Below, one piece after another: positions 1 through 64,000 of a DNA stretch of 64,000 nucleotides. The position numbers and the translations under genes were made by a program. Origin of the DNA: Microthyrium microscopicum (taxonomy: Eukaryota). Position 1 is the stretch's first letter. The number at the start of each line of letters is the position of its first letter. The stretch spans positions 352,991 to 416,990 of the forward strand of contig MU004231.1 of the NCBI GenBank assembly GCA_010405405.1, in the 5' to 3' direction. The notes below the pieces were generated by a model, which was not told where the DNA came from, did no database searches, and saw only the letters and a list, made by a program, of their open reading frames with translations.

Positions 1-2479
1 TAAATATATTTAGATTATATTAAATATAAGTCTATTTTACTTATTATATCTATATATATAATAATTATTATCTTAGTTATTAAATAATTTTAAGTATTTA
101 TTCTATAACCCTAATAATATTTATTATAAATATATACTAGTTCTAGCTATTAATATTACTTAAGTAATAAAGTATATTAGACTTATTTAAGAATTCTAAT
201 TATTTATCTTATTTAAAGAATATTCTTTATTAGCTTTATAGAAGTACTTTAATAGTTTATCTTATTTTATTAATTTAAACGCTATAAGTAGTTTTAGTTC
301 TAATTTCTATTTAATATATCTTAAATTAGTAAATTTATTTTAATTATTCTATATATTTTAAACGAATTAGATATTAAGTCAAGTACTTAGATATAGGACT
401 ACGTATTATAGTAATAAGTAGTTATAGTATTATTAGATAACTTAAATTAATAATAATTTTTTCACGATAGCATAACTACTTTTATATATTACTTATTTAG
501 GTTTAAGGTATACTAAGATACTATAGATGTTATAAAGGCAATATTAAATCTTAATAAGTAGCTTAAGTAATTTAGGTAGCTAGTTATCTCTTAGTAGCGG
601 GTTATAAAATTAGATTTAGTAATTTTCTCCTTCTTAACCTCTATTTTGATGCTAATTTCTATAGGAGTAGTATATATATTAATATTATGTAGGTTAAAAT
701 AGTTAATAATTTCCTTAATATAACGCGCGTAGTATAATAGGATTCCTTTGCTTAATTATTTAATAGATATACTAAGATACGATACGTACTCTCCTAGATT
801 TTTTATCTTAAATTCTAATAATAATATCTTCTTCGTTACCTTAATAAGGTATAAGTATTATGAAGTAATTTTAAGGTTGTCTATATATACTTCTATAATA
901 ACGTTGTATTTAGAGATAAAGATAGATTAGTTAAATTTACTAACTCTCTAGTTCTTTAATATTAGGAAGTCGTATAGTCGTTTATACTACTATCTTAGTA
1001 ATTATTTTAGTCTATAGAGTGCTTTATTTAATCTTAGTATATTACTATCTTTAAATTCGTACTTAAATCTTTATAGGAGTTTAATATATACTTCCTTATC
1101 TAAGTCTTTGTTAAGAAATGCTGTTTTAATATCTATAAGGTAATAGTAATATCTAAAAAATATATATAGCGTAAAGTATAGTTTATAAGATAATCCTTTT
1201 ATTATACTTGTATAGGTTTCCTTAAAGTCTTTGTCTTAAATCTATTCAAAGCCTTAGGCGTACTATTAGGCTTTATATCGTAAGATTTAGTTCTTCTTAC
1301 TAAGTTTATGTTTAAGTACTTATTTTGTTAATAGGATCTTTCTACCCTTAGGTACCTTAGCCTTATAAATAATAGTCTAGATGTAGTTTTTTAGAAGGTT
1401 TTAGAACTTAGCTTTCATTACTCTAAGCTACTAGTTAGCTTCTTATAACTTTATTACTATAGAATAAGTACGTAGGCATAGTTAAAGGGTAAACTCTAGA
1501 GAATTAATTAGTAATAACGTTAGAGTTATTACTATCTTTGTCTTCTTTTGCTAGACGTTTGTAACTTTAATATTAAGTGGAATATAATGATAGAGGCTAG
1601 AGTAATGATTCTGTATAGCGTTACTTAATATTATAGTATTATTATTATATATCTAAATAAATTATAAGTTAAGAGTATATTCTAGTACTAGAATTAGGAA
1701 TAGTTCTACCTCTTCTATAATAACTCTAATCTAAATTAGTTAATTAAGATTTTGTATAGATTATAAGTTAATAACTAAGGCAACTTAGTTAATACTAAGA
1801 TTGCTTACGTTTATTATATTAAGTTCCTTAGTAAAGAAGGAGCTTATTAAGTCTTATTAACGTTATAAGGCTATAATGGCTTATAGTTCTTATAATGTTA
1901 GTAGGCGAGTTATAGGATTATTAAGTACTTCTATAGAATTTATAATAGCAAATAGTCTATAGAGTAAGCTCTCTAAGCTTATAGGAATAATCTTATAACT
2001 AGATATAAAAGCTTTGCATAGTAATTATTTAGCGTTAGTAGGAGAGTACTAATAAGGATTTTCCTTAGACGTTTCTTTATTATCTAACGTTTAGGTAGCA
2101 TTGTTAATAGGTAAGTTTGCTTCTATAATATTATTATCTACGTTACTAAGGCTTTTCTCCTCGCTCTTAATAAGATCTATATAAAAGAAACTAATAGAGT
2201 TTACCTCTAGTTCTAGTTCTTCTAAGTCTAAACTAGGTTTAGTATAACTATCTATAGTTCTCTTAAGTCTTACGAAGATCTATATTTATTATCTATTTCC
2301 TAGTTCTAGCTCTACGTTTTCCCTCTCTTATGTAGGACGTTTTAGGCGTATCCCTTTTGTAGTAAAAAGGTAAGCTTTAAGATTAGTTATTTCTTAATCT
2401 TAAGAAGTAGCGACTTTGTTAGATATTACCTTTTTCTAATTCTAGAATTAATATATTACTTTTCCTTTAGGAATTTAAA

Positions 2480-3130
2480 TTATATATATCCTATATTCTA
2501 TAGTACCTTCTTTATTAGACTCTTTGTAGCCTAGGCAAAGACTAAGTTCGTTATAGAGTCTTACGTTACTAAAATAGTTCTTATTATAATAATTATACTT
2601 ATTATAAGTAAAGTTTTCTAGCGTTAGTAGGAATAAGTCTCTATCTTTTATTATTTCTAAGAAGTTAATAGGAGCGTATAAAATATCTACTTATAGTCGT
2701 TAACGTGTATTAGATAGGTCTATATAAATATAGTATTATAATAGCGTAGTTAAGTTGCTTACTACTTTAATATAAGTAGAGTAGGGTAGTTTTCTATTAT
2801 ATTACCTATGCTCCTTCTTATAACTTAAGTATTTAGGAAAGCCTTCTATATAATAATTTATAGTAGTATTATTTTTAATATAGTAAGGATAAAGTCTTTT
2901 ACTATTATATATTAATAATTAGTATAAGTACCTTCTATAGCTCTTATAGATACTAGAAACCTTAGTATAAAACTATAAATTGCGTTAGGAAAGATTTTTA
3001 GTATGTATTTATTTCTCTTATAATTAATATATTCTTTTTTATTTAATATAACTTAAGTATAGAATATTTATATTAGTGTCTAGGTTATTTTAATTATAAT
3101 AAGAACTTTTATTAAAGTAAGGACTATATT
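2480..3130 (-). other. Four tandem Zn(II)2Cys6-like motifs inside the copia Pol (RIP-degraded)
   Basis: TAT/TAC codons (RIP of TGT/TGC) are spaced C-x2-C-x6-C-x12-C-x2-C-x6-C in unit 1, with CD..PC linkers in the others (CDGKRPC, CDRKLPCSTC). The frame is the same as integrase and RT. Confidence 0.75.
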
Positions 3131-6100
3131 TTTTAGCTTTATCTTATCTATAAGGTTAAATAGCTAATGTCTCTTTATAATAAATTGTTACTACTATAGG
3201 TTAAGGTTATATAGGTTACTTAGTTTTAGTCTTTAGTAATTTAAAAAATTTAGAAGTTTTATTTTAATCTTCTAGCGAGAGGCTATCTTTTTAGTATAGT
3301 AGTTAATTTGTTTTATTCTTACTTTCGTATAAGGCTTGTTACTTAATAATATCTATAAGCTTACGTCCTATAGTATTAGGTATATTGCCTAAGGTTCCTA
3401 CGTTATTAATGTATACTTTAGTAACGCTTTTTACTATCTTAGTCTTAGGGTTAAATACCTACTAAGTATTCTTATTCTTACGCTCTATTAGGTACCTAAA
3501 CTAGCCTTAACTAGTTAGTATCTTTAAGGCTATAGTACGTATTTCTTTTAAGATAGTAATATACGTATAGCTTTCTTAGATATATTCTTTAGCGAAGTTA
3601 GATTATACTTAAAATAGTACTTTCTAAGGGGTAACGTATTTACTCTTAATACTACGAGTAGGTGCTTAGTTTTTAAGCTATACTATATAGTGAAATGCTT
3701 TATATTATAGATTCCTAAGGAGATTAGTACTCTTAAGTACTTCGTAGCTTAATTTAAGTACTTTAGTAAGTTCGTTAGGTAGGTTGTAATCTAAGATTAT
3801 AGCTTATGCTCTCTCTCTTATAGTATAGTGTTACTACTTACTAAGGCTAACCTAATAGTAAGCGTATAGGGCTAATAGTTCTATTATGATCTCTTTATTA
3901 TCTATCTAATTCCTAAGTCTAGTATCTATAGTAAACTAGTTATTAAATTAGTAACTCTAGATTATAATGCTATAGGTTTATTTAATTTTCTTATATAGTT
4001 ATTTAAAGGTATAAATTAATATTTTCTTCTACTTTAGTAGCATAATCTATATATATTAAGTAGTAGAGTTAGTAAAGAAGATAAATAAGTTTATACTATT
4101 ATACTTAACTAGGTTATTATATAGGCTCTAAATATCTATAGAGACTAGATTACTAGAACGATATTATATTTAAGGATTAAAGTTTTATAGGACGCTATTA
4201 GTAGCTTTTAATAATGCGTATAGTAAGTATACTATTCTAGCCTTAGATTTTATTTCCTTATCTATTAAAGAAAAACTAACTAACTTTTTAAGTAGTTTTT
4301 ATATATTCTCCTAGCCTAGGTGTCCTAGCTGCTAATACTATAGCTATATCTTGTCTATAAGGTTAATAGAGTTAATATCTTTAGTATTAGTAGCATTAAC
4401 CTTAGTAGTTATTTTGTTAAGTTTAAGTATAAAAAGGCTATTTTAGAGGTGCGTAATTATAAAGAGTTCCCTATCTTAGGTTCTAAGTATTATGCTGTTT
4501 AGTCCCTATTCTTTATATATGCCTATATTTTTAGTAAGTTTAAATAGGAATAGGATGTTTAAACGTAGGTCCTTAGCTAAGTATATATTACTAATATAGA
4601 GATTTAGAGCCTTATTAAGTTCTTTAATTAGGGTAATAAAGAGCTTAATGGCGCTATGTCCTATAATAGAGATACTCTTCTTATTTATTACTATTCTAGC
4701 TACGTCTCCTATATTATTAAGTTTTCAATTATAAACTACTTAGAATAGTTAGTTATATAAGTATTTGCGCTAGAGTCTATAATCTACTAGTCGTAATTAT
4801 AAAAGTAACTACTTCTTATTATTAGTATAGACTTTATTACTTTTATAAGTTTCTTATAAGTAACTACGATTTAGTTATAAGGAATACATTAATAGAAAGA
4901 GTAAATATTACTCTATCTACTTTATTAATAGAGGTAATAAGTTTTGCTATACCTACTTTGTTTTAGTATTATGCGTTTCTATACCTATAAGTTTCTACTT
5001 TATAAGTACTCTATATATATTAGTAAAAAGAATACTATAAGGGCTACTATAATAATTAAACTTAGTAATTAAGTATACGCGTAGATAAGTATAGAGTAGA
5101 ATACTACTAGACCTAGAGCTTACTAGCTAGTAATTATATTTTAGCCTTACTTCTAGTTTGCGTTAACTTGCTTATTAATAAATAGTTAATATAATTTGTC
5201 TTAATACTTAAAGGAAAGATATCTATTTAAGAGCGTAGTAACTATCTAACCTAGTATCTATTAGTTAGGTTCCTTCTTCTACTAAGTAAAGTAGTAAATA
5301 AGGTATTAGACATAGTAGAGATAGGTAAGGTATAAGTAGGATATAAATTCTTAGTAGAGTTTTCTTAAATATTTAGTAAATAGTTAGCTAGTTCTCTTAG
5401 CGCGTTTATAAGCTTCATAGTAAGGACTATAGGTGCTATAGTAGAAGTTTAGATAGTTATAAATAGCGTAGTTGTTATTATAAACTATAAAATTCTCTAT
5501 ATAACCTAGGTCTTCTTTATAGAATTTTATTATTACTATAATTTTGTATAGTTATTTTAGGCCCTTATTTTTAAATTCCTTATCTTTCTTATTTACGTTT
5601 ATTATATTTGCCTTTTTTAAGGTTTAGCGACCTAGTAGTAGCTTCTTCTCTAAGTGTACTAGTTAGTAATTTAGAGTTTTATAACTCTAAGCTATCTTGT
5701 ATTCCTTTATTATATACTTAGGCTCCTTATTAGTATTCTTTTGCTTTCTCTTAGAGTAGTTAGACTTTAGGTCTATAATAGAAAGATTATTTTTTTAAGA
5801 GAGATTATTATTTATGTTAGTATTATTAATGGTTTTTATACCTTACTTATAGAGGCATAACTTATATGTTAGTAGTTAGCTTATTAGTTCCTTAAGGTTG
5901 TATTCTATAAATCTAGGAATATTAAATAAAAAGTAGTATTAGTTAATAAATGCATTATAGGTAAGTAATAAGCTTAGTCCTTAGACTATTTTGCTAATTA
6001 ATTGTTTATTATTATACGTACTACTTGCTTCTATAATATTTAGGTAGTATATTTCTAAATTGTTTAAGTATTCCTAAACTTATAAGTATAAAGTAAGTAT

Positions 6101-6747
6101 TAGACTCTCTAGTTTGTTTAAGGTAATATTCTTTACTTAGGAATCCTATATAGTATATTAATTAATAAGCTAGGTTTAAGTATCTCTAGGCTTAGTAAAG
6201 GAGCTAAGGTTTCTAATAATTATATTAGATACTAATTTAAGAAGGAGTATTATTGCTTTTCTTAATCTCTTATTAAACCGCTTTTACTTTCCTAAGTCTA
6301 GTTTGTATTCTTAGAGTTAGATTTAGTATAATTTAGATTTAGTAGCTAATGCTACTTCGTTTTACTTACTATATTCTACTAGATCTAACGCCTAGAGACT
6401 AGTAATAATCTTAGGATTAGTATCTTCCTTAACTTTTTGTAATGTAGCTTTAGCTCTTAGTAGGCTAACTTTTTAGTTCTTATAAGGGATTAGTTTTAGA
6501 GGGTTTAAAGCTTAAAAGCGAGGTTAGATAGGATAAGTAAGGATAGGTTCTATTCCTTTATAGAATAACTAGACACTAGAAGTAATAGTAGCAATTTTAA
6601 AGGTACGTCTCTAGCTAATAAAGTTATCTTAACCTTTAAGCTTTACCTTTAAGCTACTATTTTTAGTATTTACCTTAAGAGGCATTATAAGAGTATAATT
6701 AGGTATCGTTTACTTTCTAAATTATTAACTAAGATTATAGTTTAGAG

Positions 6748-6761
6748 CTAGGCTTATAACT
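6748..6761 (-). promoter_or_regulatory. Primer-binding site of the copia element (GGTTATGAGCCCAG type, RIP-mutated)
   Basis: The minus strand reads AGTTATAAGCCTAG immediately after the LTR end. It differs from the copia-type GGTTATG(A/G)GCCCAG PBS only by transitions. Confidence 0.75.
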
Positions 6762-6932
6762 TATTAAATAGCTAAATAAAAGAATAAATTTTTATTTAAT
6801 TATTTTTGTCTAAAAAAGAAAAAGAGAAGGAATCTAAGTCTATAAGTATAACTAATATTTCTATTTACTTCTACCCCTCTTATTGTTTGTCTCTCATCTG
6901 TGTCTACCCGTGTAGAGGTGAATACTTCAACA
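6762..6932 (-). repeat. 5' LTR of the copia element (~171 bp)
   Basis: The minus strand starts TGTTGAA at 6932 and ends TTTAATA (RIP of TTCAACA) at 6762, directly before the PBS. Confidence 0.85.
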
Positions 6933-7346
6933 AAAGTTGCCCCTTTGCCATACGTTAGGGATGTAAGAGGTCGTGGACTATTCTGGGGAGTAAGTTCCGA
7001 ACATATATTTCATGTCTATTTCACTAATCGAGGAACTCAGATTGAATTTGTCAAGGATAAGACGACTAAGGAGCCTTTTGAGCCGAGTCGAAACGTAAGC
7101 ATGAGAATACATGAAAAGGGTTTGAAGACGAGATTTCGCACTACAATCCTAATGCTAACGGTGTTTTTAGGCCTAGAAGAACCTTTCAGCATCTCTATCT
7201 ATCCTGGTGGAGGGACTGCAGATGGCGTTAATGGAGACCATGTTCTTCTTGCTCCAAAATATAACAGTGACCCCGAGGAGATTGAGGAGATTGTCAATCG
7301 CACAGCAGGAGCCATCAAAGCTTTTTTCAAAGACTTTGTAGCATAG
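6933..7346 (+). pseudogene. 3' fragment of a class III (PLP-dependent) aminotransferase, cut by the copia LTR
   Basis: PLPYVRDVRGRGLFWG / IEFVKDKTTKEPF / IYPGGGTADGVNGDHVLLAP is a typical class III aminotransferase C-terminus. Introns ~6990-7040 and ~7120-7170. Coding similarity begins right at the LTR edge. Confidence 0.85.
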
Positions 7347-7468
7347 AACGATCAATAAGATAGCAAGTAACTTTAAGACATGACAGCACTTCGATTGAGA
7401 AAGAGCACTATATGCTGAAACCTTTTCTTTCTCATAGAATTTCTCATAGAAGACAGTAGAGCTTGGTT

Positions 7469-8485
7469 CTATAGACCTTTCTCCTTTTGCATCAACTCGA
7501 ATACATCCTTCTCAACCTCCATATTGGTAGATTTACCAGCTGCCATACCCGCTGGACCAGGGTCGTTATACATCACTACCTTACGAGTAACACCTGGAAG
7601 AGAAGCTTCCACGACATCGCCACTTTCGTATTCCGCACTCTCACACATGGCCAGCATCACGTCTGCAATATCTTTCGGCTGCAACCACACCATCGATTCT
7701 CCAACCATCTTGAGTTTCTCAGGATTAGCAACATGCCAAAGTGGAGTATTCACTAATCTGTGGAATCTCTGTAAGCTTGGGTTTCCAAGGAACAACGAGT
7801 GTGGTATGTGCTTACCCAGGAGCTACCGCCATGACGCGGATGTTTTCTTGGCTCATTAACTCAAACTGACGAACAAAGTGGTTGATGTATCCTTTTGAAG
7901 AATTGTATAGAGGTAGTCCAAGGCGTGTGACTTGGCCAGCCATAGAGCTGATGTGTAATACGATGCCTGGCTTGCGGCCTTTCAAAAATGCACGAATGGC
8001 CAGTCTTGTCAACTTTGTAGGGTGCTCAATGTTGATTTGATGGTGTTTGTAGCCTTGCTCTTCTGTGTCTCCCCAGAAGCTACTCCAGACCTACTTGTTC
8101 GTTAGTGACTTGCGGAATGAGAAACAAGGTATGGAAAAGTCATACTGGTTCAAAAACACCTGCCCCTGGGCATACGACATCGGGCAAGCCTAGTTGCTGT
8201 TCGGTGTACTCAAAGAGAGCCGCCAATTGTTTCCAGTCAGTCACGTCGGTCTTCTTGAACAGAACTTTGGGGGATGCTGATGCTGTCTTGAGGAATTCCT
8301 CAGCCTTGTCCGTCAAGGCAAGATCTCCAATGACAACGCTACAGTTCTTTCCATGGAGAAGCTTCACAAATTCGAGGGAGATACCTGTAAAACCGGTTAG
8401 ATCCAAGGACTGATTTAACAGGTAGTCAAAGAATCATACCTGATCCTCCACCCGTTACAATTGCGACTTTGCCTTCGAGATCCAT
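7469..8485 (-). CDS. Short-chain dehydrogenase/reductase (15-hydroxyprostaglandin dehydrogenase-like), 4 exons
   Basis: MDLEGKVAIVTGGGSG Rossmann start, GAGVFEP, SSMAG, YNSSK catalytic motif, VAPG; GT-AG introns. Confidence 0.9.
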
Positions 8486-9040
8486 GATGATAGAATTTCA
8501 GATTATATATTCCTGTTTTCAGCGTGAAATCTAGCAGAGTTATTTTGAATATCGTTCTAGATATACTCAGTTTTCTATAGCTAGAGAAGACGATGACTTT
8601 ATGTTGCTAGAAATATGCTAAATTCACCCAGTATTGAGTAAGGCGGAAAAGGAAAGCCGCTAAAGTTCAGGTATCATATGACTCTTACTTGAAGATTGCC
8701 AGCATCGATGGCATCTTTGGAATTTGAAAGTAACTGAATTCTGGAACAAAGTATAAGGAAAACCTTGTACTGGAGGCTAAATGATGGGATCCGACCATAT
8801 AATCGTGCATGGTGATAGTCGACGACTACGTCAACCATTATTTCAATTTTTGGGTTTCTGCCACTCAATCAGGTACATTATGCATAATCCACCAGGAAGA
8901 ATATGCTCTAAGTTGATGAGATTAGGTAGTTGCTTGCTAGCTATGGTGCTGGTGAGGGTCATAACGTGATATATATTTCTACGGGAACAGTATATAGTAC
9001 ATTGGTGTTTTGAGGGAAATGAAGAGTAGGTAGTGACCAT

Positions 9041-10778
9041 CTAATTATCTTCTAGAACCTCGCCAATAGCTTCACCAACCTTGACCTTCTGCCCCTTTTC
9101 TATTTTCCAATTCCAACCTCCTTTGCGTCTGTCACCGAAGCCTTCATCGAAACTCGTGATGCGTCGGCTCTTTGGGGCTTCAAAGACAAGCACAATTGTA
9201 CTGCCTAGTTGAAAACCGCCCATCTCCTCGCCACGACGAAGTGCATGGCCGCCGAGTAGCTCGCTGGCGTTTTCGTAGGTGGCTTCTGCAAATCCGGAAT
9301 ACTGCTCTCCCCGAGCTGCGGCCTGCTCTGCGGCGCGATCTGCGGCGGTGTCTGTTGTAAGACTGTTCGTCCGCAATTCCTTGTCGAAGTTGACGACAAT
9401 ACTACCGACGTTGGTAGCACCAACAGGTGTATATGAAAAGAAGCCATGTCGCCATCTACCCAGGAGTACAACACGCTCGTTCAAGGTGAACAGTCCAGGA
9501 AGAGTTCGCTGCAGATATGGAGATACACTGTAAAGTTCGCCTGCGAAATGACGTCGCCGTTCAACTACCCATGGCACAGGACTGTGAAACCGATGATAGT
9601 CTCCAGGCGCTAGATATATGACGCAGTAGTAAAGCTGCGTGGGAGCAGCGGGTTTGGGTTGACCTGAAAAGCCGGACCACCAAGATGGTTCAGAGAGTGC
9701 CAAATCAGCTCTGACTTCTGCAATGGATCCTGATTTTGCTTTCATAGACTGATCAACAGTGGCCCCCTTCTTGGACGACTTTGCCGATGAATGGAGCTTG
9801 TCTCCGAGTAAATCTGGAAGGCGATAGCTTATTCCGTTGACTTGTGCAAATTCCTCATGTGATCGAATCGCCTCTTCATCTCCAGAAAGAGAAGATCTTC
9901 GACTGTCAGTTGGAGTTGCGGTACCCGAAGAGACTGGCGTTGGCTTTTCAGAACCTAACAAAGCATCCAAGCTATAGGTCATGCCCTTGACTTGCTCGAC
10001 TTCTCCGTTATCAATAGTGCCAAATTGAATAACTTTGCCATCTGCGGGTGAGACTACGCTGTTTGGATTCGAGTCAATTGGTCGCACGCCTGGTTTGAGC
10101 GTTCGATAGAAGAAAGCCGCGAGATTGGGAAATACATGGAGATCTGGTTCCTCTACTTCGGAAAGACTGGACGGTTAGCTTGATTAGATATGCATGATGT
10201 CTTCTTCAACTTACTTGACACCGAAGATGTACGAATATAATTTAAAGCCTGGAACCCGCAAATAATATGGGATAGTGAGCTCGTTGAATCGTCCCCAAAG
10301 CCGTGACAGTGCTTTTAATGGTAGAGTTGACATAATTTGAACCTGCCTAAGCAGAATTAGCATGAGGTTCCTGGGTGAAAGGTAATTGGACTGACCATGG
10401 CCCACTAGGGCGCACTCTCTTCCGCTTCTTGGGTTTTTTGGGATCTTCGTCCTCTCCATTGTTATACACGCCACCATTGTCTTCCTCAGCCTCGCGCCTT
10501 GCCTTTTCATTTTCCGTGACCACTTTGTATAATTGCAGAGCTCCAAGAAAGCCAATTCCAGCAGCGGCTGGTATTGCATACCATTCTACTCGAGTGTTGT
10601 TCCATGCTTCTCGTAACCTTGCGCCAAAGGCCTCTTTGCGGTGGGTCTGCTTGTTCTTTAGGACTCTTCGAGACGCAGAGAACGCGCGCGTTTGTAATGA
10701 GGTAGGACGCGAGCGAAAGTTTATTGAGCGATAAGCCGAGACTCGAGGTATGGTAATACCTCGAGCAGTTGGTGGCAT
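9041..10778 (-). CDS. PSD1: Mitochondrial phosphatidylserine decarboxylase proenzyme
   Basis: Arg-rich presequence, LPLKALSRLWG, SPADG, YLAPGDYHRFHSP, LFTLNERV, VGATNVGSI, and the LGST autocleavage motif; two introns. Confidence 0.95.
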
Positions 10779-11631
10779 ACTGAAGGGATATTCGGGGTTT
10801 GATATCTATGGCAGTGGCATTGGCTTGGAGCACTCGACGATCATCTGATGGCTGCGACTTTTCGAATCTATGGACTTGTTCAACGTAAACAAGCTATGCG
10901 TCAAAGTGATATGTAGGTCGTAGATCCAGAGCTTTGCAGGTAGGAATAGGTAGCGCTTGCATCGTACGGAGGCGTTGTGCAATGAAGTCATTTTGCTTGA
11001 AATTTGTTTTTCAAGGCCGCAGTTTCTTAATGCCTGAGGCATTCAGCCTTATGGTCCTCAGCAAGATGAAATATCCCAACCACACCACAGATCGCCTTGA
11101 AACAAATATTACACAGAAAAGAGATTTGCCTTTAATTTATGCTTTCTTTTGACTGCTTTTCCTCCAAAAGGTGCGCAAGAGCTAAGAAAGCTCCCTCAAC
11201 ACAACGGCGTAAGTATGACATCTTTCCACAAGCAGGTTTTTTAAACAAAGACCTTGCAAACTTCGGATCATTCTCAAACCAGCGTTCTATACTGTACATG
11301 TTACAGTTGGAGCGATGGCTGAGTAGCATTTTGTGGCTTGACACTATCCAACCACACAACAAACGGAAGGATTGCAAGGTAGGGCATTGACGAGAGCAGA
11401 CCTATAAAAATAGCAAAACAGGATTTGGATCAATCTCACAGTCACCCTTGGCAGACGGCGATTTAATATATGTTATTGTCAAGCCCCAATCTTACTCAGA
11501 TGCGGTGAATAGAGTAATAATAGAACCACCTAAGCACTTCTTTTCCCTCAACGTCACTTTCCTCACTGATCACCGCCTTTCTATATCCTCTCCCACAACA
11601 CAAGCCCATCGTGAGGACGAGGAAGCCCAAG

Positions 11632-12766
11632 ATGTATCCACGTCGTCTCCTCCCACTATTCCTACTCGTGGCATCGTCCATCCAGCAGCCGCAGAAAACA
11701 GCAGATTCAACCGCAGTCTCCAGCGCCGCTCCATCCTCAGCAGCAGCAACCAGCGCACCAAAGTCTTCCGCACCAGCCAAAACGACAGACAAACCAGCCA
11801 GCACACCACCAGCTTCCAGCAAGGCCGCATCAACTGACGCATCAAAACCAGCTTCCACAGCAGCCAAATCCTCCGCCGCAGCAAAAGACTCCTCAGCAGC
11901 AAAAGATTCTTCCGCCGCCTCCAAAGGTCTAGCACCCGACGCAACAGGATCCACCCACACACCAACCAACGCCGCTGAATCCGCCGCCGCCGCCGCAAAA
12001 GGCACAGCAGCAGCAGCAGCAGGCCACCCCAATGCCCCCAAGAAAGGACTCGGCACAGGCGCCATAATCGGCATCGTAATCGGCGTCCTCATGTAAGTTC
12101 AGTTCAAACCACCCTTCACTCCCAACTCCAACCACCAAACACCCACTAACAACGCCCTCCAGCCTAATAATCCTAATCGCCCTCCTCATCCTCCTAACCC
12201 GCCGCAAAAAAGCCCACCGCACAAAAGAACTCGCCCCCTACCGCGGCCCCCCAGCACCCATACCAACAACAACAACAGCCCAAACAGACACCTTCATAGC
12301 CCACGCACCAGGTCCACAAATGAACGAAAAACGCATCCCACTAGACACATCCCAAACCGCCACATTCGACAGCGCGCCACGAGCACGCACACCACCCCTA
12401 CCACTACCACCACCAGGCACACAAACAAGACTGGGTTCCGGGGAGCATATGATATATCCACCAGGTCCACAAACACGCCCCGTAGGCACCCACGTGCCCA
12501 GCGACCAAATGCAAGGACGCTACGGCGGATATGCGCCATACACACAAGCAGCGCCGGCCAGTCCGCCCGTTCCGATGGCGACGAAACCGCCGGCGGCGGG
12601 GGATGTATTGACGACGGCACATCCAGCGCCAGGGGCTGCACATGTGGTTGAGATGGATGGGACGGGGGCGGGGAGGTTGCCGGCTGCGTTGCAGGTTGGA
12701 CAGGGAGGGACGCATGCGCATGCGCCGGCGGAGTTGGATGGGATATCTTTGGCGCCGAGACGGTAG
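11632..12766 (+). CDS. Single-pass membrane protein with Ser/Ala/Thr-rich ectodomain (Mid2-like architecture)
   Basis: Signal peptide MYPRRLLPLFLLVASS, S/A/T-rich region, LGTGAIIGIVIGVL TM segment continuing after intron ~12093-12162 into RRKK, Pro-rich tail with VEMDG/AELDG motifs. Confidence 0.75.
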
Positions 12767-13386
12767 ATTGTATGAGGGTTTGGATGTATTCTTTTTATCT
12801 TGGGAGTTGAAGATGGGTGGTACTGTATATGATGGAGACATGATACTATTGGTGTAGTTAGTAGATGTATGATAATTTAGGACTTACAGAAAGGTAATCA
12901 CGGGAATTTCGATAGCGAGAAATGAACAGATGATAATTGATATTGGACACTACTACGTAGTAGTCAGTAAGACCAGTTCAACCTGTAATGCGGCCCTAGA
13001 AAACGTAACGTCTCTTTCATCAACTGGTATCATACACTTTCCCGTAATATCAAAGTTGAACCCAACCTATTGGGTTTGCAACAAGAACCATTCGAATTTA
13101 TACATCAGACTTTTTGTACGAACATGCCTATAATACATCCCAACGGAGTTCAAAAGGTAATTAGCCATGATAGGAAGTGGCTGGAAGATGTAGAAACGCT
13201 TTTGTTTTGACCAATGAGCAGTAAAGCGTCAAATAATATGGACAAAAAGTTTGCATGGTGAAAACGCTATTAGAATCGTGGAGAAAGGGCAACTTTGTAC
13301 AATGAGGCTGGCTTTTGAAGGAAGCGAATAAAGTCGTCGCGAATGTTGGATATAATCAATATAAAAGTTTGCCTGGGCTGCTGAAA

Positions 13387-15592
13387 TCATTGAGAATTTG
13401 GACCGTTGGAATGATCGAACAAATGGGAAGCTAGTCCGGCACCAGCCCAAGGTTGTTCTTCAATTTCACCGTTGTTTACCATTTCTCGTAGCAAGCTGCG
13501 CATATGCTCTAGCTCTGGATCGGCATGAGGGTCGCTCGAATTAGCGCTGCGTGATGCGTAGCGCAAGGCAAGACGAACTTGATCGTGGACCGAAACTTGC
13601 GAACGCGAGGCTCCTGGAAATGGTGTGGATGCTGCTGGGCGCTCTGTGGATGCTACTCCACGAATTTGAGCGTGGTTGATCTCAACAGCTGCAGAAGGTC
13701 TCATTTGACGGAATGGACGTCGTTCAAATGAAGGAACAGGCGTTAGCCGGGTGCGAGAGTTGATATCACGTTCCACAAGGCGGTCACTGCCTAGTTGCCG
13801 AGCTGCAGAAAGTCGTTGCAGGTAATACGCGGAGCGGGACGAGCTTGATGGATCCAAAGACAATGGTGAGGTTGAACGCGGCATAAAGTCGTAGGTATAG
13901 GATGGGCTTTGAGCCCGAGCATTCAGCCGCTCCGAATCAGTACTGTTGGGGGGAGGAAGCCGCATCCTACGCAATTCAGCGAGCCGTTCCTGTAGTTGTT
14001 CATTTCGTAGCTCGCGTCGAGCAGCAAGCTCAGCTCGGGACCGGCGTCGAGTGTTAAGCTCATCTGGAACCCCAACAGACTCTGTTGGCGGTATCCAGTC
14101 GTTATCCGTGTCCACGACAATGCCTTCTGAGTCGACGACAATGTCTTCAGACTCGCAAGGAACATCATCATCTAGAGCAGCACTGATACTAGTAGCGCTG
14201 GTTCGGATAGAGTTTGCAGAAGAGTTTGATGTCGATTCACCGTCGTTGGATGATGCGGCGGAGAACGATGTTGGCGCAGTGGTATTGGGTACTTGCCGAA
14301 TGGAAGGTGATGGGCCAGCAGATGGAGCAGCTTCTGCGAAGGATTCGCCAGACAGCATTTGTTCTACAGCTTCCGCGGATGTGAAAGAGGAATCCGCAGA
14401 AGGAAGTTGATCATCTGGCTCCAGAGTGGCTTGCATATTGTCCCATGCATCTGGATCATTTTCCGGAGTTGTGCTGCGACTTCGATCACCCAACCCAGTG
14501 GAGGACGTAACAGCTTGAGCACGCGGCATCATAGCAGCATTTTCAACCCGAAGTCCTAGAGTGGTCGCAGAACCAGTTGTGGTCAGCGCATGTCGCCGTT
14601 GCATACGCGCATCTGCTGCTTCTTCAACATTTACAAGGCGGCGCAATTCATGATACGAGTTGGTCAATGTATCCAAATTCTCCTCGGATGTGATAAGAAG
14701 ATGCTGAAGTTCAGTTTGCATCTCGCTTTCGACTGGGAGCTCATTAGAAGGGGCGATGACACCGCGTCGTAGATCTGAATCCAAGATTTCCAAGCGGTCA
14801 AGCTGTTGTCGCAATGTGCTACGGAACCCGCTCAACTCATCATGAAGTATCTCGGCTCGATGCTGGGATGAGGCAAGATGACCAGCTATATTATGATGGG
14901 CCGCTACATGTAGCTCTATCAAATTATCGGTGCGCCTACCAATATCTTCGATGGTCGAAATGGCATGCTCCAATAGCTCGCTGATGCCATCTGGAATTGT
15001 TGGGCCAAGAGGACTGCGAACAGGAGGACGATATGAGCGAGCGGGTCGATCTTCAGTCAAAGTGGATTGTGGAACAGGAGCTCTAGGTGGGATTCGACTT
15101 CGACGACGCGCAGCATCTACTGAAGCATAACTACGACTTGGAACCAGGGTAGGAGTGCTTGTCCAGGGTGAATATCGGGGTGGAGGGGGGTTGCTCGCAT
15201 CAGGCTGTCCAGCATAAAAGACTTGAGGTAAATAATCGTTGCGATTTTGGGTATTGCGGGTAGAAGCGCGATTGGAGGAACGTCGTCTTATTGGTGAGCG
15301 TTGAGTGGCAGCTGTGGCTTCAGTTGGTGAAGCGGCTTTCTTCTCTTCTTTGCCATAATTGCAAGAACTCCAAACACTACAAAGAATAGGTTAGTAAAAT
15401 TTAACCTACGTAGAGCGCGACTTGTAAACCAACTACATCAAAGGCAGAATGGCATAATAGGCGCATATTTACCAGCGCGATCGATTGAAGTTGGAAGGAT
15501 AAGTTGTAGCTGTGGTTGGCAGGGTGCATATTGCGCGACGGCGCAAACACGCCAAACACGCGACAACAGGGACGGACTTACGGAAGACCCAT
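13387..15592 (-). CDS. Hypothetical low-complexity protein
   Basis: Long open frame from 13387 to ~15376. First exon ATGGGTCTTCC|GTAAGT at 15592 splices to give MGLPVW...RSPIRRR; contains WDNMQATLEPDDQLPSADSSFTS. Confidence 0.7.
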
Positions 15593-16599
15593 GATGGCGG
15601 TTAGATGCGATTTAAGGTTGCTATGAAGGCGCAAACCGCAAGAAATGACAGCGAAGAGGAGGATGAATTGGCGAAAGAGTGAGTGGAGATGGGGAGTTGA
15701 TGAAGTTCAGCCGCGAGCGAGTATGGAGGCTCAGCCGTGCTTGTTGGGAACTTGGGGGAGGATGGATGAGGCAAAAAGAAGTCTAAGCGCCAGGACCGGT
15801 GCAAGTGCAGTGCAGCGCGTTGGAGTGGAGACTGAGGGCAGAAGAATGATTGGCGGGGCGTGCGCGCTTCAAAAAGACTTGAACAAGTAGAAACGCGAGA
15901 GACAGTGAAGTGGATGGTTGATGCAGGCCCTGAAAACTGAGGAATTGAGGGGAAAGAACTGAAAAGTCAGGAGTGAAAATGAAGAAGCTTTGAGGGAGGG
16001 CGCAAAAAGGGAAACAAAACACCGTGAGAGTGGAAGAGAGAGGAGTTGAGGCGGAGTCACGCTTTAGGGCTCGCGGATTCAGGGAAAGAACGATCCAACG
16101 CGAAAAGGCCGAAATCTGAAAAACCGGCAGGCGGGGGATGCCTCGCGGCTGCCAGTTCTTGGAAGATTCCAACGGAAACACCGGACAACGGAAGGCCCGA
16201 CCGGTCAAGAGCACGGACTAATTTGAAACCAATGGCGAGGCAGGCAAGGACATCATGGTCACGTGGCTAGCTACCCCTGGCCCGTGCATTTTTATATCGA
16301 CTCATCGAGTATCTTTTCTCTAGTTGAAGTTACAACTTCAAGGTCTAACAAGCATTAATTCGTCTCTTGACTTGCCCAAGTCAAACATAGAAACCTGCTA
16401 CAAAATGAAATGTAACCAATGCCCATATTCTACCCTGCTCTATCTGATGTAAACATAGACACTTCATAAGAGCCTATAATGCTCCTCGTGAATGACTCAC
16501 CTGTTGCGTATTGCCATTCTACTCTCTTTGACCATTCAACGCTATATCGACTAGACATTTGAAACACATGTCCTCAACCCGGCATCTAGATCACCATTC

Positions 16600-18062
16600 A
16601 TGATCCAACTAGGCCTACAACGCATCGCCAAACTCACCCAAAACTTTCCATGGTATTACGCTCCCAAAGCAATCCACGTCGCCGGCACCAATGGCAAAGG
16701 TTCCGTCTGCAACTACATCGTCGCCGCCTTGAACGCAGCAGGAATCTCCCGCGTTGCCAAGTTCACATCTCCCCATCTCCTCGAAAGGTAAACACCACCC
16801 AATCACCCTCAACACTCCCATCTAGACCCCTTTGACTCACAATCCAACCCAGACGCGACTCCATCACCATCAACAACAACCCCATCTCCCAGGAAACCTT
16901 CAACCAACACCATACCAACCTCGAAACCCTCAACGACGCCGACTCAATCGGCGCCACCCCCTTTGAGCTCCTGACCGCCACCGCCCTAAGCATCTTCACC
17001 GCCTCATCCAGCCAAGCCGCCGTCCTCGAATGCGGCCTCGGCGGCCTCACAGACGCAACAAACATCTACCCAGCGAACCGCAAACCCATCGCCGTAATCA
17101 CCAAAGTCGGCTTGGACCACCAAGACCTCCTCGGCACCACCCTAAGCGCCATAACGCAGCAAAAATGCGGCATCTTCCACCCGCAAACCCACGTAATCTT
17201 CGACCCCACCAACGCCGCCGAAGTATTACGCACGATCCGGCACGAGGCGCGTCTAAAGGGCGCATATATCAATTATCCGTGGCACACGAAATTCGAGCAC
17301 CAGCAGCCGCCGCATCTAACGGGCGATAAGCTGTATGCTGTGCCAGAAGAGTTCCATGCTGATGTGCTGGTTGAGCGGTTGCGGAAGAGTAGGTTGGGAG
17401 AGACGCCGTATCAGGTGACGAATGCGTTGATTGCGTTTCAGGCGGCGTATACGTTTTTGTATCATAGGGGGAAGCCGTTTCAGCCGGGGACGTTGGTGGA
17501 TGCTATTGTTGATACGGGAGCGCCGGCTGGACGGTTGCAGAAGGTTGGTTTGAGTGCGCTGTTGGGGTGGCATCGCGAGATGATTCTTGATGGTGCGCAT
17601 AATGTTCAGGCGGTTGAAGCGACGCTTCCAGCTTTGGAGGGCTTGGTTGGTGTGGGGACAGATGGGAACAGAAAGCCGATATCTTGGATTATTGCGCTAT
17701 CGGAAGGCAAGGTGGTGGGCGAAATGTTGACACCGTTGATACGGGCAGGCGATACTGTTGCGGCAGTAGAGTTTGGGGAGGTGGATGGGATGCCATGGAA
17801 GAAAGCTACACCGTCAAAAGATATTGCGGAATTCATGGTCGGCCTGCAACAGGCTGGGATGCAGATTGAGGTTCAGGACTTTGGAAAAGATGTTGAGCAG
17901 GCTGTGCGTTGGTCTGCTGAGCAGTCAGAGGTCAACCCCGTATTTGCGATTGGAAGTTTATATCTGGTCTCTGACATCCTTAGACTTTTAGATACCCCAC
18001 AAGCCAGACTAAGATATATACCCGCTGATCAGGGAGCGGGATGGAACAAAAACTTTTTATAG
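16600..18062 (+). CDS. FOL3: Dihydrofolate synthetase / folylpolyglutamate synthase (FolC family)
   Basis: MIQLGLQRI, IHVAGTNGKGSVC P-loop, FTSPHL, TPFELLTA, ECGLGGLTDATN, LDHQDLLG, GRLQ, LDGAHN, GSLYLV; one intron ~16788-16852. Confidence 0.9.
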
Positions 18063-18112
18063 ACGGGTTGGGTAATCATATTCATGCATTTACAATACTG
18101 TTCCCTACTTCT

Positions 18113-19366
18113 CTAGGACTTGATCTTCTTCTTGCTCTTCGACTTTGAACTTTTGCCTTTGGATGTGACCTTTTCAGCTTTCGAAACATTCGCTTCTGGG
18201 GCCTCAACTTTCGCAACTTCCTTCTCAGATACAGGGGCTTCTATTGCCCGTGGTTCTTCAGCCTTATCCACGTCCTCAACAGCACCTCTCGCTGCTTTCT
18301 CTGGAACATCTCCCACCAGCTTCAACTCAGGCATGTCAAACTCATACCCCATCTTTTCCATCAATGCCTTCTTCTTCTCTCGGCGCACCTGTTCTCTTGT
18401 AATTCGACTCTCCCACAATTTGCGCTCACGCGGCATTTTAAGACCGCGCGCCTGGATAGCATTCCACGGAATTTTCTTGAACCGCTTATTTGCGCCCTTC
18501 CACAAGTTTTCGTGTATCTGCTCTTGCGGGATTCGGCGAACCTGAAGAATGTTGCCAAAGAGTAAGTATTTGTTCATCGTTCTGGCGACAATGTCGGCAA
18601 CTTCGCCAGATTCAAATTCTATGAAAGCATAGTGTTTTGGTGCACCAGTGCGGCGATTTCGTGCTAAGCGGAGCTGAGTGACGGTGCCGAACTGGGAGAA
18701 GTAAGCGCGCATTTGATGCTCGTAGAAACCGTGGGGAAGATGGCTAATATTGTTAGCTTGAGAAATTGACAGCGATGATAGGGTACAAACCCAATGTAAA
18801 GCGTGCCCGTATCTTCTTGATGTCCATCTTTCTTCTTTTCCAAGGCCTTCTTGTCTGCATCTGTAGCGGCTGGCACAGCTGGTAATTTGTCCAGTGCTAT
18901 GCCGTCATCTTCCTCTTCAGATTCCGAGTCACTTGACTCGCCGTATGTTGCTAGTAGCTTTTCGACATCGGCAGCGTCGAGGTCTTCACTGTCGTCCTCT
19001 GAGGCCTGCTCAACCACTTTTATGGCTTTCTTTGATCGCTTCGGTTTGGATATCGAGGTTGGTACTGCGTCCTTATCAGGCGTTTCTTCAGTAGCATCGA
19101 GGAGATCTGCAGCTCGCTTTCGGGCTGGTTTGGCAGGCGAAGGCGCTGTAGCTAATGTGGAGGTCTTGGCTTCTGTTGCCTTTGGCTTTTTGGCCTTGAG
19201 TTCCGGCTCAGTAGCTTTTTTGGCTTTTACTGGCTTGTCAAGTTTGGCTTTTTTGGATTTTTTGGCGTCTACATCAGCACCTAGTTCAATTAGCTTCGTA
19301 GCAAACAGGGTGGGAGTAGAGTATATTCATACCCTTGCGCTTGGTAGCAGGATTTGTAACAGCCAT
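18113..19366 (-). CDS. NOP15: Nucleolar RRM protein for 60S biogenesis (Nop15/NIFK family)
   Basis: Lys-rich and acidic N-terminus, TLYIG / HLPHGFYEHQMRAYFSQFG, RNRRTGAPKHYAFIEF, MNKYLLFGNIL, LWKGANKRFKKIPW; two introns. Confidence 0.9.
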
Positions 19367-19611
19367 ATTGAAACAATCTGTCAGGAAGTGGAAAGTTTAC
19401 AACGAGAGAATGAGGTTGGGATTTGATGTTGAAATTTCGAAAAATTTGGCCAAGATTTCTCACCCCACACCAGCATCCCTGCTCGTTAGCGTCAAAAGCC
19501 ACGAGCCAGACAGCCAATCACGTTTCCTTGGATTTGAACCTCTAGATCTTCTCCATCAAAAAGAGTCGCCATTCCTCGCGTTGACCTGTTCAACTCGAGA
19601 AATACGCTATC

Positions 19612-20246
19612 ATGGCTCAAGGTCTTGATCTAACGGACCCTGGCGTTTGGGATGACTCGGATCTGACCGAGTCCTGGAATGATGCGGTTAAAGAGTACAA
19701 GGTCAGTCGAGGCAAACCATTGACATGTCAGTCTTGCTAACGCGTGATAGAAATACCATAGCATACACGTCAAAGGGCAGACCCTGGCCGAGGCTCTCAC
19801 CCAGGAGGAAATAGATATGTTGGCAAAGTATGCTGTTCCAATCATGTCTAAAACCTCAAGCTAACTATTACAGGAGCGGCATGAAAGTGACTGGACAGTC
19901 TAACCCAGATATCGCAACTAATGGAACATCCGAAAAAGTTGATATCGAAGATGGTGATGCTCCCATGGTTGAGAGCGAATCCGATTTCGTTCCAGCAGAA
20001 GAGACAACTGTTGCTGGAGTCGCCAAATTTGATGCGCCAACCACGCAAGCTACAACAATCGGTGGACCACCGCTACCAGACGCACTCCTATCAACAGGTA
20101 TGTCTATCTTTTTGGGATCGAAAGTATTTGCTGATGTTATTACAGTACAGGATGAGAACATGAAGAATATCATGATGGCATGGTACTGGGCTGGCTACTA
20201 TACAGGATTCTCTGATGGTCAGAAAGCCGCGCCGACCAAACCATAA
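19612..20246 (+). CDS. SMN1: Survival motor neuron (SMN)-like protein
   Basis: N-terminal VWDDSDLTESWNDAVKEYKKYHS Gemin2-binding motif and C-terminal MMAWYWAGYYTG YG box; three introns. Confidence 0.85.
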
Positions 20247-20902
20247 CTTGACATGATCGAGAGCATCGCACCCAGCGAGGGTTATGGGCCGAACAGCACT
20301 CACTGGCAATTTTCAAACTTGATAATTCGAGCGTTCATGTGAGTTCTTGCCTCTTTAGCTTGTAAAAGATAAGGTCTGACAAAGCCTAGCGACGTCCATT
20401 TTATATTAGCACCAGCAGCACCTATAATGATAATGCAGAAACAATCCCAGACAATAGTATTCAAGACAATCAATACTAAGAGCATTTCCATATCGGATGT
20501 TGCCTTACCTAAGTATGTTTCATCTCATTCTGGCCTTAGGGGAAGTTGGCCACCATCATGCGACACTTATGCGACAACCCTTTTGCTGCACCCCAAAAAC
20601 ACTCCACCACTCATCGACCACCCAACAGTCTCATAGCATACTGTACATCCAGTTGGAGTCCACCGCCCGCAATTCTTCTTCAACAAACAGTTTTGACTTT
20701 TCAGACACCAAGGCTAGGACTCTCCAACTAATATGGCATCTCACCCACCCCCTCTCTGTCGTGGACAAATCCATCCCCAACATCACTCAACCACCATAGA
20801 CACTCCTTTTACCGCAATACCAAGACCACTTGGCCAAATTTCTGATAGTAGATGACCACGACCCTCCAACAACTCTGATCTATCCAGGTCCAACACACAA
20901 CC

Positions 20903-21809
20903 ATGAAGGCCCTCACATTCCTCGCGCTGCTAGCAGCCACCACCACCGCCCAAGAACCCTCAGCACGCATACAAACCGTACCATCCACCCTCAATCCGCC
21001 GTACACACACATACTAACAATCTCCAGATCATGGTCGGCGGGCCATCAGCCCGCTTCTCTCCAGATTCAATTTCCGCCTCACCAGGCGATATCATCCGCT
21101 TCACCTTCCTCGACACCACCGCCTCCATCGCCCAAACCTCCGCCTCCGCACCCTGCACACCTCAACCCGCCGGCTTCATTGCGCGTGCAGCCGTTGAGGG
21201 CGCTATTGATGCTAACTCGACCCTCGAGGACGCCGCGCCCGTCGTCGAACTCACCGTGTCCTCCTCCGACCCAGTGTTCATCGCTGAGACGCGCGCAAAG
21301 TGCGGATCAGGCAGCGTATTCACCATCAACGCCAGCAAAGATGCCAACGCGCTCTTCAAACGATCTGCCGACGCCGATCTAGAGAAACGTCAACTCGTAG
21401 CCGCCGCTGGTGCGCAGTTGCCAGCGCCAGTCGCAAGCACAGTGAGTGTCAAATTGGCAGGCAATGCGGCGCCAAGTGCTGCGCCAGCAGTCGGTGGAGC
21501 TGGTGTAGGTGGTGGTGTGGGCGCGGCACCGCAGGCGAGTGTTGTGCCTGGGCAGGGAAGTACGGGGTCTGGAGCACAGTGTGGGTGCAATTGTCTGTGT
21601 GGAGCGGGGAATGCGCCGCCGGCTGGTGTTGCGTCTGGCGCGTTTGGTGGTGTTGTTGGTAAGTTTCTCTGACTGGTGAAAAGAAGAGAGTTTGAGCTAA
21701 CGAGGTTAATCTAGGGATGATGCCGATGCCACAAGCAGGTGGTCCTGCGCCGCCAGCTGGAATGCCTCCTGCACCTGGAATGCCGCCTGCACGAGGTATC
21801 GTTTCGTGA
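20903..21809 (+). CDS. Secreted cupredoxin-like protein with Gly/Ala/Pro-rich C-terminus
   Basis: Signal peptide MKALTFLALLAATTTA; IMVGG..RFSPDSISASPGDIIRFTF, PC.P, CGSGSVFTIN; CGCNCLCG; two introns. Canonical Cu-binding His residues were not evident. Confidence 0.7.
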
Positions 21810-22143
21810 TCTGGGAAAGATTCGCAGCAGGAATACATGTAGGCGTTTGGTGCAAACTTTTCTGTAAATATGCTTCAAGAAACACTTATGATATCTCGCA
21901 ACAAGCCACAATCAGTCTCCGTGAAGTCTTCATCATCTCACGTACACCCATATATATCATAGGACAAAACAGTCCGCTTCGAACCATGCTGCATTGTCAA
22001 CACTACCTCAGACATAAAGCCTCAACCCACTGTTTCTGTTTTGTCAATCATCCAACTCCTACTCCTCGCGCTTCATGAACCCATCGCATATCCCTACCAA
22101 TCTATTTCTTGCCCGCATTTCTCACGCCCAACGCATAACGAAT

Positions 22144-22438
22144 CTATTTCTTCCCAGCATCCTCCCCCTTCTTCGCCTCCGCTAAACCCACCATCAGCTC
22201 AAAACCCAACACATAGCACTCATCAAACTCACCAGCAGCTTGTTTCGCACGCATAATCGCCGCCTGATCTTCCTTCGTTTTCTGGAACGCCGTACCCGAT
22301 TGCTATTACAACACATCTCATCAGCACTTCCCCCCATGTCTGCCCATAACTTGTACATACACTATTTCCCTTCTTTGCCTTTGCGGCCGCCGCCTGGGTC
22401 TTTTCACGGGCTTTTTCGCGCTGATTGCCGCGGGCCAT
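22144..22438 (-). CDS. SERF/4F5 family small protein
   Basis: MARGNQREKAREK...KKGNS / QSGT..QK.KEDQAAIMRAKQAA; three exons. Confidence 0.85.
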
Positions 22439-23402
22439 TTTGGGTGATTGTAAGCAGATAAGACTGATGGTGTGGAGAGGGATGGCTATGCGCTGCCGAT
22501 AGGTGGGTGATTGAGGATCGGGAGTAGAGGAAAGTTTGTGGCAAGGAGAATAACTGTGGTCTGGGCCGGAGGTGAATTAAATGGCAGAGAGAAAATGGTG
22601 GGGCTAGCCACGAGAGTGGGGGCGCTTTGTTTTGCTGGCCTCCCACAGTCGGTCAAGCATGGCATGGGGGCTGACCAACAACTCGGCAACTACATTCCAA
22701 GGTATCCAACTCACTTGCAAGAAAAATAGGAGAGAAGGAAATCACTAAACGAAGCAGGAACATGATTGAACAAGGCAAAAACACTGGCATGTATGAATAG
22801 CTTTCAAAAGAAATCTATAGCTAACCTACGCCGCCCTTTCCTTCTACTACTTGTGGGCAAAGTCTTTACGACCCCCCTTACATGACTTTTGGGCATACAT
22901 GAGTTTCTATTCGATTATGATCCTTTCAATTGGAGCCGGGGAGGGTGCTTGTGTTGGGTGTTGACGTGAAAATGATGGCTGCAAGGATAGGTATCGGGGT
23001 TGGTGTGTTGATGGTGATGGTGCCGGGGCTGGGATATAGTGAATGCTTCTAGCAAAGCAATATGATCCGACTTATGGCATTGGGTGTTGTCGTCCGCTGG
23101 GTTGTGAACGCCATGTGTCGGATTCGTGTCGTGTTGGGGGAGACCACTCAATAGGTTGGTGCTGGAGGTGCGTTCAGGCTTATGTAGGCCTGCATCTGGT
23201 AGACCTGGTATTGGCAGTCTTTGGGTGATTGATAGTAGACATGCTGATGTCCTATCTAAATCACAAGAAGACGGCTAGCGGTAGACTCTTCGTGCTGGGG
23301 TAGGGATATCCACGCGGGGATAGTTAGTGCTCTGGAGATGACCTGATTGATTCTCAAGTGATCATGGATCTGGAGCCTATTTTAGTGTTCGTGGCTGTAA
23401 AT

Positions 23403-26400
23403 CTAATGAGTTGGCATTTGTCCCATTGTACCTCCTGTTTTTGTTAAGGATGTGTCAGCTTTGCTAGGATCAAATCAGGATATCGCATTTGAATCGCGCG
23501 GTCAGGGCGGGAAAGAATTCCGCCATTCCCTCGAAACACTAAGAGCAACATGTTAACACAAACGAAGCGGGCAAGTGGATGAAGGTCTCGTGAAGACGAT
23601 CCATGCACTGATTGCCCACCGAGGAATCACCAGACTGGCAAAGCAGACTGATTGGACATGTTTTGGTGGTGATGATCATAACCGTTACTTAAGTGAAAAG
23701 AGGTCTCACCAGATTGTCGTTTGATTTGATCCCGAGCCCAGCGAGCGACCTCAATCGTTTGATCACGGAAATCACGATTAGCACGGATTTCACGGGCCAT
23801 AGCAGTGAGCCATTCAGCACGGAAGAGCTCAGCATAATCTCCGTTGGGAAATGCTCGAGAAACATCACTGTGGTTCATTAGCACCTCCAGAAAAACAAAA
23901 TACCGAGGAAGAAACTTACCCGACAACACCCATGCAAGAACGCAGCAAAGCCTCGGAACGAGTGTGCTCCTGGAAAATCGCATGGATCAGCTGGAAGATA
24001 GCTTCCAAGTGAGGGACTAGCAGTGCAGTTTTGTCACCAGCCATCATAGCAATAATGATTCCATCCCAAGCATCCATTATGCCTTCTCGGAGAGACGTGA
24101 CATAATCATGAAGTTCAAATGGGTCGTTTGGACCTGCGACGACTTGTCCTGCTTGGCGGAGAATTGTAGAAACTACATTAAGATAAGTCTCGAATGCCGG
24201 TCCAATTGCCTGGGCAATGTCTCCGAATGACTGGAGGATGGCCGGTTTGAAGTTGTGGCTGAGAACATTGCTTTGCAGAGTGGTGAGTAGACGATTCATC
24301 AATTCATCACACCATGGCTGAACCTTGTCCCCAAGACTTCGAACGATGTCGCTAACAAGTCCGATTGACATTGAGCACAAGCTAATTTCCTCTGTGTTCT
24401 CAAGACCCTTGTAAAGATATGGCGCAAATGTCTCCATGTAGGGTAAGAAATCAGCCTCGAGAGAGTTGGCGAGGGCACCAACAGCCGCAAACACAGTATC
24501 AGGTACTGCAGATTTTGGTGGAACATTGTTGAGCAATTGTAACAAGACGGTCATGATGCGATCGGATTGAGGCTTGATTTCGACCTCAAGGCGTTGAATG
24601 ATGGCAACAACAACGCTAGTCAAGCTAACCTGCATCTCCTCGAGTGTCATCTTATCCTCGATGCTAACGACTTGTGCTTGAAGAGGAATGGTTTTCTCTA
24701 GGCGCTCAAGGATGACATTTGAGAGTTCTGCAACAACACGCAGGCTATCAATGGCGGAATTGGTGACGAAAGAGTTGAGGACTTCGTATGCAGCAGTTCG
24801 GAGTTGATTGTCAGCATCTTGACGATCAGTAACAGCCAACAGATGTGTAACGCTTGCTTGGAAATGAGCGGTGAGAGGATTGGATTGACAGCCTGGTTCT
24901 CCGGCAAATTGATCAGCAAGGTTCATCAATGCCCAACAGCAAGAAGCGGCAATCTTGGGTTGCGCTGCAAGTCCAGTGAACAGCGAAGCAATTAGTGGTT
25001 GCAAATGTTGAGCAGGCTCGATGGAGTGATGGTTAAACTCGCAGATTCGTCCAAGAGCATATGCGACAGAATCCATGACATGAACGACAGGATCATTCAT
25101 CATTCCAATGAGGACTGGAAGGGCCGTTTGAATGATAGGCGTGAGCACGTTAGGCTCAGGACCATCAACAATACCGCCAAAGGCTGACACGGCAGCGTCA
25201 CGAAAATGCCAATCCTCGGAACGAAGATGTTTCTCAACAAAGCTCAAGACTGGAGTCATGATTGGAGTTCCGACACATGAAGCCCAGAGTTGCAAGCACT
25301 GATATGCAGCACGAGAAATGTTGTACTCGTCGTCTGCAGCATCTTCATCTTGTCGAGTCAAAAGCTCAAGGATAACAGGAATGACTTCAGGTGTAGCGAT
25401 TTTGGCGAAACTGAAATATTCTCGTAGTTCTGCGGAACCTTCGGCGGATGCCTGTCATGGAGTTAGTTTTGGTGCGTATGAGACATTGAAGTGTCTTACC
25501 TGAGTATTTTCATCTTCAATCTCCATTTCTTGATCGCAGATTGTACACCAAAACTCAACAGCCAATTTGCCAACATCTTCATCTTCGCTCTTCATGCCCT
25601 GAATAGTCAGACCAAACAAGGCCTTTTCCACGTAGAATTTCATCTTTTCGTAGTATAGACCCATGATTCGGTTGAGACACCCCCACGCTCCTTGCTGAAT
25701 TCGACTGTCGCCCGCTTGAGTTGCTTCACAGATGACTTGCATGATGTAATTTCGCTCGCCTTCATTCTCAAAGTTGGAGCGAACAAACTCTAGCGAATCA
25801 CTGAGAGCCGTAATGGCCGCATTACGAACATTTTCGTTGGGTTCTTCTTTACGAGCACCCTGAACAACAGCAGTGAGGATGGCGTTGGAATGCTTGGATA
25901 GAGTCTCGCGGAATTCCGCGTCGTTGGTCTCGCAAATAAAGCCTATTGTGTTGAGCGCAGCCTGTTTGAGTTTGCTGTCACCTTTGGCGACACCGTCGAC
26001 AAGATATGTCATCAGTTCCGGCCATTGATCGCGAGGCAACTCAATAGCAGCAATTGAAGCGATAAACTGAGCAGCACCTTGACCAGCGCGAGAATCGGTT
26101 GACGCGAGTGTCTTGATAGACAGGTCCTTGATTTGCGCACGAGCTTCGGGGGTGACGGAGGTAAGCCATTGTGACTGAACTTCTCGTAATCTACCAAAGT
26201 CTTTGTATGTGAAGGAGTTTTTCAGAGCAAGCGCAGCGGCATAGCGGACACTACTAGCAGCTTGTTCGTTCGCGAGCTCAGCAGCGAGAGTGGTTAGGTA
26301 ACCGGCCTAGTCAACGGGTTAGCGAGGCCAACGAAAAAATATGAATGCGCGCAACGTACAAAATCGGTTTGTTGGGCTTGTTTAAGTTGTTCTTCGGCAT

Positions 26401-26525
26401 CACCGCGAGTTCGGGCATCTAATATACGCGTCAGCGCGCGACCAGGCAAAGCAGGGCAGCAATTGTAAAGAAGGGGGAAGCGAACCTGGCGAGAGGGTCG
26501 CCTCAAGAACGCTGTTGACATTCAT
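23403..26525 (-). CDS. KAP95: Importin subunit beta-1 (karyopherin beta)
   Basis: MNVNSVLEATLSP, ALKNSF, ELPRDQWPELM, NFENEGERNYIMQVICEATQ, AVEFW, DEYNISRAAYQCL, DWHFRDAAVSAFG, LREGIMDAW; last exon inferred as GGTMGQMPTH*. Confidence 0.95.
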
Positions 26526-27683
26526 GATGGCGGACCTTGATAGAAGGCTGATACAGAAAGACAGGAAACGGGATGTTTGTTGTCAAAGGAAAATAGCCGA
26601 TTCTTAGGTAGGGAACGTTTTGGGTCTGGGGCAATGACGCTGTTAGATTGATGTTGGGGAACACAGAGCTGAGCAGGGTTTGGGAGGGAGGGAGGAGGGA
26701 GAGTGCCAGCAGGTACTCCGTACACAACAGTCTGAGCTGTGAGAGATGTCGATGGGCGGTGCAAGTGGGCAGGCGGAATTGGAAGGATGGAATTTACCTG
26801 ACGATGGCAAAAAGGGTAGAAGTGGTGGTATTCGCGGTAGTGGTAATGTGGTGTTGGTAAAGTAGTTTGTAGTTGGTTGTCAAGGAGAGAGAGGATTAAT
26901 GGAGGAAGAAGTGGGAGTGGGTTGATGATGTTTTTGGTTTGGCTTTGAATTTTAGAGGCAGTGACCACTGACCGTGCAAGCCTTAAGGTGCAGACTTGTA
27001 AGTTGCAGCTCCACAACAGGCAAGAACGTTGAACCCACACACACTGTTGACTTCTTGACCTTTTGTTACCGGTCAGGCAGGCGCAGCCAGTAAGTTCAGC
27101 AAGGCGCCTGCCAAAATCCTCCAGCAGTCCACTTGAGTTTAGGCAAGAGCAGTGCGGCCCTGTAGAATTCAGGAACAATTGGTGGCAAATCAACAAGCTT
27201 GTCCTTCAAGGAGTACTCTACCTCCAGATATACCTCTCACCAAGCACTTCATTCTCAAATAAATAACTAGATTAATCAATCCATATGTGTCATTGGATCC
27301 TATCGATTTGCATATCGCTGACCTATTCTACAAATTCAGCATATTTGATACCAGGTGATGTAAAGTCTAAAAGGTACCATTAGGCGCGTTAATAAGCAGC
27401 CTAAATAGTCAACTGCATGCCTGCGTGCCTTCCCCGTGGCTTCTAGCAGCGGGTTGTTCCTGCCCCGTACCACCCTGGTCAATAAGCCTGGTCATTCCCG
27501 ACATCAAGAATTATTCATACAAACTACCACCACCAAGTATTCCTCCTCGCCGTAACAAGCCCACATCTACGCCTCTTGCCTCCTCACAATTCCAACCTAT
27601 TCCATTCTCTACATCTTAGCAAGAGCGTCACCCCCTTCGTATCTGTCCCGCTGCGCTGCTATACCTCCGAATTATATATCGCC

Positions 27684-28386
27684 ATGGGCGGATCATTATC
27701 AAGACTGGTCTCCCTCTTCTGGGGCAAGAAGGAGATAAGAATCCTCATCCTAGGACTGGTGTGTAGCTATACAACTGGAACGAGACAATTCAAAGACTGA
27801 TTCATGATGAATAGGACAATGCCGGGAAAACAACTTTACTATATCGCCTAAAGGTATACTACTCGCCCACGCCCTACTTGCAAGACACCCTCTAACCGAC
27901 TCAGATTGGCGAAGTCGTAACTACCATGCCCACCATCGGCTTCAACGTCGAATCCGTAACATACAAGAACCTTAATCTCAACGTATGGGATCTAGGCGGT
28001 CAAACATCCATTCGGCCTTATTGGCGGTGCTATTATGCCAATACTGCGGCAGTCATCTTCGTTGTCGATTCGACAGATATTGAGCGTTTACAGACCGCGT
28101 CTGACGAGCTGGCTGCTATGTTAGGCGAAGAGGAATTACGGGATGCTGCGCTCCTAGTATTTGCGAACAAGCAGGATCAGCCAGGAGCTAAAGGAGCAGG
28201 AGAGATTAGCGAGGCGTTGAAGTTGGGCGAATTGCGAGATCGGAATTGGACGATAGTGGCGTGCAGTGCGATAGATGGGAGAGGCGTTAATGAGGGAATG
28301 GACTGGCTAGTGGTGAGTATATGAAAAACCTTGGGAAACACGTTCACTAATGCTTTTGATAGCAAACTGTGGCAGACGAAAATTAA
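27684..28386 (+). CDS. ARL1: ADP-ribosylation factor-like GTPase Arl1
   Basis: [52 protein letters not shown]; three introns. Confidence 0.97.
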
Positions 28387-28674
28387 GCGCGAGATTTATA
28401 AGCAATTGACTACGCATTTTCAGGGCGTTTTGGGTTTCACGACAACGGTTACTACTGTGATATTTGGGCATTTATGTCGATGGTTTTGCTAACAAAGCCA
28501 CCAGTCTTTGGATCAAAAGCTTCATAGAGCAAGGTATGAGAACATCTTAACAGTAGATGAAAAATTGCTAATACAACAGTGAAGACATTGATGCTATGTA
28601 CAAAATCCAAATGCGGTTTTGACGCAATATATGCGTCTATCATACTAAATTCTTTCATCACTTCGTTCAAGTCA

Positions 28675-30972
28675 TTATTTGCTTCCTGCTTCTTGAAATC
28701 TCCGAGCAATCTCAAGAGTTTCGGCATCCAGCCGAGTTCCACCAAGGAACGTTATCGAAAATGGAAGCTCTCCCTGGTCGCTCTCATTCCCAGAGAGTTC
28801 CGATACTTTATATGTCCCAGCTGGAGTTGCCACGGCGCAGAGATCCAAAATATTGCCAAAATGAGTAAATTCCTGTTTTTGGTAAGCTTCGATTCAAGAA
28901 CGATGAGACAATTACTTACGCCCAAAATACTGTTCTTCTTAATCGGATCAGCGAGCACCTGTTCCGTTTTCCAGTGCGTTGGAGTGGTTGGAACAATCAC
29001 TACATCCACGCCTTCACCACTATATCCAAACACATTCTCAGCCTCGCGCGTATACAGCGCCTTAGCTTGTATATCCCGATACGCCTGCACCGCCGTACTA
29101 TTCCTCGCCACAACAGCCTCAAACAACTGCAATATAACCGGATGCAAATTCTGCCTATTCTTCTCCAAAAAGTCATCCGGTAACGACGCTAGCCGCTCCG
29201 ACACAAATGTACCATCGTACAATAACCGGCCAGCTTTGTCGAATGGCGACCAGTCAATTGGCTTCAACTCACCCCCAATCGCCTGCAATGCCGCCACCGC
29301 TTCGTAGAACTTACTGCGATAGATCGGCGAGCACACACTCAGTGCTTCAGGCGGCGGTATACCAAACTTGAATTTGCTCGCTGCAGCTCCAATACTGTTG
29401 ACGTGGCGCTCAAAGCCCATGGGCCATTTCGCATAGCGGTCACGCGCATCGTATGATTCACATAGGGACCATACTTTGCGTGCGTCGCTTACAGTCTTGG
29501 CGATGATGGCGATGCAGTCGAGACTCAGGCAGGCGGGTGTTAGACCAACGGTGCTGAGTAGGCCGCGGGTGGGCTTGTAGCCGACGACACCGTTGAAGCC
29601 ACTCGGTACGCGGCCCGACCCGGCGGTGTCGGTCGCTATGCTGAAAGTACATAGATTTGCGCCGACGGTTACCGCGTTGCCGGAACTGGAGCCGCCGGAG
29701 ATGTAGTCAGGGTTGAAGACGGAGTGGGGCATACCATAGGGTGAGCGGCAGCCAGTCAGACCGGTGGCGAGTTGGTCGAGATTTGTCTTGCCGATTAGCA
29801 GTGCGCCGTGGGAAATGCAGCTGTCGTAGACTGGCGAGGAGGTTGTCGCGATGAAGGAGAGTGGTGGGCAGGCGGTGGTGGTTGGGAGGCCGGCGATGTC
29901 GAGACTGTCTTTGATGCTGAAGGGTACGCCGAAGAGAGCGGGTAGTTTCGCTTTGTTGGGGTATGCGGCTGCGAGGGCTTCGGCGGCGGCGAGAGCTTGG
30001 TCTTTGGGGACTAGGTGGATCCAGACGCCGGTGTTGGATTTCTCGTACGCGTCGATTGTTTTATACAGCGAGGAGATTACGGCGACGGGGGAGAGGCCGT
30101 TTTTGTAGGCTTCTTGCAGGGCTGGGATTCGAAGGTCGCCGTCCCAGACTGTTGGGGTCAGGGGTGGAGATAGACTGTCGGTTGCTGCTTTTAGGGGATT
30201 GGTATATGGTTCGAAGGCATCAATAAGCGGCTGCAGATTGGCGACGAATCCGAAGAGACCTTGGGACCAGTGGATCATGTCCAGGGATGAACTCTTGAAT
30301 TCGGCATTGTACCCAGCAGTTGCTTCTTCAATACCACCTGGAAAAAGTCAGCTTGAAGATTCTTAATCTGGATGGACAAAACTTACAGCATTCAAACCCA
30401 CGATCATTGGCTTCTCGGATCGATGTAGCAAAGCAGCACTCAGTAGTCACACCAGAAACCAACAAATGAGTGATGCCATGGGATTTCAGCTTGTGCATGA
30501 TTGCAGTATTCCAGAACGAGCCTTTGCCTGGCTTGTCAATGACGACCTCTCCAGGATAGGGAGCCAACTCGTCAATAATATCGTGGCCGTACTCTCCTCG
30601 CGTCAAGAGGCGTCCCATGGTTGCTTTGTCGCCAATGACAAAACTGTGCTGTGTATTACCAGGCAAAGCTGGCTGGCGTTCGACTTTGGAACTTGGCATA
30701 TCGGAAAGATCAGGAGTATGGCCTTCTCGAGTGTGGAAAATGGTCAAACCAACTGCTCGACAAGCTTCAAGAAGTTTCTTTGTTGGAGCTATTGATTCCT
30801 GGACCATTTTGAGATCTCCGCCTTGGATCTCTCCAAAACCGGTTGGAAGCAGAAAGTCTCTCTGCATATCAATTATGAGAAGAGCAGTCTTCTTTGGCGG
30901 AAAAGAATATGCATATGGCTTTGCATCAATGGTCAATAGCTCTGGGAGCTGTTCAAGCAAAAGGCTTGACAT
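28675..30972 (-). CDS. Fusion of isochorismatase-family cysteine hydrolase (biuret/triuret hydrolase-like) and allophanate hydrolase-like amidase
   Basis: N-domain: IIDMQRDF, HTREGH, DKPGKGSF, GVTTECC (D-K-C triad), REANDRGFEC. After intron ~30339-30385 the frame continues into an amidase-signature domain: GVPFSIKD, GKTNLDQLATGLTGCRSPYG, GGSSSG, TDTAGSGRVP. A second intron lies at ~28873-28919. Confidence 0.85.
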
Positions 30973-31893
30973 GTTGGCTGTTGTTTCGTTCAACACTCTA
31001 ACAATAGGAGAATTATCTTGACCCAAGAAGAGTTTGAAGGTTTCGAGCTGTTCTAAAAGTTAATTGAAAGAGAAGATTTAGAACACAGCAGTCTGGAACC
31101 AAAACAAAGTCATTCGACGTGCAGCATCAAAGAAATTTCTATCAACCAAAAGTATATCCTATCACCCAATCTGGCATGCGAGGCCGCAGCTCTGGCGGCT
31201 TATTCAAATTCAAGAGGCCTTCGGCCACCGGCGGCGCCTACACGACGGCGCGCGCGCAAGATATGGATCAGGGTCAAACTAGGATGCTTATCTCTCCGTT
31301 TTGCGGGGGTGGTCAAAGTGTGCAGCATAGCGATTCTGGGCTTGCAACTATTCCGCTTTGGGCCTCAAGCAAGCCTATTGTAAAGCCAGCATTCGGCCAA
31401 CCACCAACGACCGCTCGTGGCTGGACGTTTCTGGACACTTTTTTATGCTCGTTTAATGCTCAGCTCAGAGTTCTGGCTTTTTGACACTGCAGTGTCGGCA
31501 CGCGACTGTGCAGCCATGCCACCAACCACTGTTGTCCAACCCAGAGAATTGGCATCGATAGCGTGGGGAACTTTCTTTTATTTTCCAGGTCGTTGGTTGG
31601 CCAAATGCACGATAAAGTTCTAGTCCCATAGGGCCGGAGGCGTTCGTGGTCTGGAAAAGGCTGATCTCTATCTTGAAAACACTCGAGATATCCAGCCTTC
31701 TGGGACCGGCGGCGCATTGAAGTGGCCGTTGAAGTGTATATAGCAGACGAAGCGTGTCCCGAATACCAGGTCCGTTTCATAGGTTGTCAGTTCAAGATAT
31801 TTCGACAAGGCTTTGATATTCAGGTCCTAGCTTTTCTTGATACTACCTTGAACAAATCGGCTTCTCTTTCAGGCTCAATCCTTGTTGTTCATC
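30973..31893. promoter_or_regulatory. Divergent promoter between the hydrolase fusion and the NCS1 permease
   Basis: Head-to-head genes. Exact repeat ACCGGCGGCGC at 31227-31237 and 31705-31715, CCG-N5-CGG at 31296-31306, and GATA cores (CTTATC 31287, GATAAA 31611). Confidence 0.5.
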
Positions 31894-33706
31894 ATGTCTA
31901 TACTCTCTCCCAAGAGACAATGGGGAAAGTTGAAGGCCTACGTTGAGCCTCAACTTCATCTCGCTGTACCATTTTCAGCTGGTGCATGGGGTGATGATGC
32001 AAGATGGTCCAACAAAGGTAAGTTGATTCGACTCGTACTTCCAACATCAATACTTACATTTCTTAGATTTGGATCCTATTACACCTGAAAAGCAAACATG
32101 GGGGCCAATCGATTATTGGGCATATTGGTGCTCTGATATGCTTGCACCTCCTCTTGCCTCTACAGTCTCCAGTGTCATGAGTCTCGGCTTCACGGCCAGA
32201 GAGACCATTCCCATCGTCTTCTTTGGCTTTGCCATTTGCAGTTTGGTCATCACAGCTACTGGCAAAATGGGAGCGACCTACAAGGTTCCCTTCCCTGTCA
32301 TTGTTCGATCCATCTTTGGCATGTACGGATCTTTCCCAGCTATCTGCATTCGAGGTATATAACATCTTGTCAAATGTCCGAGATCAGCCTGCTCACTTAA
32401 CATTTAGCTTTCGTTGCCATGATGTGGACCGCTATCCTTTGCGTCCAAGCAGGAAACTACCTTCAAAGAATGATCGAGGCTATCTGGCCAAGCTTCATTC
32501 ACTTTCCCAATCATCTTCCCGCCAATGCCGGTATCGACTCTGCTGGTCTACTATGCTTCTTCCTATACTGGTTCCTCCAAACATTCCTTATGATGATGCC
32601 CATCGAGAAACTCAAGATTCTGTTCTTGGTAAAGGGTGTTATCGTTCCACCAACATTCGTCGCTCTCTTCCTTTGGGCTGTTATCGTCACAAAGGGTGGC
32701 GGACCACTCGTTCAAGGCCACATGAAGATCACAAGCACCTACATGAACACTGCCTATAGCGCGCTGACTGGACTCAACGTCATCATTGGTCTCTTCTCGT
32801 CCATGGCCGTCAACATGCCTGATTTCGGTCGCTTTTCCAGAGACGGATTGAAGGGTCCTCATCAGTTCCTTGCTCTTCCTGTCATTGGAACACTTGGTGC
32901 TTTGACTCCAATCTTCGTCACCTCCGCCCATGAACAAATCTGGGGAACATTCGATTGGTACATGCCCGACATTATCGCCGACTTTGACAGCCGAGCTGCC
33001 AAGTTCTTCGTTTCTGCTTCTTTCATGCTTGCCACCATCGGTAACCAGATTGCTGCTGGATCGTATCCATTCTCCAACGATATCAGTGGATTCGCACCCA
33101 AGTAAGTTTCCTCATATCGTGTTGAAGTGAACATTGGCTAACCTTTCGCCTTCTAGGTATATCAACATCTTCCGCGGTACCCTATTCATGTGTCTTTTCT
33201 GCGTCGTATCCACCCCATGGAACATCATCAAGAACGCAGCCGGCCTACTCGCCTTCCTTTCCGGCTACAGCTGCCTCATGGGTCCACTCGCCGGAGTCAT
33301 GGTCACCGACTACTACATCATCAAGCAGCGCAAGCTCAATGTCTACGAACTCTACAAGTCCCCTGGAATCTACTCCTACGAGCACGGCTTCAACTGGCGC
33401 GCATGGGCAGCATTTTTCTGCGGTGTTGGACCTCTGATGCCCGGATTTGCCAAGTCTATCGCGCCTACGCTGAACGTTGGTGGAGCATGGAAGATCTACT
33501 CTTTTGCCTGGATCTTTGGTTTCTGCATCTCGACGCTTGTCTACTACGTTATTTGCACGTATATCTCTGTTCCTCACGAGAGCATTATTGCGGAGGCGGT
33601 ATATCCTCCTGGAAAGGGCGAGCTTGCTTCGCCGGCTAGTATTCATGGAGAGGTTATTGATGACCTCAAGGAGCCAATTGCCATGACTAAAGAGCAAGAA
33701 GTCTGA
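31894..33706 (+). CDS. NCS1 family nucleobase/allantoin permease (Fur type)
   Basis: RWSNK/DLDP.TPEKQTW, VPFPVIVRSIFGMYGS, NMPDFGRF, YINIFRG, PWN, FLSGYSCLMGP, GFNWRA; many TM segments; three introns. Confidence 0.92.
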
Positions 33707-34960
33707 TTTGGTTGAGACTTTTGCAAGGAATGTTTTATGCGGACATATATCCCCACTGAGCTGTTTGAACTCTTTTTTGTTTGATTTGTTGCTTTATTAG
33801 TTTAGGATACCAACAACATTTGCAATAACTACACATTTTAATCCTCATACAATCGAAATGGTCCTCGTTGTGTCAATAGTGTTTGTTAACTACTGTTGTC
33901 GACGATACCAAGTAGTATTCTATCTATCGCGGCTGTGAGCTGTATACATGCGATAGGTAAGCAAATCAAGACGTGATATACGATTTATTATTTTATAATC
34001 GTAGAAGAAGCCGCAACAATTCATATGGGAGACAGGACGACCGTAGTGTTATGTATGGAAGCTTTGCTATTTCTTGTATGCAATACGAAAAAGTTTCATG
34101 TGGAAAGACACATTTCTTTCACAGCAGAGCTCTTTGAGAAATCTCGGTTCGTAGTTTTCAATCGCACTGGTTTTCCATCCGTTACAGGTCTTCAGTACTT
34201 TTTATGTTCTGTTTGGTCCAACATCAGCCTTATGACTACAATGGACCCCCCTGAGCGCGATCTACCCAATATCATTTTGAAATTGATATGATATACTTTC
34301 TCAGTGCTTCTTACTTCCCAGCCTAGTCTGTGATATTTTACCACTTGGTTTTGTTTGGTCAAATTCAAAAACGCCATGTATGCTACTGGCCCATTTCTAC
34401 TGTGTCCTTATGATATCATCAACATTCTACGTTATCCCTTTTCATCAATTTCCTCCAAGCGTGCTGCCAATACTTCCAAAAATCTTCATGCAGGTGGTCT
34501 CGGAACACTTCCGAGTAGACTTTAGGGACCTCAGGGCCTACGCCGGCCGAGGGCGACTTGCTCTCTCAGCCAATCAGGTGTCTCACAGCTCAGATATCAC
34601 CAACCGTGTTTTGCTTTTTCCATCGGTTCTGCTTCAGCTTTCACGCATCTTCTTACGACAAAAATGATGTAGGTGGAATATATGCTTAAGAGGCCTAGTA
34701 CCTTTTGACTTGATCAATACTCAAACTTGTATATATATCGTTCACATCGTCTTCTTCTTACCCGTCAATAACTCCTGGCTATCATCTCGCCAATCTCCAA
34801 AGAACACTGTCCATGCAGGCAGGCTTTACGCAGGAGAAGCATGCACAGTCCAGCCAGCCCGGTAGTGGGAGCCAACGAGCCGGAAAGGGGATCAACCCAA
34901 ATATCTCACCGATTAGTGTAGGCGTTTATTTACCTAGTCGAAGCGCGCATATCGCTCATC

Positions 34961-37178
34961 ATGGATCCACCATCAAACGCAGTATCATCCCCCGATTCCC
35001 TAGGATACAGTGCCTTTCCTGGAACTCTCAAAACTGCAACAAAACCCCGCCGTCCATGCGATGCTTGCCGAAAACGAAAATCTCGCTGTGAGATTCCAGA
35101 GGGGGAGACTATCTGCGTTTTGTGCCGCTTCCACAACCAGATTTGCCTTTTCAAAGAGAATCCCCAACCACGGAAACGTCGAAAAGTGAGCGAGCCATCG
35201 CCTGGCGAATCCAGCTCAGCAAATGTTGCTAGAAACGGCAGTCTATCAAACGCAACTCCGCTCGATCCGAGTGCAGATGGTACGGCTCCTATGGCTTTTG
35301 GCGAAAGACGAACTCCAACCGCCTACATAAGACAAGAAACTCCCATCGACAACTACGCCAACTTGAAAGGACCGAGCCTATTGAAGAAAACACTTGGTCT
35401 ACAAAGTCATCGACATAGCAAAATACTTGGTTCTACATCAGAGTTCGAGCCATCATTGTTGTCACTACCTGCTTTCGGGACCAAGGAAGAAATCTCAATA
35501 GGACCAGTATCCTTGCGCAAAGTCACTGCCATCGATTGCTTTCAATTGATGTCCGATACTTCCACTGTATCATATGCCGATGAGATCCGTGATCTGGACA
35601 CCATTGAATCAATTGTCGCTCCTCATGGTCGTGAGCTTATACGTCTATATTTTCGCATCGTCCATCCAACATATCCAATTCTTCACAAAAAAGTCTACTT
35701 GGAAAAATATGAACGAACTCACCGGGAGTTTTCTCCTCCATTGTTGGCAGCTGTATACCTTCTAGCAGTTAACTGGTGGTCATATTCTTCAGATCTGGCA
35801 TTGCTCCCAAAACCGGATATTGAGACGCTGGAATCCATTGCGTTACGAACCATGTCATATGTTGTCTCCAGACCAAAGCTTTCCACCATCCAAGCTGGCC
35901 TACTACTGCTCCAGAGGCCTGAAGGAGAATCATGGGCTTTGACCGGAAAACTTGTCGCTCTTGGTCAGGATCTAGGACTTCATCTAGACTGCACCAAGTG
36001 GCGCATACCCGCCTGGGAGAAGGGTCTGCGAAAAAGACTTGCCTGGGGCCTATTCATGCAAGACAAATGGGGCGCCTTGGTACATGGACGCCCTTCACAT
36101 ATTACGTACGATGACTGGCTTGTCAAACACGTCAATGAGACCGATTTTCCTGAACGAGCGGCTGACGAAGATGAGGAAGAAGGGAGCACTGAAGTTGAAA
36201 AGGGGCGAGTTCTGTTCAGTGAGATGATCAAACTTACAGAGATCCTGACAACAGTTCTGTCCCAATTTTATACCCTCCGAGCAGACGAAGAGTTTCGAGC
36301 TCGGGAGCATGAAGGGGGAAGATGGATATTGGAAAAGGCAAAGCCAATTCAACTTGCCTTGAGAGAATGGTTCGCTCAGCTGCCAGAGTCTCTTAGAATG
36401 GAACAGGTGAAAATGAGAAAGCTAAACTCTACAGGTAAGTACATTGGAATTGTGTGCAATTATATGAGCTTACTCGGTTGCAGGCTATCTGTATTTGGCA
36501 TACTACACCACTGAAATTACTCTCCACAGAAGGATTGTCAGAGCCCTCCAGCACGAGAAGGATCTCAGCCTAGTACAGATATGTCGGAACGCCGCCCAGG
36601 CTCGATTATCTTCAGTCACCGAATTTGTTAAAAGTCTGAGGCCTGAGCATCTGCAATCATTCTGGTACTGGGCATCGAAATACTGTTTTGCCATTGTCGG
36701 AACATTCATCAGCTTACTCTGGGCAACATCTTTAAGGCAAGAAGAAGCAGATGCCTACAAGGAAAAATTGGAGGAGTACCGATGGACTCTTAGGCTATCG
36801 AGCAAAAGCGCCGAGATTCTAGATCGAGCAGCTAGCATGCTCGCCACGTCCACTGGAGTCCTAGTGAAGGCTATTCCAGCCAAAAGTGCAGCCGACGACG
36901 ACAATGAATACGAAGGATCAACGCCCGGAGATGCGGAAAGTGAAGACACTGGTGGACGGGACTGGGCTGCTGAAGCCGGTCTTTCTGATGTATCGATGCA
37001 AGCAAGTCCAACAAATTATACAGAGGGCCACTTTGACATGATGTGGCAAGGTTTTAACATTCCACCTGGAGGGTCTACATTTCAAGGAAATGAACAGTTT
37101 ACCCCTGGAACTGGCGAGGATGACAAGTATACCTCGTTTATGAGAGGTGATCCTAGTGATCTGGAGAGATATCATTGA
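34961..37178 (+). CDS. Zn(II)2Cys6 transcription factor with fungal-specific TF domain (Dal81/TamA-like)
   Basis: RRPCDACRKRKSRC...CVLCRFHNQIC; YFRIVHPTYPILHK; RPKLSTIQAGLLLLQR; RKRLAWGLFMQDKW; LRPEHLQSFWY; one intron ~36435-36484. Confidence 0.9.
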
Positions 37179-37935
37179 ATTCCGTAATACTACGGCGATG
37201 GCAGTCCATCGAATTGGATGTCTCAAAATTTGCTTAATACTGACTCAAATAGAACCTAACTCTAATGTATTCATTTACTCTGTGATACCTGCTGGGTAAC
37301 ATTGTGCCACTGAATCTCTCAGGCCGCCTTTGGATCATTATACCAACCTAGGCTATCTCTATCAAACCACCGCGGCTTCCAGACTGGCTCTTCATCTTTG
37401 TCACAATTGAGCAGCGGAAACATGTTTTCGTAGTTTTCTGGCTATTATGCCTTGGACTGGTTTTTCTGGCCCTCTTGAGGACAGTTCAACCTCAGACGGT
37501 GATACATAATGAAGCAGATATCAAAATTCTCTTACTAATGACAATATCAGCAAAAGGTTCGCGCTGGCATGTTCGCGCTTCCTCAAAGCTTATATTGCTT
37601 ATGATCACGAAACACCCTTGATGTCGATGGGGTACCGAGTGCAATGTCGCACTTCGTTCGGTGGAATTGCTCTATTGCCAAAGAGTCGCACAGACTGGCC
37701 ATGTGAACCCAAGGGGGCAGGAACTACCAACGGATTTGCTATTTGCAGCAAGAGCGTCTGGTCGTTAGGCAAACAACCACCCTCCGTCGAGACTTCTATT
37801 CTCTGTACTCCTCCAACTTCTTCTTCCACTCCCAAACACCAACAACACTCATCGACGCGCTATCATTGTTGGTCCCACGCACTGCAAGTGCCTCGATTCA
37901 TCAACAATCCAGAACACCGAGCAATAACTTATGAG

Positions 37936-38436
37936 ATGCTGGCTATATTCATCGTCCTGACTCTCTCTAGCCTGGTCTCCGCAATCTGTCCAGGCTCCAG
38001 CTATGGCATTACCTATCCGATTCAGTTGATCCCAGATTCGCAAGAAAATAATCCAGCCTTATTCACTTGGGTAAGTTGCTGAGTCTAGGAAATCTAGATA
38101 CCTTCCGATCCTAGGTTAACCTACTGACAATTTTGGAATTCGCAGACTGTCTACGAGTCTGGCTGCCAGCAAGCCGAAAACTTCACGCAATACTTCAATC
38201 GTCCCAAAACCAGTCCCTGCAACTCTGGCCGCTTGAGATGCTCTCCAGATCCGCCAAACCAATACAATGTCTCCTTTACCTGGTATAAAGCCGCACGTGG
38301 TTCACAGTACGCTTGCGGTCCCAATTCAGATGCTGAATCATGCAATGGCCACACAATCGCTGTCTGCGTAAGTCCCGGCTATATCTCTTCTTGCTATCTA
38401 ATCTAAAAACTGTCGCAGTGTCACAATGACAAGTAG
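37936..38436 (+). CDS. Small secreted cysteine-rich protein (~125 aa, 8 Cys), effector candidate
   Basis: MLAIFIVLTLSSLVSA|ICPGSSYGI...W / TVYESGC...SPC...LRCSP...YAC...ESC...IAVC / CHNDK*; introns ~38071-38145 and ~38368-38418. Confidence 0.8.
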
Positions 38437-39102
38437 CCGCGCCGCCACCAGTATTGAGGGTGGACTCATCGGTGGCAATGATTTTCGGTACATCGCTCCT
38501 CGTGATACTCGCTAAATTATGGGAACATATGGAGAATGTGAAGTTGAGGAGGCTTTGAAATGCTCTAAGAAAAACATCAAAGGGCAGTTGGACTTGACAT
38601 TAACGATGTCAACCATAATATTGACTTTGGGCTCGACAAATAACCATGGTTCAATTTTCTACGTCTTCCATGGGACAGGAGACAGGCGGTGATACGACGA
38701 ATCATAATTTCAAATCGAGGTATTTGATGAGCAACAAAACGATCGGCGAGTTTCTAAACGATTAATTGCCTTACGGGAAATGTAAAATTTCTTCGAATTC
38801 CTCCTGTGTTCATTGAAGCTGGGTACAAATCCAATTGGCAAATTTCATTGCCGCATACAAATAAAAATTGGGTCACTAGTGCTTAGTGGTACGCTGTTGG
38901 CTGTTCCATTTTCGAGAACCTTCATCTATACCTACACTAATGAAAAGGTGAGAAATGTTCCGCGAGGCTATAATAAGCTGGTTGAAGGATGAAGTCCTGG
39001 CGTGAATCCTGCTTTCATCCATGGAGATACTCTACCCTTGGCATCCGCCTAAGCAATATATTACCTCTACGACTCTAAGTTTCTTTGTATACCATAGACA
39101 AA

Positions 39103-41507
39103 ATGATGACAATCTTTTTGGCTCTTATTTTTGTCTTTTCTTTCTTCGCTGAAATTGCGTACAGCTGCGAAGAATGCGCTCCAACAAATAAACCGGTAAC
39201 TCAAACTCGACTCGTTCGTCGTATGCAGCCGGGAGCGCTCAATGCAACATCCGGTCCAAAGTCTCCTTTAGAATGGGGTCAAATCAATTTCTTGCAGACG
39301 ACAGATACTCATGGCTGGCTCGAGGGACATCTCAAAGAACCCAACCATGGTGCCGATTGGGGCGACATTGTTAGTTTCACAAAGTCAATGAAGAAAACTG
39401 CCTCGGACCTAGGAGTAGATCTACTTCTTATCGACACTGGAGTAAGCTCAAACTTTGCCTGGAGTCTACTATGATTCTGATTATTGACCTTTACAGGATT
39501 TACACGACGGGGCAGGCTTGTCGGACTCGACATCACCAAATGGCCTCGTTAGCCTTCCTTTGTTTGAGCAGATCGAATATGATCTTCTAACTATTGGAAA
39601 TCATGAACTTTACGTTACTGAAATTGCGTACGAGCATTTCAACCAGTTTGCAAAAGTTTATGGTGAACGATATGTTACCAGCAATGTCAAGATTCTTAAT
39701 CCAGCGACAAACCAATTCGAATATGTTGGCCATCCATATCGCTACTTTACAACAGATCAAGGTAAGTAAATCACCCTCGCTTGGAACTTGGTCTGCTTTC
39801 TTCCTCCATTGAGTGGCTTATTGATTCCATCCTGGGCTAATTCAAATGTTTAGGATTGCGAATCATGGCATTTGGAGTCCTGTTCGATTTCACAGGCAAT
39901 TCAAACGTCTCTCAGATTACTCGAGCAGCTGATCTAATTCAACTGCAATGGTTCAAAGACGCTCTCAACTATTCTCAGCCTATCGACATGTTTCTAGTGA
40001 TTGGCCATAATCCTATTCGAACTACCGGTAAGCTTTTGGCGCCAACTCGTTTTCGTTCTCAAAATGGATGCGATGTTGATATGCGTGAGAATATTTCAAG
40101 TCACTCCTTGGATATTTTAAACATGCTATGTGCCTTCTTAGGCGGCTGAAACCTGCTAACTTTTGCTCAGAATCCACAAGCACTATGGGAATTATCTATC
40201 AAGCGATTCGGCAAACGAATCCAGATACGCCTATCACCGTCTTTGGTGGACATACTCATATTCGGGATGCATTTGTGTATGACAACAAGGCTGTCGGATT
40301 AGAGTCAGGTATTATCACTATTTTTAAGCCACATAACTTGAGTCCCTAACAGTTTGTAGGCCGTTATTGTGAGACACTAGGTTGGATGGCAATATCGGGA
40401 TTCGATTTAGACTCCTATAACGCGACGGAAGACTGTGAAAGACCGAAGCCTACCAAGGAAGCAATTGTTGTGCAAACTGGACCAGCGGCGGCGAATCTGT
40501 CTCTGTCAAAGTCGGATTCTTCACTTCGCTATGCTCGTCGTTACATTGATTGGAACCGATTATCGTTCGAGTATCACGCAAAAGGAAGTCAACTTGCTGG
40601 ATTCGATACTCAGCAAGGCGTAGCAGTATCTGCTGAAATCATTGCGCTTCGTCAGCAGCAAAATCTCTCTACAATATATGGTTGTGCGCCAGCTACGTAT
40701 TGCGTTAGCTGCAGACCTTTCGGTACAGAGGGGAATATCTTCTCACTACTTGCCGATGTTCTGTCCTTGATAGTCGTCAATTCCACTCGAGAAGCTATTC
40801 CGAGGCTGATTTTCATCAATACTGGCAGTGTAAGATTTGATCTTACCCAAGGACCTTTCACTCTAGATGACAGCTACATTGTCAGTCCATTCAAAAACGC
40901 AGTCCGGTATATCCCCGAAGTGTCCTACGATATTGCTACTGTAAGTAACTCCTCAAAAGTATCTTGGCACCCACTCACTGCTGTCTAGAAAGTCTTGGGT
41001 ATACTCAACGCACTTCCTTATATCAAAAAGCGGGATCTAGAGACTAGAGATTTTGGATTCGAGCCTCTTAACCTCTTAGACAGCCAATTCTCGTGCGAAA
41101 ATCCTAGTCTTCCAGCTTCAGGTCTTCACAAGCGATCTCTACCCGTAGTGAAGCGCGACACTAAACCGTCTCCTGGATATACAACGACCGACGACTTTGG
41201 AACTGACGGGGACGATACAATCCACGCGAAGATCCCGTATTACTCGAAACCAAACGCTTTACAAGTCAATGCCTCATTTCCGACAGACGGTTCGGTGCCG
41301 GAAACCATCGATCTTGTCTTCCTAGACTTTCTAGCACCAAACATCCTCTCCGCTCTGAGCTCACTGGGCGCAAATTACTCCAAGAGCGACATACAAAATT
41401 ACATGCTGCCAGACTTCACGACGAACAATTTTCTGGCAACTTATGCGAAGTTGAAATGGCAAGAGAATATCAACAATTGTCCTTTGGGTAATGGAGTTGG
41501 GACTTGA
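39103..41507 (+). CDS. Secreted calcineurin-like metallophosphoesterase / 5'-nucleotidase family protein
   Basis: Signal peptide; QINFLQTTDTHGWLEGH, IDTGDLHDGAGLSD, IGNHELY, GGHTHIRD, ESGRYCETLGW, NTGSVRFD; five introns. Confidence 0.9.
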
Positions 41508-41795
41508 GGTTTGAAACTATTGACCTTTGCAGCTCTATGATAATGATAAACTTTTTTATTCAGAGGCTAAACAGCAGTTCTGTCGTGGCGCACCAAGTGA
41601 CTCGTAATACTCATTCCCAGCTCAATGCTCGGCGTTCTCTATGATAGCCAGCTACCAAAGCTCTACCTAGGTTCGTACGAGCCATGCTCATGATACCGAA
41701 CTAGTCCCTGAATCACGTCGTACCTCATTTCGAACTCTTCGAGTCGTGCAAACTTGTACCTAGCGTGCCTAGGTACTCCTGAACTATTCAACCAC

Positions 41796-43693
41796 TCATC
41801 TTCCGTTCCTCTCAGCATACTTCCTTACTCTCCAGCCAAAACCAGGCCACGGTGGAGTTCCTGGTAGACCTGTTGGTAAGCCTGCTGGGGGAGCCCAAGG
41901 TTTGAGCGAAGGTAGAGCAGGTAGTGGTGGGAATGGAGGGAAGAATGGGGCTAGGAAGGGAGGTAGAGATGGCCGTGGTTTAGGAGGCTGTGGTGCTGCG
42001 CTGCTGATAGGCGCTGGAACCGCTGGAGTTGGTAGTGCTGCCGTTGGTAGTGCTGTGGTTACTGGCGAAGGGACTGGTATGGGAATTGGCGATGGTAGCG
42101 TAGTGTTGGCTGGCAGGGTGAAGTTTGTGTTCGGCAGTGTACTGTTGTCTGGAAGACTTGGGAGAGTGATGTTCGCTGGAACCGAGGGTAGAGTAATGTT
42201 CGTGGGGATTGTTGGTAAAGTGATATTTGATGGAATCGACGGTAAAGTAATGTTTGACGGAATAGTAGGGAGAGTGATATTCGATGGGATCGTTGGCAGA
42301 GTCAGGTTCGAGGGAAGCGACGGTAAAGTGACATTCGAGGGAAGCGTTGGCAAGGTAATGTTTGCTGGAAGTGTTGGAAGAGTAACATTCGAAGGTAATG
42401 TCGGTAAAGTGACGTTCGAAGGGAACAATGGTAGAGTAACATTCGATGGAAGCGATGGAAGAGTAACGTTTGCAACAGGCGGAACTGGCAAAGTATCGTT
42501 GATAGCAGGCAAAGTGAAATTCATGCCAGGTAATGTGGAGTTGACAGGTACATTGGGCAGTGTGTCATTCAAAGGGAGGGTCGGCAGTGTGATATTCGCA
42601 AATGGAGGAGCTGGAGCGGCGCGCGGAGGCGGATCTGGACCACCAGTTGGAACGTTTGGTGAGACACTGGACGCTGATACAATTGGCTGAGGATCATTGT
42701 TGACTGGAGCACTTGGTGAAGGGTCACTGGACGCTGGCGCACTCGCACTTGGATTGACGTTAACGGGAGCGGTTGGTGTAGGATCTGTATATGCTGGAGC
42801 GCTTGCTAGGTTGCTGGAAACAGGTGAATTTGGTTGCGGATCGTTATTGACCGGCGGGCTTGGAATGGTGCTATTGTCCAGTGGCATTGTCGTAACTGGG
42901 GCGATTGGAGCAATTGGTGCGACAGGAGCTGTAACATTCGTCGCTGGTGGTGATGCTCCATTTCCTGGTGTTGGAATAGGAGCGACACAAGCCTGGCTGA
43001 AGAACAGTGCTTGGAGAACTGTTTCTAGTTGCAATGCGACCTGGGTGAGAGTATTGCTGACAACGCTTCCCGTTATATTCGTGCTGTACGGCTGTCAGTG
43101 TCATATCTTTTCAGCTCATCTAAGGTAGGTAGTGGACGCGAATACATACAGCAGCTCACTGACGATTACTGGCCCATTGGCAGTGACAATGGCAATCTGG
43201 CTCATGATGGGGTCCAATGTTGGGCCGGTAGAGTTACCACCAGTTGGAGCACTATTGCCCATGCTTGCTGCCTTTTGAGCGGCTTTGACTCCAGCAAGAG
43301 TGTCTGAAAGACTCTTGCTAAGATTTTCAATGTCCTGTGCAGACGATGCTCCTCCGTTGGCAGTATCCATTGCCAGATTTGAAACGAAAAGCTGAGCCTT
43401 TGATAGCTTTGATTGAACGCTTTGTAGACTGTAGGTCAAGTTCGTGTTTGACTGTGGTGCTTCTGCTTTTGCAATTGAGAGCAGTAGATGTGCAATGGCA
43501 GAGCCAGCGATTGCTGCATCACGAGCATTTTGGCAAGGAACAGAATTGTTGACCAGATCTTGATTAAGATTACTGCTCTCTGCCGATTGACCTAGTGATA
43601 CTTTGGAGTCTATTAGTATCATTAATTAGTATCAAAAGATATCAAGCACTTACAGCCTACGAGCGCAAGGCTGAGAAGAATAGGAGCGAACAT
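41796..43693 (-). CDS. Secreted Pro-rich, repeat-containing putative cell-surface glycoprotein
   Basis: Exon 1 MFAPILLSLALVG|GTAAGT, helical N-domain (ORF 43116-43622), and a C-terminal exon (ORF 41796-43034) with PSN(V/I)TLP(T/S)(L/I) repeats. Joining these into one gene is inferred from splice signals. Confidence 0.7.
42100..42475 (-). repeat. Coding 27-bp (9-aa) tandem repeat, about 13-15 units
   Basis: Translation shows successive units of the form xPSN(V/I)TLP(S/T), degenerate at synonymous positions. Confidence 0.9.
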
Positions 43694-44505
43694 AACTAAA
43701 AAGAATGATATATAAAGAGTGTCTTGGGTGAGTAATGAATGTATTCCAATGACCAAACGAACGACAAAGGCTCCCAACTATTTCGTGGTGATTCCAAGAT
43801 GACCATGTCGCGCCATGTACTTCTTATAGCAGTGTCATAATCATGGCGCCCATAACCGTTCCTTCATCTAAGCTTCTGCAGCAGCATTGAAACTCCCCCT
43901 TCCCTTGAAGCTTACCAGTCAAGTAAGAATTGACCAGGTGCCCCATCTTCCAAATTTTGTCTTGGAAGCCGGTAGAGCATCTGGTGTTTGAAAATATCGA
44001 ACCTGCAGGGGGACGCTGAAGAAGATCAAGCAGATCTGCCAAAGGCTACTGCAATTACCCATCGAGACCCTGCGAACTGACTATTGATCAAAACTCCCCG
44101 CACTATTCTCCGGTAGGCGAACGAAGACTCCTGATTTTCGATATTCGGTACTTTGCTGCAAAATCGAGGTATGATTGGTGGTCGTGAGAGGGAAAGGGCA
44201 TATTTTGTGCTCTCCCAATTTAGGCCCGTCGTTGGGATTCGCGACGCGGTTTGTGGGTCTGTCCAATCTTCAGTCTAAAGCTCTAGAACCAAATAAGATT
44301 GCGCCTCAAGAGGCTCAAAGTTTCGTTTGGTGTTCTCGTCAAGCCGAAGCGAAGCTGTGTAGAATGTTCTGATCTTCAATTCTTTGCATTCGTTTTGCTT
44401 TGTTTATTCTGATGAACGCCAGAGATCTTGAGTCTGAAACAATTTAGCAATTTCTCCGATGTATTTCGCAAGTTACAATCAACTACCAGTCTAGCAACTG
44501 ATTCG

Positions 44506-45247
44506 TCATGAATGATTTCTTCGACCAGGTGCGGGCGTCGACGCTCGCTCACGAGTCGTGACCTTGTCTTTGGTTCGTCCGAGCCTATTTTCCTCCCTCA
44601 TACGTCTCCTAATTTGCTTATCCAGTTCAAGCCTAGGATCTTGTAGTGGTTCCAGTACAAAGACGCTCTTCTTGAAGCCTAGCTCCCATGCCAGATCGCA
44701 GAGCTGTTTCCCCAAGCCAGAGTGATGCAAAGAAAGACGGCTCTTTTGACGTTCGAGCCGACCAGCTTCGTCATGATTCCGCTGAAGGTCTCTTTTGAGA
44801 TTTTCCAACACATCTTCGACCTCATGAAGTACTGCTCGACGCTCCTGCAGCCATTTGTTGCGTGGGGAGTCCTCAGGCTCGTGGATGCGTTCGCAGTAGC
44901 CCAGTGTCCAGTAATTCAGTGCGTCTGAATGCGCGTCCTGGATCCATATTAGATCTTGATGACATGTTGAGATGAGAGTGGAATCTTACATGGACTTGAA
45001 CGGGGTCATCAAGCGCCCGCGCCAACATGATTTTCATCTCAAGCCTATCATCGTAATGAAGCGCGCCGGGGATATCTAGAGCTTCATAGGCCTTTGGAAT
45101 ACACCCTTTGTAGTTCCCAGCGAGCCACATCTCCTGGGCTTCGTCTACCAGCCCTTCTGCTAACTCTTCCATTTCGTTGGGTTCCCAGTATCGTTTTGGA
45201 AATGGAGGATTGGGATATCTGGACCATATTGACAGTGGGAGTGCCAT
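44506..45247 (-). CDS. Hypothetical protein, 2 exons, coiled-coil-like C-terminus
   Basis: ORFs 44873-45247 and 44506-44811 can be joined via a GTAAGA..CAG intron ~44938-44989; no family recognised. Confidence 0.55.
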
Positions 45248-45761
45248 GCTGAGATTGCTTAGAAGGTTTGCGATGATGTTTCGTGCAACAAGTAGATTCA
45301 GGGTCGTAAAGAGGTAGATATCTTGCTAATACAGTGAGCTCATCAACGTAACTCTACATCTTGTGAGCTTCAGTGGTGGCGCCGCAGAATCATATCGACG
45401 CATCATATGACCCAGAGTGAAAGTCAACAGGCTGACGCTGAATGGTGATGTTAAGAACCCAGTGAGAATAGGAGTATCGTGACTAGACCTGCTTTTCGCA
45501 TTCTCTGCAATAAATTTGTTGAGGCAGAGTGTGTGGTATAAGGCTGAAATCACAAGTGATCGCATATGATTGGCTCCACAAATGAACCACTGCCTCGGCA
45601 AATCATGTTGCCCTCATTTTGTAACCACGACGTCAGGTTAAGGGAAGATCAACATGTGGGAGCTATTGAGTCTTCAATGCTGCTCTCTTGAACTTAAAGA
45701 TAGAATATAGCCCTTTTGTTACTGCATCCTACCTGACTTGCCTCTCAGTCGCTCCGTGACC

Positions 45762-46859
45762 ATGTCTATTCCTAACGATATCTGCCTCTTTTGGTATACT
45801 ACCTCACCTTATGCGCGAAAGATATCATGGTATTTGACTCTTCGAGGTCTAGCGCACGCACAATGTGTAGGTAGAGTCTTGAGGGCGAGCATAAGATAAA
45901 GCTGACGAAATATCAGATGCAACCTAACGTACTGCCTCGACCAGATATGGAACAGCTCAACATCGCCTACCGGCGCATCCCTCTTCTAGCAGTGGGAAAG
46001 GATGTCTATCTCGACACAAGACTGATCCTTCCAAAGCTTGAAGCTTTATTTCCGGATGGAGCAATTGGGCCCAAGAGTGTAGAGGAGCAAGCCATACAGC
46101 GTCTTCTAGAGAAATGGACATCTGATGCCGGCGTATTTACAAGATCAGCCCAGTTGATCCCATTAGCCGCTCCAGCAATGAAGGATCCCAACTTTAGAAA
46201 GGACAGAGAGGACTTTACTGGCCGACCATGGGACCTGAATGTGATGGCAAGAGCCAGACCAGAAGCCACAGTGCATATTCGAGATGCATTCGAGATTCTG
46301 GAGACAACACTATTGGCGGATGGAAGAGAGTGGATCTTCAACACAGAAAAGCCAAGTCTGGGGGATATTGATGGTAAGCATCGATCTACCCTGGGGTTAA
46401 CCACAATTGCTAAAGTATTCGACAGCGGTTTGGCCATTTCACTGGCTGGTCGGGATGCCAACAGCATTAGACCCAAACTATATCTCGCCTACCCAATTCC
46501 CCAAAACGTTTGCATACATTGATCGCTTCGGAAAAGCGCTCAAGGCCGCCCGAGAGAGCTTACCCAAGCCTGTGAGCGTCACAGGAGCACAAGTGGTGGA
46601 ACATATGGCCAATGCTCGCTTCTATGAGCCAGCAGGCAACGTGGACGCAAATGATCCCACAGGTCTCAAATCTGGGGATGAAGTGACTATAGGGCCGCTT
46701 GATTCTGGAGCCAAGCACCGAGACACTGGCCGACTGGTGACGCTGACGCCCAATGAGGTTGTGCTGGCGAAGCAGACTCGGGCTGGCGGCATGGAGTTAC
46801 ATGTGCATGCACCGCGATGGGGATTCAGGGTTTTCAGGGCGACAGGCGGGAAGATTTAG
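45762..46859 (+). CDS. Glutathione S-transferase-like protein
   Basis: LFWYTTSPYARKISWYLTLRG, LPRPD, YRRIPLLAVGKDVYLDTRLI, PSLGDI, VWPFHW, HAPRWGF; two introns. Confidence 0.88.
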
Positions 46860-47883
46860 GCGGGAGCAATGGCGTATGCGAAAGGAATGGTCTAGTTGCA
46901 TTTGATCTTTGTGGATGGCAGGAGCGGGATATTGATTAGATGATGGAATAAGGTAGGGATTGATGGTCTTAAGAGAAGTTAAGATGGGTCAAAGTTTGGG
47001 GAGATCTACAAAGTTGGGCTGTCATTGTTGATTTGACAGACTCTGAACTAGTTGCAAACGCTCAGATGTATGATAGGGGCGGGCCGAGGATATGGCCAGG
47101 ACCGAAGTAGGTATCAGATAGTATATTCTTTATGTTTGTAAAGCAACAGGTCTCTATAAATGTCCCACATGAAGATTGTGTGTAGCGAACCAGATTCGGT
47201 CGTTTGAAACTGGCTGGACAGGGCGTCGTGGTGAGCGCGAGTAGGAAGATTTTCAGAGAGTCCTGAACGCGTATGATAGGTACTTGTAGGTAGTGTCTCA
47301 GAGGCAAGCTTGAGATAGGTTCAGCCTGTTGTATCCTGTCGCAATTGATGGAGTCGTCCGAGTTGATGCCCAAAATGGCAGGGGTGCAAAACCCAAAGGC
47401 AAGTTGCGTGCGCTCGAGGTGGAAGTTGCAGCCCAGCCCAGTGCTCTTGCTCTTTTATGCAGTCGTGCCTGACTATTCAGGGATAAAGGCAGCTGTCAAG
47501 GTCGCACTTTCCTTACTGCGGAAGTGTTCCCCACTGCATCAGGGCAGGAACCAACCACTGGACGACGCTGCCATGTTGGGCCTGGTTCTTGCCTCGCGGG
47601 CAGCAGCATGTGGCCAGCCCATCTGCTCCTGCGCCTTTCTTCTTTCTTCTTTCCCAACGGCTCTGGCAAGCCCAACCATCCACCCATCTTCCATCCCACT
47701 TTTCCTCTGCATCTGGTCCATATTTCTTCCCATCTACAAAACATCCTCTGGTCCTTTCTCCCTATCACTAACCTCTTACAACAGCCACTTACTCCCCGCG
47801 AGTCTACGTCTTCATACATCCTTCCGTCGTGCTGTCTCGTATCTCCCCGCATCGTGTCCTGTCTACCATACCAATATTGCGCC

Positions 47884-48927
47884 ATGGCCTACTCGGGGAT
47901 GCCAGCTCATCCAAATGTACCTTCGTCTGGAGCTCCGGATTTCCGGTGGTGGGTTCCTGCCGCTGGCATAAGTAGACAAGTCATACAGTCGGAGATCCAA
48001 CGTTACTTGGGTGTTGATGCTTTGGTTCGACCAGGCAAAGGCGGTAACAATCAGGTTTGACTTGACGGCCTCAGCTACCTACCAGCCTATATGCTAATTC
48101 ATAAAAGACTACTGATGGCTACTATATATCTGCATATCGTAACTTAACATCGGTACGCTGCACATCATCTTCCATCCATTGTTTGCTCAACTAACCACCA
48201 ACAGGCCATGCTAGAAGACCTCAAAAAAGAGACACTACGTGTACAAAAAGAAAAGGACGCCGGTTCTAGATATCAAGACCCTCCTCATCATGACCCCCGG
48301 CACAGTGGCTTAGGTCCTACTCCTCCTCTTGCTCATACTGGATCTGCCTACCCACCTCCTGGACAGGTACCCACGTTATACGGTGGACAAGAAAGTTATC
48401 CTCCACCTAGGTCGTCAGGCGGACTGCCTGGATCAGGATACCCAGCTGCCGGTTATCCATCTAACGTTGACCCAAGAGATCAATACTATCAAGGCCAAGG
48501 CCAACAGCCCACGTATGGCGGACCTGGTCAACCCAATGTGTCTCCCAATAGCCAGCAGTATGCAAATCCTCATTATTCTAATTCTACGCCCGTGAGTCAA
48601 CCTTCTGCAGCACCTGGATATGGCTATCCATCGCCGCCTCCCTCAGGATATCCCCAGCATGTTTATCCCAATAATGCCGCCCCTCCACGCCAAGGAGGTC
48701 AATATCCTCCTGGCTATTCGCAACCCCCTCAGTCTGGTTATTCTTATGCTCAGGCGCCTACAAGGTACTTTGGACCACCTTCCTATTGGAATGATTTGGT
48801 TCACTAAACACTTTTAGTTCAAGCTCGCATGCTGGCTATCAATACCAACAAGGAGGACGTAAGTATTTCCTGATTCTATCCCAGTCGGATTCTAATTCCC
48901 AGATCAGAATATTCCTACAGGCAATGA
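47884..48927 (+). CDS. RfeG-like putative transcription regulator with P/Q/Y/G-rich C-terminus
   Basis: WWVPAAGISRQVIQSEIQRYLGVDALVRPG / GYYISAYRNLTS / AMLEDLK matches the RfeG-family N-domain as I recall it; several introns; 3' end inferred. Confidence 0.7.
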
Positions 48928-49399
48928 AAGATCATGTAATTCCATCTTGTTATTTCCCAAGGTTTCTGGAGTTTATGGAGCCTAGATTGTGGTCCCCGGA
49001 GTTTTTGGCCCACAGGAATTGGCCTTGGAGCTTGGCGTTTGAAAGGATCGCAAACTTTGTTTACTTGTCGCTTTTTGTTCATTTGGCCATATCAAAATAC
49101 GCGCCCATCACTAGATGAAAGGATACAGCCAAAGAGCTGACCACGCCACGTTTGAACCCATAGTTAAGGAACACCAAGGTCCGAAGAGCTTCCATTGTAG
49201 AAACGGATCGCAGCTGCACCATACGCCAGGAGTTCGCGTCGTAAATTCCAGGAATTGCTTGTTTTGCATCGTCTACCATACTAGGCCTGGGATTACCACT
49301 GGAGGTCATTAACTTACTTTGATCATGGAACCCAATCTGGATTGTTTCTGCTGTTGCTACAAATAAGCCTTAGACGACTCGTAATTCTAATCCTTGTTC

Positions 49400-51010
49400 A
49401 TTCCGGCGCCCGGTTGCTGGAGGATTAAAGCCAGAGCTAAGCTTCTTACCGGATCATTCAGGATTTGGAATGCCATGTGTTTCTAGATGCATATGCTGAA
49501 TGGCTTCACTTCCAAAGGACCTCTGGAAGAGACACAGCTCTCTGTTGGATACTCGGATTCAGGTTGTAGCAGGTAGCCAAAAGTGCGCGGCGAGGGTTTA
49601 GCGAGAACGTTACGATTGACGTTGGAAATGTCCTTTTCTATTTCATGTTAATACGACCATATGGATGGATTCTTCCTGGTATGTTTTTGATCAGCATTAT
49701 CTTATTTGAACCACTGCATCCACATCGGAGTTGGAAATGACATGTCTCGCTTTTTCCTGGTTTGCTGCTTTCTTCTTGCGCTCTTGGTTTTGATATTGAT
49801 CGCCATTGAACTCGTCCCATTTTTCAGGATTCGGCATTGCAAATCATCCTGGAGATTGATATATGTGAATGATGTACGGATGCATCTGAGATTGGCCATC
49901 TTCTAACGCTCCTTGCTATGAATGCCCAAGCGAAGAGCAGGGAGTTACTAGATGTAGTACTTTGCCTCAAATTTGAGTTTCCAGAATCTATCGCGGCATG
50001 CTTCCCCAGGCTACCAGTTTTCTGCCAACTTACGATCCATGCTTGCCTCATAACCGCGGGTTCGCGACCTCGTCCACAAAGCGTTTCTGTTCGTGAAATG
50101 CTTGATTTTAGGAAAAGATTTCCTTGTACAGATATCCCTCCTTCGCAATCATGCTCTACGAACCAAATGTCAAATATGAGATGCAATCATCTGAGACGCT
50201 TCGTTGTTGCTGGCCAAGAATCGTCTAGTCATTGCTCATTCTTACCTCGCGTCCTTGTATAGCCCATATATCGACAATGACTGTCTCGGAGACTATCATC
50301 ACTGTGCTTAACTCTCGGGACAGCTGTTTATCTTTCTGTATCAAAATATGTGGTAATTTACCGTTTCTCAATGACGAGGCTGATATCAGATTCTATCCAG
50401 GAAGAGAAAGACCGCAACATCTTCGCGCTGGCCTGAAAAGAAGTTCGGCTTATGGTATTGTTGGGTAGAGTACTCGGACAATGGTTTCGTCATGTTCCAA
50501 GCTGAACAGGATAGTCTTGGATGTTTGATAGATTATTTGGCTCGAAGTCTATATCAAACATGATGGGGCATGAATCGATACGCGCATGCCAAGTAGAGTT
50601 CTGCATGAATGTGATATTAGCATGGAATCGCATTTTACCAAAATCTTTCGCATCATTTCGAGAACTCAGGCCTTGCTGCTGGAGAATTATCAAAACCTCT
50701 TCGATCCTGGTTGGAATATCGGAAATCCGTACCCGTACGTTGTACTACCTGCGTTCAACGATACGTTATACATCGCCACATCTGCTCGAAGGTCGGTTCA
50801 AATAATCAAATATAGGTCGATCTCAATGATTTGGAATTGACAAGAATATTCCAAATTGAAGTTTTCCACAAACTTCACTGTATTCCATAGAATTCCCCAT
50901 CCTCCTCCTATTCTCGCATCTAGACCTGAGTGGCAAAAAATCGATGTAAGCACGTGAAGTTCATTGGTGGTCCAATACATGTCGCAGAACCTCAACCACA
51001 TTACAGCCAT
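49400..51010 (-). pseudogene. Possible decayed gene next to the AT-rich block
   Basis: Protein-like stretches on the minus strand (e.g. MPNPEKWDEFNGDQYQNQERKKK) interrupted by many stops; no family recognised. Confidence 0.25.
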
Positions 51011-52325
51011 GACGGCATCCGTCGATGCAATTGACGATCTCGGTTAGGGACCTGACCGCCCAGACGTTTACGATCTGCTCTGTTATGTTCTCCGCCTTGA
51101 GCCGCATAACGCAACGCAATGCACGATGGGAAAATACCCTTAAAAAACAGCTTATCGTGCGTTAGTAATGTCGGTGAAGATTAGAAGAGGGTTCGGAAAG
51201 TGGGCCATGAAAGTTCAAGGGTCCTGCGACCCACTGCTATGGTCTGGGGAGGCCTCTTTTGCGGTTTGTGGTTAGATTTTGCGACTGAACGGCGAAATGC
51301 GAGAACTGGTGTAGAGTAGTCCGCGTGCAATTGGATAAGAGTGCTGATCAACACTGACAAAGTTTCTCGCGGATTGTTTTAGTTGCCTTGCGTTCCCGAT
51401 AGGTTTCCACCGGCCGGACCGAATGGGCGGAGTTACAAGATAATTTTGAAAGTTTTGATCGACATACGATGCTGCTAAAAGTACTCGCTAGAATGATATC
51501 TGTTAGTGCTATCGACGGTGGTCATGCTCTGCAGGATTGTCCACTCTGGATCGTTACGGAGGAATACTCCGCCATGCTGACTCTCCAATCGCTATGATAT
51601 CGTTTGACGGGTGGCGTATCTGGCAGTTTGAAGCAAGTCGGTGTGGCAAAAAATGATGTTCAAGGGTGCATGCGGATAATGAGAACCAATGTTATCTCAG
51701 CCAATCAGATCACGCCAAGTCTCCACTAGCTGCGACGTAGTCACGTCTAAGGATAACTTAGAAAATTTTATAGCGACTTACTTTGCAATTTTGCTATTTT
51801 TATAAATAACTTAATACTATTATAATTATAGCCCTATAGCTTAAATTTAGTACTATTTAATCCTTATAGTTAGAAATTAGCTTTCTAATAAATCTATTTT
51901 TATTTAGGATTAACGTAAAACTATAATATTTAACTATTCCTCCTAATATACCTAAAAACGTCTAACGTATTTATATTTTAGTAAGCGTACCTTTAACTAT
52001 TAATTACTAAATAATCGCTATAATATATATAATTTTATATATATAAATATACTTAAAACTATTATCTATTTTAATCTAGTACGTTATTTTTAGGTTATTA
52101 TTATTAATAGTAGTATATACTCTATTTTTATTCTACTAACTACTATATTATTACCTACCTAGTTAATTATTTCCTTATTATAGGATATATATATAAACTA
52201 TTAAAGGATTATACTTAATAGATATTAAGAGTTTTCTAGTACTATATATTAATTAAAGTCTATAAGACGTTAGTAAAATCTTTAATAAGCCTAATAAAGT
52301 TGCTACTTCTTATAAGATCTAGATA

Positions 52326-52381
52326 ATATTAGAAGATCTATTAAGATATTAGAAGATCTATTAAGATATTAGAAGATCTAT
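52326..52381 (+). repeat. 20-bp tandem repeat, about 3 copies (ATATTAGAAGATCTATTAAG)
   Basis: Directly visible; lies upstream of the helicase remnant. Confidence 0.85.
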
Positions 52382-52472
52382 AGTAATATTTAATTATTCC
52401 ATCTATGCCTTACTACTAATCTATTATACTTATTATATATTCTAAGTTAAAACTTTTTTAACTAAGTTAGTA

Positions 52473-55400
52473 ATGCTATTTATAAAGACGAAAAGAATAC
52501 TAAAAGCGCTTCTAAGCTTTAAAAAGAAGCCTATAAATAGGCAAACTAATAATAGGGAACGTTTTTCTAATTATTACAAAAGCTAAGAGATATAATACCC
52601 TCTATTACTATACGACCTAGACGAGATAGAGCTAAAAGAACTTAATAAACGTACTAGGAGGATATTTAGAATAAAACTAGAAACTATCTATAAGATAATT
52701 AATATCTTAACTTAAAGTAAAAGTTATTTAAAGAAACAGCCTAGCGTATTAAAAAGTACTTTAAAATAATTCTATCTAGACATTAAGTTAAAAGAAGCCT
52801 AAATTTAAGCCTTTTATATATTAATTTATAATAGTAGGGATATACTTTTAATAGCTAAAACTAGGTTTAGCAAAAGCTTAATCCTATATACCTATAATAC
52901 TTTAACTAGTAAGATTATACTCTAAATTATTCCTCTTAATAGACTTAGGAAAGACTAGTATAATAGTATTAAGAACATAGAAGAATATACTTCTTATCTA
53001 CTAATAAGGGATTCTAAAGAGAAAATTTAATATCTTACTTATAGGATAAGGAGAAGAGACTTTAGTTATATTCTTTTATTACTAAAGCTAGTATTATCTC
53101 TAGACTTCTAAAAACTTCTAAAGGATGTAGAGTTTTAGTAAAGAATTAAATATATTACTATTAATAAGTATTATCTTGTCTATTAGTAGTATAACTTTTA
53201 AACAAAGTTTACTATAATTAGCAAGCTTAGAGTAATATTACTATAGAATATCGTCTAGTTTAGATATACTAGTATATTAAGTTAATTAGCGTAGGAAATA
53301 GTTCTTTAGCTTAGTAGCTTTTAATAGTTAGGTTAATATTAGCAATAAACTACTCTATTAAGAATAAGTATTAATTGTCTAAATCTTTCTATTATTATAC
53401 GCTTTATTAAGAAAGGTAAGCTTACTTCTTTTAATAATCTTTATAATATTTTATAGTACGCGTTTTAATAAGTATATAAAACTACTACCTTAGTAGATAA
53501 GAATTACTATAAAGTAACTACTAGCTAATAAAAAGTTTAACGCTAGGACGTATAGTTTAATAATAAGTATAGTACTAGTATAGATATAGTAAGTCCTAGA
53601 TCTAATCTTTATTCTATAAAGAATAAGGATAATACTAATAGTAAACGTTTAGGTAAAGAAGATATTAATATTAATAGTTCTAGCTAACATCCTAAACTTA
53701 AGTATAAGTATATACGTAAACGCTCTAACTATAAGATTAAAGTTAGTAGTCTATCTAAGATACTAAAGATAATTATCTTTATTAATAGTATCTTTAGTAT
53801 CTAAACTATACTTATATACCTTTACTATTTACTAATTATACTTACTTCTTATCTTCCTAATAGTTACCCTAAGAAGTACTTACGTAATTTAAAAGCTAGA
53901 GTATTTTATGTTAATAAGATTATTAAGGAGTATACGTCTTAGTTATCTAAGTATAATCAAAATTACTATTATACTACTTTTTATAAACCTAACTCTAAGA
54001 TTTAAATTATAGTAGTAATAACTTATCTTAAGCTTAGCTACTATATTCCTAGTATTATGCTTATTATTATTTAGAAAATACTAATTAGTTATAATATACT
54101 AAATCTCTAGTAGTATACTAGTTATAGCGCGTAAAGTAAAGATAACTATAGTATAGTTAAAATTTAGCTCCTATATTACTTATATAATAAATATATAAAA
54201 GAATAACCTATTTAGGATATACCTAAGCTTAGTATAGCTATAACGCGCTAGTAGAAGACTACTACGCGTTATATACTTTTATTATATTACGCTATATAAT
54301 AATAATATTAGTCTTAGTAAGCTCTTTTCTAGTAAGCTTTATTATATCCTCTATTATAAGTATAGATACTAGGCAATATATTAGATATTAGCGAAAATAG
54401 CCTTACTAATATAGAATAAGAATCTACTAAACTAGAATCTTTTGTAGCTAGTTCATCTTAGGCTAGACTTTTAACCTAGAATATAGTAAGGAAGCAAAAG
54501 AAGTTAAAGAAGATAAAGTTCTTTTCTAAACCTAAGACTAAGTAATAAGTAAAAATACCCTAAGAGTTCTATAATTTAGTAAACGCTAATTATATCTACG
54601 TTATAATTTAGAAGTTTCTTAGTAAAGATTAAATACTATTTTTACTAGCTTAGGATCTACTACTTTACTATAATAGATATAACCTAGCCCTATTACTTCT
54701 AAAGATTACTCCTTATAAAGACAAATTAGCTAAACTAAAACCTTTAGCTCTTAATAGTTATAGCTAGTTTACTTTAGAAAAGATTATAGCTTAAGTATAA
54801 GACTAGATATAAAGATTATATCTACTCTCTACTATATCTAAGTATAGTATATTATCTTTTATAGTACTAAGCTATTATACTTAATAGTAGTTAGTTTATA
54901 TCTTCTTTAGTATTACTAAGCTTAGTAACTTACTATCCTTAATAAAATAGGATTAGTTAAAGAGTTAAGTAACTCTTCTTTATAACTAGGATGAATATAA
55001 TAATTATAGTATAGACCTACTTAAAAAGCTTAAGGTATTAGCTATTCTAGTACTTATAAGGTTTACTAAACTTAAGTAATAGAGGCAAGAACGTAAGAAA
55101 TAAAAAGAGGTAATAAAAAGCTAAAGCGTATCTTAATCTACTAATTAATAAGTAATTAAGATTAACTTAGCTAAGGATACTAATAAGGCTATTAGATAGT
55201 AGCAAGAAGCTAATTATACTAATATTAAGGCTTATTTTAAAGCTATAGCATATAAATAAGATAAAAAATAGCATTACTAAAGTAGCTTACTATCTTAGAT
55301 AATAAGTATATCTAGTACTACGTTAATATCTAGTTTAGCTTTAAGACTATTAGCCTCTTCTCTAGCTCTTAAGCCTTCTTATTACTATACGTTATAGGCT

Positions 55401-55700
55401 ATAGTTAATACTATAATTCTTAAGAATTCTAAGCTAAGTAGTCCTATATCTCTACTTACTAGCAAAACTATACGTTATAGTACTCTTATAGAGTTACCTA
55501 TTAGCTTAACCTAGGCTAGAGCTAGTAAGTAAGTAAAAGATACTTTAAGTATACTACCTAGTTATAAAAGAGCTACTTAGTTACTAAGTATCGCTAGTAT
55601 TAAATAAGTAGAGAAGAGAGCTTAATAGGGAACTATTAGGTTAAGCTATATCTAGAAAACGCATATTAGGCATTTATTAATTCTTATAGAAAAGGAAAAG
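52473..55700 (+). pseudogene. RecQ-like superfamily 2 helicase, RIP-inactivated
   Basis: De-RIPed motifs: LLIAKTGFGKSL (52854-52880), IIPL, IDECHL (53160-53177), WFGCTSTL, RTSVDRPNL, IVVATTCLGLG, LWQRAGRGAR (~54105-54134), CCNRCNP Zn site (~54668-54688). Start and end are approximate. Confidence 0.85.
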
Positions 55701-58700
55701 TATAATACTATCTTTCCTAACTAATTATTACTTTAACTTAGTATGTCTTTTAATACTAGTACGTAGAGTTCTATGCTCCTAGTAGGCTATCTACTCTATA
55801 TCTAATATTAGTAAAATGCTACCCTCTAATTAGTTAATATTAACTAAGATCTTCTAAGATTAAATTAGATTATTCTACAAATTTAAATATATTATAACAA
55901 TACTAAACTTCTACTATCTAAGTATATTATTTCTAGCAAAGTTAGATAGGATAGTATATAGCTATAGGCTTACTAATAATAAGACTATATTCTATTATTA
56001 TACTATTAATAGAAGCTATATATACTAATAACTTTTACTATATTTTTAGCAAAAGTATAATTATAGAATAAGTTATTATATGCTTCTCTTATTAAAGCTT
56101 TTAGTTAATATACTATCTACTAGTATAGCTATCCCTTAGTATAACGCTATTACTTTATAGTATTTAAAGCGCATAAGAAGATATATTTACTTCTCTCTTT
56201 AAAGGTCTTATTATAATATTAGTAGCCTTCTATCTATTATAGTATATTACTCTTAGTATTATATCTTACTACGTCTAAGTAAAGATTAAATTTCTATATA
56301 AAGTAATAGCTTAAGATAGCAAGCTAAGTATAGTTACTACTTACTTAACTTAATCCTTATAGCACGTAAAAGGAACTAACTACTATATAGTAATATTGTT
56401 AATATTAGTGCCTATAGAAAAGAAGTTAGTAAGCTAAAAGATAAGAAGTAAATATAGCCTACTATAGTGCCTATTTAAACTAGTTAAGACTAGAGCCTAA
56501 TAAGTATTTAATTATATCTATCGCTCTAGATCCTTTATATTTCTTCTTTATACCTTTACTCTATATTTAAGCTTTATAAAGCTTTGCTTTATAGAGATAT
56601 TTAGTAAGTTTAACGTTAATATTAACGTTATATACTATATTATTTATACGCCTTTCTATGCGTAGTTTTAAGTTACTTTACTTACTTAGTAACCTCTAGT
56701 TAGCGTGCGTATAAGGCTATTTAGGTTTATTTCTAAGTTTAACTCTTAGACTAATTCTTACACTTCTTTAGGCCTAATTATTATCTTTATAGTACTAATA
56801 TTAAATCTCTAGTTACTACTTCTAAGTTTATAGCGCTAGATTTAAAATCGTATTTACTACTTCTTAGCAGCTTAGTAGCCTAGAAAATTAGGTCCTTATT
56901 TATACGTATTTAGTCTAATATTCTTTACTTATTTATTAAGCCTTATATTAAGAGAGTTCCTTAAGTTAATCTATATTTACCTAATAAGCTTTAAGTAAAC
57001 TATTATTTTAAACACTACCTATTCTAAGCTTATTATAGCTTATCTTTATAGGCTTATAAGTAGCTAGTAAGTAGTTAATATTTAATAGATAATACTACGT
57101 AAATCTTGCTAACTTGCTTATAAATAAGTAATAATATAGTTACTAATTTTATAGGTTTAATCCTAGTCTTATAGCGCAAGATTTTAGTTACTAAATCTAG
57201 ATAACTTTAGTTTATATAGTAGAGACTATCTTCTAAAATTTATATTACGTGCTATTAGACTAGGTTAGACTTCTTCTATTCTAAGGCTTAGAAGTAGACT
57301 ATATAGTAGCTATTTATTCTACGCCTTATAGTAGTAGTATTATTATAGCTTTTAGTAAGTTAATCTCATTCTATAATATCTAATTCTAAGATTAATAGTA
57401 AGCACTTTAGATTTTTATAATACCTCTAATACTTATAGAATAAACCTATAGACCTCTTATATCTTTAAGAGATCTATTCTATTATAAGGCTATCGTAATT
57501 AAGCTACCTTATAATATCTACTATCTTGCGTTATTAACGCTCCTATAGTAAATAGGCTTTTACAAAGATATTCTAGTATATAATTAACTAATATTTTTAT
57601 AGAACTTTATATAATTTATTAGAACTTTATACTTTAGGAAAGAATAATAAGATATTATCCTTAGGAATAGTTTTAATAGGAAATAATAGCTTAAACTAAC
57701 TAGGCTTTATTTTTATAAGAGTATAGATTAAATAGGAGTATTACTATAATAAAACCTTCCCTTGCCCTATATTTTAAAGCTCTTTAATAATATATATATT
57801 AGCTTTATATACCCTTTATAAACGTTAGCTTTCTATTAGACTTTTAAAGATGCCTTAATATTACTAGCCTTTAGTATATTTAGTATACTATAATATGCTA
57901 TATATTTATACTAACCTATTTAAATATAATTTTAAGGGTAAAAAAAAGATATATAGCCTAAAGGCCTACATAGTAATTATTATAGAATCTAGAATAGTCT
58001 ATTAATAAGAGATATATTTATACTATAATAAGTACATAGACCTCCTAAGTACTTTTCCTAATGCTAATAAGTATATTCCTTTACTTTTAAATTATAAATA
58101 ATAATATTAATAATATTATAGTAATAATAATTAAGAAGAATAGGTAGTAGTCTAGGGCTTACTATCCTTAAATCTACCTACTCTTCTCTTCTCTTCTCTA
58201 CTATCGCTACTACTACTATAGTAGTCTTCTTGCGTAGTTACGCCTCTAGGTGTAATTTAATAACTATTATTATCTAAGCTTAAGCTCTTAAATAAGCGTA
58301 GATACCTTACTTTATCTACTTTCTTATATTCTTTTAAGCAAAAGTCCTTAGCGTTACCTACTAATTTTAATAGCGATTTATTTACTTTATAAGAGAAGGA
58401 TTTACTTACCTTTAAAAAGGCTCCTCCTACTATAGAAAAGGAGGATTTATATATATAGAATAAGGATAAAGATAATACGCTAGTCTATAATAATAATTAT
58501 AATAATAATAATAGTTACGATTTATTTATACCTTCTTAGTCTTCTTCTTCTCTCTACTCTTAAGAAAGCTCTACTACTCCTTTTACTAAGACGCCTTAGG
58601 GCTCTTTTCCTCCTTTTTCTTTTTCTCTTTAGTTAGCTAGTATACTATATTTTAGTAAAGTTTTTTCTTACGCTATAAACTTCTTTACTACGCATACTAT

Positions 58701-59299
58701 TATACTATCTTCTTTTAACCTATTATCTCCTATTGCCTTAATTTCTTCTACTAGTATTTATAATAGCACTACCTATATAGACTTTAATAAGGAAGTTAAA
58801 GCTATAAAAGCTTTACTTATAGCTTATATAGTAGCTACTATTATAAAGGCCTCCTCTTTAGGCTTAATTAGGTCTTTTAACTTAAAGGCTATAGCTATTA
58901 CTAAGGCCTACGGTTTAGTTAAGAAAATCTCTTAGTATTTTTATAAGAGTAGTAATGTTTTAAATTACTCTCTCGTACTAGATTATTTCTAGTTAGTAAC
59001 TATTAACTAGTAAGAGGCTATATTACTTAACTAGAAGCATAAGGTGACTTATATTAGTTATATAGAAGAGATAGATACTAGTAAGACTTTTACTAGTAAT
59101 AATGCTTATAAGCGTTGCTAGCTTAAGAGTTATATATACTAAGTATATATTTTAGAGGTAAGAAATATTCTTAAAAAACCTAGGTTCTAGTATTTATAAT
59201 ACTATGTAGCAAAGCCGCTAAAGGATAGTTATAGTATAGTTAGACTTATAAATATACTAACTAGGAAGAAGAGAGCGTTAGGAAGATTACTAAAGGAAT

Positions 59300-62200
59300 A
59301 TAGAGAGTTTATAGTAATTTTACCTATTAGTAGAGGTTTAGCTAGTATGTTAACTTAAATAGTAATAGGTATAGTATAGTAAAAGATAGTATTTTAATAT
59401 ACTTTATACGTAATAATAATAACTACCTAAGTATATTTTATTCTTTACGATTAATAGTTTAATCTAGCTTTATAGGTTTATAAGACTCTACTAAATAACT
59501 ATAAATATCTAGTATAGCTTAATATCGTAAGATACGTCTTAATACGCTTTATTTTCGTAAAATAAGGTTTAACTTAGCTCTACAAGCTTAGTCTAGCTTC
59601 TTCTAAATAGCTATAGGTTTTAAGGCAGCCCTAATTATAAGACTCTATATCCTATATAATTATAATAAATAAAACTATTATAATTATATAAACTTAGTTC
59701 TTATTCTTATTATAATCGTTTAACTATAACTATTAGTATTTAATACTATATATAGATTAATTTAGGAGGTAAAGTAGCTATACTTCATTATAGTTAGAAA
59801 AGTTATTATATACTTAAAGTTAAGGAATATAATACGATTAAAGTACTAATATAAAGATTTAATAAAATTAATATAAATTTAATAAGATAAAGTTAGGAAA
59901 AGAGGCTATAAATACTAATTAATTAGATATACGCTTTTCTATTAGTTAATATCTTTTAATATATCCTAAGAAAATTAACTTAGTATCCTTAGCTTTAATT
60001 ATATAGCTCCTACTCTTAATAGTTTAGCTTTAGAAGAGCTACTATTATATTTACTATACATCCTCTATAATACTAATACTACTATTCTTATTTGCTAGAC
60101 TTTAGCTAAGTCTTTCTATTATAGAGATAGCACTTCTAATACTAATTTAGTCTATTTATTACTAGCTACTTATTACTATTAACTAAGAGATTACTAGATA
60201 GGCTCTACGTACTTACTATATATTAATATTAAATTATAGAATTAGATAAGTAAGTTCCTTAATACTTATTAAGTTATTACTTATATTAGATACTTATATT
60301 TATTATCTTACCTTCCTTAAAACCCTTACTCTCGTTATACCTTACTTTATATTAGTAGAAGGTAACTTCTTCTTATAGAGATTACTATCTATTAGAACTA
60401 TAATTTCCTTACCTTTTTCTATATATTTAGTTGCTATAATAGCTAATATTAATACTCTAGCCATAATTACTAACTATCGTTACTCTTAGCTATTCTAGTC
60501 TACGTCCTTCTATTAATACTACGAGTTCCTAGCTTCTATATACTCTTTTAATATTACTAATGCCTATACTTACTACTATTACTACAAAAAGATAACTATT
60601 TTTATAGATATTATTGCTATTTATAGTATATTAATTATAAGGTTTCTTTAGAATATTACGCTAGTAAAGGCTATTATGTTATATAATAATAGTTATATAG
60701 TTATTTACTATTTTAGCTTAGGTTATATTATAATCTATAGCTACGCTAATTGCTCTTACTTATTTCTTACTAAGTAGGTAGCTATTTAATTAAGTTATTA
60801 TCTATAAAACTCTTCTACTTATCTATACCTCTATTACTTCTTTATACTACTCTTTAACTCTCTATTAGAGTTCCTTACTCCTTTTAAGAGTAAGGACTTC
60901 TTTATCTTTATTTACTTTAATTACTTATACTACCTACTATATATTATAATAGTATCTTATATTTAGCCTTATATTAAAAGACTATAAGTTCTACTATGCT
61001 ATATCTATTTAAGAACTAACCTTATTTACCTAGTGCTATTAACGTAGACTCTTGTCTACTAACCTTTAAAGTAAGGATCTCTTATTTTTTATAATTTACT
61101 ATTACTTAGCGCTTCTTTCTACTACTCGCGCTAGGAGAGGCAATTCTATTTTAGTCTTTAGCTATCTATTAGCTTAGTAATAAGAAAGCTATAAGTTCTA
61201 TCCTATAATTATATTCTAATAACTTATACTTCTATTTAGCTCTATAGATATATACTTGCGTGTATTTATACTTTTCTAGCTACTTAAACTACCTAATAAA
61301 TTAGTCTTTAGTCTTTATAATTTTAGAAGAGAAGCTATTAATATTATTAGTTTATAGTTATTATCTAATTACGCTACCTAGGTAATAACGTAGGACTTAC
61401 TAAGAACCTCTTAACCTTTAAATCTTAATATAACTTTAAACTATAATAATAACTTTAAGTACTATACTCCTAATAACTAACCTATAATTTAAATTACGTC
61501 TATTATTAGTACTATACCTAGCCTCTACTTCTAGGTTTACTTCTACGTACTTCTTATCGTTTAGAGTATTTAGTAATTCTATAAGTAGAACTTCTTCCCC
61601 TACGTAGTATAGTCTAAGTCTTAGACTAAAGCTAATTTTAATTAGCGTAGTTTTATTCTTATAGCACTTATATTATATTATTATACTATCTTTATATTAG
61701 GCTAAGAGAGAAAGTATTAAGAGATACTTATACGTATATAATATTAAGCTAACGTTAATACGCGACGTCTTTTTAGTTAGATTAACTTACCCTTTTAGCT
61801 CTCTACTATAATAGCTATTTATATTACGCTTAGATTAAAGGATAATAGCTTACTCCCTACTTAGTAATAAGTAATGATATAAAATCTAGGTAGATAGTTA
61901 GTTCGCTAGGGACTAAATAATAGTTAGTATGCTTAAATTAATTTCTACTACCCTTTAACTTATTATATCTTCTAAGTCTTAGTCTAAATTATAAACATAA
62001 GTATATATTCTTCTAATTATAAATTATTTTACTAATCTTTAGTTAAGACCTAAGCTTATAGTAACTCTAGGTAGTTCCTCTCTATCTAAATAATTTTCTC
62101 GTAGGAAGTAATAACCTATTTCGTATATATATAATTAGAAAGTCTAGTATCCTATACCTAATAATAGACTTATTCTCTTAAATCTTTTAATAGTTTAGTG

Positions 62201-64000
62201 CTAAGATTGCTAGTATCTTTATTAAAGCTATAGTCTTATATAGTTATAAGAAATACTATATAGCTAATTAAAAATATACCTAATGCCTATCCTATTACTT
62301 AATAGTAGTTCCTTATTCTTAGTCCTAAATTGACTAGCTAGTAATAATAAGGTGCGTTAACTTCCCTAGATATTAAAATAGTTAATATACGTACTATATA
62401 TAGAATAGCGTATACTATAGTTTTAAAGACGTTATTCCTTATCTACTTGTCTTAAGAAATAAAGAATAGATTTATAGTACTACGCTACCTAGATTAGTTC
62501 TAATAATTAATACTAGCCTCTTATTGCTAATATTTTACGCTCTTTTCCTTAATATAGCTAATCTTCTAGCTATACTTAACCTACGAGGAAGTATATAGTT
62601 ATAATTATTAGACGTAATTATAGTTAGATAATATCTACTAGCTCTAGCTACCATTAATATTTAGTAGCTCTAGATTTAGCTTTAGTTTAGTTACTAAGAG
62701 TAATATAAGTAGGAGGTAATAACTAACAAGATTCTATATAATAGTACTTTAAAGGCTTTACTTACTTATTAATTATAGCTAAGGAAGATAATACTAGCTT
62801 ATAAACTTAAATCTTTCTAATATTATTCTTTATAATTATAACATCGTTAAATATATTAAATCTCTATATTATTGTCTAATATAATTATATAGTTTTAGAC
62901 TTTAACGAAGCGCTATATCTTATATAATAATATAAAGCAAATAGTAATAAGATTATATATAGTTTATACGTAAGAATATACTATAGGATGTCTTTATCTA
63001 AAGAAAGCTAAGATTTCTATAATCTATAGCTACTAAACTATAAGAGATATTATTAACTTAATAGAGATAAATAATGTATTAACTAAAGTAAAGAATAGGC
63101 CTTATAAATTATACTCTTTAATTCTACTATCTAGTTATTATAAATAATTACTAAAAGTAATTTTAACTAATATAGCTCTTTTACTAAGAAGTGCTACTTA
63201 AAAAGAGATTCTATATAATTACTACTAATATTAGTTAGATAAGATACCCTCTATAGTAGTAATTCTAAATAGTAAGTAATACTAAGTATAGATTCTATAT
63301 TATTATCCTTAATATTTAAAGGTTAATATAGTATGCAAACTATAGCTTCTAATAAGAGGTATTGCTACTTTTATATTTCGCGTTATTACTTCTAATATTT
63401 AGTAACTAATAAAGAATTTAACGATTAGGCTTTTAATAAATATATTACTAGTAGCGTATTTTATAAAATTACTACTAGTATTAAGACATTAATAAGATAT
63501 TTAGTAAAGGAACTTTATATAGAAGTACTACTAGATATATATTTTATATAATTATTACTAACTTCTAGAAATTAATAGAATATTTAGTAAGCGGTCTAAA
63601 AGAGGCAATAAGCTAGCTAGTAATTAAACGCAGTTAGCATTAATATAAGAGATAATAGTTAACTTAATAATTAATCTTATATATAGCTAGTAGCTAGCTA
63701 GTAGTTAAGGATAGTACCTATTATAGATTTATTATTTTGCTAATAGAGATATATAAATTAATACTATAATAGGCTTCTTATATATAACGTAGTAATACTA
63801 ATTATCTAGATAATAAAGCTCTTATTTTAGAGTATAAGGTATTCCTAAATTAGATATATAGTAGGTTAGAAGGATATATAGTAGGCTAAAGAGAGGAGAT
63901 AGTTCATTTCTATTTAATTAATTTATAAAAGGAGTTAGCAAAGTAATCTAGTCCTTTTATAGTAAGGATATTCTACGTTATAATTATACTAATAGTAAAT
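59300..64000. repeat. Unassigned RIP-degraded repetitive DNA
   Basis: Very AT-rich, TpA excess with CpA/TpG nearly absent, no ORF of 60 aa or more; I could not recognise domain motifs. Confidence 0.75.

What the first reader, a model, noticed from the sequence alone, without database searches (positions are those of the whole stretch)
2480..3130. Copia retrotransposon Pol carrying a tandem array of four Zn(II)2Cys6-like DNA-binding motifs between integrase and RT
Seen: the integrase-RT linker is unusually long (~2 kb). In the same frame as WHxRLGH (4340) and RT YKA (1277), Tyr codons TAT/TAC, the RIP products of Cys TGT/TGC, fall in binuclear-cluster spacing. Unit 1 (3128-3027) is C-x2-C-x6-C-x12-C-x2-C-x6-C with CD and PC neighbours. 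Unit 2 (~2948-2850) is CKSC-x9-CDGKRPC-x2-C. Unit 3 (from 2831) is CLSCKKEHRRCDRKLPCSTC. Unit 4 (~2608-2490) is C-x2-C-x6-C-x12-C-x2-C and retains an intact TGC at 2535-2537. Established: Zn2Cys6 is the Gal4-type fungal TF DNA-binding domain and is not part of the standard copia architecture; integrase C-termini are where targeting modules sit (chromodomains in chromoviruses, the Ty5 targeting domain). Inference: this lineage captured and multiplied a TF DNA-binding domain, possibly for sequence-directed integration or self-regulation. The ORF track cannot show it. I cannot confirm whether it has been described.
Basis: partly seen in the sequence, partly recalled or inferred. Interest (0 to 1): 0.85.

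Follow-up and report, generated by a model that had tools for sequence, protein, structure and literature searches.

The report
Copia retrotransposon carrying Zn2Cys6 finger array
A mutation-riddled fungal copia retrotransposon still shows four tandem Gal4-type zinc-cluster DNA-binding motifs between its integrase and reverse transcriptase, and intact relatives in many filamentous fungi carry the same array, which probably steers where the element integrates.

Summary

**The element.** Window 1-~6880 (minus strand) is a heavily RIPed, dead Ty1/copia element, cut off by the window edge.

**The motifs.** In its Pol frame, Tyr/Cys codons form four Zn2Cys6 skeletons, starting at 3128, 2939, 2831 and 2606.
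- Eleven control frames of equally RIPed DNA give 0-1 such hits each (about 0.04 expected in this span).
- The two invariant integrase HHCC cysteines are also TAC in this copy.
- The non-Cys positions of all four units score above every control, under RIP-aware scoring against a family profile.

**The relatives.** The closest intact relatives are about 2000-aa copia Pols.
- They include proteins from Pseudogymnoascus, Cercospora, Zymoseptoria, Penicillium and Aureobasidium.
- They carry one to seven real Cys6 units, most often four, at the same place. 77 of 85 have at least one.
- Ten of the 32 scanned reach Pfam's Zn_clus cut-off.
- A profile of 13 units hits only Zn2Cys6 DNA-binding domains in the PDB.
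- Array-bearing elements group together on an RT tree.
- The array is a conserved, basic island in a hypervariable acidic linker.
- Some relatives add C2H2, C2HC or HTH modules in the same linker.

**Function and novelty.** I infer integrase-tethered DNA binding that targets integration, but this is untested. Ten full-text searches found no description of this architecture.

The parts
1..6880 (-). RIP-degraded Ty1/copia element. Its 3' part (end of RNase H, 3' LTR) lies beyond the window start. The 5' boundary is approximate.
   Evidence: GC is 0.25, TpA/ApT 1.75 and (CpA+TpG)/(ApC+GpT) 0.18. There are 125 stops in 1600 Pol-frame codons. RVT_2 is found. No LTR pair is found.
3393..4379 (-). 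Integrase: HHCC finger, core and SH3-like end.
   Evidence: Local phmmer matches to the integrase of 16 of 16 relatives, 54-108 bits. Pfam itself gives no rve hit on the RIPed translation.
4218..4229 (-). C-x2-C of the integrase HHCC zinc finger, now TAC-x2-TAC. This is the internal control for Cys->Tyr by RIP.
   Evidence: Cys in 16 of 16 relatives at both columns; the window has TAC at 4229 and at 4220.
3027..3128 (-). Zn2Cys6-like unit 1 (six Tyr codons; x2, x6, x12, x2, x6).
   Evidence: RIP-aware scores without the Cys columns are 19.0 (block A) and 13.3 (block B); the null maximum for A is 13.3.
2853..2939 (-). Zn2Cys6-like unit 2 (six Tyr codons; x2, x6, x5, x2, x8).
   Evidence: Scores are 15.3 and 12.9.
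2772..2831 (-). Zn2Cys6-like unit 3 (five Tyr codons; x2, x6, x5, x2). Read as C-LS-C-KKEHR.-C-[N<-D]RKLP-C-ST-C. The sixth position is not at the canonical distance.
   Evidence: Scores are 18.5 and 13.2. It resembles the unit of P0017 at 1624.
2526..2606 (-). Zn2Cys6-like unit 4 (four Tyr codons plus intact TGC at 2537-2535; x2, x6, x12, x2).
   Evidence: Block A scores 15.1, above all nulls. Block B scores 4.4, which is not distinctive.
1359..2525 (-). Distal part of the linker and the RT N-terminal extension.
   Evidence: Same frame as integrase and RT. Weak similarity to P0050 and P0045. The RIP-aware alignment with P0016 and P0017 extends into it.
657..1358 (-). Reverse transcriptase (RVT_2).
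   Evidence: Pfam PF07727, 111 bits, E 9.5e-32.

Best explanation
**What it is (shown, about 0.95).** The window holds a dead, RIP-mutated copy of a Pezizomycotina Ty1/copia lineage. Its Gag-Pol carries a tandem array of Gal4-type Zn2Cys6 binuclear-cluster modules between the SH3-like end of the integrase and the reverse transcriptase. This copy had four modules. RIP turned nearly all TGY Cys codons into TAY Tyr codons.

**How it works (inferred, about 0.5).**
- By analogy with Ty1, where the PR cleavage site lies just upstream of RT, the array stays on the C-terminus of mature integrase.
- Each basic module binds DNA as a monomeric reader, as AlcR does.
- The string of modules tethers the intasome to composite, probably CGG-type, target sites and so biases where the cDNA integrates.
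- Gain and loss of units, and the addition of C2H2, C2HC or HTH modules in relatives, would retune the target.
For: **Cys->Tyr conversion is real**
- The integrase HHCC control is TAC at both Cys positions.
- Codon counts and RIP indices are extreme.

**The four units are not chance**
- The four skeletons are clustered far beyond chance.
- Their non-Cys positions fit the family profile. Block A scores 15.1-19.0, against a maximum of 13.3 in 57 nulls. Block B is in the top 2% of 456 nulls for 3 of 4 units.
- After C3 the window has Asn in 3 of 4 units, the RIP product of the family's Asp (189 of 367 units). Before C4 it has Leu, Leu, Pro, Leu, the RIP products of the family's Pro (229 of 367).

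**Relatives carry the array**
- 27 of the best 150 representatives carry one to six strict units, all upstream of RT in the integrase-RT linker.
- 77 of 85 fungal-type hits of P0016 do.

**The units are Zn2Cys6 domains**
- Zn_clus reaches the 21-bit cut-off in P0016 (40.2), P0024 (57.0), P0017, P0018, P0022, P0025 and P0045, and in P0200, P0204 and P0228.
- All 23 PDB hits of the unit profile are Zn2Cys6 DNA-binding domains: RSC30 at 3e-7, then Pho7, PUT3, HAP1, Cep3, LEU3, GAL4 and PPR1.
- An AlphaFold model (pLDDT 73) has two short helices at the two CxxC motifs. The top 24 Foldseek hits are all Zn2Cys6 domains, with rmsd 1.4-2.7 A for the best.

**Lineage and constraint**
- On the RT tree, all 25 'array' rows and both 'one' rows fall in one 47-row group.
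- Within a 13-member subfamily, the array has 0.31-0.51 mean pairwise identity. The flanking linker stretches have 0-0.18.
- Unit cores are net positive in 95% of 362 units, within acidic flanks.

**Other DNA-binding modules in the same linker**
- Two C2H2 fingers in P0187, C2H2 plus C2HC in P0204, and zf-C2HC_2 in P0169.
- HTH_23/HTH_38 repeats in P0023.

**Placement**
- The integrase C-terminus is where Ty1, Ty5 and chromoviral targeting determinants sit. This is established knowledge, recalled.
Against: **No functional evidence.** I have no DNA-binding, zinc-binding, cleavage-site or insertion-site data.

**No genomic DNA of relatives.** Flanks could therefore not be aligned for a target motif.

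**Weak points in the window copy**
- The literal translation gives no Zn_clus hit and no significant plain phmmer match in the linker.
- Units 3 and 4 lack a sixth position at x6-8.
- Unit 4's second half is not distinctive.

**Weak points in the relatives**
- Pfam sees Zn_clus in only a minority of them: at E<=0.01 in 9 of 24 and 3 of 8, and in 16 rows of the precomputed lists.
- Basic residues at the Gal4 base-contact positions are only 28-44% K/R per position.

**Weak points in the tree and fold**
- The group has SH-aLRT 90, not starred.
- The window's own RT sits in a polytomy beside it, on a long, compositionally odd branch.
- Foldseek E-values are 0.13 or worse.
Confidence: 0.55

Rival explanations
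1. The array binds the element's own DNA, either the LTR ends of the cDNA or the LTR promoter. It would help intasome assembly or regulate the element's own transcription, rather than choose the target site.
For: All the evidence that the units are basic, conserved Zn2Cys6 domains applies here too. A preprint reports that binding sites for host zinc-cluster factors are frequent in yeast Ty5 (copia) LTRs (passages of 10.1101/2025.04.25.647736 read). LTRs could therefore be natural zinc-cluster targets.
Against: No LTR of a relative could be read, and the window's LTR is RIPed and not delimited. A polyprotein-embedded factor is made late and in cis, which is an awkward design for a promoter regulator. 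Unit number and type vary widely between relatives. That fits retargeting better than recognition of a fixed own end.
Confidence: 0.2
2. The array is not a sequence-specific DNA reader. It could be a zinc-stabilised basic module for RNA or cDNA chaperoning, nuclear import, or binding a host protein as tether.
For: The per-position K/R conservation at the Gal4 base-contact positions is modest. The Ty1 and Ty5 integrase C-termini work through protein contacts and an NLS (recalled). Unit cores are simply very basic.
Against: All 23 PDB matches are DNA-binding Zn2Cys6 domains. Other classical DNA-binding modules (C2H2, HTH) were added in the same linker in relatives.
Confidence: 0.15
3. The Tyr pattern is chance in Tyr-rich RIPed sequence, or the Tyr codons derive from His or Tyr. 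There was never a zinc-cluster array in this copy.
For: Tyr makes up about 9% of every frame in the RIPed blocks. Isolated five-position matches do occur, 7 in 11 control frames. CAY->TAY also yields Tyr.
Against: Four matches fall in 217 codons of the one coding frame, against about 0.04 expected. Non-Cys positions fit the family profile better than every control. The HHCC control holds. Relatives have Cys at this place. RIP-aware alignment of the whole linker with four relatives beats all 12 shuffles each, z 4.0-18.3.
Confidence: 0.01
4. The segment is a one-off capture of a host transcription-factor fragment, or a nested insertion peculiar to this copy.
For: No second copy of the element lies in the window for comparison.
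Against: The segment is in frame with integrase and RT. The same architecture is present in 77 of 85 relatives from several fungal classes.
Confidence: 0.01

Closest known systems
Chromoviruses (Ty3/gypsy elements with a chromodomain at the integrase C-terminus, e.g. MAGGY, Tf1-like, Tcn1)
   Same: An accessory chromatin- or DNA-reading module fused to the integrase C-terminal region of an LTR retrotransposon and inherited by a whole lineage. The function there is integration targeting (recalled; chromodomain insertion is mentioned in PMC3248453, passages read).
   Different: This is a different superfamily (copia, with integrase upstream of RT). The module is a Zn2Cys6 DNA-binding domain rather than a histone-mark reader, and it is present as a tandem array of 1-7 units.
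Ty1 and Ty5 integrase C-terminal targeting determinants (AC40 and Sir4 binding)
   Same: Same superfamily and same region of Pol, a long and variable integrase C-terminus upstream of RT. The Ty5-Sir4 interaction is cited in 10.1101/2025.04.25.647736 (passage read).
   Different: Those are short peptide motifs that bind host proteins. Here there are folded zinc domains of a DNA-binding family, so a direct DNA readout is proposed.
Gal4-type Zn2Cys6 fungal transcription factors (Gal4, Ppr1, Put3, Hap1, Leu3, Pho7, RSC3/30, Cep3; AlcR as a monomeric binder)
   Same: The Cys6 skeleton, the Asp after C3, the Pro before C4, the basic first helix, and sequence-profile and fold matches.
   Different: Host factors as a rule carry one N-terminal cluster, followed by a dimerisation coil and often a Fungal_trans domain (recalled). 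Here 1-7 clusters lie in tandem inside a retrotransposon polyprotein with no such partner domains. Many units fall below Pfam's cut-off.
Fungal Copia clades of Donnart et al. 2017 (FunCo1, fungal GalEa; PMC5445492)
   Same: Pezizomycotina copia elements, widespread in Dothideomycetes, Eurotiomycetes, Leotiomycetes and Sordariomycetes. The RT has KARxVA/YVDD-like rather than the GalEa KSRLVI/QTDD motifs.
   Different: Text searches of that paper for zinc, Zn2, cysteine, binuclear and DNA-binding found only the gag zinc finger. No reference sequences were at hand, so clade membership is untested. The FunCo1 PBS motif gives only chance-level matches.

Membership tests
Zn2Cys6 binuclear cluster domain (Pfam PF00172, Gal4 type) | Six Cys spaced C-x2-C-x6-C-x5-12-C-x2-C-x6-8-C | tested here: met
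   In relatives there are 367 strict five-Cys units in 97 of 227 proteins, with the sixth Cys at x6-8 in 297 of 367. In the window, read as Tyr/Cys codons, units 1 and 2 have all six positions. Units 3 and 4 have five, with the next Tyr at x12-13 and x10.
Zn2Cys6 binuclear cluster domain (Pfam PF00172, Gal4 type) | Match to the curated Pfam model at or above the gathering score (21 bits): relatives | tested here: met
   7 of 24 scanned relatives reach it (P0016 40.2, P0024 57.0, P0017 23.4, P0018 23.6, P0022 22.1, P0025 21.3, P0045 22.0). P0013 and P0015 fall below it, and 15 have no match at E<=0.01. In one search, 3 of 8 reach it (P0200 25.6, P0204 21.4, P0228 30.9).
Zn2Cys6 binuclear cluster domain (Pfam PF00172, Gal4 type) | Match to the curated Pfam model: the window's own literal translation | tested here: not met
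   Only RVT_2 is found in the stop-to-X translation. This is expected, since the Cys codons now read Tyr. No changed sequence was submitted.
Zn2Cys6 binuclear cluster domain (Pfam PF00172, Gal4 type) | Fold: two short helices, each starting at a CxxC | tested here: met
   The AlphaFold model of a relative's unit (alignment A1, pLDDT 73) has helices at 8-12 and 24-28. The top 24 Foldseek PDB hits are all Zn2Cys6 domains, with probabilities up to 0.94 but E-values of 0.13 or worse. The profile search hits 23 of 23 Zn2Cys6 chains.
Zn2Cys6 binuclear cluster domain (Pfam PF00172, Gal4 type) | Binds two Zn(II) and recognises DNA (CGG-type half sites) | not testable with these tools
   Needs metal analysis and SELEX, DAP-seq or EMSA.
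Zn2Cys6 fungal transcription factor (whole-protein architecture) | Single N-terminal cluster with a dimerisation coil and a regulatory or Fungal_trans region | tested here: not met
   The units lie in tandem inside copia Gag-Pol, between SH3_retrovirus and RVT_2. No Fungal_trans domain is found.
Ty1/copia (Pseudoviridae) LTR retrotransposon | RVT_2 reverse transcriptase with integrase upstream of RT in one frame | tested here: met
   RVT_2 at 111 bits. Integrase lies at 3393-4379, upstream of RT at 657-1358, on the minus strand in the same frame.
Ty1/copia (Pseudoviridae) LTR retrotransposon | Flanking LTRs, PBS and target-site duplication | tested here: inconclusive
   No LTR pair is found; the 3' end lies outside the window. 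PBS-like matches are at chance level, 27 found against 23 expected.
RIP (repeat-induced point mutation) product | TpA/ApT high and (CpA+TpG)/(ApC+GpT) low compared with neighbouring genes | tested here: met
   1.75 and 0.18 in 1-6880, against 0.69 and 1.34 in 7001-52000.
Integrase-borne integration-targeting module (as in chromoviruses or Ty5) | The module remains on mature integrase and biases insertion sites | not testable with these tools
   No genomic copies of relatives could be fetched, and no cleavage or insertion data exist.
FunCo1 clade (Donnart et al. 2017) | RT groups with FunCo1 reference elements | not tested

The most novel reading that the evidence does not exclude
A widespread lineage of filamentous-fungal copia retrotransposons carries a natural 'polydactyl' Zn2Cys6 array on its integrase. 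The array reads composite DNA sites and directs integration. Its specificity would evolve by gain, loss and swapping of modules, including added C2H2, C2HC and HTH modules. This would be the first sequence-reading targeting array in an LTR-retrotransposon integrase, and the first tandem use of the Gal4-type domain.
Probability: 0.35. Interest if true: 0.9.

Novelty: new variant of a known kind. Interest (0 to 1): 0.78.

Why it matters
How LTR retrotransposons choose their integration sites is known for only a few models, and there it works through host-protein tethers or chromodomains. An integrase that carries its own string of sequence-reading DNA-binding domains would be a different, directly testable solution. 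It would also be a natural precedent for engineered targeted integrases.

It also shows that the Gal4-type domain, thought of as a one-per-protein dimeric reader, can be used in tandem arrays. That opens a question about modular recognition codes.

For genome annotation there are two practical lessons:
- Many 'Zn2Cys6 proteins' in fungal proteomes may be retrotransposon Pols.
- RIPed repeats can still be decoded by reading Tyr as former Cys.

Tried and rejected
**Searches with the RIPed sequence**
- The word-indexed protein search with the whole RIPed Pol found only 11 distant, mostly plant copia hits, covering the RT only.
- Plain phmmer of the window's linker against the 150 relatives gave nothing significant. 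The best hit was P0050 at E 0.0094, in the distal linker and not the array.
- No second copy of the element lies in the window.
- No LTR pair was found and no tRNA genes.
- The FunCo1 PBS motif, with RIP-degenerate letters, matches at chance level.

**Taxonomy and look-alikes of relatives**
Taxonomy therefore rests on the few named rows.
- The ESM Atlas gave no usable hit for a relative's array.
- The region search with P0024's linker found only itself and one other protein.

**Other checks**
- The second RIPed block (52001-64000) gave no Pfam hit in six frames.
- Supplement 1 of PMC5445492 lists families and copy numbers but no lengths or sequences.
- A Tyr-pattern hit on the opposite strand at 2870 scores like the controls, so I take it as chance.

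**Not done**
- A deRIP consensus was not built. There is only one copy here, and intact relatives answered the question.
- Genome contigs was not used, because it holds only bacteria and archaea.
Genomic copies and insertion flanks of relatives therefore stayed unchecked.

**Literature**
- Ten full-text searches found no paper that describes Zn2Cys6 domains in a retrotransposon Pol.
- Passages read in PMC5445492, PMC3248453 and 10.1101/2025.04.25.647736 do not either.
- Subscription journals, Repbase reports and domain-architecture databases were not searchable.
Full report
**1. What lies at the coordinates**

The first ~6.9 kb of the window has 25% G+C, against 42-57% in the gene-rich middle. 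Its RIP indices are extreme: TpA/ApT is 1.75 and (CpA+TpG)/(ApC+GpT) is 0.18. The values for 7001-52000 are 0.69 and 1.34.

Translating the minus strand shows one frame, with codons starting at 6998, that carries recognisable copia Pol remnants:
- a WHxRLGH-like string near 4340;
- an integrase core and SH3-like end;
- an RT with RYKA at 1277.

With stops read as X, this frame has 125 stops in 1600 codons. It still matches Pfam RVT_2 at 111 bits, mapping to window 657-1358. Local phmmer aligns window 3393-4379 to the integrases of 16 of 16 relatives.

No LTR pair is found. Relatives run about 260 residues beyond RVT_2, so the 3' end of the element lies beyond the window start. No second copy of the element is in the window.

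**2. The observation**

Codon by codon, Tyr codons, plus one surviving TGC at 2537-2535, form four binuclear-cluster skeletons in the Pol frame. They start at 3128, 2939, 2831 and 2606.
- Units 1 and 2 have all six positions (x2, x6, x12, x2, x6 and x2, x6, x5, x2, x8).
- Units 3 and 4 have five; their next Tyr lies beyond the canonical x6-8.

*Is it more than chance?*
- The five-position pattern with Tyr or Cys starts four times in the Pol frame, all inside 3128-2606.
- It starts seven times in the other eleven frames of the two RIPed blocks, about 35,660 codons with the same ~9-10% Tyr.
- By my arithmetic that expects about 0.04 hits in the 217-codon span, so P(>=4) is about 1e-7.

**3. Are the Tyr codons former Cys?**

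- *Codon counts.* In the 1600 Pol-frame codons there are 0 TGT, 3 TGC and 0 TGG, against 93 TAT, 48 TAC, 81 TAA and 42 TAG. RIP has removed almost every TpG.
- *Internal control.* The C-x2-C of the integrase HHCC finger is Cys in 16 of 16 relatives at both columns. It is TAC at 4229 and 4220 in the window.
- *Non-Cys positions.* I built position-specific scores from 98 units of relatives. Each window codon was scored by its best RIP-compatible ancestor, leaving out the Cys columns.
  - The N-terminal blocks of the four units score 19.0, 15.3, 18.5 and 15.1. The maximum for 57 control Tyr-x2-Tyr-x6-Tyr matches is 13.3.
  - The C-terminal blocks score 13.3, 12.9, 13.2 and 4.4. The 95th percentile of 456 controls is 10.6. 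Unit 4's second half is therefore not distinctive.
- *Flanking residues.* The window has Asn after C3 in three units and Leu/Leu/Pro/Leu before C4. These are the RIP products of the family's Asp (189 of 367 units) and Pro (229 of 367).
- *Free scan.* With the Cys columns included, the four starts score 34.0, 32.3, 32.2 and 29.3. The maximum of 35,473 control positions is 29.4, and no fifth unit appears.
- *Whole-linker alignment.* A RIP-aware local alignment of the whole linker against the linkers of four relatives beat all 12 shuffles each, with z of 4.0, 4.9, 18.3 and 8.3. For P0013 and P0015 it ends at the window's last unit. The scoring is ad hoc and the shuffles are few, so I count this as supporting evidence only.

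**4. Relatives**

The word-indexed search with the RIPed Pol found only distant plant elements.

The exhaustive phmmer search, with window 402-4001 as query, returned long copia Pols of 1900-2470 residues as top hits, with RT starting near residue 1400-2000. The long linker is therefore a lineage trait.

*Pfam on 24 of them* gives the order gag, Pol_BBD, gag_pre-integrs, rve, SH3_retrovirus, then Zn_clus, then RVT_2:
- Zn_clus appears at E<=0.01 in 9 of the 24.
- 7 of those reach the 21-bit cut-off.
- 15 show no Zn_clus match.

*The strict Cys pattern* is much more common:
- 27 of the best 150 representatives carry one to six units, all upstream of RT. Examples are printed.
- A second search with P0016 listed 120 hits. 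Of the 85 fungal-type proteins I examined, 77 have at least one unit. Four is the most frequent number (34 proteins), then five (19), and the range is 1-7.
- The eight without strict units include P0028, which has units with altered spacing.

*Named rows* come from Cercospora beticola, Aureobasidium melanogenum, Zymoseptoria tritici, Pseudogymnoascus spp., Penicillium italicum and P. roqueforti. These span Dothideomycetes, Leotiomycetes and Eurotiomycetes. The class assignment is recalled.

*Pfam on 8 further proteins* places Zn_clus at or above the cut-off in P0200, P0204 and P0228.

**5. Is the unit a Zn2Cys6 domain?**

- A profile of 13 units (alignment A1) hits 23 PDB sequences at E<=1. 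All of them are Zn2Cys6 DNA-binding domains: RSC30 at 3e-7, then Pho7, PUT3, RSC3, HAP1, Cep3, LAC9, LEU3, GAL4 and PPR1.
- An AlphaFold model from A1 has pLDDT 73, with short helices at both CxxC motifs and a beta-hairpin after the sixth Cys.
- The top 24 Foldseek hits are all Zn2Cys6 structures, with rmsd of 1.4-2.7 A over about 40 columns for the best. The E-values of 0.13-3 are not significant for so small a domain.
- Metal binding and DNA binding could not be tested.

**6. Evolution and constraint**

On a quick ML tree of 119 RT segments:
- All 25 rows with two or more units, and both rows with one unit, fall in one 47-row group (SH-aLRT 90, not starred).
- The three 'none' rows inside that group (P0028, P0030, P0050) have variant or partial units.
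- The 23 other 'none' rows lie outside it.
- The window's RT lies in a polytomy next to this group, on a long and compositionally odd branch. Its best identity is 37%, to the array-bearing P0017. Its placement rests more on the array itself than on the tree.

In a 13-member subfamily:
- mean pairwise identity is 0.75-0.82 in integrase;
- it falls to 0.07-0.17 just after the SH3 end;
- it rises to 0.31-0.51 across the array;
- it falls to 0-0.18 behind the array;
- it returns to 0.7-0.9 in RT.

The array is thus a constrained island in a hypervariable linker. Unit cores are net positive in 95% of 362 units, while the 150 residues before the array are acidic on average.

Several relatives carry further DNA-binding modules in the same linker:
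- two C2H2 fingers in P0187;
- C2H2 plus C2HC in P0204;
- zf-C2HC_2 in P0169;
- HTH_23/HTH_38 repeats in P0023.

**7. Mechanism**

*Shown.* This is a copia lineage with a conserved, basic, tandem Zn2Cys6 array between integrase and RT. The window holds a RIP-killed four-unit copy.

*Inferred.*
- The array stays on the integrase C-terminus. This is by analogy with Ty1, where cleavage is just upstream of RT (recalled).
- It binds DNA module by module.
- It biases integration sites.

I put this at about 0.5. The rivals are:
- binding of the element's own LTR or cDNA ends (0.2);
- a non-specific nucleic-acid, import or protein-tether role (0.15).

Chance, and a one-off capture, are rejected by the data above.

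**8. Novelty**

Ten full-text searches found no description of Zn2Cys6 domains in a retrotransposon Pol. Nor did the passages I read in three papers:
- the two fungal LTR/copia surveys, PMC3248453 and PMC5445492;
- a 2025 preprint on Ty5 and centromeres.

This does not cover subscription journals, Repbase reports or domain-architecture databases. The co-occurrence of PF00172 and PF07727 is visible in precomputed annotations. I rate it a new variant of a known kind, namely integrase-borne accessory modules.

**9. Left open**

No fungal genomic DNA could be fetched. Insertion-site bias, LTRs, PBS and less-RIPed copies of the window's own family therefore remain unchecked.

Noticed in passing
window 52001-64000: A second AT-rich, strongly RIPed block: GC 0.24, TpA/ApT 1.75, (CpA+TpG)/(ApC+GpT) 0.12. 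It has no DNA similarity to the copia element and no Pfam hit in any of six stop-to-X frames. Its origin is unknown.
   Followed up: partly
window 52224-52234 (+): An exact match to the RIP-degenerate form of the FunCo1 primer-binding-site motif lies about 220 bp inside the start of the second RIPed block. Overall the motif matches at chance level (27 found, 23 expected), so this may mean nothing.
   Followed up: no
window 34922-36514 (+): A host open frame with a Fungal_trans domain (92 bits) lies in the un-RIPed gene block. It is probably an ordinary zinc-cluster transcription factor gene, unrelated to the element.
   Followed up: no
window 9041-48807: The gene-rich block between the two RIPed blocks encodes ordinary fungal genes:
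- phosphatidylserine decarboxylase (9041-10174, -)
- an RRM protein (18113-18904, -)
- importin beta (23916-26306, -)
- amidase (28752-30347, -)
- isochorismatase (30328-31059, -)
- a purine/cytosine permease fragment (32401-33105, +)
- an NAD nucleotidase-like C-terminal domain (40350-40988, +)

No tRNA genes are found in the whole window.
   Followed up: partly
relatives P0187 (1077-1131), P0204 (918-969), P0169 (1062-1084), P0023 (about 585-780): Other DNA-binding modules sit in the same integrase-RT linker, next to the Zn2Cys6 units: C2H2 fingers, C2HC fingers and three to four helix-turn-helix repeats. The linker looks like a hot spot for acquiring such modules.
   Followed up: partly
relatives, alignment A1 columns after the sixth Cys; possibly window 2735-2715: The last unit of many arrays is followed by a conserved C-x-Y-x-D...G...Y tail, predicted as a beta-hairpin. 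The window has Tyr-Tyr-Ile-Tyr-Ile-Asp after unit 3, which may be its remnant.
   Followed up: no
window 2870 (+ strand, frame 1): A six-position Tyr pattern lies on the strand opposite the array. Its non-Cys positions score like the controls, so I take it as chance.
   Followed up: yes
relatives: Pfam's Zn_clus model flags only 16 of the listed rows, although 77 of 85 fungal-type proteins have the strict Cys skeleton. These units are divergent enough that routine annotation misses most of them.
   Followed up: partly
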